Part shown: positions 1 through 64,000 of the stretch, in pieces | How positions within the stretch are numbered: position 1 is the stretch's first letter | Layout: each line of letters begins with the position of its first letter | Assembly: GCA_019634385.1 (NCBI GenBank) | Contig: JAHQVK010000050.1 | Coordinates: forward strand, 20,072-84,071 | Direction of reading: 5' to 3' | Source of the DNA: Myxococcales bacterium | Lineage (GTDB): Bacteria > Myxococcota > Kuafuiibacteriia > Kuafuiibacteriales > Kuafuiibacteriaceae | Length of the DNA stretch: 64,000 bases | Program-made: the position numbers and the translations under genes | The notes under the pieces: model-generated | Database searches by the model: none | Seen by the model: the letters and a program-made list of their open reading frames with translations, nothing else | What the model was told of the DNA's origin: nothing

Positions 1-40
1 ACTCTACGGCAACAATCAGGTCCACCAGTAACTGCAAGTC

Positions 41-1543
41 TTATGGCTCTTCGTCCCCGATGTTCTTCTCACTGTGACTCTTGCCATCAAAGCGTAGTAT
101 CACCGACTTGTTATCCACTTTTGTAAATAAACCTACGGGACGCCGCCATACCAGGCATAGTTTTTCAAGTGTATCCCGAGTCCAGTCAGGCTGAAGATCA
201 ACACCCCCGTGGGTATGTCGAAGAAACAATTCTCCTCGATTTTCCCCATTGCCATCAACGACATCAATGATCGGCTGACCAAAATTGGTCAGTTGACTGA
301 GGAGCTTCTCTTTGACTTCCTGAAACTCTCGAGACTGAATCTCCCAATCTCCGGTGCTTCGATTCATTCCATAGGTGAACAGCTTCTGCTCTCTTGCAAA
401 ATCCTCAGTGAGAAACTCGTCTATAAAAGTGACATCACTATACAGTTTACGCACCTCGAATATCTTTTTACGACCGAGACCAAGCTGCTTATCCCACCGC
501 TTGCGAGTAGCAAAATCATCACACTCCGCATAGTCTTTGCCGAACTGCCCCTTATTCCACCGCTCCTCGATACTCTTGAATAGTTCCAATCCCAGCTTGT
601 AGGGATTGATACGCCCTGGCTGCATCCCCATGGTCGCCGAGTGCACATCCGCGTAGTCAATTAGTTCACTATCCGCCAATACTCGGTTGGACATAATGGT
701 GGTGTGCCAATAAGACGCCCAACCCTCATTCATGATCTTGGTCTGACCCTGGGGCGCAAAATAGTAGGCTTCTTCACGAACAATATCTAGGCAATCCTGT
801 TGCCATATCTCAAGCGGTGCATTCTGCAGTAGAAAACCAAGCACATCCCGCTCCGGATGCTCCGGAAAGTTTTTTTTGCGCTTAGCTGCCGCCTCCAGTT
901 TTTTGCGTTCTGCTTCTACAAAATCCTCCGGATTGATGTACGAACTTAGGTACCGTTTATCCGTAGGAATCAATCGGACCGCTGGGGTTGGTTCATCTGC
1001 GTTGACATGGGCTGGTTTGCGCGATCGATTGCGATTCAAGTCGAACATGGCTCGCTGATCGATCAAGTTTTCGAGTGACAGACAGGCATCAAGGAACGCT
1101 TCCACCTTGTCCTGTCCAAATCGGTCCATATGACGCCTAACCCGTGAGGCGTGATTGGCCATCTGATCGAGCATCCGTCGGTTGGTGTTGGCAAAGTAGA
1201 GATTATTCTTAAAGAAATCGCAATGCCCGTAGACATGGGCCATCACCAATTTTTGCTCCATCACCGAATTGGAATCGATCAAGTAGGCATAGCAGGGATC
1301 ATTGTTGATCACTAACTCGTAGATCTTCGACAATCCGTACTCGTGGCTCTTGCTGAGCTGCTCATACTCCATGCCGAAGCGCCAATGCGGATATCGCGTA
1401 GGGAATCCGCCGTATGCAGCCACCATATTCATTTCCTCAACGGTGACCATCTCAAAAATGACCTCAAAACAGTCTAGATCGTAGCCTTCGGCATGGGCCC
1501 GAATCTCGCGCTTTAACTCAACGAGGTGAGGTGGCAAACTCAT
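41..1543 (-). CDS. spoVR: SpoVR/YcgB-family protein (stage V sporulation protein R-like)
   Basis: 500-aa ORF. Global similarity pattern to the SpoVR/YcgB family, e.g. conserved HVYGHCDFFKNN and WASYWH-type blocks. Full-length ORF. Confidence 0.8.
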   Translation of the reverse strand: MSLPPHLVELKREIRAHAEGYDLDCFEVIFEMVTVEEMNMVAAYGGFPTRYPHWRFGMEYEQLSKSHEYGLSKIYELVINNDPCYAYLIDSNSVMEQKLVMAHVYGHCDFFKNNLYFANTNRRMLDQMANHASRVRRHMDRFGQDKVEAFLDACLSLENLIDQRAMFDLNRNRSRKPAHVNADEPTPAVRLIPTDKRYLSSYINPEDFVEAERKKLEAAAKRKKNFPEHPERDVLGFLLQNAPLEIWQQDCLDIVREEAYYFAPQGQTKIMNEGWASYWHTTIMSNRVLADSELIDYADVHSATMGMQPGRINPYKLGLELFKSIEERWNKGQFGKDYAECDDFATRKRWDKQLGLGRKKIFEVRKLYSDVTFIDEFLTEDFAREQKLFTYGMNRSTGDWEIQSREFQEVKEKLLSQLTNFGQPIIDVVDGNGENRGELFLRHTHGGVDLQPDWTRDTLEKLCLVWRRPVGLFTKVDNKSVILRFDGKSHSEKNIGDEEP

Positions 1544-1761
1544 CTTGGAGAGTTTACGCGCAGATGACGTCTCACGTCATGCTCCGGACGTACAGAAGGC
1601 ACCGCATTCGCGACGCATTGCCCCCGAGCAGTTGGGGCATGAGCCACAAACATCTGTTATATAAGGGCTTTTAACTTTTGACTCAGCCCTAGTAAGTTTG
1701 TAGCGCCGAACACCGCCATCAACGCCTGGGCAAGGGCCGGTCATTCAGTTAGCCCAGTCCG

Positions 1762-3063
1762 GTGCGAATCCTCCACACTGCAGACTGGCACCTCGGTCAG
1801 TCCCTCCACGGCGTGTCTCGTGCACCTGAGCACGCTCAATTCTTGTCGTGGTTGCTCAACCAGTTGGAGATCAATGCGGTGGATACACTGATTGTAGCCG
1901 GTGATGTTTTTGATGTCGCTACCCCCAGCGCTCAAGCTCAAGCCCAGTATTTCGGATTTCTTGCCCAAGCTCGAAGTCGGCTGCCGGGACTGAGCGTGGT
2001 GGTTCTAGGCGGCAACCATGACGCACCCGCCCGATTAGACGCCGCACGCCCCGTGTTGGATGCTCTTCATATTCACGTAGTCGGAGGTTTACCTATTGAA
2101 CCCGAAGGGACATGGGATCTCAGTCGAATCCTGATTCCTTTGCCCCCTCCACCTCACCCACCAGAGATCGTCCTCATCGCCGTCCCTTTTTTGCGCCCTA
2201 AAGATCTACCACCTTCCATGGCCGAGGCCCAAAGACGGGCGAAGCTACCGCCTAAGAGATCTAGGGAGTCAGAAGGAGCCTCTGGGACCGGCACTAACAT
2301 CGCCGAGGGGCATCGTTATGTGTACCACTCCCTGGTTGAGGCAGCAGAAATGATCCACCCATCCACGGTCGCCCTGGTGGCCACCGGGCACGCAGTGGTT
2401 GCCGGTGGACAACTGTCCGAGAGCAGTGAACGTAGAATCCAACATGGCAACCAACAAGCCTTGTCTTGCTCAGACACATTTCCCACCCAGCTTTCTTACG
2501 TGGCCCTAGGCCATCTCCATCTCAGCCAATCAGTTGGCTCACTGCCCCTAGCCTGGTACGCAGGATCACCACTTCCGCTTTCAATGGCTGAGATCGGTTA
2601 CCAGCATCAAGTACTGCTGGTTGATATTCATGGAAAGAGCCATACTAAGGTAACGTCGATCCCCGTTCCCCGATTTCGGGATTTGATCCGTATTCCGACT
2701 GAGCATGCCCCATTAGAGAATGTACTTAAACAACTGGCTACGCTACCGTCCCGAGCACCGCACCCCCAAGCGACATTGCCTCCGCTCGTGGAAGCCCGAG
2801 TGCGGGTGGATACCATTGAGCTCCAACTCAAACACCAAATTGAGGAGGCCCTCCACCATGCTTGGGCTCAACTTGCCCGTATCGATGTAAAACGACCGGT
2901 GCCATCTGATGAAAAGCAAAATCCAAGCGCCCACAATCTACACGCGTTGGCACCAGAAGACGTCTTTTGCTCACTTCATCAACGTATACGCACCACCGAT
3001 CCTTCAGCTGAGTTAATATCAGCCTTTCGGGAGTTAATGGAATCTATGGAGATAGACGGGTGA
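1762..3063 (+). CDS. sbcD: Exonuclease SbcCD nuclease subunit D (Mre11-like)
   Basis: GTG start. N-terminus MRILHTADWHLG is the calcineurin-like phosphoesterase motif. GGNHD motif present. Stop overlaps the sbcC start (GTGA). Confidence 0.9.
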   Translation: MRILHTADWHLGQSLHGVSRAPEHAQFLSWLLNQLEINAVDTLIVAGDVFDVATPSAQAQAQYFGFLAQARSRLPGLSVVVLGGNHDAPARLDAARPVLDALHIHVVGGLPIEPEGTWDLSRILIPLPPPPHPPEIVLIAVPFLRPKDLPPSMAEAQRRAKLPPKRSRESEGASGTGTNIAEGHRYVYHSLVEAAEMIHPSTVALVATGHAVVAGGQLSESSERRIQHGNQQALSCSDTFPTQLSYVALGHLHLSQSVGSLPLAWYAGSPLPLSMAEIGYQHQVLLVDIHGKSHTKVTSIPVPRFRDLIRIPTEHAPLENVLKQLATLPSRAPHPQATLPPLVEARVRVDTIELQLKHQIEEALHHAWAQLARIDVKRPVPSDEKQNPSAHNLHALAPEDVFCSLHQRIRTTDPSAELISAFRELMESMEIDG

Positions 3064-6000
3064 AGATCCTGGCCATCCGCGGAAAAAACCTCGCAAGTCT
3101 AACACAATTTGAAATAGGCTTCACTAGCGGACCCCTCAGTCCAACAAGTATCTTTGCTATAACTGGTCCGACTGGCGCCGGCAAATCCACCATTCTCGAC
3201 ACCCTATGTTTAGCCCTATTTGATCGGGTACCACGGTTTGCCACAGCCACGGCAAATCATGATGTTCGCCGAATCATTCGACAAGGGGCGATCGAGGCCC
3301 TTGCTGAGGCAGACTTTGTGGGTGTAGATGGCGAATACTATCGGGCCTCCTGGTCGGTATGGCGAGCCCGTCGCAAAGCCTCCGGACGTCTCCAAGATCA
3401 ACGAGTACACCTATATAGACTACACGGTGCTGAGATGATACCACTTACAGAGAGTACCAAAACAGCAACGCTACAAACTATCCGCCAGAAACTAGGACTA
3501 GGATTTTCAGAGTTCCGTCGGGCCGTCCTGCTTGCTCAAGGGGACTTTGCAGCCTTCCTCAAAGCGAGGTCAGACGAAAGAGCTAGCCTGCTCGAACAAA
3601 TGACTGGAACCAACCTATATGCCAGCCTGTCCCGGGCAGCTTTTGTCCGGGCCAAGAGTGAAACCGAGAAACACCGTTTTTTGGTTCAACAACTACAAGC
3701 GGTCGAGACACTCTCCGCTGAGATACAATCTAATCTTAAAAACGAAATCCTTGAACTTGAGCAACAGCACAGCCAACTAATAGAAGATCTGCAAACCGCC
3801 CAGCATCTGGAGCAATGGTTCGAAACCAACGAAGCTTTAACCAAAGAATACAAGCATGCTCAAGAACAGAATGAACAAGCAATTATTTCTGCCCAGGCTC
3901 TACCCGAGATAGAAGCACAAATTAGCCATCTCGAAATATTTTCGAAACTTCATCCTCTACAAAAACACATAGACATTTCGTTGGCGGAGCTCGTCGACGT
4001 ACAAAGACAAACAAAAATCGCCGAATCCGAAGTAGAACAAATAGAGACTCAGTTTCGGGCTTGTCACGCAAGGGTCGATCAGGCTTCTGCCGCCCACCAA
4101 GCCGCGCTAACCACGGTCGATAAGCTCGAACCACTACTATCTAAGGCTAGTGAACTAGACGAAGAACTCAAGCAACAACAACAGCAACAGCAACAGCTCA
4201 ACATCCTGACTCAGCAAGCTGAAAAAGAGTTATCTACCCTGCATAAACAGCTCGAGCAGCTCACCGAACAGCTTCGAACCCTGACTTTGAGTGATCAAAC
4301 AGATGACCAATGGCTAGCCAAACAACGCTTCATCGAAGAACTCCGTCAAGACACTAAGGATACCGAGCCCCTCTCGTTGCTTCATGAGCTAGCTCAACTC
4401 ACCCAAGAGCTTCGATACGCACAACCCCATCAGCAGATGCGAAGCCAAGAACTCAAACGCTTAGAACCAAATATAGTCTCGCTTCAAAACCAACTTGAGC
4501 AGGCAAACCTCAGGGTTACCAAAGCCACTGCCGAACAAACCTCCCCCCTCGCCTCCCTGCCATGGGATGCGGTCAGCTGGACTCGAGAACTGGAACATTT
4601 TCATCGTTTAGCCACCGCTGTAGAGAATCTTCGAACACCCATACTAGCGAAACAGCAGCGACAGACCCAACAAAAAAAGCGACAAGTTCAACTACAAAAG
4701 CATCAAGAAGATGTGGAGAATCTTCAACTGCAATTACAGGATGCTCACCGGGGAGCAGAACATATTAGCGAGCAGCTTCGAAAGCAGCTAAAGCATCAAC
4801 TTCAGCCAGGCGAACCCTGTCCCGTTTGTGACATCATTCAACCTCCAGCAATCGGCTCAAGCTCCAAGTGCTCGGAAATCGCACCAGACACTCCCAGTTA
4901 TGATTACCACCAAATGATCGAACATCTATCGACCGCAAGCGGACAGGCAGCCTCTGCCCAACTCGCCATCGACTGCTACCTAAAAGAACTTGAGGCGATA
5001 AAGCAGACCGAACAAACGGAGCAACAATTGTTGACCGCTCTTCGCACCGAGCTTTCCCAGATTTGGCTGAGTACTACCCACCTCCACGCTTTTGGTTTAG
5101 GGAAAGTAGGATTGCTGCTTCCGCGAGAGATGCCAAACAGCATAGACGCTCTTGCTCCCGCACTAGATTGTCTCAAAAGTATAAAATCCCAATTGGAAGC
5201 CCACGCTCAGGCCGCCAAAAACTCTCAACATCACCAAACCCAAATCGCCAGCGATATGCTAAATGCTCATACCGAGCAAGAAAAGTATCAAGCCCTCCTA
5301 GATAGCTCTCTCGAGAGACGTAGATATCTTATCGAGGAACAACAAGCTTACAACCAAGAATATACTCAGCTCCTCGCTCAACATACTCAAAAAACAGAGT
5401 ACCTCCAGCATCTCCTGGCCAAATCGCCCAACGTAGATCTTGGCCTCACTGACCCCAAAATTTGGGTGGATGAACTGCTGGACGGCCTGGCCGACGCAGA
5501 ACGAAGACAGACAGAGCGTCGAGCTCGACGCCTCCAACAAGAAGCCATCGAGCAACACCGACGGGATATCCAGGCCCACTACGAGGCAAAATGCCGTCAC
5601 TTAGCGACTCTGCAAAAGACAGCGCACCAGACCACCGAAAAGAGCCAAGACCTCAATTTGAAGCGATCAGAGCTCTTTAATGGAAACTCGGTGATAGAAG
5701 TACGGGAGGAGCTTAAGGCGAAGATTCGTAAGGCTGAGGAGACTAGCACCGAGTACTCTCAGCAGCTCGTACATCTGGATCACAAGCGGGTGGAGGCACT
5801 GACTCTCCTTCGCTTAAGACTAGAGGAAGAGCAACGCGCACGTCACCGCGTGACCCAGGCCCAACTCGCCATGCAGGAGGCCTTGGCCCTATATCCAACC
5901 AAAACCCACCAACAACTCATAGAACAGCTCTCTCTTCCTCGACAAGACCGGCAAGAGCTGGAAGACAGGAAGACACAGCTTTTGCGTCAACTAGCTCAGG

Positions 6001-6734
6001 CGGAAGCTACTCAGCAGGACCGTCAACACCGCCTTGAGCAGCACCACCTAGACATGCCCACCATTTCGCGGGAAAAAAATCATCATCGCATAAAGACCGG
6101 TCAACGCTTGAGCAAAGCTATTCTTGATTCGCTCAGTCGTTTACGAGGTACGCTTGAGCACAATGAGCATGCCCACAGACGAAGAGACGAACTTCAGCCT
6201 CAAGTCCAGCAGCAAGAGATACAAGCTCGCCTGTGGAGTGATCTGTCTGACCTTATCGGCTCGGCAGATGGGAGCAAATTCCGGACTTTCGCACAATCGC
6301 TGACCCTTGAGATATTGATCGCCCAGGCAAACCACCACCTACGGGCCCTACGACCTCGCTATGCTCTGAAGAAATGCTCCGTGGCCAATATGGAATTTGA
6401 AGTTGTCGACCATGATATGGGTCAGGAGCTACGAACAACCGCCAGCCTATCGGGAGGTGAGACCTTTCTGGTCTCCTTAGCCTTAGCCTTGGCCTTGTCC
6501 GATTTATCAGCCCCGACGACGAGCATCGAATCGCTATTCATTGATGAGGGTTTTGGGGCATTAGACACAGACAGTCTTGAGGTTGCCCTTGGCGTCTTAG
6601 ATCAACTCCAAGCAACCGGACGCACTATTGGTATTGTCTCACACATTCCCGAAGTCGCCGAGCGCATCGGCTTTGAAGTCCACGTGAAACCAACGGGGAT
6701 CGGCCACTCAGTTGTTGAACTGCGAACCCCCTGA
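3060..6734 (+). CDS. sbcC: Exonuclease SbcCD ATPase subunit C (Rad50-like)
   Basis: 1224 aa. Walker A GPTGAGKST. Long coiled-coil with a CPVC zinc hook. ABC signature LSGGETFLVSLALALAL and Walker B LFIDEGFGALD at the C-terminus. Confidence 0.92.
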   Translation: MKILAIRGKNLASLTQFEIGFTSGPLSPTSIFAITGPTGAGKSTILDTLCLALFDRVPRFATATANHDVRRIIRQGAIEALAEADFVGVDGEYYRASWSVWRARRKASGRLQDQRVHLYRLHGAEMIPLTESTKTATLQTIRQKLGLGFSEFRRAVLLAQGDFAAFLKARSDERASLLEQMTGTNLYASLSRAAFVRAKSETEKHRFLVQQLQAVETLSAEIQSNLKNEILELEQQHSQLIEDLQTAQHLEQWFETNEALTKEYKHAQEQNEQAIISAQALPEIEAQISHLEIFSKLHPLQKHIDISLAELVDVQRQTKIAESEVEQIETQFRACHARVDQASAAHQAALTTVDKLEPLLSKASELDEELKQQQQQQQQLNILTQQAEKELSTLHKQLEQLTEQLRTLTLSDQTDDQWLAKQRFIEELRQDTKDTEPLSLLHELAQLTQELRYAQPHQQMRSQELKRLEPNIVSLQNQLEQANLRVTKATAEQTSPLASLPWDAVSWTRELEHFHRLATAVENLRTPILAKQQRQTQQKKRQVQLQKHQEDVENLQLQLQDAHRGAEHISEQLRKQLKHQLQPGEPCPVCDIIQPPAIGSSSKCSEIAPDTPSYDYHQMIEHLSTASGQAASAQLAIDCYLKELEAIKQTEQTEQQLLTALRTELSQIWLSTTHLHAFGLGKVGLLLPREMPNSIDALAPALDCLKSIKSQLEAHAQAAKNSQHHQTQIASDMLNAHTEQEKYQALLDSSLERRRYLIEEQQAYNQEYTQLLAQHTQKTEYLQHLLAKSPNVDLGLTDPKIWVDELLDGLADAERRQTERRARRLQQEAIEQHRRDIQAHYEAKCRHLATLQKTAHQTTEKSQDLNLKRSELFNGNSVIEVREELKAKIRKAEETSTEYSQQLVHLDHKRVEALTLLRLRLEEEQRARHRVTQAQLAMQEALALYPTKTHQQLIEQLSLPRQDRQELEDRKTQLLRQLAQAEATQQDRQHRLEQHHLDMPTISREKNHHRIKTGQRLSKAILDSLSRLRGTLEHNEHAHRRRDELQPQVQQQEIQARLWSDLSDLIGSADGSKFRTFAQSLTLEILIAQANHHLRALRPRYALKKCSVANMEFEVVDHDMGQELRTTASLSGGETFLVSLALALALSDLSAPTTSIESLFIDEGFGALDTDSLEVALGVLDQLQATGRTIGIVSHIPEVAERIGFEVHVKPTGIGHSVVELRTP

Positions 6735-6735
6735 G

Positions 6736-7419
6736 TTACTCATCGCCACGGGTCTTTGTGCTCGATGACCAGCCCCCCGCTCTAACAAGACCCTGTTGAG
6801 AGCTCCAGATCCAATCTGCGTCTCCAGCCAACTCTAAAGCCTTAGTGATATCCACACCAATATGGATCTCGCCATTGGTCCTCAGCAAAGACCACAATCG
6901 GAGAGCATCGTCGACAGAGGCCCCGCCACCCACCAACCAGATCGGCTGTTTATCATTCTTCAAGGACAGCACAAACTGGCCCGCTCGACGGTCAATATCC
7001 TCCTCAGAAAAGGTCAAAGGCGGTCGGCCGAGCAACCAGCCTAGTGGTGGGCGGCGGAAACCACTCGTAATCCGACGCGCAATATCCCGCCCCTCCAGTA
7101 TTACGGTGGGCGCAGTCTGCGTGACCCACTTTTCCCAATCGTGAGACAAATGGGGAGATAACGGCGCAAAACAGGCTCCTCGACGGAGGCAACCCAGCAT
7201 CATCCCCACCCATTCTATCCAGTTATTCGGCCGACAAGCTACAACGTCCCCAGCGCTAACACTCAACCACTTCATCCGTTCAGAGAACAGATGGCCATAA
7301 CTGTACAAAGAGGCTGCCGGACAAATACGCCCAGCATTCGTTTTCATGTGATCTACTAGCATCGGATACGGCTGCATATTCCAAATACCGTGAATCCTGC
7401 AAAAAAGCTGACTACGCAT
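6736..7419 (-). CDS. Hypothetical protein with an AMP-dependent synthetase-like N-terminal segment
   Basis: 227-aa ORF. The segment GDVVACRPNNWIEWVGMMLGCLRRGACFAPL resembles the first motif block of acyl-CoA synthetases, but the remaining adenylation motifs are absent. Possibly a truncated gene. Confidence 0.35.
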   Translation of the reverse strand: MRSQLFCRIHGIWNMQPYPMLVDHMKTNAGRICPAASLYSYGHLFSERMKWLSVSAGDVVACRPNNWIEWVGMMLGCLRRGACFAPLSPHLSHDWEKWVTQTAPTVILEGRDIARRITSGFRRPPLGWLLGRPPLTFSEEDIDRRAGQFVLSLKNDKQPIWLVGGGASVDDALRLWSLLRTNGEIHIGVDITKALELAGDADWIWSSQQGLVRAGGWSSSTKTRGDE

Positions 7420-7481
7420 ACATCTCTAAGCCTTAATGGCAAACAGCGAACGAGTATTCGTAAAACACAAAGTACCATCTC

Positions 7482-8813
7482 TTGCTCGCCATTCGTTCAT
7501 TTTGCGCATACCGTCCCGTTGTGGGGCAAACAATTGATGATGAGACTCAACTACCACCGGCTCCACGGCGCTCCCCCGGCATCTCTGAGGTGGTCAACGA
7601 GGATCTCAACGCGAAAGAGCTCTTAACCTCGCTCCTTGTGAAGCTTAGTCAGGACCCCGCGAAAAGCTTTGTTGACCTGGCCGCAATACTCACCTCACGC
7701 GGACACTTGATGGAAGCCCTTAGAGTAACCGAGCATGGTCTTCAGGTCGTACCCCATTCGGCTGAAGGACGGACCGAACGAGCGGCGGCTTTACTCACGT
7801 TGGATCGACCACGCGCGGCTTATCTCGAACTAGTTCGGGCACTGGCCATCGAGCCCAACCACCGGAGAGCACTGAGGCTTATGGGACAGGTCTACAAGGA
7901 GACTGGAGCACCAGAGAAAGCGGCGGCTTTACTCACGGGGCGCATGACGGATAGCGAAGTCCCCTCAACCGTGCTTGTCCTGGACAATTCACAGTATCCA
8001 GAAAAAGACGCCGAAGAGGCCTCTCAGGACAGCATGACCCTCATCTCGAACTTGGCCAATAGTCTCAATTTATCACTAAATGAGACTATACCCAACATCG
8101 AGGCCACCCAGATCACAAAACAACGGGCCCCCTCACCCAACTGGCGCGACCCCGAGCCCACCATCATTGACCATCCCATCTATAATGCCGGTGCTGCGCA
8201 CAACGGGTCCTCTGCGGACTCCAAACCACTAGAAGCCCAGTCCCGAGACCAAACTATCATCGATATCAAACCAGCTTGGACAAACGAAAATGCCGAGACT
8301 GAGGACCCAACCCTCAACACCCATCCAACATGGGGCGACACAAGCATCATGGAGGCGCCAACATTAACCAAGCTCAACAACCACCCCACCTGGACGTTTG
8401 AGAGCGTTGAAATAGATGAACCCACTCAAAAAATTCCGCCAAACCCAAATCTCCGAAGTCTAAGTCAGCTCAGCGACCACGCTGAGTCGGTATCCCGTCC
8501 TCCCTCTTGGCCCATCTCATTACGCAACCCCCGGTCCAGGCAAAAAGCCCATACCGGGCGCGTCCACCGATTGCCTCCGCACCCAGAGGTTCCAAAGGCC
8601 GTTCTGTCATCTGTCATCTCGTCCAACGTAGTCGAGATGATACCCATACCTCAGATCTTACAATATATCCGAAAACACCGGCGTCCACTACGCATCGTAG
8701 GGGTGCTTATCTTCGTCCTGTACACAACATTGCTCACCCTCGCCGTATCCAAAAGTATTTACACATGGTTTTACCCCCCACATTCCGCGCCCAAATCATC
8801 AAGAGCCCAATAA
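7482..8813 (+). CDS. TPR-repeat protein with a low-complexity central region and a C-terminal transmembrane helix
   Basis: 443-aa ORF with N-terminal TPR-like helices (ALAIEPNHRRALRLMGQVYKETG) and a C-terminal hydrophobic segment (LRIVGVLIFVLYTTLLTLAV). Start codon uncertain. Confidence 0.5.
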   Translation: MLAIRSFCAYRPVVGQTIDDETQLPPAPRRSPGISEVVNEDLNAKELLTSLLVKLSQDPAKSFVDLAAILTSRGHLMEALRVTEHGLQVVPHSAEGRTERAAALLTLDRPRAAYLELVRALAIEPNHRRALRLMGQVYKETGAPEKAAALLTGRMTDSEVPSTVLVLDNSQYPEKDAEEASQDSMTLISNLANSLNLSLNETIPNIEATQITKQRAPSPNWRDPEPTIIDHPIYNAGAAHNGSSADSKPLEAQSRDQTIIDIKPAWTNENAETEDPTLNTHPTWGDTSIMEAPTLTKLNNHPTWTFESVEIDEPTQKIPPNPNLRSLSQLSDHAESVSRPPSWPISLRNPRSRQKAHTGRVHRLPPHPEVPKAVLSSVISSNVVEMIPIPQILQYIRKHRRPLRIVGVLIFVLYTTLLTLAVSKSIYTWFYPPHSAPKSSRAQ

Positions 8814-8860
8814 ACTCAATTCTCACTTCCTGAACACTCTACAGCGCAGATTCATCGCTT

Positions 8861-8969
8861 ACAGCAAAGACCACTGGAATTGATTCGATTAGAATCAACA
8901 AGGGGTCGAAGCGCGGCAAAGCCCCGCGTATAATCAGGAACCTGGTTCAACCCAGGTGATGTCTGCTGT
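8861..8969 (+). repeat. MITE-like structured repeat, copy A (divergent full-length copy)
   Basis: Termini tACAGCAAAG...TCTGCTGTa. Internal palindromes ttgattcgattagaatcaa, gcgcggcaaagccccgcg and ctggttcaacccag. Lies 230 bp upstream of csrA. Confidence 0.75.
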
Positions 8970-9201
8970 ATGGCCTCCCTATCGAGGGCCACCGAGCCGC
9001 TAGCTTGGCAACAAACATCCCAACACTACTTATTCTCATGCTTGAGACTCTAGTTTTGGAACATCAGACCGTTGAACATAAATGTACGTGAATGAAACTC
9101 GAGACCGTCACGGCCTCGAGAAGAAGCACTCTCCAGGGAACGGAGAGATAACCCCAAGCGGTGAGCAACTATGCCGCCAACCATCAGGAGGATGGCCACA
9201 A

Positions 9202-9450
9202 ATGCTCTCTCTCGCGCGACGCCCCGGCCAAAAAATCCGGATAGGTGAAGACATCATTCTGGTCATCCGAGAGATTCGAGGCCGCCAGGTTAAAATTGGA
9301 ATCGATGCGCCACCTCAAGTGCGCGTTCTACGGGAAGAGATTTACGAGGAACTGTGTGCTGCGAATAAATTGGCTGCACAGCAAGGTACTGAACTGCCCG
9401 CCGTGCTCTCAACGCTCAAAAAGGACCCCAAGGAGGGATATGACGTATGA
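9202..9450 (+). CDS. csrA: Carbon storage regulator CsrA (RNA-binding global regulator)
   Basis: MLSLARRPGQKIRIGEDIILVIREIRGRQVKIGIDAPPQVRVLREEIY matches the CsrA consensus (MLILTRR..ESIxIGDDI..GxQVRIGIxAPK.V.V.REEIY). RBS aggagga at 9185-9191. Stop overlaps the fliW start (ATGA). Confidence 0.88.
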   Translation: MLSLARRPGQKIRIGEDIILVIREIRGRQVKIGIDAPPQVRVLREEIYEELCAANKLAAQQGTELPAVLSTLKKDPKEGYDV

Positions 9451-9977
9451 GGATCGTAACGCCTCGATTTGGCGAACTGGAGATACCAGAAGAGACCATC
9501 GTCTTTTTTCCCGAAGGATTACCAGGCTTTAAAAGCCGTCACTGGGTAGTTTTTGTCCGTGACGAAACGCCGATGATCGAATGGTTACAATCGGTGGACG
9601 AGCCGGAGATCGCACTTATGACTATGGACCCCGTTCGAGACTTATTACTAGACTATAGTCCCGAACCCAAAGCTGGGGAACTCAATCCTATCAGCGTAGA
9701 CTCAGTCCATGAGACTACGATCCGAATAATTATTCGTAATGCGGATAGTCCAGGACGGCTTTCTATAAACTTATTCGCCCCTTTGTTTTACAATGCCCCT
9801 CAACGTTTGGGCATGCAGCTGCCGCTGGTCGGCAGCGGATTTCAAGTGAGCGAATTATGGCCACCAGAAGAGATTGTAGCGATGTCACCATCAGGAGGCG
9901 TTCAGACCTCTCGAACCTCTGGTCAATCTATCGAGCACAATCGAAATCAGGATATGCAAAATAGAGCCTGTGAATAG
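9447..9977 (+). CDS. fliW: Flagellar assembly factor FliW-like protein (CsrA antagonist)
   Basis: N-terminus RFGELEIPEETIVFFPEGLPGF matches FliW. Translationally coupled to csrA. Confidence 0.75.
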   Translation: MRIVTPRFGELEIPEETIVFFPEGLPGFKSRHWVVFVRDETPMIEWLQSVDEPEIALMTMDPVRDLLLDYSPEPKAGELNPISVDSVHETTIRIIIRNADSPGRLSINLFAPLFYNAPQRLGMQLPLVGSGFQVSELWPPEEIVAMSPSGGVQTSRTSGQSIEHNRNQDMQNRACE

Positions 9978-10031
9978 AGGGTGGACTCCATCATTTGATG
10001 AATTGATACGCCAGTAAGGCGTTATATCATA

Positions 10032-10514
10032 TTATCTATCGTAAATATTCGGATCGGTACCAAATATAACTTCTTCACCATCTGAGTAACCATCTCCATC
10101 AGTATCATAGCGTCGGGGATGCGTAAAATAGTCAAACACCTCTTCGATGTCATATAGACCATCCCCATCTCCATCCAAAGCCAGAGGATCACTTCCAAAT
10201 TGAATGACTTCTTCACGGTCCGTCAACCCATCCCCATCAGTATCAATCTGGAGAGGATCCGTGCGATAGTCATGTAACTCCTCTCCATCAAACAAACCGT
10301 CAGCATCGGTATCTGAATCCAGAGGATCAGTGCCGATATCCAGCACTTCTTGACCGTCTGTTAAACCATCCCCATCGGTGTCAGGATCGGAGGGATCTGT
10401 TCCCCGTTGCCGTTCTACGTAGTCTGAGATTCCATCACTATCCAGATCATTAAATACACAAGCGGGTAGTGTCAGAAGAACCGTGATACCTAAAACTACT
10501 GGCTGCTGCATCAT
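10032..10514 (-). CDS. Secreted calcium-binding protein with thrombospondin type-3-like repeats
   Basis: Signal peptide and lipobox-like LTLPAC. At least 8 tandem DxDxDGxxDxxE repeats. Start set at the internal MM of the 176-aa ORF. Confidence 0.6.
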
Positions 10515-10590
10515 TGGAACACCTCGCCAGCTACGACGAGATACAACACCACGCTTATTCAATCTCTCTGAGGAAGAAGGGAGAAGGACG

Positions 10591-11598
10591 TTAAAAGCTC
10601 ACACCACACGATATTCCGACCAATCCAGGCCCCTGGCCACAACGGGCAAAGGTGGAATGACCTAGCTCTACTTTAGCCACGGATGGTTTTGAACTTGATT
10701 CAATGAGAGCTAAGATAATGGCGGCACTAGCGGCCACGCCGCTAGCCACAAAACCTATGCCAATCGCCATTTCTGAGGTACGAATGGAGTCTCGAATTTC
10801 GGGACAATTCTCCTCTCGTGTCCCAGGCCCCACCCCACACCGTGCATCGTCATTGTAACGTGCGGCCTGGTCGTTGCGAACAACTAGAAACGCAGTACCC
10901 ACTCCCGCACCAACAGCGGCTATAGCCGCACTTGTCCAAAAATAGGGCATCAACGAGGTGCGTTTGGCGGTAATAGACTCCAATTGTGGATCCAACGACA
11001 CCGAGCTGGGAGACGTCTTCACCGTAGAAGTTGGTGGTTCTACATCTTGTCGACTCACCGCATCCCGCGGTCTAGTCCTACGTACAAAGCGCAGACTCTC
11101 TAAAGCTTGAGCTTTAGAGGGAACCTCGATTTGTCGAACAATAGGCCAATATCCGTCGGCCTCAGCCCGAATAACCACGGTGCCAGCCACGACCCAAATC
11201 GGTTCGCTTAGAGGAGTTCGACCAACGGGCTTGCCGTTGATCACCAACTTTGCGCCCTCCACTGAGCTCACTACTTCCAACTGACCCAACCGAGAACGGA
11301 TGGTGTTCATACCACTCAGCAGGGCACCTCGGTATCTCGTAATCCAAGGATTTTTTGTGGCTGACAGAGCCTTGTCGAGGTGCTTCCTGGCTTGTAGCCA
11401 TCTCCCCAAAGCTTGTTCGGCAAGGGCAATTTGAGCGAGCGCACGTGGACTTCCAGAAAGAGCGTACGCATCTCGAAACTTGTTAAGGGCATCGGTGTCT
11501 CGACCTTGCTCACGGAGCGCGATGCCCTCCACCAGCAACTGCTGCACATCCTGGCCCAACGCAGAGGTAACAAGAGCTAGAGCAAATAAAAGCTTCAT
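10591..11598 (-). CDS. TPR + PEGA domain membrane-anchored protein
   Basis: Signal peptide and TPR helices, then a PEGA-like block ([16 protein letters not shown]...[18 protein letters not shown]), then a C-terminal transmembrane segment. The 4-nt overlap with the upstream kinase gene suggests an operon. Confidence 0.65.
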
Positions 11599-13289
11599 TT
11601 TAAAATAAGAGCATTATTTGTGCCCTTTTTAGGCACAGGTTTTGGACGGGTTTGCAATCCATCGCTACGGACTTCCTTTTTGGATAGCTTTTTTTTGCGT
11701 TGCAACTCTCGTCGTTTTTTCCGAACGTCCGTCTGCACTTGGTTAGATGACTGTGGCACACCAGTATCGGAACTGGCTCGATCTTTTGGGGGAGGAATCG
11801 GCGCAAGGTAAAACTTAGATACATCTGGAGCCTTGTCTTCGAACTCAATGCTCTGGGGCACAAATCCCGGAGCAGAGACCTCCAGTCGATGAGATCTTCC
11901 GTCTTTTGGTAACTCGATCTCAAGTTTTCCCACACCAGCTAGCTCCCCATCTAAACGTAACTGAGCCGACCCCGGCTCTACCATTATTGCCACTCTAAAA
12001 CTGCCCAACGGTGAGGGCGATGTACGAGCACCCAGTGGTGAATCAACAGTGTCGGTTGATTCTTCTCCCGAGGCCGTAGCGGCAACCACCGCCACATTCT
12101 CATTCTCTGGTTTCTCCGCAGAAGATGGTCTCAGACCGTAATTTAGCGCTACCCAGGTGATAACCACCATCAGCAGTGCCAGCATAGCTGAACCGCCCAA
12201 CCACAGACGACGACGTCCCTGACCAACAGTCCTATCTGGCGTCAGTGTTAGACTCTGAGAACGAAATGAGAGCGCAAGTTCTCTCGCCTGAGAAACATCA
12301 GAAGATTCCGAAGTCAAACGGGCTTCCGCCACATGAACACCGAACAGAGGAGACCAAACATTGCTGAGCCGCGCATCCGCGAATTGCAACAATGCCCGCC
12401 CTAAATCCATGACCGTCGGGTATCGCGCTTCTGGATCCGTAGCCATCGCAGTCAAAATAACCGTCTCTAACTCGGCGGGAATATCGCTGCAGATTTCGGA
12501 GGGTGGCGTGAAATCTCCACGAACGATTCGGTGGAGTACTTGGTACATTGAGTTCGCGGTAAATGGCCGGTGGCCCGTTATGCAAAGGTAAGCAATAACC
12601 CCCAAAGAGTACTGATCACTTCGTGCGTCGACCTTCACTCCGCCGTGCGCTTGTTCCGGAGACATGTAGCTCGGCGTACCCAACACCGTGCCCGTGAGGG
12701 TGATACCTTCAATATCTTTCTCATCAATGATTTTGGAGATGCCAAAATCCAATAATTTAGGCGACACTTCCCCTAGGCTGCTCTGAGCCAGGAAAATATT
12801 TGATGGCTTCAGGTCCCGATGAATCACGTTGCGCTCATGAGCAGCATGAAGAGCGGAACTAATGGGAACCAGAACATCCGCGATAACTGATGGCGTCAAC
12901 CTTCCATGTTTACGAAGCAGACCGCTCAGACTGATACCCTCGAGAAACTCCATCACCATATAGGTAATATCTCCCTCAGAGCCAACATCGTAGACATCGA
13001 CAACATTAGGATGACGGAGCCGGGAGGCTGATTCACCTTCGCGAAGAAACCTCATCCTCACTTCCGGTTCGTCTGCCACCCAAGGGCTTAAGACCTTTAT
13101 CGCTACTTTCTTCTTCAGTTCGACGTGTATGGCTTCATAGACGGTACCTACCCCTCCGGCGCCGACTTTCCGACCGATGAGATAACGGCCGAAACGCGTG
13201 CCAGGAACCAGAGCCTCTTCCCCGTGCCACTCTTCTGAAGCCGTTACCATCGCACGCTCATATATCTCGCTCTTCGAACGGGAAGCCAA
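11595..13289 (-). CDS. Ser/Thr protein kinase with transmembrane segment and C-terminal PEGA domain
   Basis: Hanks kinase motifs: GAGGVGTVYEA...AIKVL, HRDLKPSNIFL, DFG, SPE. A transmembrane helix. PEGA-like FRVAIMVEPGSAQLRLDGELAG...LEVSAPGFVPQSIEF. Confidence 0.85.
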   Translation of the reverse strand: MASRSKSEIYERAMVTASEEWHGEEALVPGTRFGRYLIGRKVGAGGVGTVYEAIHVELKKKVAIKVLSPWVADEPEVRMRFLREGESASRLRHPNVVDVYDVGSEGDITYMVMEFLEGISLSGLLRKHGRLTPSVIADVLVPISSALHAAHERNVIHRDLKPSNIFLAQSSLGEVSPKLLDFGISKIIDEKDIEGITLTGTVLGTPSYMSPEQAHGGVKVDARSDQYSLGVIAYLCITGHRPFTANSMYQVLHRIVRGDFTPPSEICSDIPAELETVILTAMATDPEARYPTVMDLGRALLQFADARLSNVWSPLFGVHVAEARLTSESSDVSQARELALSFRSQSLTLTPDRTVGQGRRRLWLGGSAMLALLMVVITWVALNYGLRPSSAEKPENENVAVVAATASGEESTDTVDSPLGARTSPSPLGSFRVAIMVEPGSAQLRLDGELAGVGKLEIELPKDGRSHRLEVSAPGFVPQSIEFEDKAPDVSKFYLAPIPPPKDRASSDTGVPQSSNQVQTDVRKKRRELQRKKKLSKKEVRSDGLQTRPKPVPKKGTNNALILK

Positions 13290-14360
13290 GTTGTATCCTC
13301 AAAATAAAGGATAAACCTCACACAACATGTGTCTGAATATGATGGTTTCAGGCATAGCTAAGATGTCACCTCGGTCAGCTAAACACATGCGCTCGCTTAC
13401 AACCACATAAATCGAAAGCTGTTCCATACGGAGATGTAATGCTACGCCAATATGATTCATCTACCCCTGCCGTGTCCACCGTCGAACAACAGTATCTAGT
13501 TCAATTCCGCCTATCTACCAGACTGCAAGCGCAGACAATTGCCGACGACATTGGTCGTTCGCGCCCACATGTGCCTTCATAACCACTTTCGCACAAGTAA
13601 TGCACATCATACGTCGCAATAATAGGCAGGGAAGATAATATCTGCGCTCTCGCCACTCTTATTCTCACGTCCCAGACGTCAGTCGGAATGAGTCAATACC
13701 ATCACATTATTATCATACAGCGGTGCAGATATGAAACCCGCAAAGGATTGCCCCATGTGATCCTTTTCTGATCCACCTCGTGTTTCTCGCCGTTCTCATG
13801 ACTATCATTTGAAGGCATCAATCGGGCTTGCCTCAAGTCCACGGCCGATAGGGTTCAAGTGGCCTCGAACCCAGTCCTCCTGACCCAAAACCGACTCTAC
13901 AATGATAAGCCAGCGAAGCATGTCTCTCAGTCGTCTCTTCTCTTCTGCTCGATCCTGTTCTACCCGAATATCCAGACTCGCTGCGGTCGTTTCTAGAATC
14001 CAAACTCGACTCGAAAATTTCTATCGCTTTTGTGGACTCCGCATAGATGCTTGCCTTGCAAACATGACCTGCATCTCGCTGAAGCACCCTCACTGCAGAT
14101 ATTAACCACGGGTCAGATACTGATGATACTGCACCCAGTCCAAGTCATCTCCAATTGGATTATGCTACCTCAGCAATCTGGTGACGCACTTTTTGGGATA
14201 AACGGTCGACGTCGCCTGCTACCTCAGATACGGGTGAGTTAAGGATCCTGGGTGCTTCTCTATGCTTTCATTGTCCATGAAGCGAGTTCGTGTCTTTATA
14301 GACATAATGCATAGTCAACCTGAGGGCGTATAAACCCATCTCTGAGGGAGATGACATAAG

Positions 14361-16325
14361 ATGAAGTGCCCTTCCTGCGGTCTCGAAGTAGCCTCTAAAG
14401 CTTGGGTCTGTGAGATATGTTTCTCCGTGTTGGATCCAGGGCTCTTGCGCTCTGGCAATCAAGAAGGGACACTGGACGAAGACCCATCGCAGACGGCCGA
14501 GGGCCCCCCCCACATATCAGCCGATGAAATCGATGAAATCGGATCAGAGGATTTCAATGAAATCAGAACATGCCCTATTCCTATTGATTTCATAGCTCCT
14601 AAGACCGTGGAAATTTCGTTCCAGCTCCCAGCAAAACACCAACCGGCTACGTTCGAACCTCAGCATCAACCGGGAGTTAATGAAGGTATCTTTCTCCCTT
14701 TCGAGGATCGCCCTGACCAGCAGACTAGAGATATCCCGCTGAACTACCCAGAGTTGCAAGATCTCGTACAGCTAGCCATGGAAGAGGTGGATCGTTTTGG
14801 GCAATGCGGCGACGGAGATCCGGTGCATAATGGCCATCTTGATCCGCCACCCAATCACGCTGCGATGAGGATTGCGCCATACTCCGACGAACTCGGTGGG
14901 CTCGATATTACGCTATCTGAGCCTTTGAACGATATGTTCGACAATGATACTGTTGATGGTTTGATCTCGTCTTTCGAGCCCCATGAGACCGTAGAAGGCG
15001 TAGAAATGAAGGGGTCTAGCTATCAGACCGGTAACTATGCACCACTCGCTAGCCAACCGGATAGCGAGAATACTCCTCAGCACGGATCTTGGGAATCAGC
15101 CGACAACCTGGTCATTAACATACCACCAGCCGATACAGCCCACGAAAGCCCAAGCCCGGCGATGATCAACGACCATCCTCCCCTCCCGCCGTCCGCCACA
15201 TCTTCCTTCGAGACCACCGGTAATAATTCTTCCTTCGAAGCCATTGGTAACAACGATTCAATACCTGAAGAGTATAGCGATCGCCTCTTGCTAGAAGCCT
15301 ATCCCACCCGCAACGGGGCACATGCCGTAAGTTCTGATTATGACGGGGATCTCGCGGACTACGAGAGAAATATTGTAGCCTACGAGAAGGATATCACGGA
15401 CCACATAGACTTACGCAACACCACCAATCCATCCTTTACATCAAACGAGCCCCACGAGCTCGACACTAAAGCTCTAGACGTCGACCCAATCGACGTTCTC
15501 TCAACCAGCCCTGACGCGATATTGCTTTCCGAAGAAGAGAACACGCTCGGTGCCACCACTCCCACAGTAGGCACCAGAAACACAACCACACCTTCGCCCA
15601 AAAACCTACCGTCCGCTGTGGAGGCCAGCGACGGTATCCAAAGTGAAGCTAACCTTCGCAAACACAGTCACATAAAGCTTATTCAAAAGAAACGACCTGA
15701 AGGGCGAAACAGCGAGGACGATTTATCCCACTCGGACCTAGGTCGTTCCCACATATCCGGGGGAACTTCCAACTACGAATCAGTAATCACCGAACCATCA
15801 GTGCCTTCAGTCAGTATAGAATTGGCCAAAGCGGCTCAATTTTACCGGAAGGCACAAAAAGACCAGCGTGAAGGGCGAACCAGTTCCGCACTTGCCAATA
15901 TACGTTTAGCGCTTACTTTTAATCCTAAAAACACACAATATGCCGAGGCACTTCAGTCGATGAGCCAAAACCCACCACTATCCGCCTCGAAGACCAGTGT
16001 GAGTACCGCGCGGGAACTCTACCAAAAGGCCACCACTGCCCAAGACCAGGGTGAGTACGACGCAGCGACCGAGCTTCTCGAGCAAGCTCTCACTCTGTAC
16101 CGACAACCGGCGCTTCTCAATCGGCTGGCGGTCATCTTTGCAACTCATCATCATGACTTCAACCGTGCTCAAAGCCTTCTCGAAGAAGCTATTTCTCGGG
16201 CACCAGGCAAGGATGTGTATGTCAGAAACCTTGATAAGGTGTTGTCGATGGCTGCTTCTGCCAACGGACAAGAAGTATCCCAGCCAAAGGTAAATCTGTG
16301 GTCACTGCTAGGTATCCAGCGATAA
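14361..16325 (+). CDS. Zinc-ribbon / acidic low-complexity / C-terminal TPR protein
   Basis: N-terminal CPSCG...CEIC zinc ribbon. Long D/E/S/T/P-rich disordered region. TPR-like C-terminus. 654 aa. Confidence 0.6.
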   Translation: MKCPSCGLEVASKAWVCEICFSVLDPGLLRSGNQEGTLDEDPSQTAEGPPHISADEIDEIGSEDFNEIRTCPIPIDFIAPKTVEISFQLPAKHQPATFEPQHQPGVNEGIFLPFEDRPDQQTRDIPLNYPELQDLVQLAMEEVDRFGQCGDGDPVHNGHLDPPPNHAAMRIAPYSDELGGLDITLSEPLNDMFDNDTVDGLISSFEPHETVEGVEMKGSSYQTGNYAPLASQPDSENTPQHGSWESADNLVINIPPADTAHESPSPAMINDHPPLPPSATSSFETTGNNSSFEAIGNNDSIPEEYSDRLLLEAYPTRNGAHAVSSDYDGDLADYERNIVAYEKDITDHIDLRNTTNPSFTSNEPHELDTKALDVDPIDVLSTSPDAILLSEEENTLGATTPTVGTRNTTTPSPKNLPSAVEASDGIQSEANLRKHSHIKLIQKKRPEGRNSEDDLSHSDLGRSHISGGTSNYESVITEPSVPSVSIELAKAAQFYRKAQKDQREGRTSSALANIRLALTFNPKNTQYAEALQSMSQNPPLSASKTSVSTARELYQKATTAQDQGEYDAATELLEQALTLYRQPALLNRLAVIFATHHHDFNRAQSLLEEAISRAPGKDVYVRNLDKVLSMAASANGQEVSQPKVNLWSLLGIQR

Positions 16326-16811
16326 TCACTCTGCGATTGTGCTCATTCCTGCCATTTGGATCACAATTTCCCACTCTCGAGCAGTGACCGGCTGAACCGA
16401 TAACCGAGCTCCTTTCTGCACCACCATCATGGAAGAAAGGGCTTGTTCTTGTTTGAGCTCCTCCAATGACACCACTCTAGGCAATAACTTGGCTGCTCGT
16501 ACATCCACAACGTACCATCGAGGCGCCTCTGGGTTGGATTTGGGATCGAAATACTTTGCCTTGGGATCAAACTGCGTAGGATCTGGGTAGCCTGCTCGAG
16601 TCACTTCAACCGTTCCAACGATATGTGGTGGTGTCGTGCGGGAGTGATAAAAAAAGCCTAAATCACCTTCCTGAATCTCATCCCGGAGCAAATTGCGAGC
16701 TTGATAGTTACGAACGCCGTCCCAGTGCGTGGTTTGATCGGGGCAACTACGCAAATGGTCCCAACCAAAAACGTCCGGTTCGCTTTTAAATAGCCAATAA
16801 CGACGAGCCAT
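16326..16811 (-). CDS. EVE (PUA-like) domain protein
   Basis: YWLFKSEP...WDGVRNYQARNLLRDEIQEGDLGFFYHS matches the EVE/DUF55 signature. Confidence 0.8.
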   Translation of the reverse strand: MARRYWLFKSEPDVFGWDHLRSCPDQTTHWDGVRNYQARNLLRDEIQEGDLGFFYHSRTTPPHIVGTVEVTRAGYPDPTQFDPKAKYFDPKSNPEAPRWYVVDVRAAKLLPRVVSLEELKQEQALSSMMVVQKGARLSVQPVTAREWEIVIQMAGMSTIAE

Positions 16812-16842
16812 AGTCCCGCCCTAACCTGGCGGTATCCAGAGC

Positions 16843-17421
16843 TCAACCATTGTGAAGCCGAGGTTCCTTTGGCATCTCCCGCATGACTTCCGCTTCGTAG
16901 AGAGCCACCTCTTCCATACGAGCCTCCATCTTCGTACGCCCGAACAGTAATCGCGCAAGGTCGAGATATAAGCTATGATGACGAGCCTCGGAGACAAGAA
17001 GATCACGGTAAAGCTCTCGCAATCGTACGTCATCTAACACATCCCCTAAAAGCCCCATTCGCTCGCAGCTACGCGCTTCTATGAACGCACACACCATCAA
17101 CGTGTCCAACAAGCGCTCTGGTTCGGCCAATCGTACGCATTTCATCAATTTTCCCGGATATGGGGAAGGCTTCAGTCGCTGGTAGCTTATAGAGCGCTCC
17201 GCCAAGTGCTCCAGCATAAGCTCGAAGTGGGTCAGTTCCTCTCGTGCAAGCTCCGAGAGAGGCTTAGCCAACTGTGGGTACTCGGGATACCTAAAGATAA
17301 GGTTTAAAGCCGTAGACGCCGCTTTCTTTTCCAAATGGCAGTGATCTAGTAGGATCACATCCATGGATTGTACCGCTCGTTCCGGCCAATCCAACGGAGT
17401 ATGCAGGGCGAGATGCAGCAT
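16843..17421 (-). CDS. miaE: tRNA-(ms2io6A37)-hydroxylase MiaE (ferritin-like di-iron)
   Basis: LLDHCHLEKKAASTALNLIFRYP...LAREELTHFE...AFIEARSCERM is collinear with Salmonella MiaE (LMDHAHCEKKAASTALSLIFRYP...LAREELVHFE...ALIEARSCERF). Confidence 0.8.
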   Translation of the reverse strand: MLHLALHTPLDWPERAVQSMDVILLDHCHLEKKAASTALNLIFRYPEYPQLAKPLSELAREELTHFELMLEHLAERSISYQRLKPSPYPGKLMKCVRLAEPERLLDTLMVCAFIEARSCERMGLLGDVLDDVRLRELYRDLLVSEARHHSLYLDLARLLFGRTKMEARMEEVALYEAEVMREMPKEPRLHNG

Positions 17422-17425
17422 CAGA

Positions 17426-17764
17426 TTAGGCAGTCTTCAGCGCACGGTCACACTTCGCCGCTAAAACAAAGTCAGCTTGCGCAAGCCCATCTATTTTGTG
17501 AGTGAAAATTTCAATCCGAACCTTTCCCCACGTAAAATATATGTCCGGATGATGCCCAAGCTCCTCCGCTAAAACTCCCACTCGATTAACGAAAGCCAAT
17601 GCCTGAGCAAAATCAGGGAAAGTATAATTCTTCATAAGATGGTGCTCATCCACAACCTGCCAGTCATGGGCAAGTTGGGTCAAATAACTCTCCAGCGCCG
17701 GCCCCTTTAGAGCTGGCTCACCCCCTCCACACGGAGTGCATGGCTGATCTGCAAGTTCTGACAT
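17426..17764 (-). CDS. phhB: Pterin-4a-carbinolamine dehydratase
   Basis: About 112 aa with EHHPDI-type motif (ELGHHPDIYFTWGKVRIEIFTHKI). Start set at the internal MSEL. Confidence 0.75.
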   Translation of the reverse strand: MSELADQPCTPCGGGEPALKGPALESYLTQLAHDWQVVDEHHLMKNYTFPDFAQALAFVNRVGVLAEELGHHPDIYFTWGKVRIEIFTHKIDGLAQADFVLAAKCDRALKTA

Positions 17765-17801
17765 GTCTTTAAGGTGCATGTTTATAACGCCCTCGCCAAG
17801 T

Positions 17802-19412
17802 TCAGTCTGAAAGCAGACGCTTAATACTCGTCTTCCGTGTGCCTTTTCTGCCCTTAGCCATGGCCTCCTTACCGGAAAGACCGAGCGTCTTGTTCTTTTT
17901 GCGAGCCCGCTTCATCGCAGTTGCTTGCTTACGGGTATCCATCGATGCCTTCGCCGCACCTTTCTCTAGGACTTTCCGTCCTCGGTCCTCGTTTTTGTGT
18001 GAGCGATAGCCCAAGAGCAACGGTACACCCTCAAATCCATAGCTTCGCCGCAGTTCATTCATGACAAACCGCCGATAGGAAAAATGAATCAACTCGGGGT
18101 TATTCACCGAGACCAAAAAACGAGGCGGCCGAATATCAACCTGAGTCATGTAGTATATGCGACCAGACCGGCCTTTCTTTGATGGAGGCGCATGGCGCTG
18201 AGTCAGTTCATCAACAAAGCGATTGAGTTGTCCGGTGGGCACTCGCCGGGCATACTCTCGATGAATACGCCGTACCATCGGCAGGAGCTTATCCACACCA
18301 CGACCGGTATGAGCGCTTGTAAATACCACCGGCGCATACGCGAGATGCGGCATCGCATCCCGAATGGCCTGAGTGTGCGCCCGGGTAGTGAGACCATCAA
18401 ACGCTTTATCCCACTTGGAAACCACCAAGATCACTGCTTTGCCCTTCTCGTATGCAAAGGCAGACACCCGTGCGTCCTGACGGGCCAGATCTTCTGACGT
18501 ATCTAGCAACAGCAAAGCTACATCAGATCGCTCAAGACCCTTAAGTGCCGCAAACACACTAAACTTTTCGACCCGGTGAATGATCGAGCGTTTGCGCCGA
18601 ATCCCTGCGGTATCAATAAATAAATACGATTGACCGGAGGCTTCCACCACAGAGTCAACCGAGTCGACCGTTGTACCTGCCACCTCAGACACCAAATGAC
18701 GATCTTCCCCTAACAACCGATTCACTAATGAGCTTTTGCCCGCATTAGGTCGTCCGATTACCGCCACCCGAATAGGCTTTTGAGCTTCGAGCCTCTCCGC
18801 ATGGATTGGATCACCTGGGATTGCATCAAGAGGAGCCATCGGAAACGACTCCGGATGGCCTTCATCTCCGCGAAGGGCAATAGGCGGCAACCTATCTACC
18901 ACCAGCTCCGCCAACTCACCGACATTTCGACCATGAGCCGCACTGATAGGAATGACTTCAGGCAGTCCCAACCGGTGGAATTCATGAGCAAGATTTTCGT
19001 GACTTGGGCCATCGATCTTGTTCACAGCCAGCACGATCGGTTTCCCGCTTCGACGCAGCAAAGTAGCAACATCAAAGTCCTCTGGCATCACCCCGGCCTG
19101 GCCATCAGTGAGAAAAATGATCGCATCCGCCTCATCCACCGCCAGCTCCGACTGTTCGAGAACCCGACGCATAATTGGATCTACGCTCTCTGGATCGAAA
19201 CCACCGGTATCGACCAAGATTACTGCACGATCATACACTTGCCCAGCCAGTTCCGCGTCGGCATAGATTCGATCTCGAGTTACACCCGGTTGGTCAGCCA
19301 CAATAGAGCGAGATCTCCGGGCCAAACGATTGAATAGTTGAGATTTCCCTACATTCGGACGACCAACGATCGCTACTATCGGACGCACAGCCTCCGGGTT
19401 GTATTCGCTCAT
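17802..19412 (-). CDS. der: Ribosome-biogenesis GTPase Der (EngA), double GTPase domain
   Basis: Two G domains (GRPNVGKSQLFNRL and GRPNAGKSSLVNRL, each with DTGG/DTAG) plus a KH-like C-terminus. Basic C-terminal tail. Confidence 0.9.
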   Translation of the reverse strand: MSEYNPEAVRPIVAIVGRPNVGKSQLFNRLARRSRSIVADQPGVTRDRIYADAELAGQVYDRAVILVDTGGFDPESVDPIMRRVLEQSELAVDEADAIIFLTDGQAGVMPEDFDVATLLRRSGKPIVLAVNKIDGPSHENLAHEFHRLGLPEVIPISAAHGRNVGELAELVVDRLPPIALRGDEGHPESFPMAPLDAIPGDPIHAERLEAQKPIRVAVIGRPNAGKSSLVNRLLGEDRHLVSEVAGTTVDSVDSVVEASGQSYLFIDTAGIRRKRSIIHRVEKFSVFAALKGLERSDVALLLLDTSEDLARQDARVSAFAYEKGKAVILVVSKWDKAFDGLTTRAHTQAIRDAMPHLAYAPVVFTSAHTGRGVDKLLPMVRRIHREYARRVPTGQLNRFVDELTQRHAPPSKKGRSGRIYYMTQVDIRPPRFLVSVNNPELIHFSYRRFVMNELRRSYGFEGVPLLLGYRSHKNEDRGRKVLEKGAAKASMDTRKQATAMKRARKKNKTLGLSGKEAMAKGRKGTRKTSIKRLLSD

Positions 19413-19415
19413 GAG

Positions 19416-20714
19416 CTAATGGTCCTCATCTTCCTCTCCCGTCATAACTACCCCAGTATCTGATCTCATAAGCAATGGATCTACTTCCGACAAGGCAGAT
19501 AGATTCTCGATCAATTCAAGTTCATCAGGAGATAGTTCAACATGGGCTCCATCATCTGCGTAGTCATCGCGTTTGGTATACCCCAGCCGTTGAAGATGCT
19601 GAGGGTTGCGACTCCATTCTTCCGTCACTTTTACCGATAACTCCATGTATACCTTGGAGCCCAAAAGAAACTCGATATCTTTCCTCGCTCTGGTCCCAAT
19701 AGTTCTAAGACGCGACCCCTGCTTACCGATCACAATACCTTTTTGTGACGATCGCTCCACATGAACCGTAGCCCTAAGCCTCACCAGCTTTGGGCGAATG
19801 TCGTCAAAGTGCTCAATAGTGACCGCAACGGAGTAAGGAATCTCTTCCTTTAGCTCAAGCATCGCTTTCTCGCGAATAAACTCCGCGACAATCTCCCTCT
19901 CACTTCGATCCGTCACTTCATCAGGCCCTAACAGGGGCTCCGATTCCGGCAACGCAAAGCCCAATTCTTTTACCAAGCGGTCAAGACCAGTCTTGTGCAG
20001 AGCCGACACCGGAACCAGGGCGGCCATCAGAGAACCTAGGTCCGATTGTAGATTGTTGATTTGCAAAAGCAGATTGGCTTTATCATCCACCCGATCAACT
20101 TTGTTCATCGCCACAACAACCGGTTTTTCATAGCGCTTTAGAACCGATAAAACCCTCTCATTACCAGGAGTTATTCGTCCATCACCCCGGGCCTCGACCA
20201 CAAATAGAATAACATCCGCATCCCGAAGCGCTCCTTCAGCTTGGGATACCATAAAGCGGTTCAGCGGCCCTTTAGCCAAATGATGCCCTGGCGTATCAAG
20301 CAAAAGAATTTGCGCTCCTTTGGGATTCAGTACCCCCAAGAGATTCTTTCGGGTAGTCTGGGGTTTGTGACTGGTTGGTGCCAATTTCTGACCAAGTAGA
20401 GCATTCAGTAAAGTTGATTTTCCAACGTTGGGTCGCCCCATGATCGCCACCCAACCAGCTCGGTGCAACCCACCGGAGTCTCCATCAAATATCTCCGGCT
20501 CGATCGGTCGTCGCGGTCGATGATAGTTGGATCGTCGCTGCTTTTGCTGTTCCGCCTCCGCAGCTCTAGCTGCTTCCGTTTGGGCCTTCTTAGCTGCTTT
20601 CCTCTTCGTTCGAGCCCGCTTTAGCCGAGCTCGGGCGGCCTCATCCCGAGTTGTTGTATGTTGACTTGCTGCACGGGAAGCTCTCCCCTTTCGCGTTCTC
20701 ATTCCGCGTTCCAC
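19416..20714 (-). CDS. era: GTPase Era with N-terminal basic extension
   Basis: GRPNVGKSTLLNALLGQKLA G1 motif, DTPG, NKVD, and a C-terminal KH domain. About 95-aa Arg/Lys/Ala-rich N-terminal extension. Overlaps the rnc stop. Confidence 0.88.
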   Translation of the reverse strand: MERGMRTRKGRASRAASQHTTTRDEAARARLKRARTKRKAAKKAQTEAARAAEAEQQKQRRSNYHRPRRPIEPEIFDGDSGGLHRAGWVAIMGRPNVGKSTLLNALLGQKLAPTSHKPQTTRKNLLGVLNPKGAQILLLDTPGHHLAKGPLNRFMVSQAEGALRDADVILFVVEARGDGRITPGNERVLSVLKRYEKPVVVAMNKVDRVDDKANLLLQINNLQSDLGSLMAALVPVSALHKTGLDRLVKELGFALPESEPLLGPDEVTDRSEREIVAEFIREKAMLELKEEIPYSVAVTIEHFDDIRPKLVRLRATVHVERSSQKGIVIGKQGSRLRTIGTRARKDIEFLLGSKVYMELSVKVTEEWSRNPQHLQRLGYTKRDDYADDGAHVELSPDELELIENLSALSEVDPLLMRSDTGVVMTGEEDEDH

Positions 20715-21424
20715 TCATCCAATACCGATTGCGCAGCATTTTGTTCCGCTTGTTTCTTGCTGCGCCCGGTGCCCTGGCCGAGCACGTCGTGTTCTACGAC
20801 TACCTCCACCACAAATCGCTTCTCATGTTCAGGCCCTTCAGAGGCGACCAATCGATAACGAGGCGTCAACTTTAAGGTCGCCTGACATCGGTGTTGAAGC
20901 TCAGTTTTCGGATCGGTATCTGCCAACCGCTCACCGGCAGTAAAATCTAACAGCGGCAGAATCACCTCCGTGGTTGCATGAAAACCAGCATCCAGATAGA
21001 TAGCAGCCACCATGGCCTCAAAGGCATCCGCCAAAAGTGAGGCCCGTTCTCTCCCTCCCGATCGTTGTTCACCCCGACCGAGGCGTAAAATGGCACCTAA
21101 GCCTATATCTCGGGCTAGCTGGGCAAGAGCACCTTCATGAACAATAGATGCACGCATGCGCGATAGTTCTCCTTCCCGGGCACTCGGGAACCGCTTCATC
21201 AACTCTGTAGACACCACGAGATCGAGGACGGCATCCCCCAAAAACTCGAAGCGTTCATTGTCTGAAGTACCGCTCTCTTGCTCTGTCCCTCCATTAACCT
21301 CATTCACAAATGACCGGTGGGTGATGGCTTCTAGATAAAGAGTTCGCCGGGTAAATGAATAGTTGAGCGCCTCCATTAACCGGAATTCGGGATCTTTACT
21401 CATACCATCGCTTCCACAATCCAA
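20699..21424 (-). CDS. rnc: Ribonuclease III
   Basis: RNase III signature ERFEFLGDAVLDL plus a C-terminal dsRBD. Classic rnc-era arrangement. Confidence 0.9.
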   Translation of the reverse strand: MDCGSDGMSKDPEFRLMEALNYSFTRRTLYLEAITHRSFVNEVNGGTEQESGTSDNERFEFLGDAVLDLVVSTELMKRFPSAREGELSRMRASIVHEGALAQLARDIGLGAILRLGRGEQRSGGRERASLLADAFEAMVAAIYLDAGFHATTEVILPLLDFTAGERLADTDPKTELQHRCQATLKLTPRYRLVASEGPEHEKRFVVEVVVEHDVLGQGTGRSKKQAEQNAAQSVLDEWNAE

Positions 21425-22575
21425 CCTCCGCCCACCACTTCATCACCTTGGTAGAACACAGCCGCCTGCCCCGGAGATATGGCCCTCACCGGAGCATCAA
21501 AACGCACGCTGGCTTCTTCCCCCTCACGACAGACCGAAGCCATGGTTGCCACGCCCCGGTATCTAACCCGGACCATGGCCCGAACCAATTGACCTGGTGG
21601 AGGAGCTTGGAACGGCCAATTCATTCGCTGGGCCCTCAGTCCAGACCGAAGCAAGCTCTCGGCTGGTCCAACGGTCACGGTTTTAGAGGGAGCATCGATG
21701 TGGAGTACATGGAGGGGATGACGGGCGGCCACTTTCAAGCCTCTTCGCTGACCTACGGTATAGTTCATGATCCCCTCATGCTCACCGAGTTTCTCACCCC
21801 GCTCACTCACGATGATTCCTCGGTGATCCCCCTTTGCTTCCGGTTGACGCATAACAAAGCCTCCAGCCCCAGCGCCCCCCACAAAACAGACCTCCTGACT
21901 CTCAAGCTTATGAGCAACCGGCAGGCCCGATGATAAAGCTCGCTCCCGTACTTGTGCTTTATCCCAAGCCCCCACGGGAAAAATAAGGTCCCGCAGAATG
22001 TCTCTCGGGGTACTAAATAGAAAGTAACTCTGGTCTTTTGCGGGATCCGAACCCGCGAATAACCGAGGTCGGAGCAACTCATCAACCCTAAGTCGGGCGA
22101 AGTGCCCGGTCGCAAGATGAGTACAACCCAGTGCAACCGCTCGCCGATGCAATCGCTCAAGCTTAACAAAGGCGTTGCATCCTACACACGGATTCGGGGT
22201 CCGTCCCGCCAGATACTCCGTGACAAAGGGGCGAACAACATGGTCCGCAAATGGCTTCCGAGCATCAACTGCATAAAAAGGGAACCCGAGCATCTCCGCC
22301 ACACGGCGAGCATCTTGGAGGTCGTCTGGAGGACAGCACGCCCGGGGTGCCAATGGATTGTCTGGCTCTGGATCATGCAAGCGCAGGGCAAGTCCCACAA
22401 CCTCAGCCCCTACTTCCACCAGACGTAGGGCGGTTACGGCCGAATCCACCCCACCCGACAACGCCACCGCCACCCTTTGACCACGTAGGGAACTAAGCTG
22501 CTCGTTCACCTCCTCCGCGCTAGGTGCTCGCGTCCGTAGGCTACCCTTATCGTTTGTCGGTTCTATTTGATGCAA
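21400..22575 (-). CDS. mnmA: tRNA 2-thiouridylase MnmA
   Basis: PP-loop VAVALSGGVDSAV. Conserved Cys residues. Typical length of 391 aa. Confidence 0.85.
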   Translation of the reverse strand: MHQIEPTNDKGSLRTRAPSAEEVNEQLSSLRGQRVAVALSGGVDSAVTALRLVEVGAEVVGLALRLHDPEPDNPLAPRACCPPDDLQDARRVAEMLGFPFYAVDARKPFADHVVRPFVTEYLAGRTPNPCVGCNAFVKLERLHRRAVALGCTHLATGHFARLRVDELLRPRLFAGSDPAKDQSYFLFSTPRDILRDLIFPVGAWDKAQVRERALSSGLPVAHKLESQEVCFVGGAGAGGFVMRQPEAKGDHRGIIVSERGEKLGEHEGIMNYTVGQRRGLKVAARHPLHVLHIDAPSKTVTVGPAESLLRSGLRAQRMNWPFQAPPPGQLVRAMVRVRYRGVATMASVCREGEEASVRFDAPVRAISPGQAAVFYQGDEVVGGGWIVEAMV

Positions 22576-22686
22576 AACCCCTCCTCCTCACCAATCCTTA
22601 GCAGGTGGGCATTCACGCACAGCTCGCTCTACGCCCCTAGGTTCCAGACGAACGAACTACGCCAATGAGTGGGGGAGAGGGAATAA

Positions 22687-23037
22687 CTATTCTTCGCCGT
22701 CTTCAGCTTCATCACCGTCATCACTATCATTCAAATGACCGAGTGACGGACGAGCATCAGACGGATAATCAACCCGTTCTTTTAGCTCCTTCCCTACCTT
22801 AAAGAACGGTAGCCTTTTAGCAGGTACGTGAATCGTTTCCCCAGTACGCGGATTCCGACCGGTATACGCCCCATAAGGTCGACTCGTAAAACTACCAAAA
22901 CCACGGATTTCTACTCGATCGCCGCGTTTGAGAGCCTCTCCCATTTGCTCAAAGACAAGGTTTACGATCTGTTCTGATCGCTTCTTTGTGATACGTGCAC
23001 GTTCGGCAAGGTGCTCTACAAGCTCGGACTTGTTCAT
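22687..23037 (-). CDS. ihf: HU/IHF-family DNA-binding protein with acidic C-terminal tail
   Basis: MNKSELVEHLAERARITKKRSEQIVNLVFEQMGEALKRGDRVEIRGFGSF is the IHF/HU fold signature. Start set at the internal M of the 138-aa ORF. Confidence 0.8.
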   Translation of the reverse strand: MNKSELVEHLAERARITKKRSEQIVNLVFEQMGEALKRGDRVEIRGFGSFTSRPYGAYTGRNPRTGETIHVPAKRLPFFKVGKELKERVDYPSDARPSLGHLNDSDDGDEAEDGEE

Positions 23038-23129
23038 TGTCCCTACGCACGGTCTGAAAAACGCATAAACGTTCGTACAGACCCCTTTTTGGTATTCCAT
23101 CACCAGCTCTGCGTAGCTGGAGACTATGT

Positions 23130-23203
23130 CGCCCCCGACAGGGCTCGAACCTGTGGCCTACGGTTTAGGAAACCGTCGCTCTATCCAACTGAGCTACGGG
23201 AGC
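23130..23203 (-). tRNA. tRNA-Arg (anticodon CCT)
   Basis: Reverse complement reads GCTCCCGTAGCTCAGTTGGATAGAGCGACGGTTTCCTAAACCGTAGGCCACAGGTTCGAGCCCTGTCGGGGGCG. The cloverleaf folds by hand: 7-bp acceptor stem with one G-U pair, D-arm GCTC/GAGC, anticodon stem ACGGT/ACCGT with loop TTCCTAA, T-arm ACAGG-TTCGAGC-CCTGT. No encoded CCA. Confidence 0.85.
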
Positions 23204-23293
23204 TGATGTAGCCGTTTCTATAGCCCGGAGAGAAAACACTGTCAATACGAAGAGATAGTCCCTCCGAGCTACTCGATCTTATCTAAGGGACAC

Positions 23294-23827
23294 TCAGTAC
23301 CTCACCAGAGAATAGCAAGTTGTATCCCCAAGGGCTTTTCTTCCCTCCAAAAAGCCAAGCTCCACAACAAATGATACCCCAATAATTTCAGCACCCTGGC
23401 TTTCAACCAATGCCATCGCAGCCTTCATGGTACCCCCGGTGGCAAGCAGATCATCCACCATCACCACCTTCATTCCCGGACGAAGTGCATTGGCCTGAAC
23501 TTCCAAGGTGTCCTGGCCATACTCAAGATCGTAGGAGCGACTTACGACCGTTCCAGGGAGTTTTCCTTTTTTTCGGACAAGGACCAAACCTTTCCCCATC
23601 TTCATGCTCATAGCCGTACCGACCAGGAATCCTCGAGATTCTATACCAACCAGAGCATGAACGCCCGCTGGATCGTATGGCGCAGACATAGCTACCGCCA
23701 GTTCCGCCATCGCGTCACCCGAGCCCCACACCGGACAGAGATCTTTGAAGACAATGCCCGGCTTCGGAAAGTCTGGCACGTCACGTATCAGGCCACGAAT
23801 GCGCTCAGCAGTTGTTAGGTCCGTCAT
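23294..23827 (-). CDS. apt: Adenine phosphoribosyltransferase
   Basis: PRTase motif VVMVDDLLATGGT and FKDL...GIESRGF blocks typical of Apt. Start set at the internal MTDL. Confidence 0.85.
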   Translation of the reverse strand: MTDLTTAERIRGLIRDVPDFPKPGIVFKDLCPVWGSGDAMAELAVAMSAPYDPAGVHALVGIESRGFLVGTAMSMKMGKGLVLVRKKGKLPGTVVSRSYDLEYGQDTLEVQANALRPGMKVVMVDDLLATGGTMKAAMALVESQGAEIIGVSFVVELGFLEGRKALGDTTCYSLVRY

Positions 23828-23860
23828 ATGGAGAGTGATACCCACCCTCAAACAGCGTGT

Positions 23861-24628
23861 CTATGGTAGCACCTGCCAAGGATTGATCCGCTCTTCCCCC
23901 CGAGTCAGCTCAAAGTATAGCCGAGGGGAAGCCGCTCCACCGGAAGTACCGACCAAACCAATAACCTCCCCTTGATGAATAAATTGCCCTTTGGGAACAC
24001 ATGTTTCCAGCAGGCTCCCGTATAAGGTACGACGCCCATCCAAATGCTGAAGGACCACGATCGACCCGTAGTCATGCTCCTCCGCGGCTTCGATCACTCG
24101 TCCCGAGCGACTGGCCCAGACCGGCGTGCCAAGCGGAGCAGCAATCGCCAACCCATCATGCCGTTGTCCATGATGCTTCCCAAAATCAGTCAGCACCACC
24201 CCATCAATGGGCCAGATAAACCCCGTCCCTGAGACCGACCAGTCTCCAGGCGCATTCGCATACTGAGAACACTCGGTCGGCTGGGTTACCGGGGATATGG
24301 CTATCCTCTTCCGAATATATGGCGAGTCACCAACTCGCCGATCACGAGCGGAGCGACGCCAGACCGGCCTAGGCAATCGAAGCTGTTGCCCCACCTGGAG
24401 TTGATCAGCGCTGATCATATGATTAATATCCACAATATCAGACACTTGTAGATGATACCGCTGAGCTATAGCACTGAGGGTGTCCCCTTCCTTTGCTACG
24501 TAAGTTTGGGGAACGGGGGCTAAGGCTGAACCGCGAGCACCATCAGTGCTACGACCAAAGACCTGACAACCACCCCCGGGGAGGAAGACAAACACACAAA
24601 TTATTGGAATTTTGGCACGTCTCATCAC
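23861..24628 (-). CDS. LysM domain-containing M23-family metallopeptidase
   Basis: Signal peptide. LysM (AKEGDTLSAIAQRYHLQVSDIVDIN). M23 motifs (HDGLAIAAPLGTPVWA and GEVIGLVGTSG). Confidence 0.8.
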   Translation of the reverse strand: MMRRAKIPIICVFVFLPGGGCQVFGRSTDGARGSALAPVPQTYVAKEGDTLSAIAQRYHLQVSDIVDINHMISADQLQVGQQLRLPRPVWRRSARDRRVGDSPYIRKRIAISPVTQPTECSQYANAPGDWSVSGTGFIWPIDGVVLTDFGKHHGQRHDGLAIAAPLGTPVWASRSGRVIEAAEEHDYGSIVVLQHLDGRRTLYGSLLETCVPKGQFIHQGEVIGLVGTSGGAASPRLYFELTRGEERINPWQVLP

Positions 24629-25474
24629 TCAGCGTTCAAGAGCGAGCACATCGTTTGAGTCCGACGGAGGGGAGACATTACATACCCGAGCCCAAGAAGA
24701 AAAACCCCATTCATCAAATCCAGTAAAAACCTTCTTACTCGCGCTCAAATCTACCGAAAGCGGGGTTAGAGATATGATCCCGTCAGCCAGCGCCGCACAA
24801 TCACTTCCTGGCACCAACATGGGTTCTGACGGTACACCGCCAATCCAAAAGTATGGTCCCCCGCGAGGGTCATCCCGTCGATGCACAGAATGCCTATATA
24901 ACCGGTGACCCAAGAAGGTGAGTTGCCAGCGAGTAGGACACCCAGCAGGAACGTTAATATTAACAACGGTGGAACCATTAAACATCCCGGTCAGCATCCG
25001 CTCCCCCACCTGGCGAGCAAACTTTGCAGCCACCGCATACGACCCCTCATACGGTGTAGCGAGGGATACCGCCATCGACGGAATACCCATAAGAGTCCCC
25101 TCTGCGGCCGCACCTACTGTGCCGGAGTAGTGAACGTCATAACTGATATTTGGACCATCATTTACCCCCGACACAACCAACTGAGGACAACGCGGTAGCA
25201 ACTCGTGGACCCCGAGATACACACAATCCGCTGGCGTACCATCTACCATCCACCAATTGGGCCGAACTTGGTTCGCCCGAAGTGGTCGATGCAAGGTGAT
25301 CGCATGTGAAAAGCCGGAACGATTGCGGTCAGGAGCCATCACCACCACATCACCAAGCGTAGACAGTTCCTCCGCCAACGCCTCAATTCCCGGTGCTGTT
25401 ATGCCATCGTCGTTGGTCACAAGAATTAAAGGGCGCTCACCAGCGGAGGGGCATTCACTCACCGTATTGGACAT
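24629..25474 (-). CDS. surE: 5'/3'-nucleotidase SurE
   Basis: N-terminal ILVTNDDGITAPGIEAL is the SurE signature. 281 aa. Confidence 0.88.
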   Translation of the reverse strand: MSNTVSECPSAGERPLILVTNDDGITAPGIEALAEELSTLGDVVVMAPDRNRSGFSHAITLHRPLRANQVRPNWWMVDGTPADCVYLGVHELLPRCPQLVVSGVNDGPNISYDVHYSGTVGAAAEGTLMGIPSMAVSLATPYEGSYAVAAKFARQVGERMLTGMFNGSTVVNINVPAGCPTRWQLTFLGHRLYRHSVHRRDDPRGGPYFWIGGVPSEPMLVPGSDCAALADGIISLTPLSVDLSASKKVFTGFDEWGFSSWARVCNVSPPSDSNDVLALER

Positions 25475-25626
25475 AATGCGGGTTGTCCCAGCGTCTGGAA
25501 CTGACCGTCAACCCAACCCGGTCGCTAACGGGCTGCTGAACCACCCAACCCGAGAGATACCAACATCGTCATGGTTCTAGCGGTGACAGGAGTTGACCAA
25601 GCCGGACCTCGCGCCTTGGGATATCC

Positions 25627-26319
25627 GTGATCATGTCTGGCTCCAAAAAAGACGCACCCTCACCTCCAACAACCCGTACCCAAACCCTCCGTCACCAAGC
25701 CTGGAATCTTGGGCAATTGCTTGCTGCTCTCGGACGGCGGCCACTAGTATGGCTCGGGGGTACATTGCTCTGCGGCCTGGCTCTCCTCCTTGAGGCGGCG
25801 ATCGGCCAATCTGGAGAGGCCCTTTTCAACCTCGCCAGTTACGTACCTTTTCTTGGCGGTGGGTGGGCTGTCCTCGCTTTTTCAACGACAAATCCCGCGC
25901 ACGTATTGGGTCATTTCCCTAGCCGTCAGCAGGCATTAAAATTTATCGCCGCGGCCTTTGTTGTCCTTATGCTGTCCGGCCTCGCCCGGATAACCCTCAC
26001 TATTATCGGTGAACTCGCGATCAAGACCGCCCTAGCTTTGGGGCCTACTGTGGCCCTCGCAGACCAAACTTGGCCACCAGCATCCCTATGGCGAGGCCTG
26101 ATGGTGATCGACGACCAACCTCGAGCATTTGCCAGACTGGTGCTCATCAGCGCTGGCATCCTCCTACTGACCGTGCTCGCCGTACCTACTGGACTCAATC
26201 TTATGTTAGGCACCAGCGGGGGCGGGCTCTTCGTACAGGGCATGGCACGAGGCCTGGGGTGGGCCATCATTTCCGGATTGTGGATGCGATTCTATCTACG
26301 ACTTCGAGTACCCGCTTAA
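25627..26319 (+). CDS. Hypothetical polytopic membrane protein
   Basis: 230-aa ORF with 5-6 hydrophobic helices and no recognisable motif. Start uncertain. Confidence 0.4.
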   Translation: MIMSGSKKDAPSPPTTRTQTLRHQAWNLGQLLAALGRRPLVWLGGTLLCGLALLLEAAIGQSGEALFNLASYVPFLGGGWAVLAFSTTNPAHVLGHFPSRQQALKFIAAAFVVLMLSGLARITLTIIGELAIKTALALGPTVALADQTWPPASLWRGLMVIDDQPRAFARLVLISAGILLLTVLAVPTGLNLMLGTSGGGLFVQGMARGLGWAIISGLWMRFYLRLRVPA

Positions 26320-26389
26320 AGCCAAGCGGCCCACAGACGAATTAGAGATAGGATGATGATAACCAAGGCGGCGAGGCGCGGACCTCCTT

Positions 26390-27823
26390 CTACTCAGCAT
26401 CTTCAGTAGATTGCTCTTCTTGGGGCTCCACAACAAAACTCAACGAATCAATTTGTAGACCGGGTAAACCCAACGATATGTCAGTTTGGATACCAACCGG
26501 ACCAGGCACCGTGTACTGCGCTGGCTGACGACAACTGATATTTCCAAGCTGAACCAAAAACGTGCCGTCTGACCGTCGCACCGAGCTCCCCGGGACATCA
26601 ATCACCGACCCGAGTTGGCCAGGAAAACACTTAGTCTCAATGTCCTCTTGCGTGTTATCCGCCCGCAAACAAGTGCCGCTGTATTGCCCCTCTTCCACCT
26701 CGCAAGTCGTCCGGCATGCGTTCGGCCGGATAGGCACGGTAATTCCATCAGAGCTTTCAATATCATCCGCTACGCACTGCTCATTGGAGGGACATTCATC
26801 ATCCGACGCGCAGGCTTGGCGGGTCTCACTACAGAGACCACACCAACACCGGAAGCGTTTGTTACCATTCTCATCCTCGGGACCACAGCTAGGTTGATCC
26901 GAGGTGAGCGTGCGGCGAACTCCCTGAGAATTCCCCTCCGTGAAGCCCACACTCAGTGCCACTCCCAAAGGTTGGGTACAATCGAGACTATAGTAACCAG
27001 CCTCACCATTAAACGTCTGTTCACCATTTCTATCACAAGACTGGCGAATTCCAACCTCCTCGTCATATGGGAAAGAGCGGACAGGCGCCGGTCCCGAGCT
27101 ACCGGCAGTTTGGCACTCACCGTCTCTTTTACCATCATTTGCGACCAAATCACCAACACACACCGCGCACTTACCCGGTTTAGAAAAATCGGTCGTGCCG
27201 GTGTTACTAAAAAACCGGTCAAAGCTCACTCGCCCAGTTTCGGTATTTATCAGTCCCGTCACTGGAGGTTCAGTATCCGAGGGATCCTCGTTGGCGAAAA
27301 ACACCGCGGCGCAAGTCACCTGGCCTTGGAACACAGGAAATGGCGGGCCAAGAAAATATGCACAGGTAGAGTTACCACAGGATTCACTATCATCACAGGA
27401 CTGGCCATTGTGAGCACATACTTTACGCCCTAGCCCTGATGAGTCGCTGGGATCAAGGTTTCGACACTCCCAGGGTGGACAGTCAGCATCGCTGTCACAA
27501 ACGATAGAAGTATCACCTACACATCGCTGAGTAACCACTGGGTGATCCCGAACTGGCCCTGCAAAGGCGCAGTTCCTACAATCTGGACTGCAAGTAGTGG
27601 TCTTTACCCGGACAAAAGAATTGAGCGCGAGAGTCGTATCGTGCCCCACCCCTGTCCATCCGATCTTGACCTCGTTGCCAGCAACAAATGTAAATTTGAA
27701 ATGAGATGGGCATTGCTCAGACTGGGGAGGTTCTGGTGAGAAATTCGGAGGATCACCTGGTGATCCCGAACACCCCAACAACATACTCACCACCACGATC
27801 AGCCCACAAACCCGCACGCGCAT
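26390..27823 (-). CDS. Cysteine-rich secreted lipoprotein (hypothetical)
   Basis: Lipoprotein signal MRVRVCGLIVVVSMLLGCSG. 477 aa with more than 40 Cys in paired patterns (CxxC, CDxxxxC). No enzymatic motif recognised. Confidence 0.6.
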   Translation of the reverse strand: MRVRVCGLIVVVSMLLGCSGSPGDPPNFSPEPPQSEQCPSHFKFTFVAGNEVKIGWTGVGHDTTLALNSFVRVKTTTCSPDCRNCAFAGPVRDHPVVTQRCVGDTSIVCDSDADCPPWECRNLDPSDSSGLGRKVCAHNGQSCDDSESCGNSTCAYFLGPPFPVFQGQVTCAAVFFANEDPSDTEPPVTGLINTETGRVSFDRFFSNTGTTDFSKPGKCAVCVGDLVANDGKRDGECQTAGSSGPAPVRSFPYDEEVGIRQSCDRNGEQTFNGEAGYYSLDCTQPLGVALSVGFTEGNSQGVRRTLTSDQPSCGPEDENGNKRFRCWCGLCSETRQACASDDECPSNEQCVADDIESSDGITVPIRPNACRTTCEVEEGQYSGTCLRADNTQEDIETKCFPGQLGSVIDVPGSSVRRSDGTFLVQLGNISCRQPAQYTVPGPVGIQTDISLGLPGLQIDSLSFVVEPQEEQSTEDAE

Positions 27824-27918
27824 GCTCTCGGCGTATAGTTGTGAAACCGGATTATTTCAAATCTTTCATTCGCAATTTCTTCGACCCACGTCAGAATATT
27901 AGCGCTCTCCCGCACCGA

Positions 27919-28093
27919 GCAGCCTGTTGATTTGGCCATGTGTGTAGCTGTCGAGCCAGGCTTTTCGTGAAACGCTCTGACGACGAGGCGAGCGTACCAG
28001 CCGGTACGTGACCGAGGAGAGACTTTTCGTGGTCAGGACGTTTCACGGAAAGACCGGCCGACAGATGCGTGCAGGGCTAGATCAACAGGCTGC
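27919..28093. repeat. Long imperfect palindrome (about 175 bp) with nested inverted repeats
   Basis: Outer arms gcagcctgttgat / atcaacaggctgc. Inner arms ttttcgtgaaacg / cgtttcacggaaa. Perfect central palindrome cggtacgtgaccg at 28001-28013. Intergenic. Confidence 0.65.
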
Positions 28094-28358
28094 TAGAGGC
28101 GCCGCTTGAAACCACTTGGCTAAAAAGTCAGTCGTAGTTTGTGTCACCTCCGATAAGCCCCTTCTCGTCCCCAGACATCAGCTATCTTAGCAACCGCTAT
28201 CTCTAAATGGCTTCAAAAGTGGTAAACAAGCACGCCAAGAGCCGACCCGCCCGGTGTAGACCACAGATACGCACTATCAAGTGCACTGAGCCATTTGGGT
28301 TCATCAAGCCACCATTTTGGCACTAATTCCAATCTACTGAAAGAAACCAAAGCGGTCT

Positions 28359-30560
28359 TCACCCATTATTTGTCGTCGCCTGGCGTGCCGCCTCAATTTT
28401 CGCTCGCGCACCTGGAGTGAGCGCACCCGCAACCACCTCAGCAATATCTAAGACCGGCATATCTTCATTCCCGTGGTGCTTTAGACCATCGCCGATCATC
28501 GTCTTACAGAAAGGACAACCAACCGCTACCGCCTGAGCTCCGGTGTCAATCGCCTGCTGGCTGCGCACGATGTTGACGCGAACGTCACCAGGCTCTTCTT
28601 CCTTCCACATTTGTGCTCCTCCCGCACCACAGCACAGCGATTTTCGGCCATGGTCTTCCATCTCAACCACCTGGAGACGCTTAACTGCCGCAAGGCTCCT
28701 GCGAGGTGCTTTCGTTTCATCGTTCCAGCGTCCGAGAAAACAAGGATCATGGAAAGTTACCTTGCTAAGTGTTCCCACATCTACATCTAATCGCCCCTCT
28801 TCGAGCAATTGACTTATGAGTTGTGAGTGGTGAAGTACTTCGTAGTCACCACCAAACGCTGGATACTCATTTTTTAGGGTATTAAAACAATGAGGACACG
28901 CAGTGACAATTTTTTTGACTCCGAGGTCATTCAGCGTCGCCACATTAGTCTGCGCTAAAGCATCAAACAGGTACTCATTTCCACCTCGACGAGCAGGATC
29001 CCCCGTGCATTGCTCGTTTTGCCCTAAAATAGCATAAGTAATACCACCGGCATCCAAAATATCAGCCAGGGCTCGTACTGACTTCTGTGCAGTAATGTCA
29101 AAGCTTCCCGCACAACCAACCCAGAACAAAAACTCATACTTACCCGCATCTTCGCTGCCACCCCAGTATCGCAAACCTAGTGACTGAGCCCAATCAGCAC
29201 GCTTATCTGCGCCGATACCCCAGGGATTATAGTTACGTTCAATATTCGTAAAAGTATTGTTCCACTCCGCGGACACTGCTCCCTCTGTGAGGGTCAAATA
29301 CCGCCGAAGATCCACAATCGCATCTACGTGATCGATCAAAACCGGACATGCTTCGACGCAGGCTCCACAATTCGTGCAGGCCCCCAGTACTTCACGAGAG
29401 GTCTGAACACCTTTCATTCGCCCCTCTTCGGTTTCAGCGATCAACGGAACTTCCGGCTCCCAGTCTGCCGGCGCTGCCGTCACTTCAAACAGACCTCGAT
29501 CTGCTAGTAGCTTATCACCGTTGAGATATAAATTACCACGGATATCATGAATGAGCTTCTGCGGATTCAGAGCCTTTCCGGTACGAGTAGCGGGACAATA
29601 TTTATTGCAACGCCCACACTCGGTGCAAGCATAAGTATCTAGGAGCGTCTTCCACGAAAAATCATTTACTTTACCTACCCCGAAACTCTCAGCATTCTCA
29701 TCTTCAAAATCCAGTCGACTAAGCGCAGCTTTGTGCTTTTCTCTTTTGTGAAGGAATATATTAGGAATAGCTCCCAGCAAGTGGATATGTTTGCTCTTGG
29801 GTATGACATTTAAGAAAGTAAGAAGCACAACCGCATGAGACCACCAAAAGATCTCGCTCAATACATATGCGAGCTTAACATTCATCCCCACAAAGAAGCT
29901 AGCGACCGTATTTGAAACTGTGATGGCTTTCGCATGACTTGTGACAAATGGATCTTTTCCAGCAATAGCAAAACCCATAGCACCAAAGTAGGTTATCATC
30001 ACCATCGCAATGAGGCTCAAAATAAGATATCCCTCTTTGCTGTCATAGTGGATATGGCTGGGGCGCAAGACCAAGCGTCGAAATAGTGCGGCCACCACTG
30101 CAAAAAGGACAACAAACGCCATGAAGTCTTCACCAGCAAGAATCAGGTGGTACAGACCATCCCCCAGAAAGGACAGACTAAAGCTAGGAACAACGCCGCG
30201 AACCAAAAATTCAATATGCCCCACGGTGATAATCAAGAAGCCCCAGAAGAAGATGACGTGATTCCACCCAAATTTCTCCTTCACAACTTTGCGCTGAAAG
30301 AAGACCAGATATATGACTGCACCGATACGGTCCGTAATATCCTTGATGGGATTCGACCGACTCTGCCCGAGAGCCATAAGACGGAACATGCGCCATACAG
30401 AATGAGCGAACAACCCCATCATAGCGACGAAAAAAACGCCGAACACAATGGGCTTTAGCACTGCGTACATCACTGCATTGGATACCGACACTTGTGGGTC
30501 TGACGCAATGTGATTAACCAGCAAGTATGCCGCAATTTCCATATCTCTGCGACTATGCAA
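28359..30560 (-). CDS. Membrane-anchored Fe-S oxidoreductase: polytopic N-terminal domain fused to a 2x[4Fe-4S] ferredoxin and an HdrD/GlpC-like CCG-domain module
   Basis: About 7 TM helices at the N-terminus. Ferredoxin motifs CTECGRCNKYCP and CTNCGACVEACP. Two CCG-type Cys-rich blocks including CCGAGG. 733 aa. Confidence 0.75.
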   Translation of the reverse strand: MHSRRDMEIAAYLLVNHIASDPQVSVSNAVMYAVLKPIVFGVFFVAMMGLFAHSVWRMFRLMALGQSRSNPIKDITDRIGAVIYLVFFQRKVVKEKFGWNHVIFFWGFLIITVGHIEFLVRGVVPSFSLSFLGDGLYHLILAGEDFMAFVVLFAVVAALFRRLVLRPSHIHYDSKEGYLILSLIAMVMITYFGAMGFAIAGKDPFVTSHAKAITVSNTVASFFVGMNVKLAYVLSEIFWWSHAVVLLTFLNVIPKSKHIHLLGAIPNIFLHKREKHKAALSRLDFEDENAESFGVGKVNDFSWKTLLDTYACTECGRCNKYCPATRTGKALNPQKLIHDIRGNLYLNGDKLLADRGLFEVTAAPADWEPEVPLIAETEEGRMKGVQTSREVLGACTNCGACVEACPVLIDHVDAIVDLRRYLTLTEGAVSAEWNNTFTNIERNYNPWGIGADKRADWAQSLGLRYWGGSEDAGKYEFLFWVGCAGSFDITAQKSVRALADILDAGGITYAILGQNEQCTGDPARRGGNEYLFDALAQTNVATLNDLGVKKIVTACPHCFNTLKNEYPAFGGDYEVLHHSQLISQLLEEGRLDVDVGTLSKVTFHDPCFLGRWNDETKAPRRSLAAVKRLQVVEMEDHGRKSLCCGAGGAQMWKEEEPGDVRVNIVRSQQAIDTGAQAVAVGCPFCKTMIGDGLKHHGNEDMPVLDIAEVVAGALTPGARAKIEAARQATTNNG

Positions 30561-30811
30561 CTGGCTCTAATCCGCACGACGCCGATTTTAATATGAATCG
30601 TGACTCAGCAAATCTCTAGCAGAGGATGTGGCTTTTCGTCGCCCCTCGACAAATCGGGCACAATCTGGAGACGGCAGGCACGTCCTGGGGACGACAAATG
30701 GTGAGCTAGCTTTGGGAACCCAATGCCAATGCCGCAATCTGGGCCAAGTTTCTTACAAGAGACCGTCAGGGAGAGCTTGACCAGCTCGCCAGTCCGTTCT
30801 ACGCGCCGCTA

Positions 30812-31804
30812 GTGGCGTCGCTAAGGGACCTTCGGAAACGATTAAAGGCGGTTAAAAACACCCAAAAAATCACAAAGGCTATGAAGATGGTGGCCGCCTC
30901 CAAATTGAGGCGAGCCCAGCAACAGGTGATTCAGGCCCGACCGTACGCCATAGGGATGCAAGAAGTCCTTGAGCACATTATGTCCCACGCCGATGTGGCT
31001 GGACACCCGCTACTCCAAGCGCGAGTGCCCCAGCGGATCGAGTTGTTGGTGTTGTCTTCCAATCGCGGTCTCTGCGGAAGCTTCAATTCCAGCATCATCC
31101 GTGCCACTGAACGCTACATAGCCGACCATCAAGGCCAGTACGAAGAAATTCTTATGTCCACGATCGGTCGCAAGGTCGCGGATCACTTTCGACGAAAGAA
31201 TTGGTCGCTCATTGACCAGTTTGACACCGCTTGGGACGACCTTCGCTTTGAACAGGCCCAGGACATCGCCACTCATCTTGCAAATCGATTTCAGAGTGGA
31301 CGCTTAGATGGTGTTTTCTTGGTCTACAATGAGTTCAAAAGTGCCATTGCCCAAAACGTGGTTCTTGCTCAGTTGCTCCCAATTCAACCCCTCGACGATT
31401 GGGATAACAACCCGGCAGTACGGGTCGGTGAACTGGAGGCTTTTTCTGGCGATGCGCGAGCGGTAGCTGGTCTGTCCACCAAAGCGGAGATTAACCTTCC
31501 TGCTAGCTGGCAAGTGTCCCCAGCACTTTCGATTGAAACCGAGGGCTATGAGCACCGCTTTGAACCCAGCCGGGCTGAGGTCTTGGATAGTTTGCTACCA
31601 CAGCATCTGGCGGTCCAAATCTGGCGGGCAATGCTCGAATCTACCGCTGCTGAGCACGGAGCTCGAATGTCTGCGATGGATGCCGCATCAACCAACGCCA
31701 AGGAGCTCATCGAAAAGATCACCTTACAAGCAAACCGTCTTCGCCAAGCGGGTATCACCAGCGAACTCATGGAAATTGTATCTGGCGCGGAAGCTCTCCG
31801 CTGA
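30812..31804 (+). CDS. atpG: F-type ATP synthase gamma subunit
   Basis: GTG start. MASLRDLRKRLKAVKNTQKITKAMKMVAASKLRRAQ is the gamma-subunit N-terminal signature. The C-terminal helix is conserved. No other atp genes are adjacent. Confidence 0.85.
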   Translation: MASLRDLRKRLKAVKNTQKITKAMKMVAASKLRRAQQQVIQARPYAIGMQEVLEHIMSHADVAGHPLLQARVPQRIELLVLSSNRGLCGSFNSSIIRATERYIADHQGQYEEILMSTIGRKVADHFRRKNWSLIDQFDTAWDDLRFEQAQDIATHLANRFQSGRLDGVFLVYNEFKSAIAQNVVLAQLLPIQPLDDWDNNPAVRVGELEAFSGDARAVAGLSTKAEINLPASWQVSPALSIETEGYEHRFEPSRAEVLDSLLPQHLAVQIWRAMLESTAAEHGARMSAMDAASTNAKELIEKITLQANRLRQAGITSELMEIVSGAEALR

Positions 31805-31896
31805 CACGAGCAGCAAGGCTCGCGCGTAGCGCTAGGCTCTACCAACAACCATATTCGCGGCTTGATCCGGCCTTGACCTCACCCCTTTACAACCGA

Positions 31897-32805
31897 TCAT
31901 GCGGGCGCGCTTGAGGCAGTGCGTTGCCGCTGGCCAGTGCGCCACGAATGCCGCCTTCGGCCTCGCCGCTGACGGGACGCCAGCCAAGCTCCCGCAGCCG
32001 GGTCGCGTCGAGGGCCGCATCCATCCATCGCGAGGAACGCGGCCAGCGGCCCGTTGGCTTCGTTCGCCTCTGACAGCGAGCGATGTCGTACGGGCACGCT
32101 CACCGCTTCGGCGATGGCCGTCCAGATCCCGACCATTGGCTCCGGCTCGAGCTCCGCGGCATGAAAAACACCGCGGGCCTCAGATTCGGCGAGCAGGACG
32201 TACGCATCGGCGAGGTCGCGTACATGCACGGTCGACCACCGATTCTCCCCGCCGTCGATAACATACGCGGCGCCCGTCGATGCTCCCTGCACCATGCGCG
32301 CGACCGGGCCACCGCCGTCGCCGTAGACGATCGGGGGTCGAACGACGACGCCTCGAACGGAGCGGGCGGCGAGCACCCGTTCCTCGGCGTGGGCAAGCCA
32401 ATCCAGCGGCCCCCCGAGCGGTGCAACATCGGACTCGACGACCGGAACACGGCTACTCCTCGCCCGCGGTGCTCCGCTGGTTGTTACGAATACCCCGCCT
32501 TCCATGCTCGCCAACATTGCTGTCACTGCAGCTTCGTCGATTGCCGCCCGCTGAGGTCCGGGGTCCGCGGCCGTGTGCACGACTCCATCGCCTCGTGCCA
32601 CGACCGCTGCGAGCACGGCGACGTCGGTCAAGCTCGCCTCGACGGGCGTGCCCCCGGCCGCGCGAACGACTTCCGCTGCGTGTGCAGAGCGAGCGAGGCC
32701 TCGCACCCGGTGCCCTCGTTTGACGAGCGCACGCGTCACCGCAGAGCCGATGTAGCCACTGGCTCCCGTGACGAACAGGTCCAAGGCTCCTTGATCGGCT
32801 GTGAC
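31897..32805 (-). CDS. NmrA-like / atypical SDR NAD(P)-binding oxidoreductase (in high-GC island)
   Basis: Rossmann motif VTGASGYIGSAVTRALVKRGHRVRGLARS. The region is about 70% GC against about 54% in the flanks. Start approximate: a GTG near aa 164 of the 465-aa ORF, whose upstream part runs into the neighbouring gene in a different frame. Confidence 0.6.
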   Translation of the reverse strand, partial: VTADQGALDLFVTGASGYIGSAVTRALVKRGHRVRGLARSAHAAEVVRAAGGTPVEASLTDVAVLAAVVARGDGVVHTAADPGPQRAAIDEAAVTAMLASMEGGVFVTTSGAPRARSSRVPVVESDVAPLGGPLDWLAHAEERVLAARSVRGVVVRPPIVYGDGGGPVARMVQGASTGAAYVIDGGENRWSTVHVRDLADAYVLLAESEARGVFHAAELEPEPMVGIWTAIAEAVSVPVRHRSLSEANEANGPLAAFLAMDGCGPRRDPAAGAWLASRQRRGRRRHSWRTGQRQRTASSAPA

Positions 32806-33016
32806 GTGGAAGACGACAGCCCCGGCCGGGGGCCTACGACGAAGACGCGGAACTCGGCCTCGAGGATGAGGGGGGAGGACGCTCTCGTCATCGACGATGC
32901 CGTGCTGGGGGCCATTGCTGGCGCCCCCACGTTGGCCGTCAAAGACGTCGAGACACTGTTCGCGGAGAACGAGCCGACCCCTAACTAGCTGACCATAACA
33001 GGCACACCCTAGGAGG

Positions 33017-33898
33017 CTACAAAAGGGATAGTTGAGCTCGATCGGAGGATGTTGGACGCAGTGGCCAGTCGGGCAGAGGGGCCATTTCGGGCATGACTTG
33101 GCACAGATGCTCATGAAACCGCCGGGCCAACCACGGAGCGTGGTGATCGTCCGGGGTATGACAATAAAAAAACGGTGATCGTCCCTCCCTAATCCAAATG
33201 GCCACCGTCTCTGCCCACTCACGTAAGAATGGATCACATTCTTCCACCTGATTACGACCGATAAACCGGACCAGCGGGTGCTGACCGAGTGCAATCTTTC
33301 TCACTGGAACCCGCGGTTTACGGGACTGTGCTTCCGCCGTGCTTGGATCCTTGGGAGGCAATGAAAATAGGGGGCGGCTATCAAAGCACACCCGTTCCAC
33401 GCCAAAATGGGTCAACAAACGGTGGAGATCCCTCTCGTTGTTCCCTTGGTCAAACCAATCAACATGCCGAAGCTCAACGGCTAGTGGACGGTCTTGGGGC
33501 CAGTGTTCCAAAAAGTGGCGAACCCGTCGCCCTGCTGATCGGCCCGCTGATGGGGGAAGCTGTAGCATGCAGGGCCCAAGACAAGACCCAAGCGGAGATA
33601 ACACCTCTAGGAACCTCGATAGGTCTGCTTCATAAAACTGGAGTGCCTTTTCATGGGTGATTGTCCGCGGCAACTTAAAGGCAAATCGAAAATGGTCAGG
33701 GATCTCCGCCTTCCACTTCGCGACCGTGGTTAGAGACGGCAAAGCATAGAAGGTGCTGTTACCCTCTACAGTGGAAAAGAGCTGCGTATATGCCGAAAGC
33801 TGCCGACTGGCGGTCGTATGGGGAGGCAAAACCGCCCCCACCCAGCTTCGTGTCGCAAACACCGGGCATCCCAAGCGATAGAGTGGCGCGTAAGTCAC
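33017..33898 (-). CDS. DUF72 (YecE-like) family protein
   Basis: The VEGNSTFYALP motif and overall pattern match DUF72. 293 aa. Confidence 0.75.
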   Translation of the reverse strand: MTYAPLYRLGCPVFATRSWVGAVLPPHTTASRQLSAYTQLFSTVEGNSTFYALPSLTTVAKWKAEIPDHFRFAFKLPRTITHEKALQFYEADLSRFLEVLSPLGSCLGPCMLQLPPSAGRSAGRRVRHFLEHWPQDRPLAVELRHVDWFDQGNNERDLHRLLTHFGVERVCFDSRPLFSLPPKDPSTAEAQSRKPRVPVRKIALGQHPLVRFIGRNQVEECDPFLREWAETVAIWIREGRSPFFYCHTPDDHHAPWLARRFHEHLCQVMPEMAPLPDWPLRPTSSDRAQLSLL

Positions 33899-34099
33899 CT
33901 CCCCATAGTCCGTGGTTTCTTGGGCAATTGCATCTCTGCCTCGGTTGTAACCTCCTCAATTCGGTCAACGATAGCGGTAAGCCCCAAGGCACTCACATGT
34001 CCAACGGCTCCCCACCGGATCACGATGAATCGGTGGTGCTCGCAGCACTCGCTATCGACTTTATCTAACCGCGGATCGCACGATGCCCATTACACTCCG

Positions 34100-37000
34100 A
34101 TGAGTGTACTCTGGGCGGCTATCATCCTCTCATCTATCCCCTACGGGCAAACTCCCGATGAGCTAGATATTCTCCGAAACCGAGACACAACCCCTCAAAT
34201 CCAGCTTCTTTTGGATTCTTCATGTTCGATGGGCTGGGACCCGGCCCCAAGTATCTGTGATGACTACCCCAATCGACAATCTAATATGATCGGAAGTTAT
34301 TGGAATTCAGGTTGGTATCTATCGCGGGTTGACCAACTCAAAGCCGCCCTCACTGGTTGTAAAAATAGTCGCGATGGAATTTTAGATACCTGGGACGGTC
34401 GGGTGCTCTTTTCCATCCGGGAATTTGGTGGCAGTAGAACTGGGCTCCTCTCACCATTTGACCCAAATTTTGACAACCTCCCTGCTTTAGAAAGTGCGGT
34501 CATGAACCTGCCCGCCTCGGGCGGAACACCTTTAGCGCCCGGGTACTTAAAATCAGCACAATACTTTGACAGCTTTTTTAACAACAGCAACAGCTACCAG
34601 TGTCGTCACAACTACATTGTAGTCATGTCCGACGGCGTCGGAAACCATCATGCACCAGTGAACTTCGATTTTATCTCTGGGCAGTCATCGGTAAGTGTTC
34701 GCGACGCAAATAGTTGTTTCGGTACTACATATGATTGGTGTCCCTCTCCTCCTTATCTGGATGAAGCCGCTCGTTATCTATACGAGGACGCCAACGGGGA
34801 GGAGGTTGATGCCTTATCCAAGGTGGACGGCGTTCAACCGATTCGTACCTATACCATCGGATTTCAGGCACCCACTGCTGCTGATGCTTTGCTACAAGCG
34901 ATGGCCATCGAAGGTGATGGTAAAGCATTCTCCGCATCAAGCTACAGTCAGCTGGTCCAAGCCTTCGTCGAAATTATTGACAACATCATAGCCCGATCTC
35001 GCGTGGCTTTTAATACCGGTGTAATCCAAACTTCTGGCCTATTTGCTAGCAATTTTACCTACAGCTCATCGTTTCGACCTAGTGCAGAAGGTCACTGGCC
35101 AGGTACAACCAAAAAATACTGTGTGATCCCTGACGCGAACTACAGCGATTGTCTGTTTATCAATGGTAGTGATGGGCTCGAGATCAATCCTAATCCCCGA
35201 GACATTTGGACCGGAGATAAGTCATCGAATGCCGATCAAGGTGGAACCGGAGAAGTCATAATCAAAGATATTTTCCGGGTAAATAATAACAAAAGCTCCC
35301 CACCCAGTTCCCCACTAACTAAACGTACTATCCTTACATGGAGACCCGAACACTTTGGGTATGTAGCTGTTGATCCTCAGATATTATCTGGACAAGAGAC
35401 GTGGACAAGCAACGACTGTGAACGATATTCTCTCCTGACTCATCTTCATGGCTTTACTGAGGATCTTGCAGATTGTGACAACGCAAATTATCAACCACTA
35501 GCGCTCGACAGATGGCCCATTGGTGCTTCCATTCATAGTGAACCCGTACTTCTTCAGTACACCTCAACGTGTGAGAATACGGGAGATAAATGCTTTGTGG
35601 TCACCGCCGCCAACGATGGCATGTTACACTTCTACAACGCGGTGACCGGCCGAGAAACCTCAGCCATTATTCCCGCTGAATTTTGGAGACCCAACACCAT
35701 TGCCCACCACACGCTTGCGGAGCGGAGCAAGCAACCATTCCACACCACTTCACATCGTTACTATTTAGATGGTGGCCTGCGCCTTCACCACTTTGACACC
35801 AACACGGACGGGACCATCAGCTCCGGCGAGAATGCATATTTGATCGTAGGTCTTGGTCGCGGAGGACGGGCATATTACCTCATGGACGTCAGTGCCTTCT
35901 CGGGAGTACCCAGTACACGATACAACCCCATTCGCCCGCTCATCGCTGATGAAGCATCCGGTTTACAAGATCTCCGCGACACCTGGGCCACTCCGTGGAC
36001 AGGGTACCTTCAGGCTTCCTCAAGCAAGCAACAGCTTATTGCGGTATTTCCAAGTGGGCACATCCCTGAGCTCGATGAGCCAGATGCCCCCTTCGCCAAC
36101 TATCCACTAGCGGCGCCAACCACATCCGCCGACAACGAACAATCACCTCATACAATCAGTTGCGAGGATGCCGGTATACCGGCTGAAATCTGCACCACCC
36201 CTAACCCCGCAACGTTCTGTGATGAGTTGGGACTATCCTGTAGCAGCAGCAGTAGATGCAGTCCATGTAACGAACCCGATGCCGCACAATGTATCGCGGC
36301 TGGGCTCCAACCCCCATATTGTTACGACTGGCCAGGCCTCAACGCGGTCGGCACTCAGATCTGGACCCAAATTCCCCTGAATGTAGTGGCCGGCCCCAAT
36401 CGGTACGAGACCATCAACCACAAGGCAAATGCTTTCCGCATTAAGTTCTCGAGATTTGATCTTCAACCTGGAGACTATATATCCATTCAAAATAGTCATC
36501 AGGATGAGGTAGCCCGTCTCCAGGGTAGTTACGACACCAATCTACCAGTATCTCCGTGGATCTACGATGATAGCTTCAGTTTTCACTTTGTCTCTGATGG
36601 AGAAAACAATAGCTCCGCTCAAGGATATACCATTTCCGAAGTAGAAGTCCTGCGCGACCAAACCCCTCCAAGTCCGCACAAGCAACATCATCCTTCGATA
36701 TATATCGTTGATCTCCTCAAATGGAATCAGGACAAAGACCTTAGCCCCCCATATGTAAGTACCGATCCCGGCCTCTTTGCGGCTGCTCCAACCGGAGCAA
36801 AGACCAATCACGCAGATGGTATACGAGTGCGAATAACCTCCCATTGCACCGGACATATCGGGAAAAACGAAATCTGCATCGACCAAACAACATCTAGTGA
36901 CACCAAAGATTTAAAGTGGATGTCTTGTCCGATCAGCGCCACTCCCACCGTATTTTCTGAGGCGGGTAATCTAAGATCAATATATATCGGCGACGAATGT

Positions 37001-37765
37001 GGTCAAATATGGACTGCGAAGGTTGACCTCACTGGAACCTGGAAGGTGCGGCGGCTACTCCGTCTCAACAACGCTGATGGAGATGGCCAGGTCATAGCCG
37101 GCGCCAAATCCCAAGACTACCGCAAAATCTTTAGTCGGCTAGATCTTGTTATATCGACCTGTCCCGGCCGACGTGCCTTTGGTGTGTATTTCGGCTCAGG
37201 TAACGTACAACGTGCAGCAGCTAACAACGCACTGCAGGATCCGAGTATCACCAATGGCCACGAGGTCATTGGGGTGGTTTGGGATACGGCTAGTCTACCT
37301 GATGATGCCAATCTCGACGATCTTGTGAACGTTACCGATGCATTTAAAGTAGACCCAAGAGCATCAGGGAATGAACATGGATGGTTTATCGAACTGGAAT
37401 CCGGTGAACGTATGCTCCGAGCCCCATTGGTTTTTGATGGGCTTGCACACTTCGACGTCTTTCAGCCGGTAATCAGTCCTACTGAATGCACCTCAGCCGT
37501 TGGTCAAAGCCGCACCCTTATCATGGATAATTGCACCGCTGAGCCGCTCAGAACACCAGCCGGATCCAGTCCTAGCGACGCCCGTACCGTAGCGGTCCGC
37601 AAGGATTCCAACATTGGGGGCGGTTTTATGCTCTATTCTCGTGCTGGGAAAGAAGCCATCATATCCCTCGGTCAGGAAGGTGAAGGCAAAGCAGCCCTAC
37701 CAACTATGAAGAACCGCCCTCTGGTTCGATTGTTCCTGTGGCGCCCATTCCGTGCTACAGATTGA
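34100..37765 (+). CDS. pilY1: PilY1-like type IV pilus tip-associated adhesin (N-terminal vWA domain and C-terminal PilY1 beta-propeller)
   Basis: Signal peptide MSVLWAAIILSSIP. vWA MIDAS motif LLLDSSCSMG ... YTIGF. C-terminal PilY1 motifs RGGRAYYLMDVS and SIYIGDECGQIWTAKVDL. Start set at the internal ATG. The upstream part of the 1315-aa ORF overlaps the DUF72 gene. Confidence 0.75.
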   Translation: MSVLWAAIILSSIPYGQTPDELDILRNRDTTPQIQLLLDSSCSMGWDPAPSICDDYPNRQSNMIGSYWNSGWYLSRVDQLKAALTGCKNSRDGILDTWDGRVLFSIREFGGSRTGLLSPFDPNFDNLPALESAVMNLPASGGTPLAPGYLKSAQYFDSFFNNSNSYQCRHNYIVVMSDGVGNHHAPVNFDFISGQSSVSVRDANSCFGTTYDWCPSPPYLDEAARYLYEDANGEEVDALSKVDGVQPIRTYTIGFQAPTAADALLQAMAIEGDGKAFSASSYSQLVQAFVEIIDNIIARSRVAFNTGVIQTSGLFASNFTYSSSFRPSAEGHWPGTTKKYCVIPDANYSDCLFINGSDGLEINPNPRDIWTGDKSSNADQGGTGEVIIKDIFRVNNNKSSPPSSPLTKRTILTWRPEHFGYVAVDPQILSGQETWTSNDCERYSLLTHLHGFTEDLADCDNANYQPLALDRWPIGASIHSEPVLLQYTSTCENTGDKCFVVTAANDGMLHFYNAVTGRETSAIIPAEFWRPNTIAHHTLAERSKQPFHTTSHRYYLDGGLRLHHFDTNTDGTISSGENAYLIVGLGRGGRAYYLMDVSAFSGVPSTRYNPIRPLIADEASGLQDLRDTWATPWTGYLQASSSKQQLIAVFPSGHIPELDEPDAPFANYPLAAPTTSADNEQSPHTISCEDAGIPAEICTTPNPATFCDELGLSCSSSSRCSPCNEPDAAQCIAAGLQPPYCYDWPGLNAVGTQIWTQIPLNVVAGPNRYETINHKANAFRIKFSRFDLQPGDYISIQNSHQDEVARLQGSYDTNLPVSPWIYDDSFSFHFVSDGENNSSAQGYTISEVEVLRDQTPPSPHKQHHPSIYIVDLLKWNQDKDLSPPYVSTDPGLFAAAPTGAKTNHADGIRVRITSHCTGHIGKNEICIDQTTSSDTKDLKWMSCPISATPTVFSEAGNLRSIYIGDECGQIWTAKVDLTGTWKVRRLLRLNNADGDGQVIAGAKSQDYRKIFSRLDLVISTCPGRRAFGVYFGSGNVQRAAANNALQDPSITNGHEVIGVVWDTASLPDDANLDDLVNVTDAFKVDPRASGNEHGWFIELESGERMLRAPLVFDGLAHFDVFQPVISPTECTSAVGQSRTLIMDNCTAEPLRTPAGSSPSDARTVAVRKDSNIGGGFMLYSRAGKEAIISLGQEGEGKAALPTMKNRPLVRLFLWRPFRATD

Positions 37766-37771
37766 GGATAC

Positions 37772-38251
37772 TTGTTCATGAACCCATACACACTCTTGCC
37801 TCTCCAACGGATGGTCATTAGCAGCGCACTCATGAGCTTGATCACTATCTCTGTACCAGTCAGTGCAGCTCCGGATGTATCCAAAACATTGCCAACACGC
37901 ACCTCCTCAACATCTCGAAAGCACCTGAAACGAGTTGTTGCGAGTCAGCCTGGCACCTATGATACCAACCGATTCACAGCACACGGCATCCTGCAAAGAG
38001 GTCCGGACGACTCTTACATACTCGTACGTCCGATTTCGCTGAAGAGCCGAACCCAAACCGCTCTCGCTCAACGAGTTTCTCTACAAAGAATACCCCATAT
38101 CCATGCACGTCAGGTGCTACGCGCACCCAATGGACCAAAACCTGAGGAACTGGAGCAACTAGTCAGCGAACACGTTTCTGCCATCCTTATCCGGGACCGC
38201 TCTGGTCACTACTTTCTTCGCTCTGTCACCCTATTTTCCTTAGGCAAGTAG
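37772..38251 (+). CDS. Small secreted hypothetical protein, immediately downstream of pilY1
   Basis: 159 aa with an N-terminal signal peptide. It has no prepilin GFTLIE motif, so it is not an obvious minor pilin. Confidence 0.4.
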   Translation: MFMNPYTLLPLQRMVISSALMSLITISVPVSAAPDVSKTLPTRTSSTSRKHLKRVVASQPGTYDTNRFTAHGILQRGPDDSYILVRPISLKSRTQTALAQRVSLQRIPHIHARQVLRAPNGPKPEELEQLVSEHVSAILIRDRSGHYFLRSVTLFSLGK

Positions 38252-38295
38252 GTAAGAAACGGCTTGTACTTGCACCTCTCCCTTCTCAGTTCCGT

Positions 38296-38408
38296 AAAGC
38301 AAAGACCACCTGAATTGATTCCGTTAGAATCAACAAGGGGTCGCGCAGCGGGGCATTGCACCGTGGAGAAGCTGGAACTTGGGTTCCAGCCAAGTTCTTT
38401 CTGCTGTA
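38296..38408 (+). repeat. MITE-like structured repeat, copy B (full length)
   Basis: aAAGCAAAGaccacctgaattgattccgttagaatcaa...cgcagcggggcattgc...ggaacttgggttccagccaagtt...TCTGCTGTa. Same three-hairpin architecture as copies A, D and E. Confidence 0.8.
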
Positions 38409-38550
38409 TTCCGGTACGAACCATCACCGCCTTGGGGTTTATCATCCCACCAGTTACAACTCGCCTTCCTCCGAAGCCAAACATTCAGACAATATAGACC
38501 CTCCGCAATAGTCCTCTTGCCGAGCTAAGCAACTCGCCCTAGTCGAGGGG

Positions 38551-39888
38551 TTGTTGAACGATGCACATGTGAAACCGATTACAACCACCAATTTCCTCTC
38601 GGAACTCACACGATTAGCAGTACCGAGTGCGTTATTTGTCCTTCTAACCAATGCATTTCGCATTGTCGATCAGTTCTGGGTCGATCGCATATCGGTTGCT
38701 GCTCAAGCCGGCGTTGGTGCCACCAGTTTTATCCTGGTTGTTGCGTACGCGAGTTTTGAGATAATATCCGCCGGCGCAAGCCCGCTTATTGCCCGATATA
38801 CTGGTGCCAACTCGCTAGACAAACGACGGATGGTGATCGCCGAAGGTTTGGTAGCTTGTTTGATCCTTGGAGGCGTCTGGATGGTGGTTGGAACCAGTAT
38901 CGCCCCGTGGCTAGTGAGCTCCTTAAGACTTGAACCAAGCGTAGAAACTGAGGCCAGAATCTACCTACAAACTCTCACAATCACCTCCCTGCCTCTGGTG
39001 TTTACGCCATTCCTTGACCATAGTTTTCTATCTATGGGAGATGCGCGTACCCCACTTTTTCTGCATGCAATATCTCTAGGCGGCAATATGATACTCACTC
39101 CTCTTTTGGCAGTGCACGCAGAACTGGGTGTAGCCGGCGCTGCCATTGCCTCACATCTATCTCGCGCGGTAGGTGCCGGAGCTGGGCTATACTTGCTATG
39201 GCGGCGTACCAAAATAACTAAAACCGACCTTCGGTTGGGATCTTACCTACCCACCATAGTCCGGCTAGGACTACCCATCGCTTCGGGTACCGCACTGTAT
39301 GGCACCTCTTACTGGTTGATGCTGCGTTTTGCAGTCTCACCCCTAGGAGCTCATGTCACCGCTGCTCTCGGGATCGGTTGGGCTGCTCTCGAAGGTATCA
39401 GTTGGCCCATATTTCACGGAGCGGGTATGGCAGTGGCTTCGATCATCGGTCGGCGGCTAGGAGCTCAAGACCGAGCCGGCGCCCAACGATTTGCCTTTGC
39501 CGGTTTGTTTAGTGCAGTGGCCATGGGAGCCAGTGTAACAGTGCTCTTTTTGACCGCGGGCACCATCATTACATCACCGTTTGCTAGCGTTCCCTCCGTT
39601 CATCGGGAAGCTATTAACTATGCTACAATCGTTGGCTACTCACAAGTGGCGGTGGCCATCGAGTCGGTTACGGAGGGTATCCTGGCTGGTGCTGGTGCAA
39701 CTCGCTGGATTTTTTGGACCAGTGCTCCCCTAAATCTATCGCGTGCTCCCCTAGCCTGGTTACTCGCCATACACTTTCAATTTGGTTCAGACGGGCTATG
39801 GTGGGTCATAGTATTTACGACATGGGTAAAAACTTTGCTCAAATTGACCCTAGTATTCCGCGGCCATTGGCTCAATGAATTACTATGA
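38551..39888 (+). CDS. MATE-family multidrug/oligosaccharide efflux transporter
   Basis: 445 aa with 12 predicted TM helices in two 6-TM halves, typical of MATE (NorM-like). Confidence 0.7.
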   Translation: MLNDAHVKPITTTNFLSELTRLAVPSALFVLLTNAFRIVDQFWVDRISVAAQAGVGATSFILVVAYASFEIISAGASPLIARYTGANSLDKRRMVIAEGLVACLILGGVWMVVGTSIAPWLVSSLRLEPSVETEARIYLQTLTITSLPLVFTPFLDHSFLSMGDARTPLFLHAISLGGNMILTPLLAVHAELGVAGAAIASHLSRAVGAGAGLYLLWRRTKITKTDLRLGSYLPTIVRLGLPIASGTALYGTSYWLMLRFAVSPLGAHVTAALGIGWAALEGISWPIFHGAGMAVASIIGRRLGAQDRAGAQRFAFAGLFSAVAMGASVTVLFLTAGTIITSPFASVPSVHREAINYATIVGYSQVAVAIESVTEGILAGAGATRWIFWTSAPLNLSRAPLAWLLAIHFQFGSDGLWWVIVFTTWVKTLLKLTLVFRGHWLNELL

Positions 39889-39932
39889 GCATTAACACAG
39901 TGCATCGTGAACAATTCCCACCTCGGCGTACT

Positions 39933-39975
39933 ACAGCAAAAATCGCTTGGGTTCAACCCAAGTGGTCTATGCTGT
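39933..39975 (+). repeat. MITE-like repeat, copy G (43-bp minimal derivative)
   Basis: tACAGCAAAAatcgcttgggttcaacccaagtggtctATGCTGTa. It keeps the termini and the central ttgggttcaacccaag hairpin only. Confidence 0.65.
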
Positions 39976-40027
39976 ACACCGCCAATATTAGGCGACAATA
40001 CAATGGGACGGACATTAGTTCAACCCA

Positions 40028-42326
40028 TTGACTTCACGTCGTCAACCGGTAGCAAACCACCAAGAGGATGCAATACTAAAAACAAATTTGCTCATACTAG
40101 GTGCCATTGTTGGCGTATCAGCGACCATTGGCTGTGACGACCATGACGATGGAATTGTAGGTTTCCCACCTTCAAATCTACTCGGAACCATCACCGCCGA
40201 AAATCTCTCTGAGCTGGCCCAGGCGGTCACAGACGCCAACATAGAAAGTAATATCCGAAACGATGAACTCACCGTATTCGGTCCGACCAATGAGGCATTC
40301 TCTAACCTAAACACCACTTTCGAAAGTAAAAAGTTGCTGGCCAACCTATTGCTCTACCATGTGGTCGCTGACCACGAGCTTACTTTGGAAAAAATTCAAC
40401 AGGGGGATGGCATCATTACCCTGACTAAATGGCCACTTAAGTACGAAAGAAACACCCTCAACGGTTCAGAGCTCTCAGGGGACAAGCTCAACATCGAAGC
40501 TAGCAACGGTCTTCTTAACATCATTGAGAGAGTATTGATACCACCCACCATCTATGAAGCAGCGGTCGCTACACCTACGCTTTCTAAGTTATCCGAGCTT
40601 CTCAATACCGAAAACGAGGCCGTCATAACCATTAGGCAAATGTTTGATGCCAAAGACGCCGACGACGACGTCCTAAGTACCCTAGGTATTGGTCAAGAAC
40701 TAACCGTCTTTGCGCCCGAAAACACAGCTTTTACTGGAGATACCCCCGAAGGAGAAGATATGGTTAACCTTCTTCGGTACCACGCAGTCAAGGAACAGCT
40801 TCTCTCAAGGAACCTTATGAATATGGATGGTCAGATACTCACCACCATTTCGCCCCGAAAGATGAAGCAATTCCTCCGGAAATACCCGCCGGAACGGTGC
40901 TTTCGAACATTCTTCTTCATCACGTGAACATTCTTCTTCATCACGTAGTAGTAGGCAAAGAGACGATCGCCTCAGATGACATCAAGGCCAACACAAGCTT
41001 CACCACCGCCACCAATACAACCCTCACCGTAACCCAAGACGGTGCGTGGTCTCTATCAACGAAAGAGTTCTTGACCCCGACAAGTTGGATCAGGAAGCAA
41101 TCAACGGCGTAGTACACGGCCTGACGGACGGCTTTATGCTGCCCCCTTCGATCGAAAATTTTCTCGACGGTGAAGACTTTAGTGAACTGAGTGCATATGT
41201 GGATGACGCATTGGGCAAAAACCTCTTCAACCAGAAACCGTCTACACCATTTTTGCGCCCACAAATGATGCTATCCCCGACGATGAAACCATGGCTTCGG
41301 ATGCGAACATGTACCACATCATAGCCGGAGAGCAGATACTTCCCAACGCTAGTGAAAAACTCACTGTTGCAACTTTGCTTGACGACACCAGCCTTCTCGT
41401 GGAAGAAAGCAACAGTAAGTATTACATCACCGCCAATAGCAACGCTCGGTTTGCAGTCCAGAAAGTCGTCCGTCTGCTCAACGGGCTCGTGTACGTGATC
41501 GACCAAGTTCTAGATCCCACCGACGGAAAACTTCCCGCGACATTGGCAGGTGACTACACCAATTTCGCAACCCATCGATACCGTCGGTTTGACCCCAACC
41601 CTGGATAAACTAGGTAGGATATTCACAGTGTTTTCGCCGCAGAACGATGCCATTGACGCCTTCCAACTGGGTACTTACGACCAGCTCGAGAACATTCTTC
41701 TTCATCATCTTGTCCATCGACAAGTAGTATCTAACGACTTTATCGTAGGTGCTAGCTTTGTAACCGCGGCCAACACCAAAATAACCTTAACTCAAGGCGA
41801 AGGTGAAAGCTTGTTGATCGGTGATGTGGCATTCAACGCGGACGCAGGTGATATCCAAGCAACCAATGGTATCATCCACGGACTGGCAGACCACATGACC
41901 CCTCCCACCGTTTTAGAGTACCTAAAGAGCAATCATCCAGTATTGGTCTCCACCTTAGCTCTCGACGAGGGTGAGGATGATGACATCACCTTTCCCCAAG
42001 ACATTCTGACGATCTTTGCCCCCACTGATGCTGCTTTGGGAGAGCTTGAAGCCGATGCCACTACCGCGGAAGTCCTGACTTTCCACGTAGCATCTGGCCA
42101 GCAATACTCAGTAGTTGCTGGTAACGAACCACAAACCGTTGTTGATGTACCCACCGAATTGGGAGTCAACCTAAAGCTTAGCTACGAAGATGGTAACATA
42201 ATGGTGAGCCACAGCGAAGGGGATGCTGAGCAGAAACTACCTGTTCAAAAGACTATTCGTCTCTTAGACGGCATGGTTCATGTTATCGACGGAGTCCTGC
42301 TCCCCCCTGAACCAGTCGCCGAATAG
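40028..42326 (+). pseudogene. Multi-domain fasciclin (FAS1) secreted protein gene, disrupted by at least 4 frameshifts
   Basis: FAS1 motifs (TVFGPTNEAF, LLLYHVV, LTVFAPENTAF, FAPKDEAI, FTVFSPQNDAI, NILLHHLV, TIFAPTDAA) are distributed over five overlapping ORFs in different frames: 40028-40927, 40897-41112, 41046-41324, 41291-41608 and 41550-42326. Confidence 0.6.
40905..40946 (+). repeat. Perfect 21-bp tandem duplication (gaacattcttcttcatcacgt x2) inside the FAS1 gene
   Basis: Seen directly in the sequence. It encodes NILLHHV twice, so it is in frame and not itself a frameshift. Confidence 0.85.
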
Positions 42327-42335
42327 CCCCACTCA

Positions 42336-44081
42336 TCAGGATACGCTAGCCAGGGCTGAAAGACACAGTCGAAACACTGTGCCCAAACCGGTTGGCGAAC
42401 GGTAAGTTAGCTCTCCGCCATGCGCCCGCACAATGGCACGAGCAATATCCAAACCTAATCCCAACCCATTTCCTCCTTTGGTCGAAAAGAACGGCTCAAA
42501 AACCCGGTCGCCAATAGTAGACGAAATCCCTGGACCGTTATCTTGAACCTCGATCGTAGACCACCCATCCTCCTCATCCACGGTCAAGATAATCCGACCC
42601 GGCGTTTCGCCCAGAGCGTCCGCAGCATTCTTGATTAGGTTCACAAGCACCTGTCGTATCCGCCCCGGATCTACTTCAGCCCAAGTATCCTCGTTTACCA
42701 CAATTCGCATCTCGTGTCGTTTTACCCCAGTATCTATCTGTGTGAACCGGACTACAGCCCGACAGAGATCAGCCATATCGGTCGGCTGCCGACGCTCCGC
42801 CACCGACTGTGCCCCTCTCGCAAAGCCCTTCACTTCCGAAACCAGATCCACAATATGCTGCCGAGCCTCGAGCATCATTTCCACAGCAGCCTGTGTTTCT
42901 TTGTCGTCCGGATACTTACGGGCAATCATATCCGCCAATGCAAATGGCGAAAGATGATTGTTCACTTCGTGAGCCAATCCACTCGCTAACCGCCCCACAA
43001 TCGCTAATTGCTCGGACCGTACCAATTGCGCTTGGGTGCATAATAGGCTTGCCTGCGCTTCCTTAAGCTTCTGTATCGTTTCTTCCCTCCGCTCCGCAAG
43101 CCTCAGGTTTTCAAGGGTTTGGCCCACCATAAACGCAATAAGGGTCAATAGATCCAGATCTGGCTCTGAAAACCGATCAATAGTCTCACTCTCGACGACC
43201 ATCGCTCCCAACAACCGGTCACGCAGAAGAATTGGTACCGCCATAAAAGCTTGAGTAGGACTGAGGAACAACGACTCCGAGGCCGCAAACCGATCATCGT
43301 CACCTAGATCTCGGCTCAGTACGGCACACCGCTGGGATAGGACATACTCAACGACGGTCGTAGATAGTTGAGGAAGATCCTGCACTTTATCTGAAGACCG
43401 GCAGCGATATATATCTACCTGAAAATCATCCCTTGAAGTATGTGAGCTATCCTCTCGCGATCCTTCATCGTCCGAAAGCGCCACAAACGCTCGTTCCCCT
43501 TCGAGCACATTCAAGACTCCATCGAGGACTTCAGCAAGCATCTCGCGAGGATGATGACTTTCTCGAAGCGTTCGACTGAGTTCATGGAGAACGGCAAACT
43601 GCCGAGTTTTTTGTAGCAGCTCCCCGGGAGCCCTAATATCGAGCAGTGTATTGTCACCCAGTCCCAGCGATTGAAAGAAGGTGTCTTTGCCTAGCGAGTC
43701 CAACGTGGGGATATCATCCACAGATACCGGTTTGATCACCTTGCCCCACAAATTAGGCACAACGGGCTTGGCACTGTCCGGCATGTGAACCCGGAGCCGA
43801 TACGGACCAACCATAAGCACATCGCCATGACCTAGCTCGTGCCGCGCTACCCGAACACCATTCAATACTGTCCCATTCGGGCTATCCAAATCTTGTAACA
43901 CCCACTGACCACGCTCTAGAAAAACACGAGCATGGTGCCGACTCACCCGGCGATCTTGAATCTGCACCCCGCAATCTGGGGCCCGTCCTAAGATCGCCGC
44001 CCCACTCAGGGTAATACGCTGGCCCGCCTTGGCGTCGGGCGCTTCAAAGCAAAGCTCCATATGGACACCATCATCCTCCAC
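42336..44081 (-). CDS. FHA-GAF sensor histidine kinase
   Basis: N-terminal FHA (GRAPDCGVQIQDRRVSRHHARV...SPNGTVLNG). Central GAF. HisKA (LASGLAHEVNNHL). HATPase (NLIKNAADAL, DNGPGIS, GLGLGL). Confidence 0.85.
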   Translation of the reverse strand: MEDDGVHMELCFEAPDAKAGQRITLSGAAILGRAPDCGVQIQDRRVSRHHARVFLERGQWVLQDLDSPNGTVLNGVRVARHELGHGDVLMVGPYRLRVHMPDSAKPVVPNLWGKVIKPVSVDDIPTLDSLGKDTFFQSLGLGDNTLLDIRAPGELLQKTRQFAVLHELSRTLRESHHPREMLAEVLDGVLNVLEGERAFVALSDDEGSREDSSHTSRDDFQVDIYRCRSSDKVQDLPQLSTTVVEYVLSQRCAVLSRDLGDDDRFAASESLFLSPTQAFMAVPILLRDRLLGAMVVESETIDRFSEPDLDLLTLIAFMVGQTLENLRLAERREETIQKLKEAQASLLCTQAQLVRSEQLAIVGRLASGLAHEVNNHLSPFALADMIARKYPDDKETQAAVEMMLEARQHIVDLVSEVKGFARGAQSVAERRQPTDMADLCRAVVRFTQIDTGVKRHEMRIVVNEDTWAEVDPGRIRQVLVNLIKNAADALGETPGRIILTVDEEDGWSTIEVQDNGPGISSTIGDRVFEPFFSTKGGNGLGLGLDIARAIVRAHGGELTYRSPTGLGTVFRLCLSALASVS

Positions 44082-44212
44082 TGCGTATATGATATTCGTT
44101 TCACAAACAAAGAGCGACGACCAATCATCAATTCCGAGCTGCTCACGATACTTCGACAGGAGAGATGTCGTCCAGGGAAGCCAAACATCTCCACTCAGCT
44201 AAGCTGAGCGAC

Positions 44213-46237
44213 TCAATCTGGTGAAAGTCTATAGAGACCGTACTCGGCCTCGGAGACCACAAAAAGGAGGGTGCCAGTCCAAAACGCATGGGCAACTTTC
44301 GACACCTGTGGTGCACCTTCATCGACCATCCGCTGCCATCGATCTTCCGATAGCCTAAGTTGACTTCCCACGACCGGATCAAAGAGTTCCTGGCCACCAA
44401 TTACCATCAGCACCCCATCCGCGAACACCATCCCTGGACGAACTCTAGCGGTTGGTGCTTCGCCACCTGGAGGGAGGTCTGTCCATTCACCAGTCCCGGG
44501 ATCGAAACGAGAGCCTCCACTGATCGCAACCTCTACTATCCCGTCATCTTCTAGGGTGTATCCGCCGAAGAAAATCATCTCTTCACCGGTCCACACCACT
44601 CCGTGGCCATGACGCTCTTGGAGAAGAGGATCCTCCAAAAGCATCCACTTATCGTCCTCAGGCTCAAAACGGAACGTCTCGTGCAGATTTCTCTGTGACC
44701 GATTGGGATCCAGATCCAGCGTGGCGCCCCCATGCACAATCATATGGTCACCAGTCCACACTGCGACATGTCCTCGTCGAGGTGAGTAGTTGCTCGGAGA
44801 ATTAACTGGCACCCACTGGTCATCGGGAGGTGCATCAGGTCGATAGCGATAACCATCTTGCAGTAGTCGTGGAGCAAGAGGATCGGAGTTTCCCACCCCA
44901 CCAAAGACGATCATCTCTTCACCAGTCCACACCGCAGTATGCTCAGCTCGAGCACCAACCGTTTCTGGAACCTCTAAAGCAGTCCAAGTATCGGTTGTTG
45001 GGTTGTAGCACGCACCGTCTGAGAGCGGCGTCTTAGTCACACCACTACCGTATCCACCAAAAACGATCATCTCTTCGCCGGTCCACACCGCGGTGTGCTT
45101 AGTCCGAGCTCCCGGAGCATTTGTAGTGCTCATAGACGACCAGGTGCTGGTCTCAAGATCGTACACAACCCCATTTGCAACTACCTGCTCTCCTTCTTTC
45201 CCACCCCCAAAGAAGAGGATCTCCGTGCCAGCCTGAACGCTGGAGCTACCGGACAAAATCGGTGATACTCCCACCGATCGCTTCACCCATTGACGAAGAC
45301 AGCGAGAAGGAGAGTTTAGCGGACGATCACAAAGCCAGCCTGGTTCAACCTGGCAAGTCTCACTGCACCCATCATTGTCCAGCTGATTACCGTCATCACA
45401 CCTTTCACTATCTACAACGCGGCTGTCGCCACATAGCGCGGTACAAAAAGAGGGCTGGTTGTTATCACAGGTCCACCCCGGTTCTGGGGTGCATGTTGCG
45501 CTACAACCATCTCCAGACACCTGATTTCGGTCATCACAAACCTCAACCCCCTTCTCTACTCTCCCATTGCCGCACTCAAAGCAGCTCGACTGCTCCCCTA
45601 CTCGTCCTGGGCAGGTCCACCCTTCTTCGATGATACAGTCCTCACTACACCCATCATCCTCGGTATCATTGCCATCGTCACATGCCTCACCGGTAACTCT
45701 GCGACCATCACCACACTCGGCGATGCAGGTTGAGGGCAGGGGTTCTACAGCGCACTGAAAGCCGAGCTCTAAACGGCAGGTGGTGCTGCAACCATCTCCT
45801 CCCACCGCATTGCCATCATCACACTCCTCGCCCCCAACCAACTGCGCATCACCGCATTGGCCATCACATCTACTCGGTGAAGCCACTCCACACGTCCATC
45901 CGGTCTCCACCACGCAGTTTGCTGAGCAACCATCGCCACTTAAAGTATTATTGTCATCGCATGCTTCCGGCTGAATCCGTTCACCATCACCACACTCAGG
46001 TACGCAGACGGAAATCCCGTCCGGGCCGATTTGACATACAAATCCTACTTCGAGGCGACAGACCGAACTACAGCCATCAAAGTTGTTGCGGTTGTTGTCA
46101 TCGCAAGCCTCAAACCCATCAACCACCCCATCTCCACAATCTCCCAAGAGAAGATCCAAATCGCGGGAACGCGTACAAGCACCCGCAACTATGAGTATCA
46201 ACAGCAATCCTACAACTATTCGTGGAGTCTCCATCAT
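44213..46237 (-). CDS. Secreted protein with Myxococcales-type Cys-rich repeats (CGDG...EACDDGN) followed by Kelch beta-propeller repeats
   Basis: Signal peptide. About 8 tandem 'C..DG..EECDDGN...DGCS..C' repeats. Then repeated VWTGEEMIVFGG Kelch motifs. Confidence 0.8.
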   Translation of the reverse strand: MMETPRIVVGLLLILIVAGACTRSRDLDLLLGDCGDGVVDGFEACDDNNRNNFDGCSSVCRLEVGFVCQIGPDGISVCVPECGDGERIQPEACDDNNTLSGDGCSANCVVETGWTCGVASPSRCDGQCGDAQLVGGEECDDGNAVGGDGCSTTCRLELGFQCAVEPLPSTCIAECGDGRRVTGEACDDGNDTEDDGCSEDCIIEEGWTCPGRVGEQSSCFECGNGRVEKGVEVCDDRNQVSGDGCSATCTPEPGWTCDNNQPSFCTALCGDSRVVDSERCDDGNQLDNDGCSETCQVEPGWLCDRPLNSPSRCLRQWVKRSVGVSPILSGSSSVQAGTEILFFGGGKEGEQVVANGVVYDLETSTWSSMSTTNAPGARTKHTAVWTGEEMIVFGGYGSGVTKTPLSDGACYNPTTDTWTALEVPETVGARAEHTAVWTGEEMIVFGGVGNSDPLAPRLLQDGYRYRPDAPPDDQWVPVNSPSNYSPRRGHVAVWTGDHMIVHGGATLDLDPNRSQRNLHETFRFEPEDDKWMLLEDPLLQERHGHGVVWTGEEMIFFGGYTLEDDGIVEVAISGGSRFDPGTGEWTDLPPGGEAPTARVRPGMVFADGVLMVIGGQELFDPVVGSQLRLSEDRWQRMVDEGAPQVSKVAHAFWTGTLLFVVSEAEYGLYRLSPD

Positions 46238-48246
46238 GGGGATACTCCTCCAGCTATTGACGAGCGTGTTTCCACCTCTGGCAGCGCCCGTTCTGTTACT
46301 TGTTTAATAGTTGGAGTATGAGATGATCGTGGAGGCTCAAAAATCCATTGCATCAATGCTGTTCCCACCAAAAATGAGGCCACCCCTAGAGCAGAAAACC
46401 CGATAGTCTGCGCTCGCTCTCGGCTGTCCTCTGACTCACGAGCGATAGCCTGGGTGGTCTCAAACCGGATGGTGCCCGCCAATCCATCCAATCGAGCAAT
46501 AGCTTCATCGCGATGGCTAGCAGCATCATGGGCTGCAACCATTCGTTCTGCGCCTACCCCTGCTGCCACTGCGCTAAGCCCAAGGCTTAGCCACTTTGCC
46601 CACCGAGCAGCATAAATTTTTGGCTTCGCCGGCGCCTGTGACATCTTCAGTGATGAAGTAGGTATCTCTGTAGAGAAGGCCATAGAAGGCGATGTTACTT
46701 TCTTTGTGGGCGCATTTCGGATCCACCAGCGAGGAGTGGTCTGCATGAATGTGACGACGCTCGGCGTATTCACCGCTTCAAACTCACCAACGACCGTCTG
46801 CCCTCCTACCTGTTTCCATCTATCAAGCAACCGTAGTAAGAGCTCCGAGGGTACCCGTTCCTCCTCACCTGACGGGGCAGCGGTAGCCGTGGCTAAAGAC
46901 TGCTCCACAGGGATATCTATACCTGTTCCTTGCACACCGAATTCATAAGCTACTAAGCCCAGCTGATACCTATTCGCAAGCTCGGCCATCATCGCCAACT
47001 GGGCAAGTTCCACCGAAATTGGGTCCGTTTCTGAAGAAGACTGTTCAACAACCACCTTCTGCTCATGTATCGAAGGCACTAGCAGCTTCACTCCTAGTAC
47101 ATCTATACCGTCTAAGACGGTATTTTGCTTAAGCAGCGATTCAACAACATCTTTGCGTTCCAAAGGAACAGTCAGCACCCGCACCAGGCGGGATGGATCC
47201 AGGTGATGATACATAGCTGCAAAGAGGTCAGTAGAGCGCTGAGCGCGGTATTGAATGGCGCCCAAGATGGGGTCTGCATCAAGTACCCGCCAAGCCACAG
47301 CTGGTGGCTGTTCATCGGCAGTACCATATTCAAGAAAGAGTTTTTGTGAGGGCAATAATCGTTCACTAACCAACTTCGCGAGAGCCTCAACATAAGCCTC
47401 GTTCGCGGTCCATGGAAGCGCTAACCACACGTCCGCGTGGAGTGCATTAGCGAGATCGAGGCTATGTTCGTACGCTGCCCCACTAGGTCCGGTTTGAATG
47501 CCATAGTTAGCTAGAATACGACGGTCCCAGTCGGAGGATTTCATCATATTCCCCTGCCAATCTACCATTCGAATAACAGAGAATTTTTCAAGCTTATGTA
47601 AAAGTTGATCCTGATACTTGGGTACAGCCTTCTTGCCCTCATAGTTCGCTCGAATAATGCGGATATTTTTTATTGGAAGCGAAGGGCTCACTCGACGAAT
47701 TTGCAGAGCCACTCGAGCTTGAGTCGCTGTCCAGAAAATACGACCAACATCGTTGGTACGCACATTACTAGCCCCCTCCACCACTAACTCTCCATCTCCC
47801 TCAAAGATGGTTATATAGTCAGCCCCAGGAACCACACCAAGCTCCGCATAAGCCACCTGATCAGGTAGTAATTGGCGCACCCACCCCTCTTCATTGAAAG
47901 ACACGGGCCTAGAGTCCGGTTCCCCCTCACGGTTTGCTGAACGCCACTCAGAAGCCTCTCGAAAGCGATTCGTAAACACCATCAGCCCTCGCTCGAGCCC
48001 CAAAGGCGGAAGGTTCACACCTACGGGGGAGCTCGTATTGCGTGCCGGACGTTGCTCATCAACAACCTCGGGAAGTTCATCAAACGCCCCAGAATCATCC
48101 TCTGGAACCGCCCATTCGAAGTGTCTCTCCGCAGCAACCGGTGAAACAGCAACCGGCGGGGGCGGATACACCACCACACAAGCCGCGGTTCCCTCCAGAA
48201 TCATGCCTATCCCCAAAACTAGGGAAAAAGCCGCACGAAATCCCAC
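46234..48246 (-). CDS. Hypothetical 670-aa protein with an N-terminal signal and C-terminal TM helices. Its stop overlaps the start of the downstream Cys-rich/Kelch gene by 4 nt.
   Basis: Long intact ORF with no recognisable catalytic motif. Two hydrophobic helices near the C-terminus. Confidence 0.55.
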   Translation of the reverse strand: MGFRAAFSLVLGIGMILEGTAACVVVYPPPPVAVSPVAAERHFEWAVPEDDSGAFDELPEVVDEQRPARNTSSPVGVNLPPLGLERGLMVFTNRFREASEWRSANREGEPDSRPVSFNEEGWVRQLLPDQVAYAELGVVPGADYITIFEGDGELVVEGASNVRTNDVGRIFWTATQARVALQIRRVSPSLPIKNIRIIRANYEGKKAVPKYQDQLLHKLEKFSVIRMVDWQGNMMKSSDWDRRILANYGIQTGPSGAAYEHSLDLANALHADVWLALPWTANEAYVEALAKLVSERLLPSQKLFLEYGTADEQPPAVAWRVLDADPILGAIQYRAQRSTDLFAAMYHHLDPSRLVRVLTVPLERKDVVESLLKQNTVLDGIDVLGVKLLVPSIHEQKVVVEQSSSETDPISVELAQLAMMAELANRYQLGLVAYEFGVQGTGIDIPVEQSLATATAAPSGEEERVPSELLLRLLDRWKQVGGQTVVGEFEAVNTPSVVTFMQTTPRWWIRNAPTKKVTSPSMAFSTEIPTSSLKMSQAPAKPKIYAARWAKWLSLGLSAVAAGVGAERMVAAHDAASHRDEAIARLDGLAGTIRFETTQAIARESEDSRERAQTIGFSALGVASFLVGTALMQWIFEPPRSSHTPTIKQVTERALPEVETRSSIAGGVSP

Positions 48247-48292
48247 CCTCGCTTAGTGCACTCCGACGGTCAGCGGGTCCAATGTCTTGCGA

Positions 48293-50131
48293 TTAACGAC
48301 CCCGAAAATCTCCCACCGACGATTTGTTTAGCGGAGAAGTTACGTCCCCTGCGGATTCGAGCAAACGTTGGCGTCGAAGTTTTCCGAGCGAGCGGGCAAG
48401 AACCTGAGCCACCTGTGCCGCCCGCGAAGGACGAGACACGACCGAGTTCGAAAGACACTGCATGATGCAATCTTTGACTTCCGGCGGGAGATTTTCGATA
48501 ACCGGCAGCTCAGGGGGCAAGGCGGTCATGCGTTGTTTGAGCGCATCTACCGTCGGTTCAAACGGGGGCCTTCCTGCGAACATCTCCCAGAGCACCACAC
48601 CCAAAGAAAAGATATCTGCCCGCGGATGGGGCGGGCGGCCTCGAGCTTGTTCTGGTGACATATACCGAATCGTACCCACCATCATCCCCTCTTCGTGGTC
48701 AGCGTCTTGTTGAACGGCAACCCCAAAATCCATCAGTTTCGGCCGGGCCTTCCGATTCACAAGGATATTGCTCGGTTTGATATCCCGGTGGACAATTCCT
48801 GCCGAGTGGATCGCCTCTAGGGCCTCCGCAAGACGGTGTCCCACGTGAAGGGCCAGAATAAGTTCAAGTCGTCCGGAACGGAGAAGATTTCTCAGACTTC
48901 GCCCTTCAAAATACTCCATGGCCAAAAAGGTCAGATCCCCTTCTCGACCGAAATCGAAGATCTCTAAGCAACCCGGATGGTGCACCTGAGCTGCCAACCG
49001 AGCTTCAACCAAAAAGCCTTCGAGCGCGTCCGGATTGTCGACATGACGATCCGACAGAACCTTGATCGCTAGTTCGCGATCCAACACCTGGTCTCTCGCA
49101 CGATAAACTTGCGCTTGGGCACCTCGACCAACCTTCTCCTCCAAACGAAAGCGACCGCGTAGCAAGGTACCAGACAAGTCCTCCGCTGATGAAATGGAGG
49201 GGGTCAGTGCCAATAGAGGGCCTACATCCAATGGAGCGGAGGTCGCTGAGGCTTCTCCATTTACTTTAACCACCGCACTGATCGCGGCATCGATTTCGGA
49301 GGTTGAACTCACCGAGAGCCCCGGCTCATTCCCCCCCAAGATTTCGAGTGTGCGGCCATCAGGCGCAATCTCTCGCCCGGATAAAGCGGTTAGGTCGGCC
49401 TTGTTCTCTCCGTCCACAAACGCCAGATCATCCGTTCCTTGGCGTGGAACCCAGTTGGCTGCCGGATGCTGAGGATCGAAGCGCTGAACTACAGAACGGA
49501 GATGAAGAGCGTAGATATCCGCGCCTAGAGCCTCGGCTGCCGTCAACTCGCGAACCCATGCTTCAACATCCTGAGCGAGAGGACTCCGACCCCGGCGAGC
49601 AATGTACGCATCCCGAAATCGAGCCCGAGTTTGCACCCAATTTTCTCTCACCAACAATGAATGATCTGAGGCAGCCCCTCCTTCAACTGCAGCTTCACCA
49701 ATCAGTGGTGAAAATGGCGGATTTTTCTTTTGAGTGTCTCGATTCGATGAGTCCGATACGAACGACACCAATCGTGCTGGAGAAACCTTCAACGAAGCTA
49801 AGCCCGCGGGGAGGGTTGGCGCACGGTGCGAAACTACAGTAGGGGCCCGAGTACCGAGAAGCTGCGCCGCTCGGTCGTGCTGACCAGTGCGAGCAGCAAT
49901 CACTACCGCAGAGTCAGTCAATCCTCGCTCGACCAGTAGCTCCACCGCCACTTCTGGTTCACCACTCTGTTCATAGATGCGGGCTGCTCGGGTGACCAGG
50001 CGTCGGCCAGCTTCTTCATGGCCGTGCGAGAAAGCCTCAGTTGCTTGAGCAACCAGTTTAACGGCCACACGCGTGGAGCGACAGCTATCAGCCCGCTTAG
50101 TCAAGTTCCTCCCCCAGTCGCTGCTAACCAC
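48293..50131 (-). CDS. Ser/Thr protein kinase with the kinase domain at the C-terminus and a helical N-terminal domain
   Basis: Hanks motifs in the C-terminal half: GRGAQAQVYRA...AIKVL, HRDIKPSNILV, DFG, SPEQ. About 290-aa helical N-terminal region. Confidence 0.85.
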   Translation of the reverse strand: MVSSDWGRNLTKRADSCRSTRVAVKLVAQATEAFSHGHEEAGRRLVTRAARIYEQSGEPEVAVELLVERGLTDSAVVIAARTGQHDRAAQLLGTRAPTVVSHRAPTLPAGLASLKVSPARLVSFVSDSSNRDTQKKNPPFSPLIGEAAVEGGAASDHSLLVRENWVQTRARFRDAYIARRGRSPLAQDVEAWVRELTAAEALGADIYALHLRSVVQRFDPQHPAANWVPRQGTDDLAFVDGENKADLTALSGREIAPDGRTLEILGGNEPGLSVSSTSEIDAAISAVVKVNGEASATSAPLDVGPLLALTPSISSAEDLSGTLLRGRFRLEEKVGRGAQAQVYRARDQVLDRELAIKVLSDRHVDNPDALEGFLVEARLAAQVHHPGCLEIFDFGREGDLTFLAMEYFEGRSLRNLLRSGRLELILALHVGHRLAEALEAIHSAGIVHRDIKPSNILVNRKARPKLMDFGVAVQQDADHEEGMMVGTIRYMSPEQARGRPPHPRADIFSLGVVLWEMFAGRPPFEPTVDALKQRMTALPPELPVIENLPPEVKDCIMQCLSNSVVSRPSRAAQVAQVLARSLGKLRRQRLLESAGDVTSPLNKSSVGDFRGR

Positions 50132-50254
50132 CAGCGGCCAAGTCCAACCTTAGCGGAGATTGACCAGGAGGAAAACGCTTTCGGACAAAGGATGGAATTA
50201 GCAGTCACTTGGTCGGTTGATCTTTGCATAGCCTCGGCTGAGGGTAAGTAGTAT

Positions 50255-51754
50255 ATGGGGATCCCTGAACGGGACCTTCTCCGCGACGCTGTCGCCAGCA
50301 TGACGGGGGAAGGCTATTTTGTACTCGATCTCATGGGGCGGTACGTCGCTTTCAATAACGTACATAAGGAGATGATGAGTGGTGCAGCGGAACTCTCACC
50401 TCAGATCGGTGAATTCTTCCTACACCTGCTCTACCCTGGCTCAAAATCTGACATATCGCCCCCGTCGCACTCACTCCAGAATGCGTTCACCGATGCGCTT
50501 TCTGGAGTGGTTACTGTAGGTTCTGTTCGCCAAGCTGGTGGGATCAAACTGGAATTTGAGATTAAGTTTAGCCCATTGGGCTCACCGGAAATCCGAGGTG
50601 TCATTGGCCGACATCCCGGGCCTGGTGGACGCCGGATACCGTTGGCAGTAGAGCCCGTGCCGGCACCCATCGCCCAACTCTCCGACGGCGTCCTCAATGA
50701 ACTTAATAACTTAGGGGTCGGATTGAGCGGTGTACTAGAAACACTAAACCAAAGTGCTGCTATGTCTTCCGGGGAAGCTCAACTTAGTCAACGGGTAGCG
50801 ATCGAACTATTGGAGCAAGTACGCACCCGAGCCGAACGAGCCCGACGCCTCGGACGAACTATTCGCTCCCAAGCAATGCCCTCGCCGGATGCCGAGATGG
50901 ACGTAGATGTATGGCTGGCAGACTTGGAGCCAAAACTTCAAGCGCGGGCTCCTGGGGTGAAACTGCATGTGGAGCGAGGTCTAGGCAATGCGCGCATCAT
51001 CGCCCACACCCAGGAGCTCGAAGATGCTCTCTTCGAGCTCGTGCAAAACGCGGCACAGGCCCACGCCGATCATATCGTAGTTCGCTCTAGACTAGAGCTC
51101 TCAACAAGCACCCAGTCCCCCAAAACGATGACTCTCGAGGTAGAAGACGATGGTGAAGGCATTTGCAAGGAGCGGATTGATCGGGTGCTCGAGCCTTACG
51201 TCGGATCACGGAAGCACACTCAGGGCATAGGACTCACCCGGGTCAAGAGCATTGCTGGTACCCACGGAGGCTCAGTAGCTATTCGGTCCGGTCCCTCCGG
51301 CGGAACCATCGTGGCGCTTCATCTACCTCTGTCTCATCGCAATGAGCCGGAAACAATGGATCTTCACGTAGAGACCTTCCAACCCCCCCCGCAACAATCC
51401 ATACTCGTTGTGGATGACGCTCCAGAAGTACGACGGGTGTTGGGCCGAGTCCTACGTAATGCCGGTCACGATGTCTTCGAAGCGGAGGATGGACTGGATG
51501 CATTGGAGAAACTGAGTGAGCGCCACACCATGCCCGACCTCATCATTCTCGACTTGATGATGCCCCGTATGGACGGGATCGAAACCTACCGAGAACTGCG
51601 GATGCGCTCTGAAATTCTTCCCATACTTATCACTAGTGGCTACCACCCATCGAGTCTCGACTTCCTGACCACCGACGGCCAGGCCAGGTTCCTGCCTAAA
51701 CCGTTTTCTCCAACCGAAGTACTTGCCTCCGTTGACCAGCTCTTGAGCAAATAA
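50255..51754 (+). CDS. Hybrid sensor histidine kinase / response regulator
   Basis: PAS-like N-terminus. HATPase (QNAAQAHADHIVV...GIGLT). C-terminal receiver (ILVVDDAPEVRRVL...ILDLMMPRMDG). Confidence 0.8.
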   Translation: MGIPERDLLRDAVASMTGEGYFVLDLMGRYVAFNNVHKEMMSGAAELSPQIGEFFLHLLYPGSKSDISPPSHSLQNAFTDALSGVVTVGSVRQAGGIKLEFEIKFSPLGSPEIRGVIGRHPGPGGRRIPLAVEPVPAPIAQLSDGVLNELNNLGVGLSGVLETLNQSAAMSSGEAQLSQRVAIELLEQVRTRAERARRLGRTIRSQAMPSPDAEMDVDVWLADLEPKLQARAPGVKLHVERGLGNARIIAHTQELEDALFELVQNAAQAHADHIVVRSRLELSTSTQSPKTMTLEVEDDGEGICKERIDRVLEPYVGSRKHTQGIGLTRVKSIAGTHGGSVAIRSGPSGGTIVALHLPLSHRNEPETMDLHVETFQPPPQQSILVVDDAPEVRRVLGRVLRNAGHDVFEAEDGLDALEKLSERHTMPDLIILDLMMPRMDGIETYRELRMRSEILPILITSGYHPSSLDFLTTDGQARFLPKPFSPTEVLASVDQLLSK

Positions 51755-51762
51755 GAGAACAC

Positions 51763-53187
51763 ATGGCGTCCTCTTTGGATATTCACCTCATTGGTATCTG
51801 TGGCACGGGGATGGGAAGTTTCGCCGGCCTTCTTAAAGCATCAGGACACCGAGTTCGGGGCAGTGATCATAACGTATATCCACCTATGTCTGACAAGCTT
51901 ACTGCGTGGAACATACCGGTCATGCAGGGATACCACCCAAACAACCTGCTACCTCATCCCGATCTGGTCGTTATTGGTAACGTAGTCCGCCGCACTAACC
52001 CTGAAGCCGTAGCTGTCCTCGAAAAAGGACTCAAATATGCCTCATTCCCAGAAACCCTGGGGGAATTATTCCTAAAAGAGCGACGTTCGCTCGTCGTTGC
52101 TGGCACTCACGGCAAGACAACAACCAGTAGCCTCTTAGCGTGGTTACTCACTCACGCGGGGAAAGATCCCGGCATGTTAATCGGCGGCATTCCCCAGAAC
52201 TTTGGCGAAGGTTTCCGAATGGGTTCGGGTCCGGCATTCGTTGTAGAAGGTGATGAGTACGACACCGCATTTTTTGATAAACGGCCAAAATTTCTTTCTT
52301 ATTGCCCTCAGCTGGCCATTTTAACTTCCCTTGAGTACGATCACGCCGACATCTATCCCGACCTGGAATCTATTGAGATGCGTTTTGATCAACTGACAAC
52401 TCTCGTGCCGAAGACCGGATATATTTTGGCCTGCGCCTCCTCGGAACCAGTTCTGCGAAGAAAATCCCGTGCTGAAGCAAAGTGGGAAACATACTCTGCG
52501 AAGCCCGGTATTGAAGCCGATTGGCAAGTTAGTCATGTACTACCACACACCGATGGCGTCCGGTTTACTATCCTCCACCAAGGCACATCCATGGGCGACG
52601 TCAATCTTCCCATGTCCGGAAGGTATAATGTGGAGAATGCCTTAGCAGCCACTGCCGCCGCCATACATGAAGGCCTGAGTTTCGACGAAGCCCGAGAGGG
52701 CCTTGCTTCATTCAACGGGGTCGCCCGCCGACAAACAGTCGTAGCAGAAATCAACGAAATTAGGATCATAGACGACTTTGCCCATCATCCAACCGCCGTA
52801 GCAAGCACCCTGGACGGTATTCGAGAACGGTACGGCGCCAACGGGCGTATCCTAGCGGTCTTTGAACCCAGGAGTGCCACAAGTTCTCGCAAGTACTTCC
52901 AAAGCGCCTATGCAAATGCCTTTGGAGCAGCTGACTACGCGCTGATTGCGCCCGTCGGTCGTTCAGAGCTCAGCATCGAAGAGCGGCTCGACACCACTCA
53001 ACTAGCAGAACATATCCAAGCCTTAGGCACTCAAGCTCGTGCGTTCACCGATTTAGACGCTCTTGTTCAGGCCATCGCAATTCTAGCTCGCCCCCGCGAC
53101 ACCATCGTGTTCATGAGCAATGGTGGATTTGATGAGATCCACAAAAAGACCCAAGAGCGACTCGCCCAAAGGCCTAAAGATAGATAG
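51763..53187 (+). CDS. mpl: UDP-N-acetylmuramate:L-alanyl-gamma-D-glutamyl-meso-diaminopimelate ligase (murein peptide ligase)
   Basis: IHLIGICGTGMGSFAGLLKASGHRVRGSDHNVYPPMS, GTHGKTTT and EGDEYDTAFFDKRPKF...LEYDHADI are collinear with E. coli Mpl. Confidence 0.85.
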   Translation: MASSLDIHLIGICGTGMGSFAGLLKASGHRVRGSDHNVYPPMSDKLTAWNIPVMQGYHPNNLLPHPDLVVIGNVVRRTNPEAVAVLEKGLKYASFPETLGELFLKERRSLVVAGTHGKTTTSSLLAWLLTHAGKDPGMLIGGIPQNFGEGFRMGSGPAFVVEGDEYDTAFFDKRPKFLSYCPQLAILTSLEYDHADIYPDLESIEMRFDQLTTLVPKTGYILACASSEPVLRRKSRAEAKWETYSAKPGIEADWQVSHVLPHTDGVRFTILHQGTSMGDVNLPMSGRYNVENALAATAAAIHEGLSFDEAREGLASFNGVARRQTVVAEINEIRIIDDFAHHPTAVASTLDGIRERYGANGRILAVFEPRSATSSRKYFQSAYANAFGAADYALIAPVGRSELSIEERLDTTQLAEHIQALGTQARAFTDLDALVQAIAILARPRDTIVFMSNGGFDEIHKKTQERLAQRPKDR

Positions 53188-53236
53188 CAAGATGTCATCG
53201 TAGTGCTTGGTTTGGTACACTAGATGACCTTTGACA

Positions 53237-53347
53237 CAACAGAAATCACTTGGGTTGAACCCAAGCGCCTGCTTTTACGCCGGGCTATGCCCCGCTGCGC
53301 GACCACTTGTTGATTCTTATAGAATCAATTCAAGTGGTCTTTGCTGT
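53237..53347 (-). repeat. MITE-like structured repeat, copy C (full length, reverse orientation)
   Basis: Reverse complement reads tACAGCAAAGaccacttgaattgattctataagaatcaa...cgcagcggggcatagccc...cttgggttcaacccaagtgatTTCTGTTGTg. Confidence 0.8.
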
Positions 53348-53470
53348 TATAAGTCGAGATGGTCACTAAAGTAGTGAAGCGCTGCGGAATTAATCCACAA
53401 CGCTCCACCTTGGAGTCACAACGCACTATGTGAAACTCAAGTACTTAATATCTTCACGTAGCTTCGAAAC

Positions 53471-55285
<1,815 letters not shown>

Positions 55286-55666
55286 ATATTTCTATACCTT
55301 CCAAAATTTGCGCATGCCTCTTTGGCTAACGCAGTCCTATAATTGTATACATCTGTAAACTAGCAAATATTGTATCGTTCGCACCACAGAACGCATAGCG
55401 TAAACATGCCCACTAAATGGGCGCATCTGTCGAAGGCACGCGACACAAGAGTATGATGCGTTCTGGCCAAAGCGCAAGACATACTCGCTATGTCCACTAA
55501 GAATGGCAACATCATAGTTACGCATGTCGATTAACGTGTCCTCGGTCTTCACTTTCGAATGCAGAATTGCACAACACATGTGCGTAGAAGAACTCCCGCA
55601 CCCTAAGCGACTGTTGTGGCTCTATCCGTAATTCTCAGTAGTGCCTCAACCAGGTCAATCTCCAGG

Positions 55667-55778
55667 TTAACCATATACAGCAAAGACTCCTTGAATTGAT
55701 TCTGTAAGAATCAACAAGGAGTCGCGCAGCAGGGCATTGCCCCGCTGCGAAGCTGGAACTTGGGTTCAACCCAAGTTC
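55667..55778 (+). repeat. MITE-like structured repeat, copy D (full length)
   Basis: tACAGCAAAGactccttgaattgattctgtaagaatcaacaaggagtcgcgcagcagggcattgccccgctgcg...ggaacttgggttcaacccaagttctTTCTGCTGTa. Confidence 0.85.
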
Positions 55779-56071
55779 TTTCTGCTGTAAAGGTATCGCT
55801 CGGCCTACTCTTCACCTGAGGTATGTCTTTTACGTCGGAGGTGCTCTATGACTCGCCCCCAATTAGCGAAATGTCCGGCGACCTGCGATCCCCCGTCTTG
55901 CTGCTAGCCTCTCCTTCAACTCGCTATGACCAACCTCGATCCGAGTAAAACATTCAGGTAAACCAAGGTATTTCGCAATAGTTCTACGCGGACCTTAAAG
56001 ACACGCCATAGTGAGGAATACTCCTCCATCAGTGATAGAGGAGTATTTGAACCACAAAATTAACCCACCTC

Positions 56072-57727
56072 TTACCGGTAGAGACGATAGATAGTGCCAC
56101 CATCTGTGAGAATATAGATCGATCCGTCTGGAGCTTCGGACAACTCTCGAAAACGAACATTCATATCCTCAAACATTTTGGTTTCGCTGATCACCGCTTC
56201 ACCATCCAACGTAAGACGTGAAATATGTCGCCCTGCCAACGCACCTACGAATAGGTTCCCTTTCCATTCGGGAAACATATTCCCTCGATAAAAAATCATC
56301 CCTGATGGGGCTATAGACGGCGTCCAGTAGTGGATCGGCTCTATGAAACCCTGTCCTGCATGGTCATCCGGAATCTGTTCTCCATTGTAATGGCTTCCAT
56401 AACAAGCTAACGGCCAACCATAGTTTTCACCTGCTCGCGGAATATTAACCTCGTCCCCACCTTGAGGACCATGTTCATGATTCCATATCTTTCCGGTTGT
56501 TGGATGAACAGCCATTCCCTGAATATTGCGATGCCCATAAGACCAGATTTCTGGCCTTGCATTTGCTTGATTCACAAACGGATTATCATTGGGAACCTGA
56601 CCATCAGGATGGATGCGGATGATCGTTCCAAGATGGTTATTGATATTCTGAGCTTGATCATACTCAAAATATTCGCCGAGGCCGATAAATAGATGCCCAT
56701 CCTCGTGGAATGCCAATCGACAGCCATAGTGAAGACCCCCTCCTCCTATTTTGGTGGCAGTAAATATTACCATCCAGTCCTGTAATCGCGCCCCATCAAA
56801 ACGAGCGCGGGCCACCTCCGTTCCCGACTGATTTCCCTCTTCTCCAGCGTAACAAAAGTATACATATTGATCTTGGGCAAAGGTTGGACCAACCAATACA
56901 TCCAGCAGTCCTCCTTGACCTTCCGCCTCAATATTAGGCAATCCGGCTAACGGGGAAGACAGCATGTGGTCGTTACCCAAAAGGCGAAGATTTCCCACCT
57001 TCTCTGTCACTAGAGCGCGACCATCAGGTAAGAAATCCAAGCCCCATGGCCAACTCAGACCATCAACAACCACCGCCATCTGAGGCTCTCCAGTTGGTAC
57101 TGGTTCGGGGACTGGCTCCGGTTCGGGGACTGGCTCCGGTTCAGGGACTGGCTCCGGTTCAGGGACTGGCTCCGGTTCAGGGACTGGCTCCGGTTCGGGG
57201 ACTGGTTCCGGTTCGGGGACTGGCTCCGGTTCGGGGACTGGTTCCGGTTCGGGGACTGGTTCCGGTTCGGGGACTGGTTCCGGTTCGGGGACTGGTTCCG
57301 GTTCGGGGACTGGCTCCGGTTCGGACGCACCGCAGCGCACACCATTGACCACAAACATTGCGGGCACGTTGGATGAGCTGCCATTTGACGCTCCAATAAA
57401 TCCTGGACTAACTGATCCACCGGAAGGAATATTGCTATTCCAAGACTCATGGGTTACAGTGACCATCTGTGATGAACTTGATTGCTCAAACTGTCCCGCC
57501 CACCCCTGAACAATAGATTGGGTCTCAGGCAATAGAAATTCTAACTGCCAATTAGTTATCGCATTAGATCCAGTATTTTTAATAGTTATCTGACCTTGAA
57601 AACCGCTATTCCAAGAGTTCATGATCCTATAATCAACATCACAAGAAACTTGAGCCCACGTCGGCGAGGTAGCAAAGATCATCCCAACCGCCGTCAGTCC
57701 CGTGTGGACTACCCTAAATATATTCAT
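56072..57727 (-). CDS. Secreted CBM2-(EPEPVP)n-PQQ-dependent soluble sugar (aldose) dehydrogenase (GSDH/YliI-like six-bladed propeller)
   Basis: Signal peptide. CBM2 ([25 protein letters not shown]...NGVRC). 20x EPEPVP linker. GSDH blocks [42 protein letters not shown] and [17 protein letters not shown]...[11 protein letters not shown] match the YliI/Asd family. Confidence 0.75.
57098..57325. repeat. 18-bp tandem repeat (ggttcggggactggctcc)n encoding the (EPEPVP)n linker
   Basis: About 12 near-identical units seen directly. They generate spurious repeat ORFs on both strands. Confidence 0.85.
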
Positions 57728-58065
57728 ATAGCTGTACCTTTAATGCTTCGCGTATGCCGTCCTAGAATACGCGGCTACACACTTATTGTATACACTCCTA
57801 AATTCACGGAATATTTGAGACCGCACAATCAGAAGGACTGGTGTAACTTGTTGCGCTCTGTACGGAAACGCAATACATATTGCGCCCATGCGAGCGCCAG
57901 AGTATTCGACATTGCCAACAAACCGCAAGACATGTAGTATTCCTTTTTTCCGACCACCAATGAGGGTACCACCAGGCAGAAGCCCAGGCGGGTTGGCTAG
58001 GGCTCGTTGCTGAAATCGGCAAGGAACTATCGTAAGGGACCTAGTTTGGCTGAATTATTCGGACT

Positions 58066-58122
58066 ACAGCAAAGCCTCCCGGAGAAGCCAGAACTTGGGT
58101 TCAACCAAGGGATTTCTGCTGT
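58066..58122 (+). repeat. MITE-like repeat, copy F (57-bp internally deleted derivative)
   Basis: tACAGCAAAGcctcccggagaagccagaacttgggttcaaccaagggatTTCTGCTGTa. Confidence 0.7.
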
Positions 58123-58321
58123 AGAAGGGAGGCTAGCACTGACTGAGAGCCGTGAAAACCAGCCATTCGAACCAATCCGGAACCGCTGAGAGCCCCGAGG
58201 CCGGACATTCAGGCTAATCCCCAAGACGAGCAATAGACCACGTCCGATGTTAAAGACACACCATTGTCGAGAATCGGTAGTCACTGAACGTGATCTGGAT
58301 CAATATTAAGAAAGACGGCAT

Positions 58322-58432
58322 ACAGCAAAACCACTTGAATTGATTCTGTAAGAATCAACAAGGGGGCGCGCAGCGGGGCATTGCTCCCCAGAGAAACTGG
58401 AACTTGGGTTCAACCCAAGGGATTTCTGCTGT
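58322..58432 (+). repeat. MITE-like structured repeat, copy E (full length)
   Basis: tACAGCAAAAccacttgaattgattctgtaagaatcaacaagggggcgcgcagcggggcattgctcccc...ggaacttgggttcaacccaagggatTTCTGCTGTa. Confidence 0.85.
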
Positions 58433-58451
58433 AGAGCAGGGGCAATCAGCC

Positions 58452-59393
58452 TTAAGATATTGTTTCTTCATAATATGAGATTGTTCGACGGAGTCCCTCA
58501 GCAAACTGTACGGTGGGCTCGTAGCCAAGCAAGGCCTTAGCCTTTGAAATATCTGCTAGCGAATGCTGAACATCACCTTCGCGCGGCGGTTTATGTTGAG
58601 GAGGCTTACCTCGACCAATAATTTGCTGGATGGTCTGTGCCAATTCCAAGAGACTTATTCGTTCACCACAAGCGATATTGAATACTTTTCCGACCGCCTC
58701 AGATGAGGCAACACAGGCTTTGATATTCGCCTGCACAACATTGTCAATGAAGGTGAAGTCTCGTGAAATTGAACCATCACCATTGATGAGCGGCGCCTCA
58801 TCTCGGAGGCATGCAGCAATAAATTTTGGAATCACTGCGGAGTAGGTGCTATTTGGATCTTGTCTAGGACCAAATATATTAAAGTATCGAAGAGCTATCG
58901 TTTCTAGTCCAAATCTCTCATAGAAAACACGACAATACATCTCACCAACATACTTTTGCACCGCGTATGGACTCAACGGTTGCGCAGTCATGCTTTCCAC
59001 TTTTGGAAGCACTGGCGTATCGCCGTAGGCTGATGAAGATGCAGCATATACTATCCGCCGAACCCGTGCTTCTTTGGCTGCCATCAACAGCCCCAGAGTG
59101 CCGTTTACGTTAATTTGATGCGTTTTGATCGGTTCTTTCATCGACTTCGGAACACTGGGCAGTGCGCCATGATGAAGTATAAATTCCACACCATCTACTG
59201 CTCGTCGACAAACAGCCGGGTCCACCAGTGAACCCTCTATCATTTTGATCTGCTCAACAAACGGCGCAAGATTTTCCATGCGCCCCGTAGAAAGATCGTC
59301 CAAGACCCGAACATCGTCCCCTCGACGCAGAAGCACCTCAACGAGGTTAGAGCCAATAAAGCCAGCACCGCCAGTCACTAAGTAAGAGGCCAT
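58452..59393 (-). CDS. NAD-dependent nucleotide-sugar epimerase/dehydratase (GalE/WbpP-like)
   Basis: MASYLVTGGAGFIGSNLVEVLL Rossmann motif. Catalytic YxxxK (YAVQKYVGE). 313 aa. Confidence 0.8.
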   Translation of the reverse strand: MASYLVTGGAGFIGSNLVEVLLRRGDDVRVLDDLSTGRMENLAPFVEQIKMIEGSLVDPAVCRRAVDGVEFILHHGALPSVPKSMKEPIKTHQINVNGTLGLLMAAKEARVRRIVYAASSSAYGDTPVLPKVESMTAQPLSPYAVQKYVGEMYCRVFYERFGLETIALRYFNIFGPRQDPNSTYSAVIPKFIAACLRDEAPLINGDGSISRDFTFIDNVVQANIKACVASSEAVGKVFNIACGERISLLELAQTIQQIIGRGKPPQHKPPREGDVQHSLADISKAKALLGYEPTVQFAEGLRRTISYYEETIS

Positions 59394-59451
59394 CTTCTAA
59401 GGTGAAACCCCGTTTATCATCCGGACGCAAGTACCAACGGTTCACCTTCTG

Positions 59452-61080
59452 TTGGCGACCGTGTATGAAAAGTATGCGGTGAACGAAGTACGTGTGGGAC
59501 GATTTCGGTTGATCGGCTGTATCGCCCGCGGCGGAATGGCTGAAATATACCTGGGCAGGCCAAACAATCCCGAAGATGCCGATGCAGGGGCCGAAGTTGC
59601 CATAAAGCGTCTTTTTCCAGAGCATCAATCGGAACGTGAGTTCATCCAAATGTTCTTCGACGAAGCTCGTCTAGCGGCACAATTGGACCACCCAAATATT
59701 GTTCGCATTGTTGAGGTTAACGAAGCTCCTCCAACACCATTCATCGCCATGGAACTCCTGCGCGGAGCAAACCTGAGAGATATTCGGGCTCGACTACGTC
59801 AGATTGCCGAGCCCATCCCTCCAGAACTCGCTGCGCTGCTAGCGGTGGGCGTTCTGCGAGGACTCGGCCACGCCCATACCTTAAGAGACCATCGAGGACC
59901 GCTCAACATCGTCCACCGCGATGTATCTCCTCCCAATATCGTCATCACCTACGACGGCGCCGTTAAACTCTTAGACTTTGGTATCGCTCGAACCAACCAC
60001 CAGTTGCACAAAACACAGGCGGGACTATATAAGGGCAAATTTGCCTACATGTCGCCGGAGCAACTCAGAGGTCAGTCCGTGGACGGTCGCTCAGATCTAT
60101 TTGCTCTTACGGAGGTTCTCTACGAACTCCTGCTCCAAAGACATCCCTTCGAGGCAACCACCGAAGTTGGCATCATCAGAAAGGTACAGCACGAAGCTCC
60201 GACGCCTCCGCGAAACATCGCACCAAAATTTCCGAAGGATCTGTCAGATATATTACTTAAATCATTAGAAAAAAATCCAGATCTTCGATTTCGGAACGCG
60301 GAGGATATGGAAACGGCCTTGGTTCAGTGGATAAATACTCAGACTCCTCGACCTACCTTTTCTGACCTCGCCCGCTTCCTACGTTCACTCTTCGCTGACC
60401 GTCTTAATGAGGAAGAAGATGCTCGCCGTCACAGCAACGATGCCGCGCTAGTGAAAGTGCTCCGTGGTCAAAGCCTATATCGCCCCACTTGGACACCACC
60501 TCTCACCGAGGTCACCGGAACAAATGACACTTTGCGCGACACCGAACACCCCACACTATGGGACATTCAAGAGCCCCTCAAACGCCCTCAGAAAAATAAA
60601 TCTAGCAGCTCCGTCCCAACAATAACGGACACGCTGGTCCCAACCACCCAACCAGCCCCACCCCACATCCCTGACCCAGCAGAAAAGTCCTATGAGCACC
60701 ACTCACCATGGCCGCAACAAAAGTCTCCTCAGGGACAAATCCATCAGCTGGATATTGTTGTCTGCGGCTTTGGAATAGTAACGCTGATCGCAGCCTTTGT
60801 CTGGAGCATCACTTATGTTCCATCAACGCGGCTCGCAGTAAGTAGTACTCCGCTAGGAGCTCACGTATTTCTCAACGGGATCTCCACCCAGCAGAAAACC
60901 CCCGTAGTTCTTTGGGTTCCGGTCCAACCAACTTATCGGGTCATTATGAGGCTAGAGGGTTACGATTCTTGCCGGCGACACGTTCGCCCACGCCACTCCT
61001 CCGAAGATATTATGGTCGAGTGTGAACTTCAAAGAAGCGATCCCGACCAAAACTTGACAGAAGCCTCCAGTAAACTATAA
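59452..61080 (+). CDS. Ser/Thr protein kinase with TM segment and C-terminal PEGA domain
   Basis: Kinase motifs (GGMAEIYLG...[26 protein letters not shown]). A TM helix. PEGA-like [23 protein letters not shown]...[12 protein letters not shown]. Confidence 0.85.
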
Positions 61081-61151
61081 CACGCGCGCTCCCCCGTAGT
61101 AAGCATACGTGGGACGCGAGGCAGCCTGCCCACCAAGGAGGTGAACAAGAA

Positions 61152-61352
61152 ATGCCCGGTATCCGAGTAAAAGAGGGAGAATCCTTTGAGCGAGCCATGC
61201 GCCGTTTCAAAAAACAGTGTGAGCGCGCTGGGATCCTCGGAGAGATTCGCAAGCGCGAGTACTACGAAAAGCCCTCTGTTCGCCGCAAAAAGAAAGCTGC
61301 AGCCGCCAGAAAAAGACTCATCAAGAAGATGAGGAAAGAAGGTTCTGGTTGA
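61152..61352 (+). CDS. rpsU: 30S ribosomal protein S21
   Basis: [42 protein letters not shown] matches S21 nearly position by position. Confidence 0.92.
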
Positions 61353-61361
61353 GTTATTGCT

Positions 61362-61396
61362 CCGTGAGAGCGTGACACCTCAACATGCTCTCACGG
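61362..61396 (+). promoter_or_regulatory. Perfect 10-bp stem / 15-nt loop hairpin in the rpsU-dnaG intergenic region
   Basis: ccgtgagagc-(gtgacacctcaacat)-gctctcacgg. No trailing T-run. Candidate attenuator or processing site rather than a strong terminator. Confidence 0.45.
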
Positions 61397-61418
61397 AGGA
61401 CCGTAAGCAAAAGACGCC

Positions 61419-63230
61419 GTGGTCAAATATGGTCCCGAAAAAATCTCGGAGATTCGAGATAGGGTTCGTCTCGAAGAGTGGGTAGGACGAACAGTTCAAC
61501 TTCAAAAGCGCGGTCATCGATGGGTAGGTTTGTGTCCGTTTCATTCTGAGAAGACACCTTCTTTTGGTGTCAGTCCCAGTAAACAGCTCTTTCATTGTTT
61601 CGGCTGTGGAGTAGGAGGCGACGTGTTTGCGTACGTGATGCGACTAGAGGGCCTCGATTTTCCAGCTGCGGTTAAGCTGCTTGCTGAGGCTCATGGAATA
61701 GAGCTACCGAATCTCTCTGATCCTGCTGACCCCGCTCAGCAGCAAAGGACCAAGCACAATCAGCAGTTGTACAATATAAACGCGGTCGCCCAAGAGGCCT
61801 TTCGAACTGCACTGCGAACCGACAAAGGCGCTCGCCAGTATTTGACGCACACCAGGGGCCTATCACCAGAAAGCATCAACCACTTTGAGATCGGTTGGGC
61901 GCTACCGGAGTGGAGTGCCCTGACCAATACCATTAGGCAGGCTCAACTTCCCGTGGAGCTTGCCCTAGAAATTGGTCTGCTGGGGAGGCGTGCCTCCGAC
62001 AATAAACCGTACGATCGCCTTCGAGCTAAGGTGACTTTCCCTATTCGCTTACCCAACGGACGGATTGCTGGATTCGGGGCTCGTCGTGCAGATTGGATCG
62101 ATAACAATGGCCCAAAGTACCTAAATTCCCCGGAAAGTTCTATTTACGACAAGTCTACAATTCTCTACGGACTTCACCTCGCGCGGGATAGCATTCGAAA
62201 AATGCGGCAGGCTCTGCTCGTAGAGGGTTACTTGGACGTTATCGGCCTAGTCCAAGCCGGTTTTACCAATACCGTCGCCAGCTGTGGCACGGCCCTGACT
62301 ACAAACCACGCCAAAACGCTTGCGCGACTAACCACAGAAGTTGTCACCATTTATGATGGCGATACCGCCGGACTGCGGGCGACCCTTAAGACGGCAGAAC
62401 TGCTTCTGGCGGCAGGCACTGAGGTAAGAGTTGTGCCGCTTCCCAATGGCTCTGACCCGGACGATTTTGTTCGGAACAACGGCCGTGAGGCACTAGAGGA
62501 GGCGATACGCTCAGCCCCCTCTGCCATAGATTTCTTTCTCCACCAAGCTCGCGCAACCCATGCTGGGGGAGGCGTCGCTGGTGCACAGAAGGCGATAGAC
62601 ACGGTGCGTCCCTTGCTGGAATCGATCGCTGACCCATTCGTAAGGGACATCGCTTTTGATGCCTGCGCCCGCGAACTAGGTATTGATAGACGAACACTGA
62701 ACCGCCATCTCGGGCAAAGGCGCTACAAAGTTTCCCCACGAAATGCACCGAATGTGTCACATCCACACGAGGAAGAGACACTGAGTACCAACAGCAGGAG
62801 TGCACCTCTCCCGCATATCGTTGAAGTTGAACTGTTAAAGATGCTCCTCGAAGAACCTAAAACCGTGCTGAATGCCCTAGATACTCATGGTGCCCGTGAA
62901 GCGTTTGTATCGACTCCCTTGAAGTGTGCGGTTGATGGGGTGGCTAATGCCATTCAGAGTGAGCAATCGTTCTCTGGTCCAGAAGCGCTCGATATTATGA
63001 GAGACCAGGGTTTAATCCATGAACCTTGGCTACAGCAGGTGCGGGCCCACCTGGTGATGTCCAACGAACCCGAGGCCCATGATCTTGATACGCTCATTGA
63101 GCGTCTTAAACGCAACTACCGCCACGTGCGGATTCAGGCTCTGCAACAACAAATCGACCGATGCACCAACGCTGACGAGCACACCAGACTCTTAGAAGAG
63201 GTGGTTCGGGTGCAACTGGGCGAATTGTAG
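61419..63230 (+). CDS. dnaG: DNA primase
   Basis: CHC2 zinc finger GLCPFHSEKTPSFGVSPSKQLFHCFGCGVGGDVFAYVM. TOPRIM block LVEGYLDVIGLVQAG...YDGDTAG. 603 aa. Confidence 0.9.
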   Translation: MVKYGPEKISEIRDRVRLEEWVGRTVQLQKRGHRWVGLCPFHSEKTPSFGVSPSKQLFHCFGCGVGGDVFAYVMRLEGLDFPAAVKLLAEAHGIELPNLSDPADPAQQQRTKHNQQLYNINAVAQEAFRTALRTDKGARQYLTHTRGLSPESINHFEIGWALPEWSALTNTIRQAQLPVELALEIGLLGRRASDNKPYDRLRAKVTFPIRLPNGRIAGFGARRADWIDNNGPKYLNSPESSIYDKSTILYGLHLARDSIRKMRQALLVEGYLDVIGLVQAGFTNTVASCGTALTTNHAKTLARLTTEVVTIYDGDTAGLRATLKTAELLLAAGTEVRVVPLPNGSDPDDFVRNNGREALEEAIRSAPSAIDFFLHQARATHAGGGVAGAQKAIDTVRPLLESIADPFVRDIAFDACARELGIDRRTLNRHLGQRRYKVSPRNAPNVSHPHEEETLSTNSRSAPLPHIVEVELLKMLLEEPKTVLNALDTHGAREAFVSTPLKCAVDGVANAIQSEQSFSGPEALDIMRDQGLIHEPWLQQVRAHLVMSNEPEAHDLDTLIERLKRNYRHVRIQALQQQIDRCTNADEHTRLLEEVVRVQLGEL

Positions 63231-63256
63231 GCCAACCGAGAATGGAAAGACGAAGC

Positions 63257-64000
63257 ATGTCGACGAATTCCAAGGCTGCGACCAACCCTGATGCGGTACA
63301 TTTAACCAGCAACGAGCTTGAGAACTCTGCCCCTGAGCAGAGCTCTCCGTCCGAGGCAACCGCTTCGGCTCAGTCTCCTGCCTTAGACCCGCATCCTGGA
63401 ACCCCCACCCAGACTTTTGCGGAAGCACCAACTTTCGAAGCAAACAAGAGAGAGAGCTCCGGATCCGAGACGCCTTCCCCAACCACCTCCGTCGAATCCC
63501 CGTCCGCAAACGTTGTTACTTGGAATGGCCCCGATGACTTCAACACAATCCAACCGGAAGTGAACCCCATCTCCAGTCGTTCAGAAGCTGAAGCCGATCA
63601 CGACGAGGCCTCCCCGGTTTCCTTCAGTTCGGACATCCCGGAAATACTCTCCGCTCCAAACAACATCCCTTTTCAAACCCCTGTGCCCACAACTTCATGG
63701 AACACAGACCTGTCGGATGCCAGCGACACGTTCAGCCATTCCCACGTGGACAGTCCTATAATACCCACAGACATTAGCTCATCTGCTCAGTCGACAGATA
63801 CCGGCCCATCTACACCATCAGCAGACATCAGCTCATCTGTTCAGTCAATAAATACCAGTCCGTATACATCGTCAACAGACATCAGCTCATCTGTTCAGTC
63901 AATAGACACTGATCTACCGGTCTGGGCAACACAATCACAACCCCAAGTAACACTACCATCAGGGACACCCCTTACTCCGGCGAACCCCCCACACCACCAA
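63257..64000 (+). CDS. Partial ORF open to the window end: Ser/Thr/Pro-rich low-complexity protein with 60-bp tandem repeats
   Basis: ATG at 63257, then 248 stop-free codons to the window end. Protein-level repeats DISSS(A/V)QS(T/I)(D/N)T. No sigma-70 motifs are visible, so it is not called rpoD. Confidence 0.4.
   Translation, partial: MSTNSKAATNPDAVHLTSNELENSAPEQSSPSEATASAQSPALDPHPGTPTQTFAEAPTFEANKRESSGSETPSPTTSVESPSANVVTWNGPDDFNTIQPEVNPISSRSEAEADHDEASPVSFSSDIPEILSAPNNIPFQTPVPTTSWNTDLSDASDTFSHSHVDSPIIPTDISSSAQSTDTGPSTPSADISSSVQSINTSPYTSSTDISSSVQSIDTDLPVWATQSQPQVTLPSGTPLTPANPPHHQ

Follow-up and report, generated by a model that had tools for sequence, protein, structure and literature searches.

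Introduction

FliW is seen as the ancestral antagonist of CsrA, dedicated to the flagellum, and in this view the switch formed by the two proteins measures cytoplasmic flagellin and times filament assembly. Escherichia coli has no FliW; its CsrA is antagonised by the sRNAs CsrB and CsrC and is subject to autoregulation through dual-site repression. The classic layout for repression by a CsrA dimer has one GGA in the loop of a hairpin and another that covers the ribosome binding site. In bacteria that contain FliW, its canonical partner is flagellin, and CsrA mainly targets flagellin mRNA (PMC6070490); the published data on the FliW-flagellin interface consist of HDX and SAXS, with no atomic interface. 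CsrA proteins that are regulated by FliW carry a C-terminal extension and a conserved Asn55, and at position 51 they have a hydrophobic residue in contact with FliW; mutation of Asn55 lowers FliW binding about tenfold in Campylobacter and prevents it in Bacillus (PMC7829508). Non-motile Clostridioides difficile clade 5 keeps FliC-FliW-CsrA, and its FliW is reported to bind TcdR (bioRxiv 10.1101/2022.11.08.515568). TcdR, described in that preprint, is the sole FliW partner reported besides flagellin. In the literature, we found no paper connecting FliW or CsrA with Myxococcota.

Here we analyse a csrA-fliW pair in a 64-kb stretch of DNA (the window) from a metagenome-assembled genome (MAG) named 'Myxococcales bacterium', in which the two genes lie on a contig of 159,316 nt and correspond to the NCBI proteins MBX2810891.1 and MBX2810892.1. 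Judged from sequence comparison, the pair most likely encodes a functional, autoregulated CsrA-FliW switch that has long been held outside the flagellar regulon in a Myxococcota lineage.

Organization of the csrA-fliW unit

The csrA gene occupies positions 9202-9450 of the forward strand and encodes 82 aa, with the Shine-Dalgarno sequence AGGAGGA at 9186-9192, 9 nt 5' of the ATG. It is followed on the same strand by fliW (9447-9977), which encodes 176 aa. The two genes share the tetranucleotide ATGA at 9447-9450, in which the fliW ATG (9447-9449) lies over the csrA TGA (9448-9450). The first-pass annotation had described a clear CsrA of 82 aa with an aggagga ribosome binding site, followed by a FliW-like reading frame whose ATG overlaps the csrA stop, and both descriptions were borne out by the positions of these elements and by the Pfam matches of the two products. 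A longer csrA reading frame of 122 aa that begins at 9082, also present in NCBI, is over-extended; all csrA homologues start with (M/V/L)LSLARR, which supports the start of the 82-aa protein.

The csrA and fliW genes form a bicistronic unit in which translation is coupled by the overlapping stop and start codons, and both proteins should therefore form in fixed proportion. Across 19 distinct loci of the Myxococcota clade to which this pair belongs, 14 have a 4-nt overlap of the type [A/G/T]TGA; further junctions are a 1-nt TGATG overlap at two loci, abutting TAAATG codons at one and a 10-nt gap at one. Natural CsrA-FliW fusion proteins exist both in this clade (P0043) and at four Nitrospirae loci, and they provide independent support for the view that the two proteins act together.

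Family membership of the CsrA and FliW proteins

The CsrA protein consists of a conserved RNA-binding core (aa 1-57) and a variable C-terminal extension. It scored 71.2 bits against Pfam PF02599, well above the cut-off of 27, and its first 54 residues aligned with CsrA and RsmE chains in the PDB, including 5DMB_D, at E values of 4e-11 to 5e-9. Within the segments MLSLARR...VRVLREEIY it retains L2, L4, R6, R7, V40, V42, R44, E46 and I47; all of these residues except E46 we take to be beta1/beta5 RNA-binding residues in E. coli numbering, and the RNA-binding residues are kept throughout the clade. The features of the FliW-regulated subtype are present as well. The protein has 82 aa compared with 61 aa in E. 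coli CsrA, Asn55 is invariant in the 19 distinct CsrA sequences of the clade (19/19), and position 51 is occupied by Leu or Met.

FliW consists of a beta-fold FliW domain (aa 1 to about 140) and a disordered, fast-evolving tail (aa ~141-176). Its score against Pfam PF02623 was 68.2 bits (cut-off 25), and in the PDB it matched Geobacillus FliW (5DMB_A) with an E value of 9e-13 and an identity of ~27%. The AlphaFold2 model of FliW has a pLDDT of 86, with values below 50 for residues 149-176, and it superimposes on 5DMD and 5DMB with a TM score of 0.90 and an rmsd of 1.8-2.0 Å. The core motifs as well as the canonical fold of the family are retained. Although both proteins exceeded the Pfam cut-offs, neither reached those of the NCBIfam equivalogs, which for FliW would denote a function shared with characterised flagellar FliW. 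CsrA scored 63.7 against a cut-off of 73 and 57.9 against 70.1, and FliW scored 79.6, 72.9 and 73.1 against the cut-offs of 223, 130 and 165 for the models named 'flagellar assembly protein FliW'. Because every NCBIfam equivalog cut-off was missed, we regard CsrA and FliW as divergent members of their families.

Selection on csrA and fliW

To gauge constraint on the two genes, pN and pS were compared between the window and its three closest relatives (L002, L008 and L009), whose FliW proteins are 64-70% identical to that of the window. Synonymous sites were saturated against all three (pS 0.76-0.9). The CsrA core showed a pN of 0.02-0.05 against a pS of 0.8-0.9, and the FliW domain a pN of 0.15-0.17 against a pS of 0.76-0.88. 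The FliW tail, with a pN of 0.5-0.6, is the only freely evolving part of that protein. These values indicate that csrA and fliW are under purifying selection and that the pair is no relic.

A non-functional remnant of a lost flagellar system might be suspected from the loss of flagellar context and from the scores of both proteins below the NCBIfam equivalog cut-offs. The selection analysis contradicts this reading, with pN far below saturated pS. Moreover, the reading frames are intact at every locus, the key residues, the stop/start overlap and the leader hairpins described below are conserved, and the clade is broad and old, which together make a relic highly improbable.

The same data bear on a two-component buffer that would operate without a third partner. 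FliW would here be no more than a stoichiometric antagonist made together with CsrA. Differential stability of the two proteins, for example through degradation via the FliW tail, or uncoupling of their translation would determine how much CsrA is free, in the manner of an antitoxin-toxin pair. Such a buffer would suit the tight translational coupling found across the clade, the natural CsrA-FliW fusions and the disordered, fast-evolving tail of FliW. However, the surface of FliW beyond the CsrA contact is conserved, as reflected in the pN of the domain, which suggests further constraints, and the tail is unlikely to serve as a regulated degron because it is not conserved. We know of no precedent for a buffer made of CsrA and FliW and consider this explanation unlikely.

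Predicted CsrA sites in the csrA leader

Two hairpins that are predicted CsrA sites lie on the forward strand, no more than 75 nt upstream of csrA. The upstream one (9129-9147; CUCUCC-AGGGAAC-GGAGAG) carries GGA in its loop. The second (9181-9195; CCAUC-AGGAG-GAUGG) holds the Shine-Dalgarno sequence AGGAGGA in its loop, and CsrA bound at this hairpin is predicted to occlude the ribosome binding site. As in the E. coli csrA leader, a GGA hairpin loop is thus combined with a GGA over the Shine-Dalgarno sequence, and the distance of ~40 nt between the two sites would fit bridging by a CsrA dimer. A difference from E. coli is that the antagonist of CsrA is here a protein from the same operon, and CsrA would therefore repress its own antagonist too.

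The leaders of L002, L008 and L009 contain the same two elements, with unrelated stem sequences in the upstream hairpin and a loop in which AGGRA is kept. Both hairpins occurred together in all four leaders of this subclade (4/4) compared with one of 553 control ORF starts in the same loci, and the frequency of the dual hairpin in random 130-nt windows was 0.44%; since the four leaders are related, this pattern represents a single conserved feature rather than four separate observations. A prediction of GGA-motif targets of CsrA, which the first-pass annotation had proposed, was productive for the csrA leader and yielded no dual-hairpin pattern at any other ORF start of the window. Because the relatives retain both GGA hairpins with differing stems, the comparison predicts that CsrA autoregulates the csrA-fliW operon.

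An Rfam scan of the leader together with the repeat element that precedes it gave no match at E values up to 1, and over the whole window Rfam returned one tRNA only. No sigma-70 site was found on the forward strand between the repeat and csrA, in a scan that relies on a consensus from which Myxococcota promoters may deviate.

Flagellar genes in the window and in related loci

Pfam searches detected no flagellar gene among the 41 non-shadow ORFs of at least 150 aa in the window, and seeds from the N- and C-termini of flagellin matched none of the window ORFs of at least 45 aa. The earlier statement that the 64 kb are free of flagellar genes therefore stands. The Pfam content of the window comprises housekeeping, kinase, TPR, PilY1-like, cellulase and other genes.

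Close relatives of the FliW protein formed 44 clusters in a protein search, all from MAGs of uncultured Myxococcota or 'Deltaproteobacteria', and a scan of species-representative genomes with FliW recovered the same uncultured groups and no cultured myxobacterium. In a neighbour-joining tree, computed without support values, the Myxococcota FliW proteins are monophyletic, and their sister group consists of beta- and gammaproteobacterial loci from flagellated genera with an orphan fliW. The clade includes Ca. Kuafubacteriaceae (GTDB WYAZ01), which has the rank of a class and stands apart from the cultured non-flagellated myxobacteria. The first-pass annotation had placed the DNA in a Myxococcales-type lineage that usually moves by gliding or type IV pili. 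The Myxococcota origin holds, but the argument from taxonomy is weaker than assumed, because part of the clade is a class-level lineage outside the cultured non-flagellated myxobacteria.

In the clade, csrA precedes fliW at all 21 loci in which the upstream region is present (21/21), and no flagellin-like ORF lies within 10 kb at any of 22 loci (0/22). Flagellin-like or hook-associated ORFs occur within 10 kb at 47 of 64 loci from other phyla; fliW precedes csrA in 42 of the 64 and follows it in three, the two genes are fused in four, and csrA is absent nearby in 15. The non-flagellar context is clade-wide and is not peculiar to the window. Compared with the Hag-FliW-CsrA system of Bacillus subtilis and Geobacillus thermodenitrificans (5DMB), the window encodes the same two families in adjacent genes on the same strand and shares with it the FliW fold, the C-terminal extension of CsrA and Asn55. 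It differs in its reversed gene order, in the lack of flagellin and hook-associated genes nearby, in the low identity of FliW and in the missed NCBIfam cut-offs.

Nitrospirota FliW proteins are among the closest relatives outside the clade, with an identity of ~40%. In this phylum, late-gene clusters of the form flgM-flgN-flgK-flgL-csrA-fliW are found at L091-L093 and also at L043 and L071. Both the csrA-fliW order and the ATGA overlap are common to these clusters and to the Myxococcota pair, whereas the pair sits inside flagellar genes in Nitrospirota and not in Myxococcota. Because Nitrospirota share the csrA-first order and the ATGA, the Myxococcota bicistron resembles a fragment of a flagellar cluster that was either relocated or left behind. 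With FlgK of the nearest flagellar-context relative as a probe, the matches listed were all from Nitrospirota, a result that has no bearing on Myxococcota.

The position of csrA-fliW might be the only unusual feature of an otherwise canonical system, in which flagellin is encoded elsewhere in the genome, either with a full flagellum or alone as in non-motile C. difficile, and the pair serves flagellin homeostasis. FliW would then shuttle between flagellin and CsrA just as it does in Bacillus. Thauera, Azoarcus and Chitinimonas are flagellated genera. Their loci carry an orphan fliW away from csrA and from flagellin genes, and the location of fliW alone is consequently weak evidence on its role. 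Flagellin is, besides, the established partner of FliW and its mRNA the established main target of CsrA (PMC6070490), Asn55 of CsrA and the core motifs of FliW are unchanged, one preprint reports flagellar assembly genes in MAGs of some uncultured (anaerobic) Myxococcota, and some clade members fall into class-level lineages distinct from the cultured myxobacteria. Against these points stand the absence of flagellar genes from the 64 kb and of flagellin-like ORFs from the 10 kb around the 22 clade loci, the scores of FliW far below every NCBIfam cut-off for flagellar FliW, and a different neighbourhood that persists even among deeply diverged members, where FliW identity falls to ~40%. The papers on Ca. 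Kuafubacteriaceae MAGs are silent on flagella, which weighs little; together with those on activated-sludge Myxococcota and seamount MAGs, they offered no usable flagellar gene tables. A canonical role in flagellin homeostasis is in our judgement possible but doubtful.

Gene neighbourhood across the clade

Synteny links the window to a 6.05-Mb contig, and the shared genes run SpoVR, SbcD, SbcC, a TPR gene, csrA, fliW ... EVE, MiaE. This contig (ENA ERZ26696514) and JADJPE010000005.1, of 7.3 Mb, represent near-complete relatives. Among the remaining clade members, to ~40% FliW identity, the order is aspartokinase, csrA, fliW and a gene for a 169-aa protein with an RsbRD_N domain, which in many relatives lies directly 3' of fliW and often overlaps it. 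In deeper-branching members, genes follow for a TPR protein, an FHA-tyrosine-autokinase-like protein, an XrtA-system polysaccharide deacetylase (TIGR03006; 336 bits, cut-off 276) and glycosyltransferases.

The 169-aa protein has a predicted sensor-globin-like fold. It occurs only in uncultured Myxococcota, mostly on contigs that bear FliW, and is 83-95% identical in most loci and 62-69% identical in L010 and L008. This high identity spans loci whose FliW is only 40-50% identical to that of the window. Upstream of its gene in the relatives, no consistent GGA or Shine-Dalgarno motif was seen. The idea that this protein mimics flagellin was rejected at the sequence level, with a profile-profile probability of 0.07%.

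In the window, the neighbours of csrA-fliW are the TPR gene and a convergent gene with TSP3 repeats, three reverse-strand genes are inserted 3' of fliW, and the polysaccharide cluster is absent. Searches by tblastn with the 169-aa gene and the aspartokinase found neither in the 64 kb, including a gap free of ORFs at 13290-14360. The window has lost both genes and has kept the flanking TPR genes.

Proposed mechanism and partners of the switch

We propose that the two genes, csrA and fliW, constitute a working post-transcriptional switch. FliW would bind CsrA one-to-one and prevent it from reaching its RNA targets, as it does in Bacillus, Geobacillus and Campylobacter; this binding is suggested by the conserved contact residues, the coupled genes and the natural CsrA-FliW fusions. 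CsrA would be freed to repress only once a third partner captures FliW, and it would also repress its own operon through the two GGA hairpins of the leader, one of which lies over the Shine-Dalgarno sequence. The module may have been detached long ago from a flagellar late-gene cluster, as its closest relatives with a flagellar context, in Nitrospirota, still have the arrangement flgK-flgL-csrA-fliW, and it would since have been inherited in a fixed non-flagellar neighbourhood. Taken as a whole, a working switch that was detached from a flagellar cluster and whose partner and targets are likely to be non-flagellar is on balance the probable explanation.

For the partner and targets themselves, it appears somewhat likelier that the protein that captures FliW and the main CsrA targets now lie outside the flagellar system than that they still belong to it. 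The window itself offers no candidate for the partner or for a further target. The non-flagellar reading is partly supported by the old and stable alternative neighbourhood, the missed FliW equivalogs and the precedent in C. difficile clade 5. There, as proposed here, the module is retained and functional without motility; in contrast to the present case, the flagellin gene is kept and the loss is recent and at the level of strains, whereas the Myxococcota arrangement is clade-wide and ancient.

A more specific version of the proposed re-use is offered tentatively. In a Myxococcota lineage without flagellin, FliW may have acquired a new partner, for which the 169-aa sensor-globin-like protein is the best candidate among the relatives, and CsrA may act on other mRNAs, such as those of the XrtA-type polysaccharide cluster, in addition to its own operon. 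The window would then represent a derived state in which linkage to the partner has been lost.

If a selected switch is indeed maintained at a fixed non-flagellar site, the CsrA-FliW pair would be a portable protein-sensing device and not a flagellar accessory, a case that would be strongest if the genomes lack flagellin. CsrA would thereby respond to an input at the protein level, in a phylum noted for gliding and pili as well as for polysaccharide production and development. The proposal offers a testable candidate partner, the sensor-globin-like protein of the relatives, together with a predicted autoregulatory leader.

A repeat element upstream of csrA

A structured, MITE-like repeat of ~110 nt lies upstream of csrA. 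The first-pass annotation had noted this copy A about 230 bp from csrA, and its position at 8861-8969 on the forward strand leaves 232 nt to the csrA ATG. A suggested role of this copy as a promoter or structured leader was not upheld, as the repeat is absent from related loci and occurs in both orientations, and the conserved leader hairpins lie 3' of it. The repeat core was absent from all of the 93 fetched loci. In the window, five full copies are present where none is expected by chance; the further copies lie at 38295-38408, 55676-55789 and 58320-58433 on the forward strand and at 53236-53347 on the reverse strand. All are intergenic and are found in either orientation relative to the neighbouring genes. 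In its behaviour the repeat resembles a MITE or REP-like element that is specific to this genome and has spread recently. Its ends form terminal inverted repeats of about 7 nt (ACAGCA...TGCTGT), and four of the five copies have TA on both flanks. The fold consists of a closing stem and three hairpins, with z-scores of -2.8 to -9.7, and the consensus structure contains 38 pairs, three of which show compensatory changes.

A conserved cluster downstream of fliW in relatives

Directly 3′ of fliW in many relatives lies a gene, frequently overlapping fliW, that encodes a 169-aa RsbRD_N-domain protein (L003, 10582–11091; L004, 10483–10992; L087, 4562–5071; L089, 3567–4076; L002, 13274–13783; and L008, 2030–2539; L-numbers denote fliW-carrying loci). 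The identity of this protein is 83–95% in most loci and 62–69% in L010 and L008, and it stays conserved even where the FliW of the locus is only 40–50% identical to the window FliW. Its C-terminus (...NQKFGVDLSKFILFKG) is strongly conserved, with DLSKFILF.G almost invariant, and its fold is predicted to be sensor-globin-like. The protein was found only in uncultured Myxococcota, mostly on the same contigs as FliW.

In the deeper-branching relatives, csrA, fliW and the RsbRD_N gene head a conserved cluster, the far end of which consists of an FHA/tyrosine-autokinase-like gene, a gene for an XrtA-system polysaccharide deacetylase that scores above the TIGR03006 cut-off, and glycosyltransferase genes (L087, 8751–11020; L004, 14527–16309; L003, 13543–14397; and L021, 14725–16993). 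This arrangement suggests that the csrA-fliW module is linked with exopolysaccharide production.

A tblastn search of the 64 kb revealed no RsbRD_N gene in the window. Where relatives have the RsbRD_N gene together with another gene, one encoding ~245–290 aa, the window has a gap of ~1.07 kb (13290–14360), bounded by a PEGA-kinase gene and a 654-aa TPR gene, in which the longest ORF is at most 86 aa; tblastn detected no remnant of either gene there.

CsrA–FliW fusions and fliW loci without csrA

Natural single-chain CsrA–FliW fusions exist, with CsrA as the N-terminal part. One belongs to the Myxococcota-type clade (P0043 from JGI, 219 aa), and four are encoded in Nitrospirae loci, where they adjoin flagellin genes (L065, 8981–9610; L068, 9794–10435; L069, 9788–10435; and L072, 9788–10390). 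A neighbour-joining tree, which carries no support values, places beta-/gammaproteobacterial FliW from Thauera, Azoarcus, Chitinimonas, Rhodocyclaceae and Sedimenticola as sister to the Myxococcota-type FliW. No csrA is present near fliW in these nine loci (L024, L035, L039, L049, L053, L058, L074, L075 and L079), most of which also lack flagellin nearby.

Start codon and leader of csrA

An alternative CsrA model of 122 aa (P0055) begins at an ATG at 9082 (window 9082–9450) and would extend translation across the predicted regulatory hairpins of the csrA leader. This start was rejected, as both the homologue alignment and the Shine-Dalgarno sequence favour the 82-aa start at 9202. The leader also contains a perfect 10-bp hairpin, CTCGAGACCG-TCA-CGGCCTCGAG (9098–9120), just 5′ of the upstream GGA hairpin, the first of two predicted CsrA sites; a scan flagged it as terminator-like on the opposite strand.

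Structured repeats and other features of the window

The remaining full copies of the structured ~110-nt repeat are all intergenic and lie at 38295–38408 (+), 53236–53347 (−), 55676–55789 (+) and 58320–58433 (+), with an intergenic partial copy at 58069–58111. Three copies are grouped around two CBM2-domain genes at 53–58 kb. Direct comparison of copies C and E uncovered a double compensatory change in hairpin 1 (GACUCCUUG/CAAGGAGUC versus GACCACUUG/CAAGUGGUC); the consensus-structure table counts one of the two changed pairs as compensatory.

The two CBM2-domain genes, which encode a secreted GH6 cellulase and a secreted glucose/sorbosone dehydrogenase, contain 18-nt tandem repeats (12 copies at 57059–57364 and 4 at 54731–54892) that correspond to a Pfam-matched proline-rich linker. 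Elsewhere, a local G+C peak at 32001–34000 (0.617 versus ~0.52 elsewhere) spans an epimerase-like gene (31897–33294, −) and a DUF72 gene; a long shadow ORF runs antisense here.

Follow-up and report, generated by a model that had tools for sequence, protein, structure and literature searches.

A 175-bp imperfect palindrome beside a lipoprotein gene of a Myxococcales bacterium is probably one copy of a foldback-type bacterial MITE

Introduction

Bacterial MITEs are small (<200 bp) and non-coding, they are bounded by terminal inverted repeats (TIRs) with 5'-TA-3' at the termini, and their transcripts form long stem-loops (PMC2229807). The Correia/NEMIS elements of Neisseria are about 105-155 bp in length, non-coding and mostly intergenic, with long TIRs and TA ends, and when transcribed they fold into a long stem-loop that can be cut by RNase III (PMC2229807). 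RUP in Streptococcus pneumoniae and other IS630-derived MITEs are likewise small TIR-bounded repeats that insert at TA, and an IS630-family transposase acting in trans has been proposed to move them (PMC2229807, PMC2170065). According to the account in PMC2170065 and the title of Tenzen & Ohtsubo 1991 that is cited there, members of the IS630 family insert into TA with its duplication, show a preference for CTAG and at times leave behind AA or a single A. A different group is formed by the enterobacterial repeats YPAL/RU-2 and ERIC, which are intergenic imperfect palindromes of 127-168 bp; YPAL is not A+T-rich and is often found at or next to dyad symmetries (PMC2229807). Invertons are segments of 150-200 bp that are bounded by inverted repeats and lie upstream of surface-protein genes.

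In this study we analysed an imperfect palindrome that shares features with each of these systems. It is located in a 64,000-nt stretch of a Myxococcales genome, which as a whole is referred to here as the window. We consider it likely, with a probability of roughly 0.7, that this palindrome represents a non-autonomous DNA transposon, namely one copy of a foldback-type bacterial MITE, because elements of the same size with the same termini occur at unrelated loci and near-identical copies are found between unrelated flanks.

Results

Genomic setting and anatomy of the palindrome

A sequence-only reading of the window had described a 175-bp imperfect palindrome at 27919-28093. This was borne out by an inverted-repeat search and by folding, in which the foldback spans from terminal repeat to terminal repeat. 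The element lies, as that reading had it, in the spacer between the lipoprotein gene and the Fe-S oxidoreductase gene (535 bp, 27824-28358), upstream of the former and downstream of the latter (Table 1). Genes within about 9 kb of the element are of the housekeeping kind and encode Era, MnmA, HU, tRNA-Arg, a phosphoribosyltransferase, an NlpD-like protein, SurE, ATP synthase gamma, an epimerase, a DUF72 protein and a PilY1-like protein; no transposase, recombinase or reverse transcriptase was found among them. Neither promoter-like (sigma-70-like) nor terminator-like sites were found in 27600-28600 on either strand. The stem is followed by CGGUGCGGG on the - strand and by AGAGGCGCC on the + strand, and a U-tract is present on neither. 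A local G+C peak at 31900-34000 (0.62-0.72 compared to about 0.52 for the window) was observed over the epimerase-like gene at 31897-33294 (- strand).

Both outer arms that had been reported are present, with GCAGCCTGTTGAT occupying 27919-27931 and its exact reverse complement occupying 28081-28093, and the perfect repeat was found to comprise 14 nt (AGCAGCCTGTTGAT, 27918-27931 and 28081-28094). The inner arms, TTTTCGTGAAACG at 27962-27974 and CGTTTCACGGAAA at 28039-28051, pair with one mismatch. Sequence between the arms is also complementary, as had been proposed, and the inverted-repeat search returned two sets of arms, the outer of 43 nt with 74% complementarity (27911-27953 and 28059-28101) and the inner of 32 nt with 81% (27955-27986 and 28027-28058). 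The global arm-to-arm alignment contains 60 matches, 12 transitions, 8 transversions and 11 gap columns. The central feature had to be corrected: cggtacgtgaccg (28002-28014), which had been taken for a perfect central palindrome, is not palindromic and its pairing is limited to the outer 4+4 bases, the true apex of the fold being CGTACC-AGCC-GGTACG at 27993-28008. The element has a G+C content of 58% and is non-coding, its sole ORF being one of 51 aa that runs across the hairpin arms (27891-28046, - strand) and is without support.

Table 1. Coordinates of the palindrome, its parts and the flanking genes in the window
Feature	Coordinates	Strand	Remarks
Element body	27919..28093		175-bp imperfect foldback, from palindrome and fold; elements of this size with the same ends occur elsewhere
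Left terminal inverted repeat AGCAGCCTGTTGAT	27918..27931	+	First A is part of the flanking GA dinucleotide
Right terminal inverted repeat	28081..28094	-	Exact complement of the left repeat; with its inner neighbours reads CAGCCTGTTGATCTAGCCCT on the - strand
Left flanking dinucleotide GA	27917..27918		Among the 22 family ends, 17 have T where the window copy has G
Right flanking dinucleotide TA, then G	28094..28095		With the expected C on the other side, a CTAG-like target
Inner arm TTTTCGTGAAACG	27962..27974	+	Pairs with 28039-28051
Inner arm CGTTTCACGGAAA	28039..28051	+	The one mismatch is a G.U pair on the + strand
Apex hairpin CGTACC-AGCC-GGTACG	27993..28008	+	Centre of the fold
Cys-rich lipoprotein gene	26390..27823	-	Flanking, outside the element, which is 95 nt upstream of its ATG; signal peptide with LLGC lipobox; no Pfam domain
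CCG / 4Fe-4S oxidoreductase gene	28359..30560	-	Flanking, outside the element, which is about 265 nt downstream of its stop codon

Several known identities were considered and rejected. A retron msr-msd does not suit the neighbours, which are the lipoprotein and Fe-S oxidoreductase genes with no reverse transcriptase within about 9 kb. An integron attC site would require the order 5'-RYYYAAC ... GTTRRRY-3', and the order here is reversed (5'-..GTTGAT ... ATCAAC..-3') with neither an integrase nor a cassette array. Resemblances to hix half-sites, a DnaA box, a parS half-site (CGTGAAAC), the ends of IS26/IS903 and the Himar1 ITR were considered as well, and the arrangement of the sites gave no support to any of them. 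As to the parS resemblance, positions 27966-27973 and 28040-28047 of the inner arms contain CGTGAAAC and GTTTCACG, which we take to be half of the parS consensus TGTTTCACGTGAAACA; the match is probably a coincidence since the other family members described below do not have it.

Folding of the element

Both strands of the element are predicted to fold into a stable structure that runs over its full length and is not confined to the termini, in agreement with the very long hairpin that had been suggested. As RNA, the + strand forms one hairpin with 79 pairs (-118.2 kcal/mol, z -11.8) and the - strand forms 68 pairs (-100.3 kcal/mol, z -8.3), while the fold with DNA parameters reaches -61.4 kcal/mol (z -9.9). 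None of 200 shuffles matched the element in the + RNA, - RNA or DNA folds. In a 200-nt sliding fold scan of the whole 64-kb window, the element was the top outlier on the + strand (residual z -6.3) and the fifth on the - strand. The second strongest + strand outlier was observed at 57051-57350 (-117 kcal/mol per 200 nt, GC 0.68); it is located inside an ORF at 56072-57727 (- strand), and no inverted repeat was detected there.

Searches for further copies

The sequence-only reading had pointed to a search for other copies as a check, and the outcome was divided: family members were found in other genomes and metagenomes, and no further copy was found in the window. The latter was searched with exact and 2-3-mismatch patterns, with blastn at word size 7, with nhmmer using four profiles and with an inverted-repeat scan; GCAGCCTGTTGAT and its complement occur once each, even when two mismatches are allowed. 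The window copy had no meaningful blastn match in phages or plasmids, and the same was observed for two relatives compared to plasmids. Rfam gave no match on the element at E<=10 and no relevant match at E<=1 on eleven related loci (ten family members and the Clostridiales locus L017); the sole match among the other members is a spurious plant-miRNA on the perfect hairpin of L024. Viral contigs were searched with 18-nt end patterns, which returned 0 and 24 matches, the 24 being single, coding-like or chance occurrences without a partner repeat. A full-text search of the literature for the 11-mers found primers only, and one for MITEs in Myxococcota found nothing relevant.

A scan of one genome per species (596 Gb, a collection that does not include the window's own genome) with the exact 12+12 pattern CAGCCTGTTGAT-N(134-164)-ATCAACAGGCTG gave one match, which occurs in a Myxococcales MAG (L009). 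Its 16-nt ends, CTAGCAGCCTGTTGAT, are identical to those in the window and the span between the 12-mer ends is 174 nt compared to 173 nt, with an interior that is unrelated to the window copy and consists of several small hairpins. The metagenomes were scanned with an exact 11+11 pattern, and 25 loci were returned that represent 13 independent loci, compared to a random expectation of about 2 that is optimistic in that the matching of one hairpin arm suffices. Because this raw chance estimate is optimistic for hairpin-shaped elements, family membership was limited to loci with conserved positions outside the searched 11-mer. Nine independent metagenome loci (ten with the duplicate L020) qualify, all of them GC-rich.

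The family therefore counts eleven elements including the window copy and L009. Four of them form subfamily g1 (L022, L036, L040 and L021) and three form subfamily g2 (L018, which equals L020, L035 and L032), the other two being L027 and L024. In all, about ten loci besides the window have the same termini, TA-G(C)AGCCTGTTGAT...ATCAACAGGCT(G)C-TA, and the same size (156-175 bp), one being in the Myxococcales MAG and the rest on GC-rich contigs. That elements of equal size with these termini exist at unrelated positions in other genomes and in metagenomes lends support to the earlier suggestion that the palindrome is a second type of MITE. In subfamily g1 the apex GCCATAGTGGTGCTACGGC (columns 79-97 of alignment A3) is invariant in all four members, L021 with its 70% divergence included, and only the surrounding stems vary; this apex could be a protein-binding site.

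The remaining loci, namely the Clostridiales locus, L033/L038, L039 and L041, were set aside because they have no such conserved positions around the 11-mer or are located inside probable ORFs; they are probably unrelated to the family. The Clostridiales locus belongs to a human-gut bacterium and consists of a 181-nt segment with inverted repeats of 21 nt (CCCGAAGCCTGTTGATATTAA) at its ends, which is located about 45 nt upstream of fabH. This segment occurs in both orientations, as in L031:6715-6895 compared to L017:301-481, and was also found in L019, L023, L025, L026, L028-L030, L034 and L037. The flanks in the 11 contigs are 90-99.8% identical, with orientation A in the 90% and 96% lineages and orientation B in the group of at least 98.5%, a distribution that resembles an inversion occurring rarely in evolution more than it does switching. 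The locus has no TA ends and has 11-12 nt in common with the family.

Ends, flanks and signs of mobility

The 11-mer AGCCTGTTGAT is common to all 22 ends of the 11 members by design of the search, and conservation extends from it on both sides, the ends reading CC-T(T)A-R-S-AGCCTGTTGAT-(C/A)(T/A)A(G/C)CC. The right end of the window copy is identical over 20 nt (CAGCCTGTTGATCTAGCCCT) to the left ends of L022, L036 and L040, which is 9 nt beyond the match imposed by the search. These three members are 91-93% identical over the element, whereas their flanks (140 nt on each side) are at the background level of about 50-55%; similarly, the identity between L035 and L032 is 88% within the element, and their flanks are unrelated. 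More distant copies are L021, which is about 70% identical to the g1 group, and L018, about 70% identical to the g2 group. The interiors of the subfamilies cannot be aligned, and what supports homology to the window copy is about 14-20 nt at each end together with size and architecture.

Homology between copies stops at TA on each side. Six of nine members have TA on both sides and the other three on one side, where the second dinucleotide is GA (window), TC (L021) or AA (L018). In 14 of the 22 ends a C lies just outside the TA, and the ends read C-TA, element, TA-G. From this pattern the GA on the left flank of the window copy (27917-27918) may be a decayed TA target-site duplication; the TA and CTAG flanks are themselves palindromic, and a TA duplication is thus indistinguishable from the outermost pair of the repeat. 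Among the other members, L024 contains a near-perfect 187-nt hairpin with the same ends (L024:1555-1741) that is centred in a flanking palindrome, ACCCGCGCTC-TA...TA-GAGCGCGGGT, with a partial second copy about 350 nt downstream of the first (L024:2076-2160). L032 likewise lies inside a flanking palindrome.

A Logan contig (L001) from sample SRR12681089, which is an independent assembly, represents the same organism, with 100% identity over 124 nt. Its position 1 corresponds to 27947 of the window, and it ends exactly 30 nt into the element as counted from A27918. Logan assemblies are k=31 de Bruijn graphs (PMC12424806), and a stop at 30 nt fits several flanks because a k=31 contig halts after k-1 shared bases. 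The contig end therefore suggests a graph branch, i.e., another copy or a variant in SRR12681089, and a variant at 27948 would produce the same end without a multicopy element.

Conservation at the locus in relatives

The proposed comparison of orthologous spacers went against conservation of the element in place, whether approached through homologues of the lipoprotein or of the Fe-S protein. Only six homologues of the lipoprotein were found, with identities of up to 39% and in differing contexts. The best homologues of the Fe-S protein are 62-81% identical, and the named ones belong to Myxococcota or 'Deltaproteobacteria' MAGs; the host is itself an uncultured myxococcotal bacterium. With either of two start codons, an exact look-up of the Fe-S protein gave no recorded match. 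In all relatives with Fe-S proteins of 76-81% identity, the motif of the element is absent at the equivalent spot. The genes upstream (ATP synthase gamma and a kinase) are kept in these relatives and each has a different gene downstream, and the spacer downstream of the Fe-S gene (28095-28358 in the window) is for this reason a synteny breakpoint. The downstream genes are those for an RNase T, a hypothetical protein and a fatty-acid desaturase in L010, L011 and L014, in the place taken by the lipoprotein gene here. No empty site was found through the relatives of the lipoprotein or the Fe-S protein, in which synteny is broken, nor was one found for L032 through its upstream regulator, the nearest homologues of which are at most 63% identical with synteny lost.

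In the closest relative found (L010, a 6-Mb contig with a Fe-S protein of 81% identity), the 190-nt spacer after the Fe-S gene (L010:8014-8203) is one long hairpin of another kind, here called family A, which is unlike the element studied. Family A is a hairpin repeat with the ends (T)ACAGCAAAGAC...GTCTTTGCTGT(A), made of units of about 113 nt with three small internal hairpins. It occurs three times in the window, at 55677-55789, at 53238-53346 as an inverted copy and at 39933-39977 as a 45-nt one-hairpin version. The ends of family A begin with TA-CAGC, like those of the family studied, to which it is otherwise unrelated. Taken together, the element and family A show foldback repeats to be colonisers of the intergenic spacers found at synteny breakpoints of this lineage.

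Discussion

Weighing of the alternative explanations

The very stable structure predicted on both strands is what a functional RNA hairpin would lead one to expect, either as a cis-acting structure of the mRNA on the - strand (stabilising or terminating the Fe-S mRNA at its 3' end, or serving the lipoprotein gene as 5' leader) or as a separate sRNA of the long-hairpin type on the + strand; in that case the related sequences would make up a family of RNAs with the conserved closing stem AGCCUGUUGAU/AUCAACAGGCU. The strand bias of the folds also suits such an RNA. The + strand of the window copy folds 18 kcal/mol better than the - strand and contains 10 G.U pairs compared to 4, and one strand folds better by 10-33 kcal/mol in every member of the family, the same strand within each subfamily, with the window + strand corresponding to the better-folding strand of g1. 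Alignment folding of g1 and g2 found five pairs in each that change on both sides and remain paired, and the g1 apex is invariant. However, these compensated pairs are outnumbered by 8-13 broken ones, and the G.T versus A.C mismatch counts by which strandedness was tested are significant in no single element (9 versus 3 in the window, p = 0.15). In the window, the better-folding strand runs antisense to both neighbours. A terminator role, which had been among the suggestions, is not supported given that neither strand has a U-tract and no terminator-like site exists in 27600-28600, and promoter-like sites are missing as well. A structured leader as a conserved device fares no better, as the relatives with 76-81% identical Fe-S proteins lack the element and one of them has a different hairpin repeat in its place. 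Rfam matches are absent at E<=10 for the window copy and, apart from the spurious one, at E<=1 for the ten other members. Conservation within the multicopy subfamilies ends exactly at the base of the hairpin, with no conserved promoter or terminator outside, and the interiors differ wholly between subfamilies, with L009 having a different architecture. A functional RNA is therefore unlikely as the primary explanation. The strand-asymmetric folding may also be read as a sign that the element is mobilised as single-stranded DNA, by a REP/RAYT- or IS200/IS605-type system, or the mobilising enzyme may be of the IS5/Harbinger type with CTAG or TNA duplications instead of the IS630 type. The CTAG flanks of L009 and the CTAA/CTTAG-like flanks of others would fit duplications of 3-4 bp, and L024 and L032 are centred in flanking palindromes. 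Set against this, direct repeats of 3-4 bp are inconsistent, with TTA on one side and TAA on the other in L032 and L035, there is neither a REP-like short unit nor a GTAG-type 5' tetranucleotide, and no Y1 transposase is located nearby, all of which make these routes improbable.

A segment of typical inverton size that is bounded by inverted repeats and lies 95 nt upstream of a lipoprotein gene would also be consistent with an inverton, in which a site-specific recombinase acting on the terminal repeats flips the segment of about 150 bp and turns the gene on or off. The Clostridiales locus with the same 11-mer pair, in which an inverted-repeat-bounded segment of 181 nt occurs in both orientations between identical flanks, and the break of the Logan contig inside the element point in the same direction. 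Yet an inversion would alter little, given the self-complementary interior; there are no promoter-like sites within the segment, and no recombinase gene was found within about 9 kb, although a distant one is possible. The orientation at the Clostridiales locus tracks the divergence of the strains, and that locus, without TA ends, probably belongs to another family. The near-identical copies between unrelated flanks fit transposition better, and we regard the inverton as very unlikely. The most improbable of the explanations is that the palindrome is a one-off local inverted duplication produced by a replication template switch, a cruciform-prone quasi-palindrome with neither family nor function. 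The single copy in the window and arms that resemble a decayed perfect palindrome are compatible with such an origin, but elements of this size with the same 14-20-nt ends are present in other organisms, and an interior that is about 25-30% diverged lies between perfect termini; the existence of the family has already largely refuted it.

The palindrome as a foldback transposon

The reading as a foldback-type MITE accounts for a small, non-coding unit of 175 bp with perfect 14-nt TIRs and a predicted transcript that forms a long stable stem-loop. Dispersed copies were seen for its relatives (L022/L036/L040 and L035/L032), while the host itself provides one copy in 64 kb and the hint from the end of contig L001. 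Several observations count against this reading, namely the left flank of GA instead of TA, the one copy in the 64-kb window, the strand-biased folding and the few compensatory pairs, the last two because purely selfish DNA requires neither. Mobilisation specifically by an IS630/Tc1-mariner-type transposase is a tentative proposal, at somewhat less than even odds, suggested by the TA ends and the CTAG-like flanks; no autonomous element with matching ends was found in the window, the other loci compared, plasmids or phages.

On this proposal, a DDE transposase supplied in trans would bind the conserved ends of 14-20 bp and move the element by cut-and-paste into TA, preferably in a CTAG-like context and with duplication of the TA, which is the IS630/Tc1-mariner mode. 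The element would have inserted at a synteny breakpoint, the spacer that follows the Fe-S oxidoreductase gene, and decay may later have affected its interior, of which the arms are about 70-80% complementary, and one flanking TA that is now GA. Transcripts that cross the element, through read-through from the Fe-S gene or as the leader of the lipoprotein mRNA, might carry a hairpin of about 80 bp because the whole unit is self-complementary, and one may speculate that this hairpin is a target of RNase III or impedes transcription or translation as described for the Correia elements of Neisseria. The long structure would accordingly be a property of the foldback transposon, with RNA-level effects on the neighbours as a possibility.

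A bolder extension is that TA-bounded foldbacks of 160-175 bp are expressed as strand-specific long-hairpin RNAs and recruited as RNase III-dependent or antisense regulators of adjacent genes, or that their terminal repeats allow occasional flipping, as at the Clostridiales fabH locus. We regard this as a long shot; if true, it would define a class of mobile structured-RNA or invertible cassettes across phyla. In the transposon reading, an eye-catching palindrome is explained as mobile DNA and not as a dedicated regulatory device, which guards against its annotation as a terminator, a riboswitch-like leader or an sRNA. The family ends TA-G(C)AGCCTGTTGAT can be used for repeat masking, for the interpretation of contig breaks in Myxococcota MAGs and for a search for the transposase.

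Comparison with known systems

The family is new in that it has no Rfam model and no relevant description was found in the literature searched; the kind of element is well known. Invertons share the general layout of an inverted-repeat-bounded segment upstream of a surface-protein gene, but the window copy, represented by one assembly and one truncated contig, has neither a promoter-like site nor a nearby recombinase, its interior is self-complementary, and both orientations were seen only at the Clostridiales locus. YPAL/RU-2 and ERIC are similar in size, in being imperfect palindromes and in their intergenic location, and the frequent position of YPAL at dyad symmetries may be compared to that of L024 and L032 within flanking palindromes; YPAL differs in having internal repeats and no TA termini, and the sequences are unrelated to that of the studied element. 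RUP and the other IS630-derived MITEs resemble it as small TIR-bounded repeats inserted at TA, but the matching IS of RUP is known (IS630-Spn1), whereas the IS630 link of the studied element consists of TA ends and CTAG-like flanks only. The Correia/NEMIS elements share with it a small non-coding unit, long TIRs, TA ends, a mostly intergenic location and a long stem-loop. The studied element differs in being G+C-rich (58%), slightly longer (175 bp) and found in Myxococcota and other GC-rich environmental bacteria, and the likeness described here is one of architecture.

Follow-up and report, generated by a model that had tools for sequence, protein, structure and literature searches.

The gene for the gamma subunit of the F1 ATP synthase (atpG) stands apart from the other F1 genes in an uncultured clade of Myxococcota, and it is very probably the canonical, orthologous gamma gene, held in a relocated position that is ancestral to this clade. 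The analysis centers on a stretch of 64,000 nucleotides (64 kb, hereafter the window) from a "Myxococcales bacterium" genome, in which atpG occupies positions 30812..31804 of the forward strand, and extends to related loci in genome and metagenome assemblies. The gamma of the clade belongs to the known F1 gamma kind and represents a variant not described before, being solitary, preceded by a promoter-like element of its own and enlarged by an insert of ~40 aa.

The identification of the gene is supported by its open reading frame (GTG start, 330 aa) and by two family models. PF00231 spans the whole product (E=1.3e-95, 320.8 bits against a Pfam cutoff of 39.9), and with the NCBIfam equivalog model TIGR01146 ("ATP synthase F1 subunit gamma"), whose cutoff is 194.45 bits, the protein reaches 323.2 bits over residues 1-329 of 330 and model positions 1-286 of 286. 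The protein is 100% identical to P0001, NCBI MBX2810912.1, from a 159-kb contig of a "Myxococcales bacterium" metagenome-assembled genome (MAG). Its N-terminus (MASLRDLRKR...KITKAMKMVAASKL) aligns with solved gammas from residue 1, so the GTG start is right. Assignment to the N-ATPase gamma family was considered and rejected, as TIGR03323, with a cutoff of 282.35 bits, scores just 92.1, matches the C-terminal 76 residues only, and no atpDCQRBEFAG-type operon is present.

Similarly to its sequence, the predicted structure of the protein is that of a bacterial gamma. The AF2 model has the canonical gamma fold (pTM 0.75), with an N-terminal coiled-coil helix at residues 4-59 (30821..30988, + strand; pLDDT 87-96), a C-terminal coiled-coil helix at residues 254-329 (31571..31798, + strand; pLDDT 91-95) that carries the motif NRxRQAxIT(S/T)EL, and, between the two helices, a Rossmann-like domain with strands at 75-81, 112-118, 167-175 and 181-189. 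When the model was compared with solved gammas by Foldseek, the best matches were bacterial (TMt ~0.9; E 1e-21 to 1e-19), with a TMt of 0.75 for the chloroplast gamma. The N-terminal helix is the most conserved region within the clade (mean majority frequency 0.85), and across 108 gammas I20, T21, A23, M24, K25, M26 and A29 of the N-terminal motif are invariant, as are N308, R309, R311, Q312, I315, T316, E318, L319, E321, I322, G325 and A326 at the C-terminus. The role of these conserved rotor motifs (KITKAMxMVAA and the RQAxITxEL "catch" region) comes from established work on E. coli. The window gene therefore encodes a genuine F1 gamma, the core of which is that of an ordinary bacterial gamma.

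Upstream, atpG is flanked by a divergent gene for a membrane Fe-S/CCG oxidoreductase (HdrD/GlpC/DsrK-like; 28359..30560, - strand; two Pfam CCG domains and a 4Fe-4S dicluster domain), and downstream by a convergent NAD-dependent epimerase/SDR gene (31897-c.32800, - strand), identified by a Pfam Epimerase/NAD_binding_10 match to residues 174-339 of the open reading frame at 31897-33294. The latter gene lies in a high-GC block on the - strand (31880..33000; GC 0.65-0.72 compared with 0.52-0.56 in its flanks) and is missing from the closest relative (L001), where a DUF72 gene directly follows atpG. The block is likely a recent insertion that lies outside the ancestral neighborhood. Searches for further atp genes in the 64 kb returned none, whether by Pfam on all open reading frames of at least 150 aa and on small intergenic ones, by scanning all frames of the window for the P-loop motif of alpha or beta, or by tblastn with the delta, alpha, gamma, beta and epsilon subunits of a canonical Myxococcota operon, for which the sole match, at 30818-31801, is atpG itself. 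Both observations in the original prediction, that a 330-aa gamma sits between a divergent Fe-S gene and a convergent high-GC SDR gene and that 64 kb hold no other atp gene, are thus confirmed, the first by reading frames, Pfam and GC content and the second by Pfam, the P-loop motif and tblastn with five F1 subunits.

The solitary position is shared well beyond a single genome. A protein search yielded gammas of ~330 aa in more than 100 clusters among the matches listed, 58-81% identical, and wherever a source is named it is a MAG assigned to Myxococcota, Myxococcales or "Deltaproteobacteria." When representatives at 50% identity were searched exhaustively, the clade came out as a single cluster. 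A neighbor-joining tree, the phylogeny called for by the original prediction, recovers these ~330-aa gammas as monophyletic and nests them among Myxococcota gammas encoded in canonical operons. Ten independent clade loci were inspected (the window, L001, L002, L005, L088, L089, L091, L093, L095 and L096), drawn from NCBI, ENA, JGI and Logan assemblies, with L091-L096 coming from an insert-specific metagenome scan and L088 and L089 lying basal in the gamma tree; long single contigs of 1.35 Mb, 6.05 Mb (L001; ENA ERZ26696514 ctg303842) and 11.5 Mb (L002; JGI 3300058926 Ga0573880_001) are among the clade loci, and a further relative has its gene for MBK8010657.1 on a contig of 7.3 Mb. Neither Pfam tables nor tblastn found alpha, beta, delta or epsilon within ~10 kb of atpG at any of the ten. 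Since it is common to ten independent loci, the solitary atpG is not specific to the window genome.

The neighborhood of the gene is shared as well. Its conserved order in the clade runs from the Fe-S/CCG gene (- strand) through a Ser/Thr kinase, lptF-lptG, atpG, a Mur ligase and an epimerase eventually to rpsU-dnaG. In six of the other loci (L001, L005, L088, L089, L093 and L095), an opposite-strand ortholog of the Fe-S/CCG gene, 56-69% identical, is found upstream of atpG. A Mur-ligase ortholog, 52-60% identical, follows atpG at a distance of 0.1-6 kb in L002, L005, L088, L093, L095 and L096. The window retains the Fe-S gene, atpG, kinase (48293-50131), Mur ligase (51763..53187, + strand), epimerase (58452-59393), rpsU and dnaG, with the Mur ligase displaced by ~20 kb through intervening genes. 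It had been foreseen that the gene might simply be the canonical one in an unusual but ancestral position if related taxa showed the same dispersed arrangement, and they do: every clade locus with usable flanks (10 of 10) has this neighborhood.

As controls we used 79 non-clade loci from a whole-protein genome scan, which was dominated by matches to the universal KITKAMKM pattern and included one clade genome (L005). The P-loop motif of alpha and/or beta is found beside gamma in 67 of these 79, and tblastn detected fragments of alpha or beta on three further short contigs (L062, L078 and L083). The nearest gammas without the insertion (P0117 and P0120, 49-51% identical) sit in atpH-A-G-D-C operons; the core of the window gamma is 51% identical to P0117, and 55-58% identical to Myxococcota gammas over aligned columns.

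The independent loci also bear on whether the arrangement could be an artefact of assembly or binning, with atpG on a chimeric MAG contig, or whether the gene could be a pseudogene decaying after loss of the operon. The source is indeed a MAG, and one clade-like gamma (P0114), on a 1.4 kb contig, is without the insert. However, the same arrangement recurs in 10 independent assemblies, including the single contigs of 6.05 and 11.5 Mb, and the reading frame is intact and under strong purifying conservation over 103 clade sequences. The probability of either an artefact or a remnant is thus close to nil, and the independent loci effectively refute both.

Elsewhere in the Myxococcota, the F1 cluster is broken at differing points. 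Two loci (L012 and L082) have H-A-G without D-C, the P0199 locus, with a 289-aa gamma that falls outside the ~330-aa clade, has G-D-C without H-A, and another locus (L058) has a solitary gamma without the insertion, so that fragmentation of the cluster is recurrent in this phylum. When a path of relocation was sought in the flanks of the L012, L058 and L082 gammas, no neighbors in common with the clade atpG were found. Solitary gammas of ~297 aa also occur on three Nitrospiraceae MAG contigs (L069, L072 and L079), although that scan shows a canonical arrangement at the majority of Nitrospira loci; the Nitrospirales genome paper does not address a solitary atpG. According to a survey of atp operons, the IA|IG and the IG|IB junctions of the locus are both broken in Aquificae and in Beggiatoa (Koumandou & Kossida 2014, PMC4154653), which amounts to a solitary atpG, and the cyanobacterial atp locus is also split beside the gamma gene (PMC4154653). 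The string "Myxococc" has 0 occurrences in that survey, and a search for literature on atp operon organization in Myxococcota found nothing specific.

These data have to be weighed against the other possibility raised for this gene, namely that it is a second, specialized gamma paralog in a genome that also has a canonical atpA-atpG-atpD operon at another place, and that under some condition it swaps into alpha3beta3 (compare Arabidopsis atpC1/atpC2). Its solitary position, the promoter-like element ahead of it and the lineage-specific insertion would all suit a paralog; moreover, Aquifex aeolicus and Acidithiobacillus ferrooxidans possess ectopic atpG duplicates (PMC4154653), and the solitary Nitrospiraceae gammas suggest that additional copies may be no rarity among MAGs. 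Nevertheless, those two genomes are the only ones with such duplicates among ~215 surveyed (PMC4154653), the TIGR01146 score lies above the equivalog cutoff, all rotor elements are strongly conserved, the clade branches where an ortholog would, next to canonical Myxococcota gammas, and in other Myxococcota the operon has come apart stepwise without duplication. In addition, contigs of at least 1 Mb appear once each among the best 120 gamma matches, which extend down to canonical-type gammas at 47-51% identity; because the list ends at ~47% identity, this single appearance per contig is weak evidence on a second gamma. With beta from the nearest canonical operon (L085) as the query, the best 120 matches were all at least 81% identical and none lay on contigs with a 330-aa gamma, although these matches belong to Anaeromyxobacteraceae, Myxococcaceae-like lineages and the query's own group and are not evidence of absence. 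Judging by identities between the compared loci, alpha and beta of the clade would be placed well beneath the 120 listed matches of any available query.

Given that a lone atpG has precedent and that duplicates are so rare in the surveyed genomes, a relocated single-copy atpG is far likelier than a paralog, which we consider improbable. That atpG is the sole gamma gene of these genomes is suggested by the equivalog score, by conservation, by phylogenetic position and by the prior, rather than by a genome inventory. The original prediction had offered a second paralog or a dispersed operon as alternatives; the dispersed operon is upheld by clade-wide synteny, while the paralog is disfavored by the equivalog score, the conservation of rotor elements and the rarity of duplicates.

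Another source for a gene in such a setting would be horizontal acquisition, with a donor such as a lineage whose gamma has a long loop, followed by insertion at this site. The clade insert does fall in the loop that is enlarged in phototrophs, the chloroplast gamma aligns with the window protein end to end, and the adjacent DNA at 31880-33000 is clearly foreign in composition. Against this, the GC content and GC3 of atpG are native at every clade locus, following host GC from 0.52 to 0.70 (in the window, 0.537 for the gene and 0.523 overall), the position of the gene is syntenic across the whole clade, and its core is closest to Myxococcota gammas rather than to those of cyanobacteria or chloroplasts, with E=0.91 for the insert against the chloroplast gamma. 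Horizontal gain is accordingly very improbable, and a vertically inherited, relocated atpG is the reading carried forward here.

In addition to their shared neighborhood, the clade loci share a promoter-like element directly upstream of atpG. The window has a -35-like hexamer, TTGACC, at 30777..30782 (+ strand), conserved across the clade, and, 17 nt after it, a TA-initial -10-like hexamer, TACGCG, at 30800..30805 (+ strand), 6 nt before the GTG. Among 13 distinct clade loci, 12 have TTGAC(C/G) at 35-40 nt before the atpG start codon, with variable adjacent bases; the spacer measures exactly 17 nt at 11 of them and 19 nt at the remaining one. Without exception the -10-like hexamer, likewise found in 12 of 13, has TA as its first two bases, and its 3' end lies 6-11 nt ahead of the start codon. 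Six of seven held-out loci have the promoter-like arrangement. Within the window, TTGACC-N17-TAnnnn precedes a long open reading frame at atpG and at one other site, compared with a mean of 0.13 in shuffled sequences. The -10-like hexamer of atpG is not called by a generic sigma-70 promoter scan because it is missing the usual final T.

No Shine-Dalgarno sequence is found between the -10-like hexamer and the atpG start codon, and since the element ends only 6-11 nt upstream, the separate atpG transcript would be leaderless or nearly so. We slightly favor, from this arrangement of motifs, a dedicated promoter that gives a leaderless atpG mRNA. Most relatives have atpG ~50 nt after the lptG or kinase gene on the same strand, and for this reason co-transcription by read-through is also possible. 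Downstream of atpG, there is no terminator-like structure; a terminator scan of the 3' side gave nothing above chance, and the folding z-score was 0.60.

The most distinctive feature of the protein is its clade-specific insertion at residues 194-247 (31391..31552, + strand), which follows the LLPI strand and precedes the C-terminal helix beginning at RFEPS; these residues are unaligned with the gammas of Bacillus and E. coli. The loop measures 50-60 aa in 103 clade sequences compared with 12-18 aa in sister canonical gammas. Over the same 103 sequences the insertion has conserved features in its N-terminal half (W197, VRVGEL, SG and AVAG) plus a second conserved Trp, a net charge of about -8.7 and a cysteine frequency of 0.0. 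The gene had been suspected of being diverged, which is accurate for this insertion and not for the core. AF2 assigns the insertion a pLDDT of 34-58 and just two strands of 3-4 residues, with no confident hairpin. Among the 50%-identity representatives, the exhaustive search shows that several other lineages carry different inserts at this loop, for total lengths of 315-363 aa, which identifies the loop as an insertion hot-spot; the ~40-aa insertion of the clade is one independent use of it.

Collectively, these observations are consistent with a history in which atpG parted from atpA and atpD in the clade ancestor and would have settled downstream of lptF-lptG, near the divergent Fe-S/CCG oxidoreductase gene, where it has probably stayed since. 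In the lineage of the window, the kinase and lptFG genes that once separated atpG from the Fe-S gene would later have disappeared, and downstream the high-GC SDR gene would have been gained together with ~16 kb of other genes. atpG would be transcribed alone from TTGACC-N17-TAnnnn into an mRNA that is predicted to be leaderless or nearly so. Judging by its position, the insertion is expected to extend out of gamma's globular foot in the direction of epsilon and the lower face of alpha3beta3, where, speculatively, it may tune coupling or ATP hydrolysis.

By analogy with phototroph gammas, a regulatory role for the insertion is possible, and we suggest it tentatively. The broader proposal, that the clade has evolved, independently, a functional counterpart to the phototroph regulatory insert and has also uncoupled synthesis of the rotor through a leaderless promoter of its own, is rather doubtful. 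If it were true, the insert would modulate ATP hydrolysis, MgADP inhibition or coupling, and the supply of the rotor would be a separate control point for assembly of the ATP synthase, for example during starvation or development.

A lone atpG of itself matters little, as split atp loci are documented and the arrangement is merely inherited within the clade. It does offer a caution to annotators, in that genomic context alone is no ground for flagging such genes as paralogs. The insertion and the promoter-like element, by-products of the analysis, have modest value for ATP synthase specialists, for whom a stoichiometric rotor subunit on its own, apparently leaderless promoter raises the question of how the 3:3:1 ratio is kept without the translational coupling of an operon.

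Taken together, the clade gamma can be placed among several known systems. It resembles the canonical bacterial gamma (PS3, 6N2Y chain G; Caldalkalibacillus thermarum, 2QE7/5HKK chain G) in its full-length family match, coiled-coil helices, Rossmann-like domain, KITKAMKMVAA and NRxRQAxITxEL motifs and TMt of ~0.9, and differs in that its gene lies outside the atpA-atpD interval and that ~40 extra residues precede the C-terminal helix. Like the solitary atpG of Aquificae and Beggiatoa, its gene is parted from atpA as well as from atpD at the level of a whole lineage, whereas those lineages belong to other phyla and represent independent events, and the clade gene is distinguished from theirs by its conserved lptFG/Fe-S-CCG neighborhood, its promoter-like element and its insertion.

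Mycobacterial gammas (M. smegmatis, 7NJK; M. tuberculosis, 8J0S) are likewise bacterial gammas in which one loop has an insertion particular to the lineage, and their chains are among the best Foldseek matches to the window model. The mycobacterial extra loop comprises gamma residues 166-179. As the phmmer alignment of the mycobacterial chains is in two segments, with query residues 2-190 matching chain residues 3-204/205, their extra residues fall before about position 190 of the window protein and not in the 194-247 loop.

By position, the insertion parallels that of phototroph gammas (T. elongatus, 5ZWL; spinach, 6FKF). In cyanobacteria the latter folds into a beta-hairpin, which touches the DELSEED loop of beta, favors MgADP inhibition and aids synthesis, and the phototroph gamma insertion has been called conserved only in phototrophs (Kondo et al. 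2021, PMC8390522). The clade insert of ~40 aa is similar in size to those of phototrophs (30 or 39 aa) and occupies the same loop, from the LLP(L/I) strand to the (E/R)FE(Q/P) start of the C-terminal helix; the anchors lie at 188-191 (LLPI) and 249-253 (RFEPS) in the window protein and at 230-233 (LLPL) and 283-288 (EFEQDP) in spinach 6fkf_g, with 56 residues between them here (LLPI...HRFEPS), 49 in spinach (LLPL...EFEQDP) and ~11 in PS3. Moreover, the alignment with the chloroplast gamma runs in a single stretch.

The resemblance does not extend to the insert itself, which has neither detectable sequence similarity to phototroph inserts nor a confidently predicted hairpin, and the host is a non-phototrophic lineage of Myxococcota. 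The E-value of 0.91 against chloroplast 6fkf_g (13 bits) is no better than that obtained with unrelated proteins, and the phototroph motif ...DE(I/L)FRLTT...VER... is absent from the clade consensus, so that the absence of both sequence similarity and confident AF2 structure speaks against a chloroplast-like hairpin. Having no Cys residues, the insert has no thioredoxin switch, and the clade core is closer to non-phototroph gammas, with PDB scores of 202 bits for Bacillus-type chains and 174 for cyanobacterial and chloroplast ones. Restriction to phototrophs thus holds for the phototroph insertion sequence and not for use of the loop: the site of the phototroph hairpin is a hot-spot for several non-phototrophic lineages, of which this clade provides a well-conserved, Cys-free example of ~40 aa.

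The gene upstream of the solitary atpG, on the opposite strand (window 28359-30560), encodes a membrane Fe-S protein of the HdrD/GlpC/DsrK-like type, with a multi-helix domain at its N-terminus, a 4Fe-4S dicluster domain, and a pair of CCG domains. This position and orientation are kept across the uncultured Myxococcota clade with gamma subunits of about 330 aa (the window and loci L001, L005, L088, L089, L093, and L095), in which the Fe-S protein measures 670-733 aa.

Downstream, atpG and a DUF72 gene are separated by a block of about 1.1 kb (window 31880-33000) that has 66-72% GC vs. 52-56% in its surroundings and carries an SDR/NAD-dependent epimerase gene. Because DUF72 directly follows atpG in the closest relative, L001, with no intervening block, the high-GC segment appears to have been acquired horizontally, and recently. 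The 465-aa SDR open reading frame itself has probably been called too long on the 5' side, since its Pfam match begins only at residue 174. The gamma gene of L001 (protein P0004), called at 10001-11110 of that locus as 369 aa, was probably given a start some 29 codons too early; the homologous part starts at 10088, inside the called gene, and the annotated 5' extension contains the conserved, promoter-like TTGACC-N17-TA element.

Every 2-kb bin of window 1-64000 has a negative GC skew (cumulative -3.7), which places the whole 64 kb on a single replichore, with a C-rich plus strand. Elsewhere in the window, csrA (9082-9450) overlaps fliW (9447-9977). CsrA and FliW form a flagellin-linked regulator pair; no flagellar genes are seen in the 64-kb window of this Myxococcota MAG. 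Two secreted enzymes with CBM2 modules suggest that the organism has cellulose-degrading capacity: the one encoded at 53471-55285 is a GH6 cellulase, and the one at 56072-57727 resembles glucose/sorbosone dehydrogenases.

Gammas of 293-297 aa that lack the clade's loop insertion were also observed on three Nitrospiraceae MAG contigs (L069, L072, and L079) and in a Deltaproteobacteria MAG (L058), with no alpha, beta, delta, or epsilon genes in the available flanks. Nitrospira loci in the scan that gave the three contigs were mostly canonical, and these four gammas could be a second copy of the gene, lie on contigs binned to the wrong genome, or mark additional, independent breaks of the operon. 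Within the 330-aa clade, the neighbor-joining tree places P0114, a 289-aa gamma from a 1.4 kb Logan contig, yet this protein has no insertion. The insertion may have been deleted secondarily, or the tree placement or the assembly may be at fault.

In the gamma alignment, the loop insertions of P0293, P0367, P0331, P0387, P0305, P0322, P0366, and P0375, proteins of 315-363 aa from several lineages, are mutually dissimilar, and in P0322 and P0375 the Rossmann domain holds a further insertion. The dissimilar loop insertions fall between LLP(I/V) and Y.YEP, the same loop as in the 330-aa clade; this loop is an insertion hot-spot beyond the phototrophs.

Follow-up and report, generated by a model that had tools for sequence, protein, structure and literature searches.

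A high-GC insertion between atpG and a DUF72 gene of a lower-GC Myxococcota genome carries a single, frameshifted extended-SDR gene

In a metagenome-assembled genome labelled 'Myxococcales bacterium', on a contig of 159 kb, the stop codons of two convergent genes, atpG and a DUF72 gene, are separated by a segment of 1212 bp at 67.7% GC (31805-33016), which carries one gene of the extended-SDR type on its minus strand. All positions refer to the window, i.e., the whole stretch of 64,000 nucleotides that was analysed. The segment is absent from the same site in the two nearest relatives found, its gene has its closest homologues in high-GC lineages, and a tandem duplication of 4 bp has thrown the last part of that gene out of frame. 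We interpret the island as a foreign single-gene insertion that was frameshifted later and is now likely a young pseudogene, an account to which, taken as a whole, we assign a probability of about 0.85.

Composition and boundaries of the island

The GC content of 31850-33000 is 0.679, as compared with a mean of 0.519 (sd 0.024, maximum 0.579) for the remaining 1150-bp windows of the 64-kb stretch, corresponding to a z of 6.6. A 300-bp profile stays at 0.65-0.71 across ~31800-33000 and at 0.50-0.58 on both sides, and the island is the sole 1-kb outlier in the 64 kb, other windows lying at or below 0.58. Profiles in 50-bp windows place the step up at ~31895, adjoining the SDR stop codon, and the step down at ~32975-32990, where a short ORF on the plus strand ends. 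From left to right, the island comprises a left spacer of 82 bp at 61% GC that reaches from the atpG stop to the original SDR stop (31805-31886); the SDR ORF, which as now read occupies 31897-32784 on the minus strand (TTG start, 295 aa with the last 41 aa out of frame; MBX2810913.1 in NCBI); a stretch of high-GC (66%) DNA upstream of the SDR start (32785-32988); and a right spacer at 57% GC that fills the remaining distance to the DUF72 stop (32989-33016).

Long ORFs overlap on both strands of the island, with lengths of 465, 116 and 100 aa on the minus and of 301, 147 and 120 aa on the plus strand. This is a shadow-ORF effect, as is usual for GC-rich coding DNA; the 301-aa ORF, for instance, has the codon register of the real SDR gene and GC1/2/3 values that mirror those of the gene. 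The SDR gene, once repaired for the frameshift, has a GC content of 0.69 with GC1/2/3 of 0.78/0.56/0.73, as compared with a host GC3 of 0.42-0.58 in the 28 window ORFs of at least 300 aa. GC1 and GC2 are high because the encoded protein is rich in Ala, Gly, Arg and Val, pointing to a long history in a GC-rich genome. The synonymous codon-usage distance between the SDR gene and the pooled host genes, 1.27, lies above those of all 41 size-matched host chunks (mean 0.88, sd 0.13, maximum 1.17). Both the jump in base composition and the long shadow ORFs on both strands had been pointed out in the original prediction and prove to be real, the jump running from 52% on either side to 67.9%, and GC, GC3 and codon usage all set the island apart from the host. 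The edges given there, 31850-33000, locate the island properly but are slightly narrow, as the novel DNA extends from the atpG stop to the DUF72 stop.

Both flanking genes have host composition and intact ends. The atpG gene (ATP synthase gamma; 30812-31804, plus strand; PF00231, 321 bits; MBX2810912.1) encodes a C-terminus, ...SGAEALR, that agrees with its relatives, and the DUF72 gene (33017-33898, minus strand; PF01904, 195 bits) ends in ...QLSLL, corresponding to ...QLHLL and ...QLGLF in relatives. Other genes within ~10 kb, encoding MnmA, a phosphoribosyltransferase, an M23 peptidase, SurE, an Hdr-like protein, MatE and fasciclin-domain proteins, are of a housekeeping nature.

To compare the site across genomes, relatives were found via atpG and their contigs were compared with the window; a contig scan with the DUF72 protein as query found no close relatives. 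In the contig L004 (atpG 81% identical, locus GC 50.2%), the genes are arranged in the order Hdr-like, atpG, DUF72 and PilY1-like, with atpG and DUF72 convergent, overlapping by 4 bp and with no SDR gene between them. In L003 (atpG 77%, locus GC 52.8%, 6.0-Mb contig), a gap of 10 bp separates atpG from DUF72, which is followed by a large protein in the PilY1 position, again with no SDR gene. Since atpG and DUF72 lie stop to stop in both relatives, the whole 1212 bp is a lineage-specific insertion, and atpG directly adjoins DUF72 in the two nearest relatives found. The window and L004 form the closest pair in all four shared proteins (atpG, DUF72, PilY1-like and Hdr-like), giving the grouping ((window, L004), L003); with the island absent from both L004 and L003, a single gain is the simpler account, as the alternative would take two losses. 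These relatives are fairly distant (77-81% identity for atpG, 57-64% for PilY1-like), and any statement that the gain was recent is bounded by composition only.

We also considered whether the SDR gene might be ancestral at this locus, its high GC having been kept by unusual selection or biased gene conversion and the gene having been lost from the relatives in separate deletions. The slot that follows atpG does vary among relatives, and two more distant ones, L005 and L006 (atpG ~72-73%), keep the surrounding synteny at a locus GC of 69%, so that the wider clade has not been low-GC throughout its history. However, the slot in L005 and L006 holds DUF2256/DUF3253 and an FAD amine-oxidase gene instead of DUF72, and no SDR gene. 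Moreover, such a history would need two independent and precise deletions joining the stop codons in L003 and L004, and it leaves unexplained why, of the 64 kb, just this 1.2 kb was spared when the genome as a whole shifted to 52% GC; the non-coding 200 bp upstream of the gene is likewise high in GC. None of the SDR matches among 5.8 billion proteins comes from the host's own low-GC relatives. Taken together, this makes an ancestral SDR gene extremely improbable and argues for a gain in the lineage of the window.

Since the source is a metagenome-assembled genome and high-GC myxobacteria could share the sample, reads of a co-occurring high-GC organism might in principle have been joined into the contig. 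Against such a chimera stands a Logan contig, L002 (SRR12681089, 9487 bp), assembled by another pipeline, which aligns to 28867-38345 of the window at 99.8% identity and in one 9.5-kb piece spans atpG, the island with both its junctions and DUF72, starting from the Hdr-like gene and reaching into the PilY1-like gene. Strain-level differences separate it from the window: 9 substitutions and, at 31869 in the left spacer, a tandem duplication of 8 bp (GGCCTTGA). As two different assemblers thus give both junctions on slightly different strains, a chimera is very unlikely. It would further require two artificial joins exactly sparing the stop codons of both flanking genes, which renders it barely credible. 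We therefore treat the junctions as those of a real insertion.

The SDR family and its probable donor

The motif VTGASGYIGSAVTRALVKRGHRVRGL, quoted in the original prediction, is located in the minus-strand ORF, the product of which begins (M)DLFVTGASGYIGS, in alignment with the homologue starts MDIF, MDVF and MNLF, and contains the N-terminal Rossmann motif TGASGYIGS (TGxxGxxG). In Pfam, the ORF matches Epimerase with 68.2 bits (cut-off 20.9), NAD_binding_10 with 52.4 bits (cut-off 27.2) and NmrA with 37.4 bits (cut-off 27). A model of the Nannocystales orthologue (P0002) superposes on GalE, RmlB, cinnamoyl-CoA reductase and Gox2253 with TM scores of ~0.7-0.78 at 16-23% sequence identity. Profile searches against PDB and NCBIfam return distant extended-SDR matches (3wj7 at 2e-15; OleD with 57 bits versus a cut-off of 580), and the NCBIfam, PDB sequence and fold searches give no specific function beyond the extended-SDR fold. 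The profile alignment with 3wj7 places a Leu opposite the catalytic Tyr and leaves a deletion where the Lys would be. The corresponding segment, GPLxWLAxAExRVL, with Leu/Trp at the Tyr-x3-Lys site, is conserved across the orthologue group, and the group is therefore an 'atypical' SDR, having no catalytic Tyr-x3-Lys.

Compared with the extended SDR group of PF01370 in Nannocystales, Sorangium, Nannocystis and actinomycetes, the gene in the window shares the Rossmann motif, scores above the gathering cut-offs and an identity of 59-77%, and the orthologue model resembles GalE/RmlB-type structures in fold (TM about 0.75); the lack of Tyr-x3-Lys is a departure common to the whole orthologue group. 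In addition, the window copy has lost the C-terminal ~40 residues and the regulator partner (see below). The original prediction of an NmrA-like or atypical SDR thus holds for the Rossmann fold and the atypical character, whereas the NmrA assignment fares less well. Like NmrA-like proteins (PF05368), the product is a Rossmann-fold, atypical SDR-like protein with no canonical catalytic pair, and its score exceeds the 27-bit cut-off; yet Epimerase and NAD_binding_10 score higher, and the structural neighbours of the family are GalE, RmlB and cinnamoyl-CoA reductase rather than NmrA. The NmrA alignment covers residues 4-73 only, matched to model positions 6-78 of 298, i.e., the generic dinucleotide-binding part, and the NmrA label is weakly justified for this reason.

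Among 5.8 billion proteins, the best non-self match of the SDR protein is from a Nannocystales metagenome-assembled genome (77% identity over 97% of the query), followed by about fifteen Sorangium strains at 65-68% amino acid identity. Homologues in actinomycetes (Streptomyces, Streptosporangium, Actinoplanes, Actinokineospora and Saccharothrix) are about 59-67% identical and those in Nannocystis 59-60%, and a sampled GTDB scan gave the same taxonomic picture. The databases searched contained no donor sequence closer than 77% amino acid identity, and with the nearest match at just this level the donor taxon is necessarily approximate.

Composition adds to this picture. The Nannocystales orthologue has a GC content of 0.68 and GC1/2/3 of 0.74/0.57/0.72 in a locus of 65.9% GC, while the Sorangium and JGI metagenome orthologues have a GC3 of 0.92-0.95. 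Measured against pooled Nannocystales genes, the SDR gene has a codon-usage distance of 1.13, a value within the range of those genes themselves. With a distance of 1.27 against a host maximum of 1.17, its codon usage is not dramatically far from that of the host, which could reflect partial amelioration or a donor of moderate GC. Most probably, the donor was a moderately high-GC (~66%) myxobacterium of the Nannocystales type, from the same phylum as the host; an actinomycete-like or unsampled high-GC lineage is conceivable as well. Synteny, taxonomic affinity and composition all support the earlier suggestion that the DNA was acquired horizontally, and recently, from a donor of high GC. The best homologues come from high-GC Nannocystales, Sorangium and actinomycetes, and not from close relatives of the host carrying the gene in the same context at similar GC. 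As to the donor proposed at that time, 'an actinomycete or a high-GC myxobacterium', a Nannocystales-type myxobacterium fits best, by its 77% identity and matching GC1/2/3, and an actinomycete is not favoured.

The frameshift and the missing regulator

DNA alignment with the Nannocystales orthologue reveals 4 extra bases in the SDR gene of the window, which form a tandem duplication on the coding strand (ATGG ATGG; 32021-32028, minus strand) and shift the reading frame. At this site the window and L002 share the reading GCG ATG GAT GGA TGC, as opposed to GCx ATG GAC GCx GCx (A-M-D-A-A) in five orthologue DNAs. The evidence for the frameshift comes from these two short-read assemblies, the window and L002, which may derive from the same or related samples. 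Removal of the 4 nt restores FLAMDAALDATRLRELGWRP / ...FLAMDAALDATRLRELGWRPVSGEAEGGIRGAL..., in agreement with the family consensus, and leads to a TAA stop at 31887-31889, giving a repaired form of 297 aa; the former 3' end of the gene, which the shift has thrown out of register, occupies 31887-32020 on the minus strand and encodes AALDATRLRELGWRPVSGEAEGGIRGALASGNALPQARPHDRL. As currently read, the ORF diverges from all homologues after ...FLAMD (residue 254) and ends at 31897 with 41 unrelated, Arg-rich residues. The duplication leaves the last 41 codons in the wrong frame, hence the spurious tail of MBX2810913.1 (P0121); the entry should be flagged as frameshifted, with 41 spurious C-terminal residues. 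Some gene calls also extend the ORF upstream into DUF72, yielding a product of 405 aa (P0001, P0122).

The segment lost by the frameshift contains residues that are nearly invariant in the orthologue alignment. AlphaFold models the orthologue with a pLDDT of 94.6 and places helices at 260-263, 271-274 and 277-284 in this segment, a block with a pLDDT of ~88-98 that precedes the disordered extreme terminus. With the residues after 254 out of frame, the window copy falls short of a complete two-domain fold, which would include the C-terminal substrate-binding part. Judging from the alignment and this model, the frameshifted product would be destabilised or inactive; some activity might persist in a truncated or altered protein. 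In a relative-rate count, the SDR gene of the window carries 7 lineage-specific substitutions versus 19 in the Nannocystales copy (p = 0.02), a difference in the direction opposite to decay, and the out-of-frame part still encodes the consensus once repaired. With no excess of substitutions and the consensus kept out of frame, the frameshift, and probably the transfer too, is likely to be recent. A metagenome scan found alleles at the frameshift site neither with nor without the 4-bp duplication, and hence located no intact allele or closer donor. The TTG start was considered as a further sign of decay and set aside, since at least one orthologue, from Actinosynnema (L011), also has a non-ATG start. 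Early pseudogenisation is typical of non-beneficial acquisitions, and on sequence grounds this SDR copy is most likely a young pseudogene, a neutral passenger in the course of being lost rather than an adaptive acquisition.

Alternatively, the transfer may be real but the gene intact and in use, with the 4-bp duplication being an assembly or sequencing artefact or the altered C-terminus being tolerated; the gene would then be adaptive, its expression depending on read-through from DUF72 or on the 200 bp in front of it. Several features are compatible with this: the protein is conserved up to residue 254 and shows no excess substitutions, the TTG start is closely preceded by an AAGGAG motif, DUF72 and the SDR gene point in one direction with no terminator-like site between them, and NCBI annotates the product as an intact protein. 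However, the duplication is present in two independently assembled contigs differing by 9 SNPs, and four-base duplications are not a typical short-read error, which speaks against an artefact. Tolerance of the new C-terminus is at odds with the replacement of nearly invariant residues and structured helices, and the cognate regulator of the gene is missing. We consider a functional SDR gene unlikely and retain the reading of a young pseudogene.

In all three contexts inspected (Nannocystales L001, Sorangium L007 and JGI metagenome L008), the SDR orthologue is preceded by a divergent gene encoding Cupin_6 and HTH_18 domains (AraC family), 92-380 bp away. This arrangement suggests that an AraC-type sensor controls the SDR family in its native hosts. 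The Cupin_6/AraC partner is absent from the window and was not transferred. Instead, the SDR gene is preceded there by 204 bp of high-GC DNA containing a plus-strand ORF of 40 aa (ATG at 32866, TAG ending at 32988), which is coding-like in composition, with a strong codon-position periodicity (GC1/2/3 = 0.68/0.42/0.83). We examined this ORF as a cut-off AraC N-terminus and rejected it, as BLASTP against the three regulators gave a best E of 0.048, in an internal region. HMMER with a 67-aa translation of 32785-32985 (plus strand) against 1.84 billion representatives returned one match, P0243 (E = 8e-8); it was also rejected as a homologue, because nine near-identical repeats each match the same 29 residues at 37% identity and the score is one weak similarity counted nine times. 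For both end pieces of the island, tblastx and blastn found no counterparts in 88 loci, only compositional noise. The simplest reading is that the upstream 204 bp represents donor intergenic DNA together with a scrap of a neighbouring gene.

Mode of insertion and relation to known islets

No integrase, transposase or other mobile-element gene lies within ~10 kb of the island, and a repeat search found no flanking direct repeats, only short imperfect matches as occur throughout the GC-rich insert, in agreement with the original remark that neither integrase nor direct repeats are visible at the edges. The island contains no tRNA or other RNA family, a permissive Rfam search giving one chance-level miRNA match; no terminator-like sites were found, and one promoter-like site is at chance level. 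We infer that a short foreign fragment was inserted by illegitimate, i.e., non-site-specific, recombination.

The segment could instead be the remnant of a mobile element, such as an integrative islet, a transposon or a MITE-like carrier, whose mobility functions have since been deleted. In favour of such a remnant, the SDR gene explains neither the 204 bp upstream of it nor the 82-bp left spacer, the tandem-duplication polymorphism of 8 bp is close to the left edge, and a weak 12-nt inverted match (10/12) is found near the edges (31795-31806 and 32957-32968). However, 1.45 kb of GC-rich DNA yields 35 pairs of comparable quality, this one included, which places it at chance level, and the end pieces have no homologues in any of the loci compared. 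Together with the absence of integrase, transposase, tRNA and flanking direct repeats, these findings make a mobile remnant highly unlikely, and illegitimate recombination is the mechanism adopted below.

Collectively, the findings are consistent with the following history. A Myxococcota host of ~52% GC would have received ~1.1-1.2 kb from a donor of higher GC, most probably a Nannocystales-like myxobacterium of ~66% GC. The fragment would have entered the near zero-length spacer between the convergent atpG and DUF72 genes by illegitimate recombination, leaving both genes undamaged, and would have carried one complete extended-SDR gene (with no Tyr-x3-Lys) and ~200 bp of its upstream region, while the divergent Cupin_6/AraC regulator was left behind in the donor. 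After the transfer, a slipped-strand duplication of 4 bp would have shifted the frame, turning the conserved last ~40 residues into an Arg-rich nonsense tail. It is very improbable that the frameshifted SDR with its Arg-rich tail or the upstream ORF of 40-65 codons is functional in the new host, or, alternatively, that the precise placement between the two stop codons is due to an as yet undescribed mechanism targeting terminators or gene ends.

The island leaves the current understanding of horizontal gene transfer unchanged. Its value is that of a clean and well-bounded textbook example, in which a foreign gene is placed to the base pair and appears broken but not yet ameliorated. In addition, the Cupin_6/AraC-SDR pair found in Sorangium, Nannocystales and actinomycetes constitutes an uncharacterised two-gene module that may merit investigation in the organisms to which it is native.

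Foreign DNA that has not yet ameliorated is reportedly a feature of bacterial chromosomes in the picture associated with Lawrence and Ochman. Classical genomic islands and integrative elements resemble the island in their foreign composition and lineage-specific presence, but the island in the window measures only 1.2 kb, comprises a single gene, and has no integrase, tRNA target or flanking repeats. With single-gene islets of the Lawrence-Ochman type, in contrast, it shares the sharp break in GC and codon-position composition, the empty site in relatives and the composition-matched foreign homologues, and nothing essential differs; the particulars here are a donor that is probably from the same phylum and an insertion exactly between two convergent stop codons. 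The island is thus an ordinary single-gene islet of horizontal transfer, of a well-documented kind and probably already inactivated.

Compositional shift around a solitary atpG

The GC content of the locus is 52% in the window, 52.8% and 50.2% in the two nearest relatives by atpG (L003 and L004, respectively) and 69% in two more distant relatives (L005 and L006), a gap of almost 20 points among loci that have a common local synteny and 72-81% atpG identity. A large compositional shift has occurred within the host's clade of uncultured Myxococcota, and therefore conceivable high-GC donors may include phylogenetically close relatives of the host.

In the window (30812-31804) and in all four related loci, atpG is solitary, with neither atpA nor atpD adjoining. 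It is flanked on one side by an Hdr-like CCG/4Fe-4S protein, or by a kinase and an LptF/G-like gene, and on the other side by DUF72 or other genes. The clade's AtpG is ~330 aa long versus 285 positions in the Pfam model, indicating an insertion of ~40 residues. The slot directly downstream of atpG differs between relatives, being occupied by DUF72 in the window (33017-33898), L003 and L004, and by DUF2256/DUF3253 together with an FAD amine oxidase in L005 (9094-10487) and L006 (7451-8844).

Beyond DUF72 lies a large plus-strand PilY1-like ORF (33818-37765) with a weak PF05567 match (26 bits, below cut-off), which, counted from its first ATG, overlaps the DUF72 5' end by 81 bp. Because the protein is called at 1221-1258 aa in other assemblies, its real start is probably ~280 bp downstream of this ATG. 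In every relative, the next gene after the PilY1-like ORF is a conserved, unannotated one of ~155-160 aa.

Coding content and small-scale changes of the island

The database annotation treats the deposited SDR protein MBX2810913.1 (31897-32784, minus strand) as intact, under the name NAD-dependent epimerase/dehydratase, but its final 41 residues are an out-of-frame translation. Alternative gene calls of 405 aa carry the SDR ORF upstream across the DUF72 gene.

The high-GC piece upstream of the SDR contains a 40-codon plus-strand ORF (32866-32988) with strong codon-position periodicity (GC3 0.83, GC2 0.42), for which no credible homologue was found in a database search of 1.84 billion representatives. 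Its only match was a 42-residue TPR-like repeat in a 1282-aa protein (P0243), which we judged to be due to chance and dismissed as a homologue.

In the second assembly (L002), unlike the window, the left spacer of the island carries an 8-bp tandem duplication, GGCCTTGA GGCCTTGA, at window position 31869, which represents a second small slipped-strand event within the same 1.2 kb. Four of the nine SNPs that separate L002 from the window fall in or beside the island (31896, 32718, 32939 and 32941).

An SDR-regulator pair in other genomes

In Nannocystales (L001, 8947-10870), Sorangium (L007, 2973-4882) and a JGI metagenome contig (L008, 2593-4876), the SDR orthologue has a divergently oriented Cupin_6/AraC-family regulator as its partner. 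The SDR of this pair lacks the canonical Tyr-x3-Lys, and together the two genes constitute a conserved, uncharacterised two-gene module.

What the first reader, a model, noticed from the sequence alone, without database searches (positions are those of the whole stretch)
40028..42326. Multi-FAS1 (fasciclin) gene fragmented by at least 4 frameshifts, with an in-frame 21-bp perfect duplication
Fasciclin motifs (TVFGPTNEAF, LLLYHVV, FAPKDEAI, NILLHHLV, TIFAPTDAA) continue across five overlapping ORFs in three frames. This looks like one secreted protein of about 760 aa and 4-5 FAS1 domains carrying several single-base indels. The surrounding genes are intact, so a genuine, recent pseudogene is more likely than sequencing error, although homopolymer errors cannot be excluded.

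Inside it, a perfect 21-bp tandem duplication at 40905-40946 repeats the core NILLHHV motif. It is in frame, so it is not the cause of the breaks.
Basis: seen in the sequence. Interest (0 to 1): 0.5.

Follow-up and report, generated by a model that had tools for sequence, protein, structure and literature searches.

The report
Decayed six-domain fasciclin lipoprotein pseudogene
This is an ordinary dead gene: a six-domain fasciclin surface lipoprotein gene in an uncultured myxobacterium, broken by a roughly 260-bp deletion, a 21-bp duplication, three small indels and probably a lost start codon, which GenBank lists as several small genes.

Summary
Five overlapping + strand ORFs (40028-42326, frames 2,1,0,2,0) carry FAS1 sequence, and 40905-40946 is a perfect 21-bp tandem duplication.

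Relatives show the ancestral state was one gene. Between the same MatE and FHA-GAF kinase genes they carry a single intact fasciclin lipoprotein gene (851, 871 or 582 aa). One relative has none.

The damage goes beyond "single-base indels":
- The first frame break is the junction of a deletion of about 87 codons, which fuses half of FAS1-2 to the back of FAS1-3.
- Three more breaks are small indels that can only be placed within 10-25 bp.
- The codon where orthologues start, 4 nt after AAGAGGA, is ATA.

All six domains score about half as well as those of intact relatives. The gene's branch is about 2.2-2.7 times longer than four neighbouring genes predict, so "recent" is doubtful.

A second, non-identical assembly (11 SNPs, no indels in 14 kb) carries every lesion. 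No other gene in the 64 kb is broken, which makes sequencing error unlikely.

Verdict: a real but ordinary pseudogene of low novelty. GenBank lists its fragments as separate proteins.

The parts
38551..39888 (+). Intact MatE efflux gene, the upstream syntenic anchor
   Evidence: Pfam MatE E=2e-32. MatE flanks the fasciclin slot in relatives.
39925..39983 (.). Hairpin copy of a REP/MITE-like intergenic repeat between MatE and the pseudogene
   Evidence: Inverted repeat I1. The core CTTGGGTTGAACCCAAG occurs 6 times in the window against 0.18 expected. Alignment A2.
40062..40075 (+). Shine-Dalgarno-like AAGAGGA (40062-40068), a 4-nt spacer, then an in-frame ATA (40073-40075) where orthologues have their ATG. 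Inferred ATG>ATA start-codon lesion.
   Evidence: Orthologues have GGAGA or GGAGG 4-7 nt before ATG and 20-21 residues before the lipobox Cys. ATA gives 20 residues. The only upstream start, TTG 40028, gives 35, outside the 14-29 range of 45 homologues.
40028..40846 (+). Frame-2 piece: lipoprotein signal (…LLILGAIVGVSATIGC), complete FAS1-1 (about 40172-40546) and the N-terminal 85 profile positions of FAS1-2 (about 40547-40846). The ORF then runs out of frame to the stop at 40925-40927.
40841..40852 (+). Frame break 1 (frame 2 to 1), the junction of a deletion of about 87 codons (roughly 260 bp, length 3n+1). It removed the back of FAS1-2 and the front of FAS1-3. Hard bounds 40768-40927.
   Evidence: The alignment gap of about 91 columns. 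Whole-protein profile positions 257-343 are missing. The domain profiles end at B85 and restart at A40. Bounds.
40849..41046 (+). Frame-1 piece: FAS1-3 from its TxFAP motif onward
40905..40946 (+). Perfect 21-bp tandem duplication (GAACATTCTTCTTCATCACGT x2), in frame, doubling NILLHHV of the FAS1-3 core
   Evidence: TRF 100% matches, score 84. Sequence. Present in the second assembly.
41043..41051 (+). Frame break 2 (frame 1 to 0, net -1 base). Not at a homopolymer. Hard bounds 40980-41112.
41046..41219 (+). Frame-0 piece: end of FAS1-3 (to about 41147) and start of FAS1-4 (from about 41172)
41209..41223 (+). Frame break 3 (frame 0 to 2, net -1 base). The best fit includes the A5 run at 41217-41221. 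Hard bounds 41207-41324.
41219..41572 (+). Frame-2 piece: most of FAS1-4 (to about 41518) and the first residues of FAS1-5
41551..41573 (+). Frame break 4 (frame 2 to 0, net +1 base or -2). One candidate is an extra C in ACC-C-ATC at 41570-41576. Hard bounds 41514-41608.
41574..42326 (+). Frame-0 piece: FAS1-5 (to about 41903) and FAS1-6 (to about 42305), ending at the natural stop, with a C-terminus (…VHVIDGVLLPP…) like that of orthologues
42336..44081 (-). Intact FHA-GAF-HATPase sensor kinase, convergent with the pseudogene, the downstream syntenic anchor
   Evidence: Pfam. 100% identical to NCBI MBX2810923.1. Orthologues at 52-60% identity flank fasciclin genes.

Best explanation
The region is the decayed remnant of one gene. 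That gene encoded a surface lipoprotein of about 850 aa made of six FAS1 (fasciclin) domains in an alternating A-B-A-B-A-B pattern. It sat between a MatE transporter gene and a convergent FHA-GAF histidine kinase gene in an uncultured member of the Myxococcota.

In this lineage the gene became dispensable and accumulated independent disabling mutations, nearly all of the indel type:
1. A deletion of about 260 bp by illegitimate (out-of-register) recombination. It fused the first 85 positions of FAS1-2 to position 40 onward of FAS1-3 and shifted the frame.
2. A 21-bp replication-slippage duplication in the FAS1-3 core.
3. Three small indels (net -1, -1 and +1).
4. Probably an ATG>ATA change at the start codon.

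Shown: the homology, the frame path, the missing segment, the duplication, the single-gene state in syntenic orthologues, outright loss of the gene in one relative, persistence of every lesion in a second haplotype, and lineage-specific acceleration.

Inferred: that the lesions are biological rather than technical, the mutational mechanisms, the start-codon lesion, and that no functional product is made.
For: - FAS1 homology continues across five ORFs in three frames.
A profile built from the homologues maps the five pieces in order, with positions 257-343 missing.
- Domain-type profiles give A, B(1-85), A(40-134), B, A, B.
- Synteny: ERR4592245 has kinase, an 851-aa fasciclin gene, then MatE. 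ERR4592244 has kinase, then a 582-aa fasciclin gene. GCA_964504175 has an 871-aa six-FAS1 protein in the slot. SRR17165160, GCA_039819565 and GCA_038520505 also have fasciclin genes convergent with the kinase.
- ENA genome ERZ26696514 has kinase and MatE only 164 bp apart, with no fasciclin remnant.
- Logan contig SRR12681089_538081 equals window 38330-52326 with 11 substitutions and 0 indels, and it carries all the breaks and the duplication.
- No other fragmented gene was seen in 64 kb, which is about 89% covered by long ORFs.
- No exact internal repeat of 20 nt or more exists that could mislead a k-mer assembler.
- Per-domain scores are 39-72 bits, against 87-175 bits in held-out intact proteins.
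- The branch-length ratio is 1.73 for the fasciclin gene against 0.63-0.79 for four flanking genes.
- Both SNPs inside the pseudogene fall at non-synonymous codon positions.
- Start codon geometry.
Against: - Raw reads could not be inspected. The sequencing platform of SRR12681089 is unknown to me, and the MAG and the Logan contig may derive from the same library, so the two assemblies may not be fully independent.
- Three breaks lie at or near short runs (TTT/CCCC, A5, CCC).
- No relative closer than about 60% kinase identity was found, so no indel can be placed to the base and the deletion length is an estimate.
- Codon-position GC periodicity is still normal and the FAS1 motifs are still readable, so decay is not advanced.
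- ORF1 (299 aa) keeps a signal peptide and one whole FAS1 domain, so some residual function is possible.
Confidence: 0.85

Rival explanations
1. Sequencing or assembly artefact: the gene is intact in the organism, and the frame changes, the deletion and the duplication were introduced by read errors or misassembly in the metagenome bin.
For: The source is a MAG. Breaks 1, 3 and 4 are near short homopolymers. The second assembly might come from the same reads.
Against: - Two assemblies that differ at 11 SNPs share every lesion and have no indel differences in 14 kb.
- There are four frame changes in 0.8 kb but none detectable in about 60 kb of neighbouring genes.
- The longest run involved is only A5.
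- An 87-codon out-of-register deletion and a perfect 21-bp duplication are not typical read errors.
- No internal repeat reaches k-mer length.
- Independent signs of relaxed constraint cannot be produced by indel errors: low domain scores even in unbroken domains, an accelerated branch and an ATA at the start position.
Confidence: 0.05
2. A partly functional remnant: ORF1 (40028-40927) is still expressed as a truncated lipoprotein with one complete FAS1 domain, while the downstream pieces are dead.
For: ORF1 retains a lipobox signal and a full FAS1-1, which is the best-scoring domain at 72 bits with the highest model confidence. Single-FAS1 bacterial proteins exist (general knowledge).
Against: - The codon at the orthologous start position is ATA, and the only upstream start (TTG 40028) lacks a ribosome-binding site and gives an atypically long leader of 35 residues.
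- FAS1-1 still scores well below intact relatives.
- The product would end in half a domain plus a 26-residue out-of-frame tail.
- One relative has lost the gene entirely.
Confidence: 0.08
3. Genuinely separate small fasciclin genes, as currently annotated in GenBank (MBX2810919 to MBX2810922).
For: GenBank and the Logan gene calls list them as separate proteins.
Against: - All syntenic orthologues are single ORFs.
- The ORF boundaries cut through FAS1 domains.
- ORFs 2-5 have no signal peptide, although FAS1 proteins are extracytoplasmic.
- ORF3 has no Pfam hit of its own.
Confidence: 0.01
4. Programmed recoding or phase variation: the frame changes are bypassed by ribosomal frameshifting or toggled by slippage at repeats.
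For: An A5 run lies at break 3.
Against: - No slippery heptamers and no repeat tract long enough for phase variation were seen.
- Four shifts in both directions would be needed.
- Break 1 is a deletion that removes 87 codons.
- Orthologues need no recoding.
Confidence: 0.01

Closest known systems
Bacterial multi-FAS1 'fasciclin domain-containing' lipoproteins of Myxococcota MAGs (e.g. P0029 851 aa, P0006 858 aa, the 871-aa protein of GCA_964504175)
   Same: Same genomic slot next to the FHA-GAF kinase and MatE. Same N-terminal lipobox followed by an acidic stretch (…GC-DD…). Same alternating A/B FAS1 architecture and same C-terminus.
   Different: The window copy is broken by a deletion of about 87 codons, a 7-codon duplication, three frameshifts and a probable start-codon loss. 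It is only 33-37% identical to the orthologues, which are 40-62% identical to each other. Its domains score about half as well.
TGFBIp (beta-ig-h3) and periostin, eukaryotic four-FAS1 extracellular matrix proteins (PDB 5nv6, 7asg, 5yjh)
   Same: Tandem FAS1 domains. They are the closest solved structures by sequence, with E=7e-24 and 3e-18.
   Different: They are eukaryotic, with an N-terminal cysteine-rich EMI/CROPT domain, four domains and no lipobox. They are only distant homologues, and the window copy is non-functional.
Ordinary bacterial pseudogenes formed by indels in dispensable surface-protein genes
   Same: Multiple frameshifts and a deletion in a gene that is intact in relatives and absent in others. 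The neighbours are intact and substitution is accelerated.
   Different: Nothing notable, other than that the lesions are all indel-type with no nonsense substitution, and that the record annotates the fragments as separate proteins.

Membership tests
FAS1 / fasciclin domain family (Pfam PF02469) | Significant match to the FAS1 profile above Pfam's gathering score | tested here: met
   ORF1 92 bits, ORF5 88 bits and ORF4 26 bits, against a cut-off of 22. The repaired protein scores 234 bits in 6 stretches.
FAS1 / fasciclin domain family (Pfam PF02469) | Conserved TxFAPxNxAF, [YH]H and NGxxHxID motifs in each domain | tested here: met
   The motifs align with invariant columns of eight homologues (T-F-P-A-F, H, N-G-H-P) in alignment A1. 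FAS1-2 lacks its C-terminal NGxxH motif because of the deletion.
Myxococcota six-FAS1 lipoprotein orthologue group | Located between the FHA-GAF kinase (convergent) and MatE | tested here: met
Myxococcota six-FAS1 lipoprotein orthologue group | Single uninterrupted ORF with complete alternating A/B FAS1 domains | tested here: not met
   Five ORFs in three frames. Domains 2 and 3 are truncated and fused. It is therefore filed as a pseudogene of this group, not as a functional member.
Myxococcota six-FAS1 lipoprotein orthologue group | ATG start 14-29 residues before a lipobox Cys, preceded by a GGAG-type ribosome-binding site | tested here: not met
   The RBS and the lipobox are present, but the codon is ATA. 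TTG 40028 gives 35 residues.
Pseudogene (non-functional gene remnant) | Disabling lesions relative to intact orthologues | tested here: met
   Four frame changes, an 87-position deletion and a 7-codon duplication.
Pseudogene (non-functional gene remnant) | Lesions are real in the organism, not technical | tested here: inconclusive
   They are reproduced in a second assembly that differs by 11 SNPs. Reads could not be inspected.
Pseudogene (non-functional gene remnant) | Relaxed selective constraint | tested here: met
   Branch ratio 1.73 against 0.63-0.79 for four flanking genes. All domains score low. This is a crude test based on identity distances.
Pseudogene (non-functional gene remnant) | No functional product is made | not testable with these tools
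   Needs transcript or protein data.
Programmed frameshift / phase-variable contingency gene | Slippery site or long simple-sequence tract at the shift, with the recoding conserved in orthologues | tested here: not met
   The longest run at any break is A5. The orthologues are single ORFs.

The most novel reading that the evidence does not exclude
The kinase-MatE slot may be a hotspot of fasciclin gene turnover in this Myxococcota clade. Observed states are 4, 6 and possibly 7 or more domains, complete loss, insertion of a PemK-like toxin gene and a GST gene, and here a multiply broken copy. The surviving ORF1 could be a newly minted single-FAS1 lipoprotein under selection rather than debris.
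Probability: 0.06. Interest if true: 0.3.

Novelty: new member of a known kind. Interest (0 to 1): 0.1.

Why it matters
The practical value is annotation hygiene. GenBank lists the fragments as separate 'fasciclin domain-containing' proteins (MBX2810919, MBX2810922 and the entries between them). These enter protein databases as spurious short families.

It also gives a small, clean example of how a dispensable repeat-domain surface protein decays in a free-living bacterium. Lesions are mostly indels, one is an out-of-register inter-domain deletion, and relatives show both variation in domain number and complete loss.

It does not open a new biological question.

Tried and rejected
- **Close intact orthologue.** I searched for one to place each indel. 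The genome-contig scan found only a 29%-identity Acidimicrobiia hit, and the metagenome-contig scan found nothing. Exact-protein look-ups of ORF4 and ORF5 found only the one Logan contig. The nearest relatives are about 60% identical in the kinase and 33-37% in the fasciclin gene.
- **Source NCBI contig.** I tried to retrieve it through P0121, but it is not on record.
- **Base-level placement of the indels.** I scored every possible repair against domain profiles. The scores are flat over 10-30 bp, and 1-base and 2-base models are indistinguishable.
- **Repeat-collapse misassembly.** Rejected, because the longest internal exact repeat is 18 nt.
- **Real antisense genes inside the region.** Rejected. 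The three minus-strand ORFs and the upstream 76-aa ORF have no Pfam hit.
- **Promoter and terminator scan.** No more sites than in shuffled sequence.
- **Literature.** Nothing on SRR12681089, and nothing relevant on Myxococcota fasciclin pseudogenes.
- **AlphaFold model of the repaired protein.** The alignment had only 9 sequences and the mean pLDDT was 66. The lowest-confidence folded stretch is residues 200-300, around the deletion junction, but this is weak evidence.

Full report
**1. The observation**

ORF listing shows five overlapping + strand ORFs at 40028-40927, 40897-41112, 41046-41324, 41291-41608 and 41550-42326, in frames 2, 1, 0, 2 and 0. Pfam's Fasciclin model (PF02469) hits four of them, with E-values 3e-26, 0.022, 9e-6 and 5.5e-25. 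Tandem Repeats Finder reports 40905-40946 as a 21-bp unit in 2.0 copies with 100% matches. It is the only perfect repeat of that kind in the window (sequence). It is a multiple of three and doubles the peptide NILLHHV in the local frame.

**2. Source and surroundings**

The flanking kinase is 100% identical to NCBI MBX2810923.1, from a MAG labelled Myxococcales bacterium, on a 159,316-bp contig. Upstream lies an intact MatE gene. Downstream and convergent is an intact FHA-GAF-HATPase kinase, followed by Kelch/DUF4215, a Ser/Thr kinase, a hybrid kinase and a Mur ligase. About 89% of the 64 kb is covered by long ORFs, and I found no other gene split across frames. Antisense ORFs inside the region have no family match.

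**3. One gene or several?**

A search with the frame-repaired protein returned hundreds of multi-FAS1 proteins. The best full-length ones are about 850 aa, and several are from Myxococcota.

I then used the kinase as an anchor and looked at its orthologues' neighbourhoods:
- ERR4592245: kinase, an 851-aa fasciclin gene, then MatE.
- ERR4592244: kinase, then a 582-aa fasciclin gene.
- GCA_964504175: an 871-aa protein in the slot, which I confirmed has six FAS1 domains.
- SRR17165160, GCA_039819565 and GCA_038520505: fasciclin genes convergent with the kinase, cut by contig ends.
- The 6-Mb ENA genome ERZ26696514: kinase and MatE separated by only 164 bp, with no fasciclin remnant.

The ancestral state is therefore a single gene. 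The gene is evidently dispensable, because one relative lost it outright and domain number varies between 4 and 6 or more.

**4. Anatomy of the damage**

The gap lies between …NMDGQILT in the middle of FAS1-2 and TIFAPKDEAI, the TxFAP motif of FAS1-3. A profile built from the homologues maps the five pieces in order, with positions 257-343 absent between the frame-2 and frame-1 pieces.

Separate profiles for the two alternating domain types give A, B(1-85 only), A(40-134 only), B, A, B. Break 1 (about 40841-40852) is therefore the junction of an out-of-register deletion of about 87 codons with length 3n+1. It is not a single-base indel.

| Break | Frames | Net change | Best-fit position | Hard bounds (from stop codons) | Note |
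|---|---|---|---|---|---|
| 2 | 1 to 0 | -1 | 41043-41051 | 40980-41112 | not at a homopolymer |
| 3 | 0 to 2 | -1 | 41209-41223 | 41207-41324 | includes an A5 run |
| 4 | 2 to 0 | +1 or -2 | 41551-41573 | 41514-41608 | a CCC is a candidate |

Profile scoring of all possible repairs is flat across these best-fit intervals, so base-level placement is not possible without a closer relative.

There are no in-frame nonsense substitutions along the repaired path.

At the 5' end, a strong AAGAGGA sits 4 nt before an in-frame ATA (40073). The two syntenic orthologues with DNA available have GGAGA or GGAGG 4-7 nt before an ATG that lies 20-21 residues before the lipobox Cys. In 45 homologues that distance is 14-29 residues. 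ATA gives 20, while the only available start (TTG 40028) gives 35 and has no ribosome-binding site. I infer an ATG>ATA start-codon lesion. This is an inference, not a demonstration.

**5. Real or technical?**

A Logan assembly of run SRR12681089 contains the locus. It equals window 38330-52326 with 11 substitutions and no indels, and it carries all the breaks and the duplication. Two haplotypes or assemblies therefore share every lesion.

No exact internal repeat exceeds 18 nt, so k-mer assemblers had no reason to collapse or duplicate sequence here.

Signals that indel errors cannot create also point to a dead gene:
- Every domain, including the unbroken ones, scores 39-72 bits, against 87-175 bits for intact family members held out of the profiles. 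The Pfam total is 234 bits, against 278-460.
- In a three-taxon comparison, the window branch for the fasciclin gene is 1.73 times the mean of the other two branches. For the kinase, MatE, the Ser/Thr kinase and the hybrid kinase the ratio is 0.63-0.79 (pairwise identities).
- Both SNPs that fall in the pseudogene are at first or second codon positions. Six of the nine SNPs in neighbouring genes are at third positions. These numbers are too small for a test.

I could not inspect reads, and I do not know whether the two assemblies share a library. I therefore leave about 5% for artefact.

**6. Age**

Normal codon-position GC (0.60/0.36/0.51, like the neighbours) and readable motifs show the remnant is not ancient. 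However, the count of at least five independent lesions, their presence in both haplotypes and the gene-wide acceleration argue against "recent". The likeliest history is a period of relaxed constraint followed by, or overlapping with, inactivation.

**7. Mechanism and function**

By homology, the ancestral product was an extracytoplasmic lipoprotein with six tandem FAS1 domains. The closest solved relatives are the adhesion and matrix proteins TGFBIp and periostin. What the bacterial protein binds is unknown.

The present locus most likely makes no functional protein. Translation initiation is probably impaired. ORF1 would end in half a domain plus an out-of-frame tail, and ORFs 2-5 lack export signals. 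Even with the frames repaired, the FAS1-2/3 fusion would contain one TxFAP…YH segment too many, plus the duplicated core heptapeptide. A shallow AlphaFold model gives its lowest confidence within folded regions to residues 200-300, around the junction. This is weak evidence. A residual role for ORF1 as a single-FAS1 lipoprotein cannot be excluded (about 8%).

**8. Comparison and novelty**

This is a pseudogene of a known family, in a known kind of genomic situation. Programmed frameshifting and phase variation are excluded, because there are no slippery sites or long tracts and the orthologues are single ORFs.

GenBank lists the fragments as separate fasciclin domain-containing proteins (MBX2810919 of 299 aa, MBX2810922 of 245 aa, and two accessions between them). 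They would be better annotated as one pseudogene.

Interest is low.

Noticed in passing
window 38378-38394, 39946-39962, 53249-53265, 55759-55775, 58094-58110, 58403-58419: A REP/MITE-like intergenic element. The palindromic core CTTGGGTTGAACCCAAG occurs 6 times against 0.18 expected by chance. Four copies share a consensus of about 80 bp, and all copies lie in spacers between genes. One sits just upstream of the pseudogene.
   Followed up: partly
window 40028-42326 (GenBank MBX2810919 to MBX2810922): The public record annotates the pseudogene fragments as separate proteins named 'fasciclin domain-containing protein', not as one pseudogene.
   Followed up: yes
window 32001-33000 (ORF 31897-33294, minus strand): A GC-rich island (0.68 against about 0.52 background, GC3 0.69) encoding an NAD-dependent epimerase/SDR-type protein. 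The longest ORF overlaps the neighbouring DUF72 gene, so its true start is probably further downstream. It may have been acquired horizontally.
   Followed up: partly
window 53471-55285 and 56072-57727 (minus strand): Two secreted enzymes carry an N-terminal CBM2 cellulose-binding module: a GH6 cellulase and a glucose/sorbosone dehydrogenase. Their inter-domain linkers are encoded by tandem repeats (6 bp x19.5 at 54756-54872, and 18 bp x12.4 at 57102-57324). This suggests a cellulose-degrading lifestyle.
   Followed up: partly
L006 10036-14180 (GCA_964504175) and L004 9773-9937 (ERZ26696514): The kinase-MatE slot is variable among relatives. One has a 79-aa ORF plus a PemK-like toxin gene inserted between the kinase and the fasciclin gene, and a GST gene between the fasciclin gene and MatE. 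Another has lost the fasciclin gene entirely.
   Followed up: partly
window 13290-14360: A 1.07-kb stretch without any long ORF, flanked by divergent genes. No tRNA or Rfam family was found there.
   Followed up: no
window 63767-63908: A tandem repeat (period 27 or 54) inside the open reading frame that runs off the end of the window.
   Followed up: no
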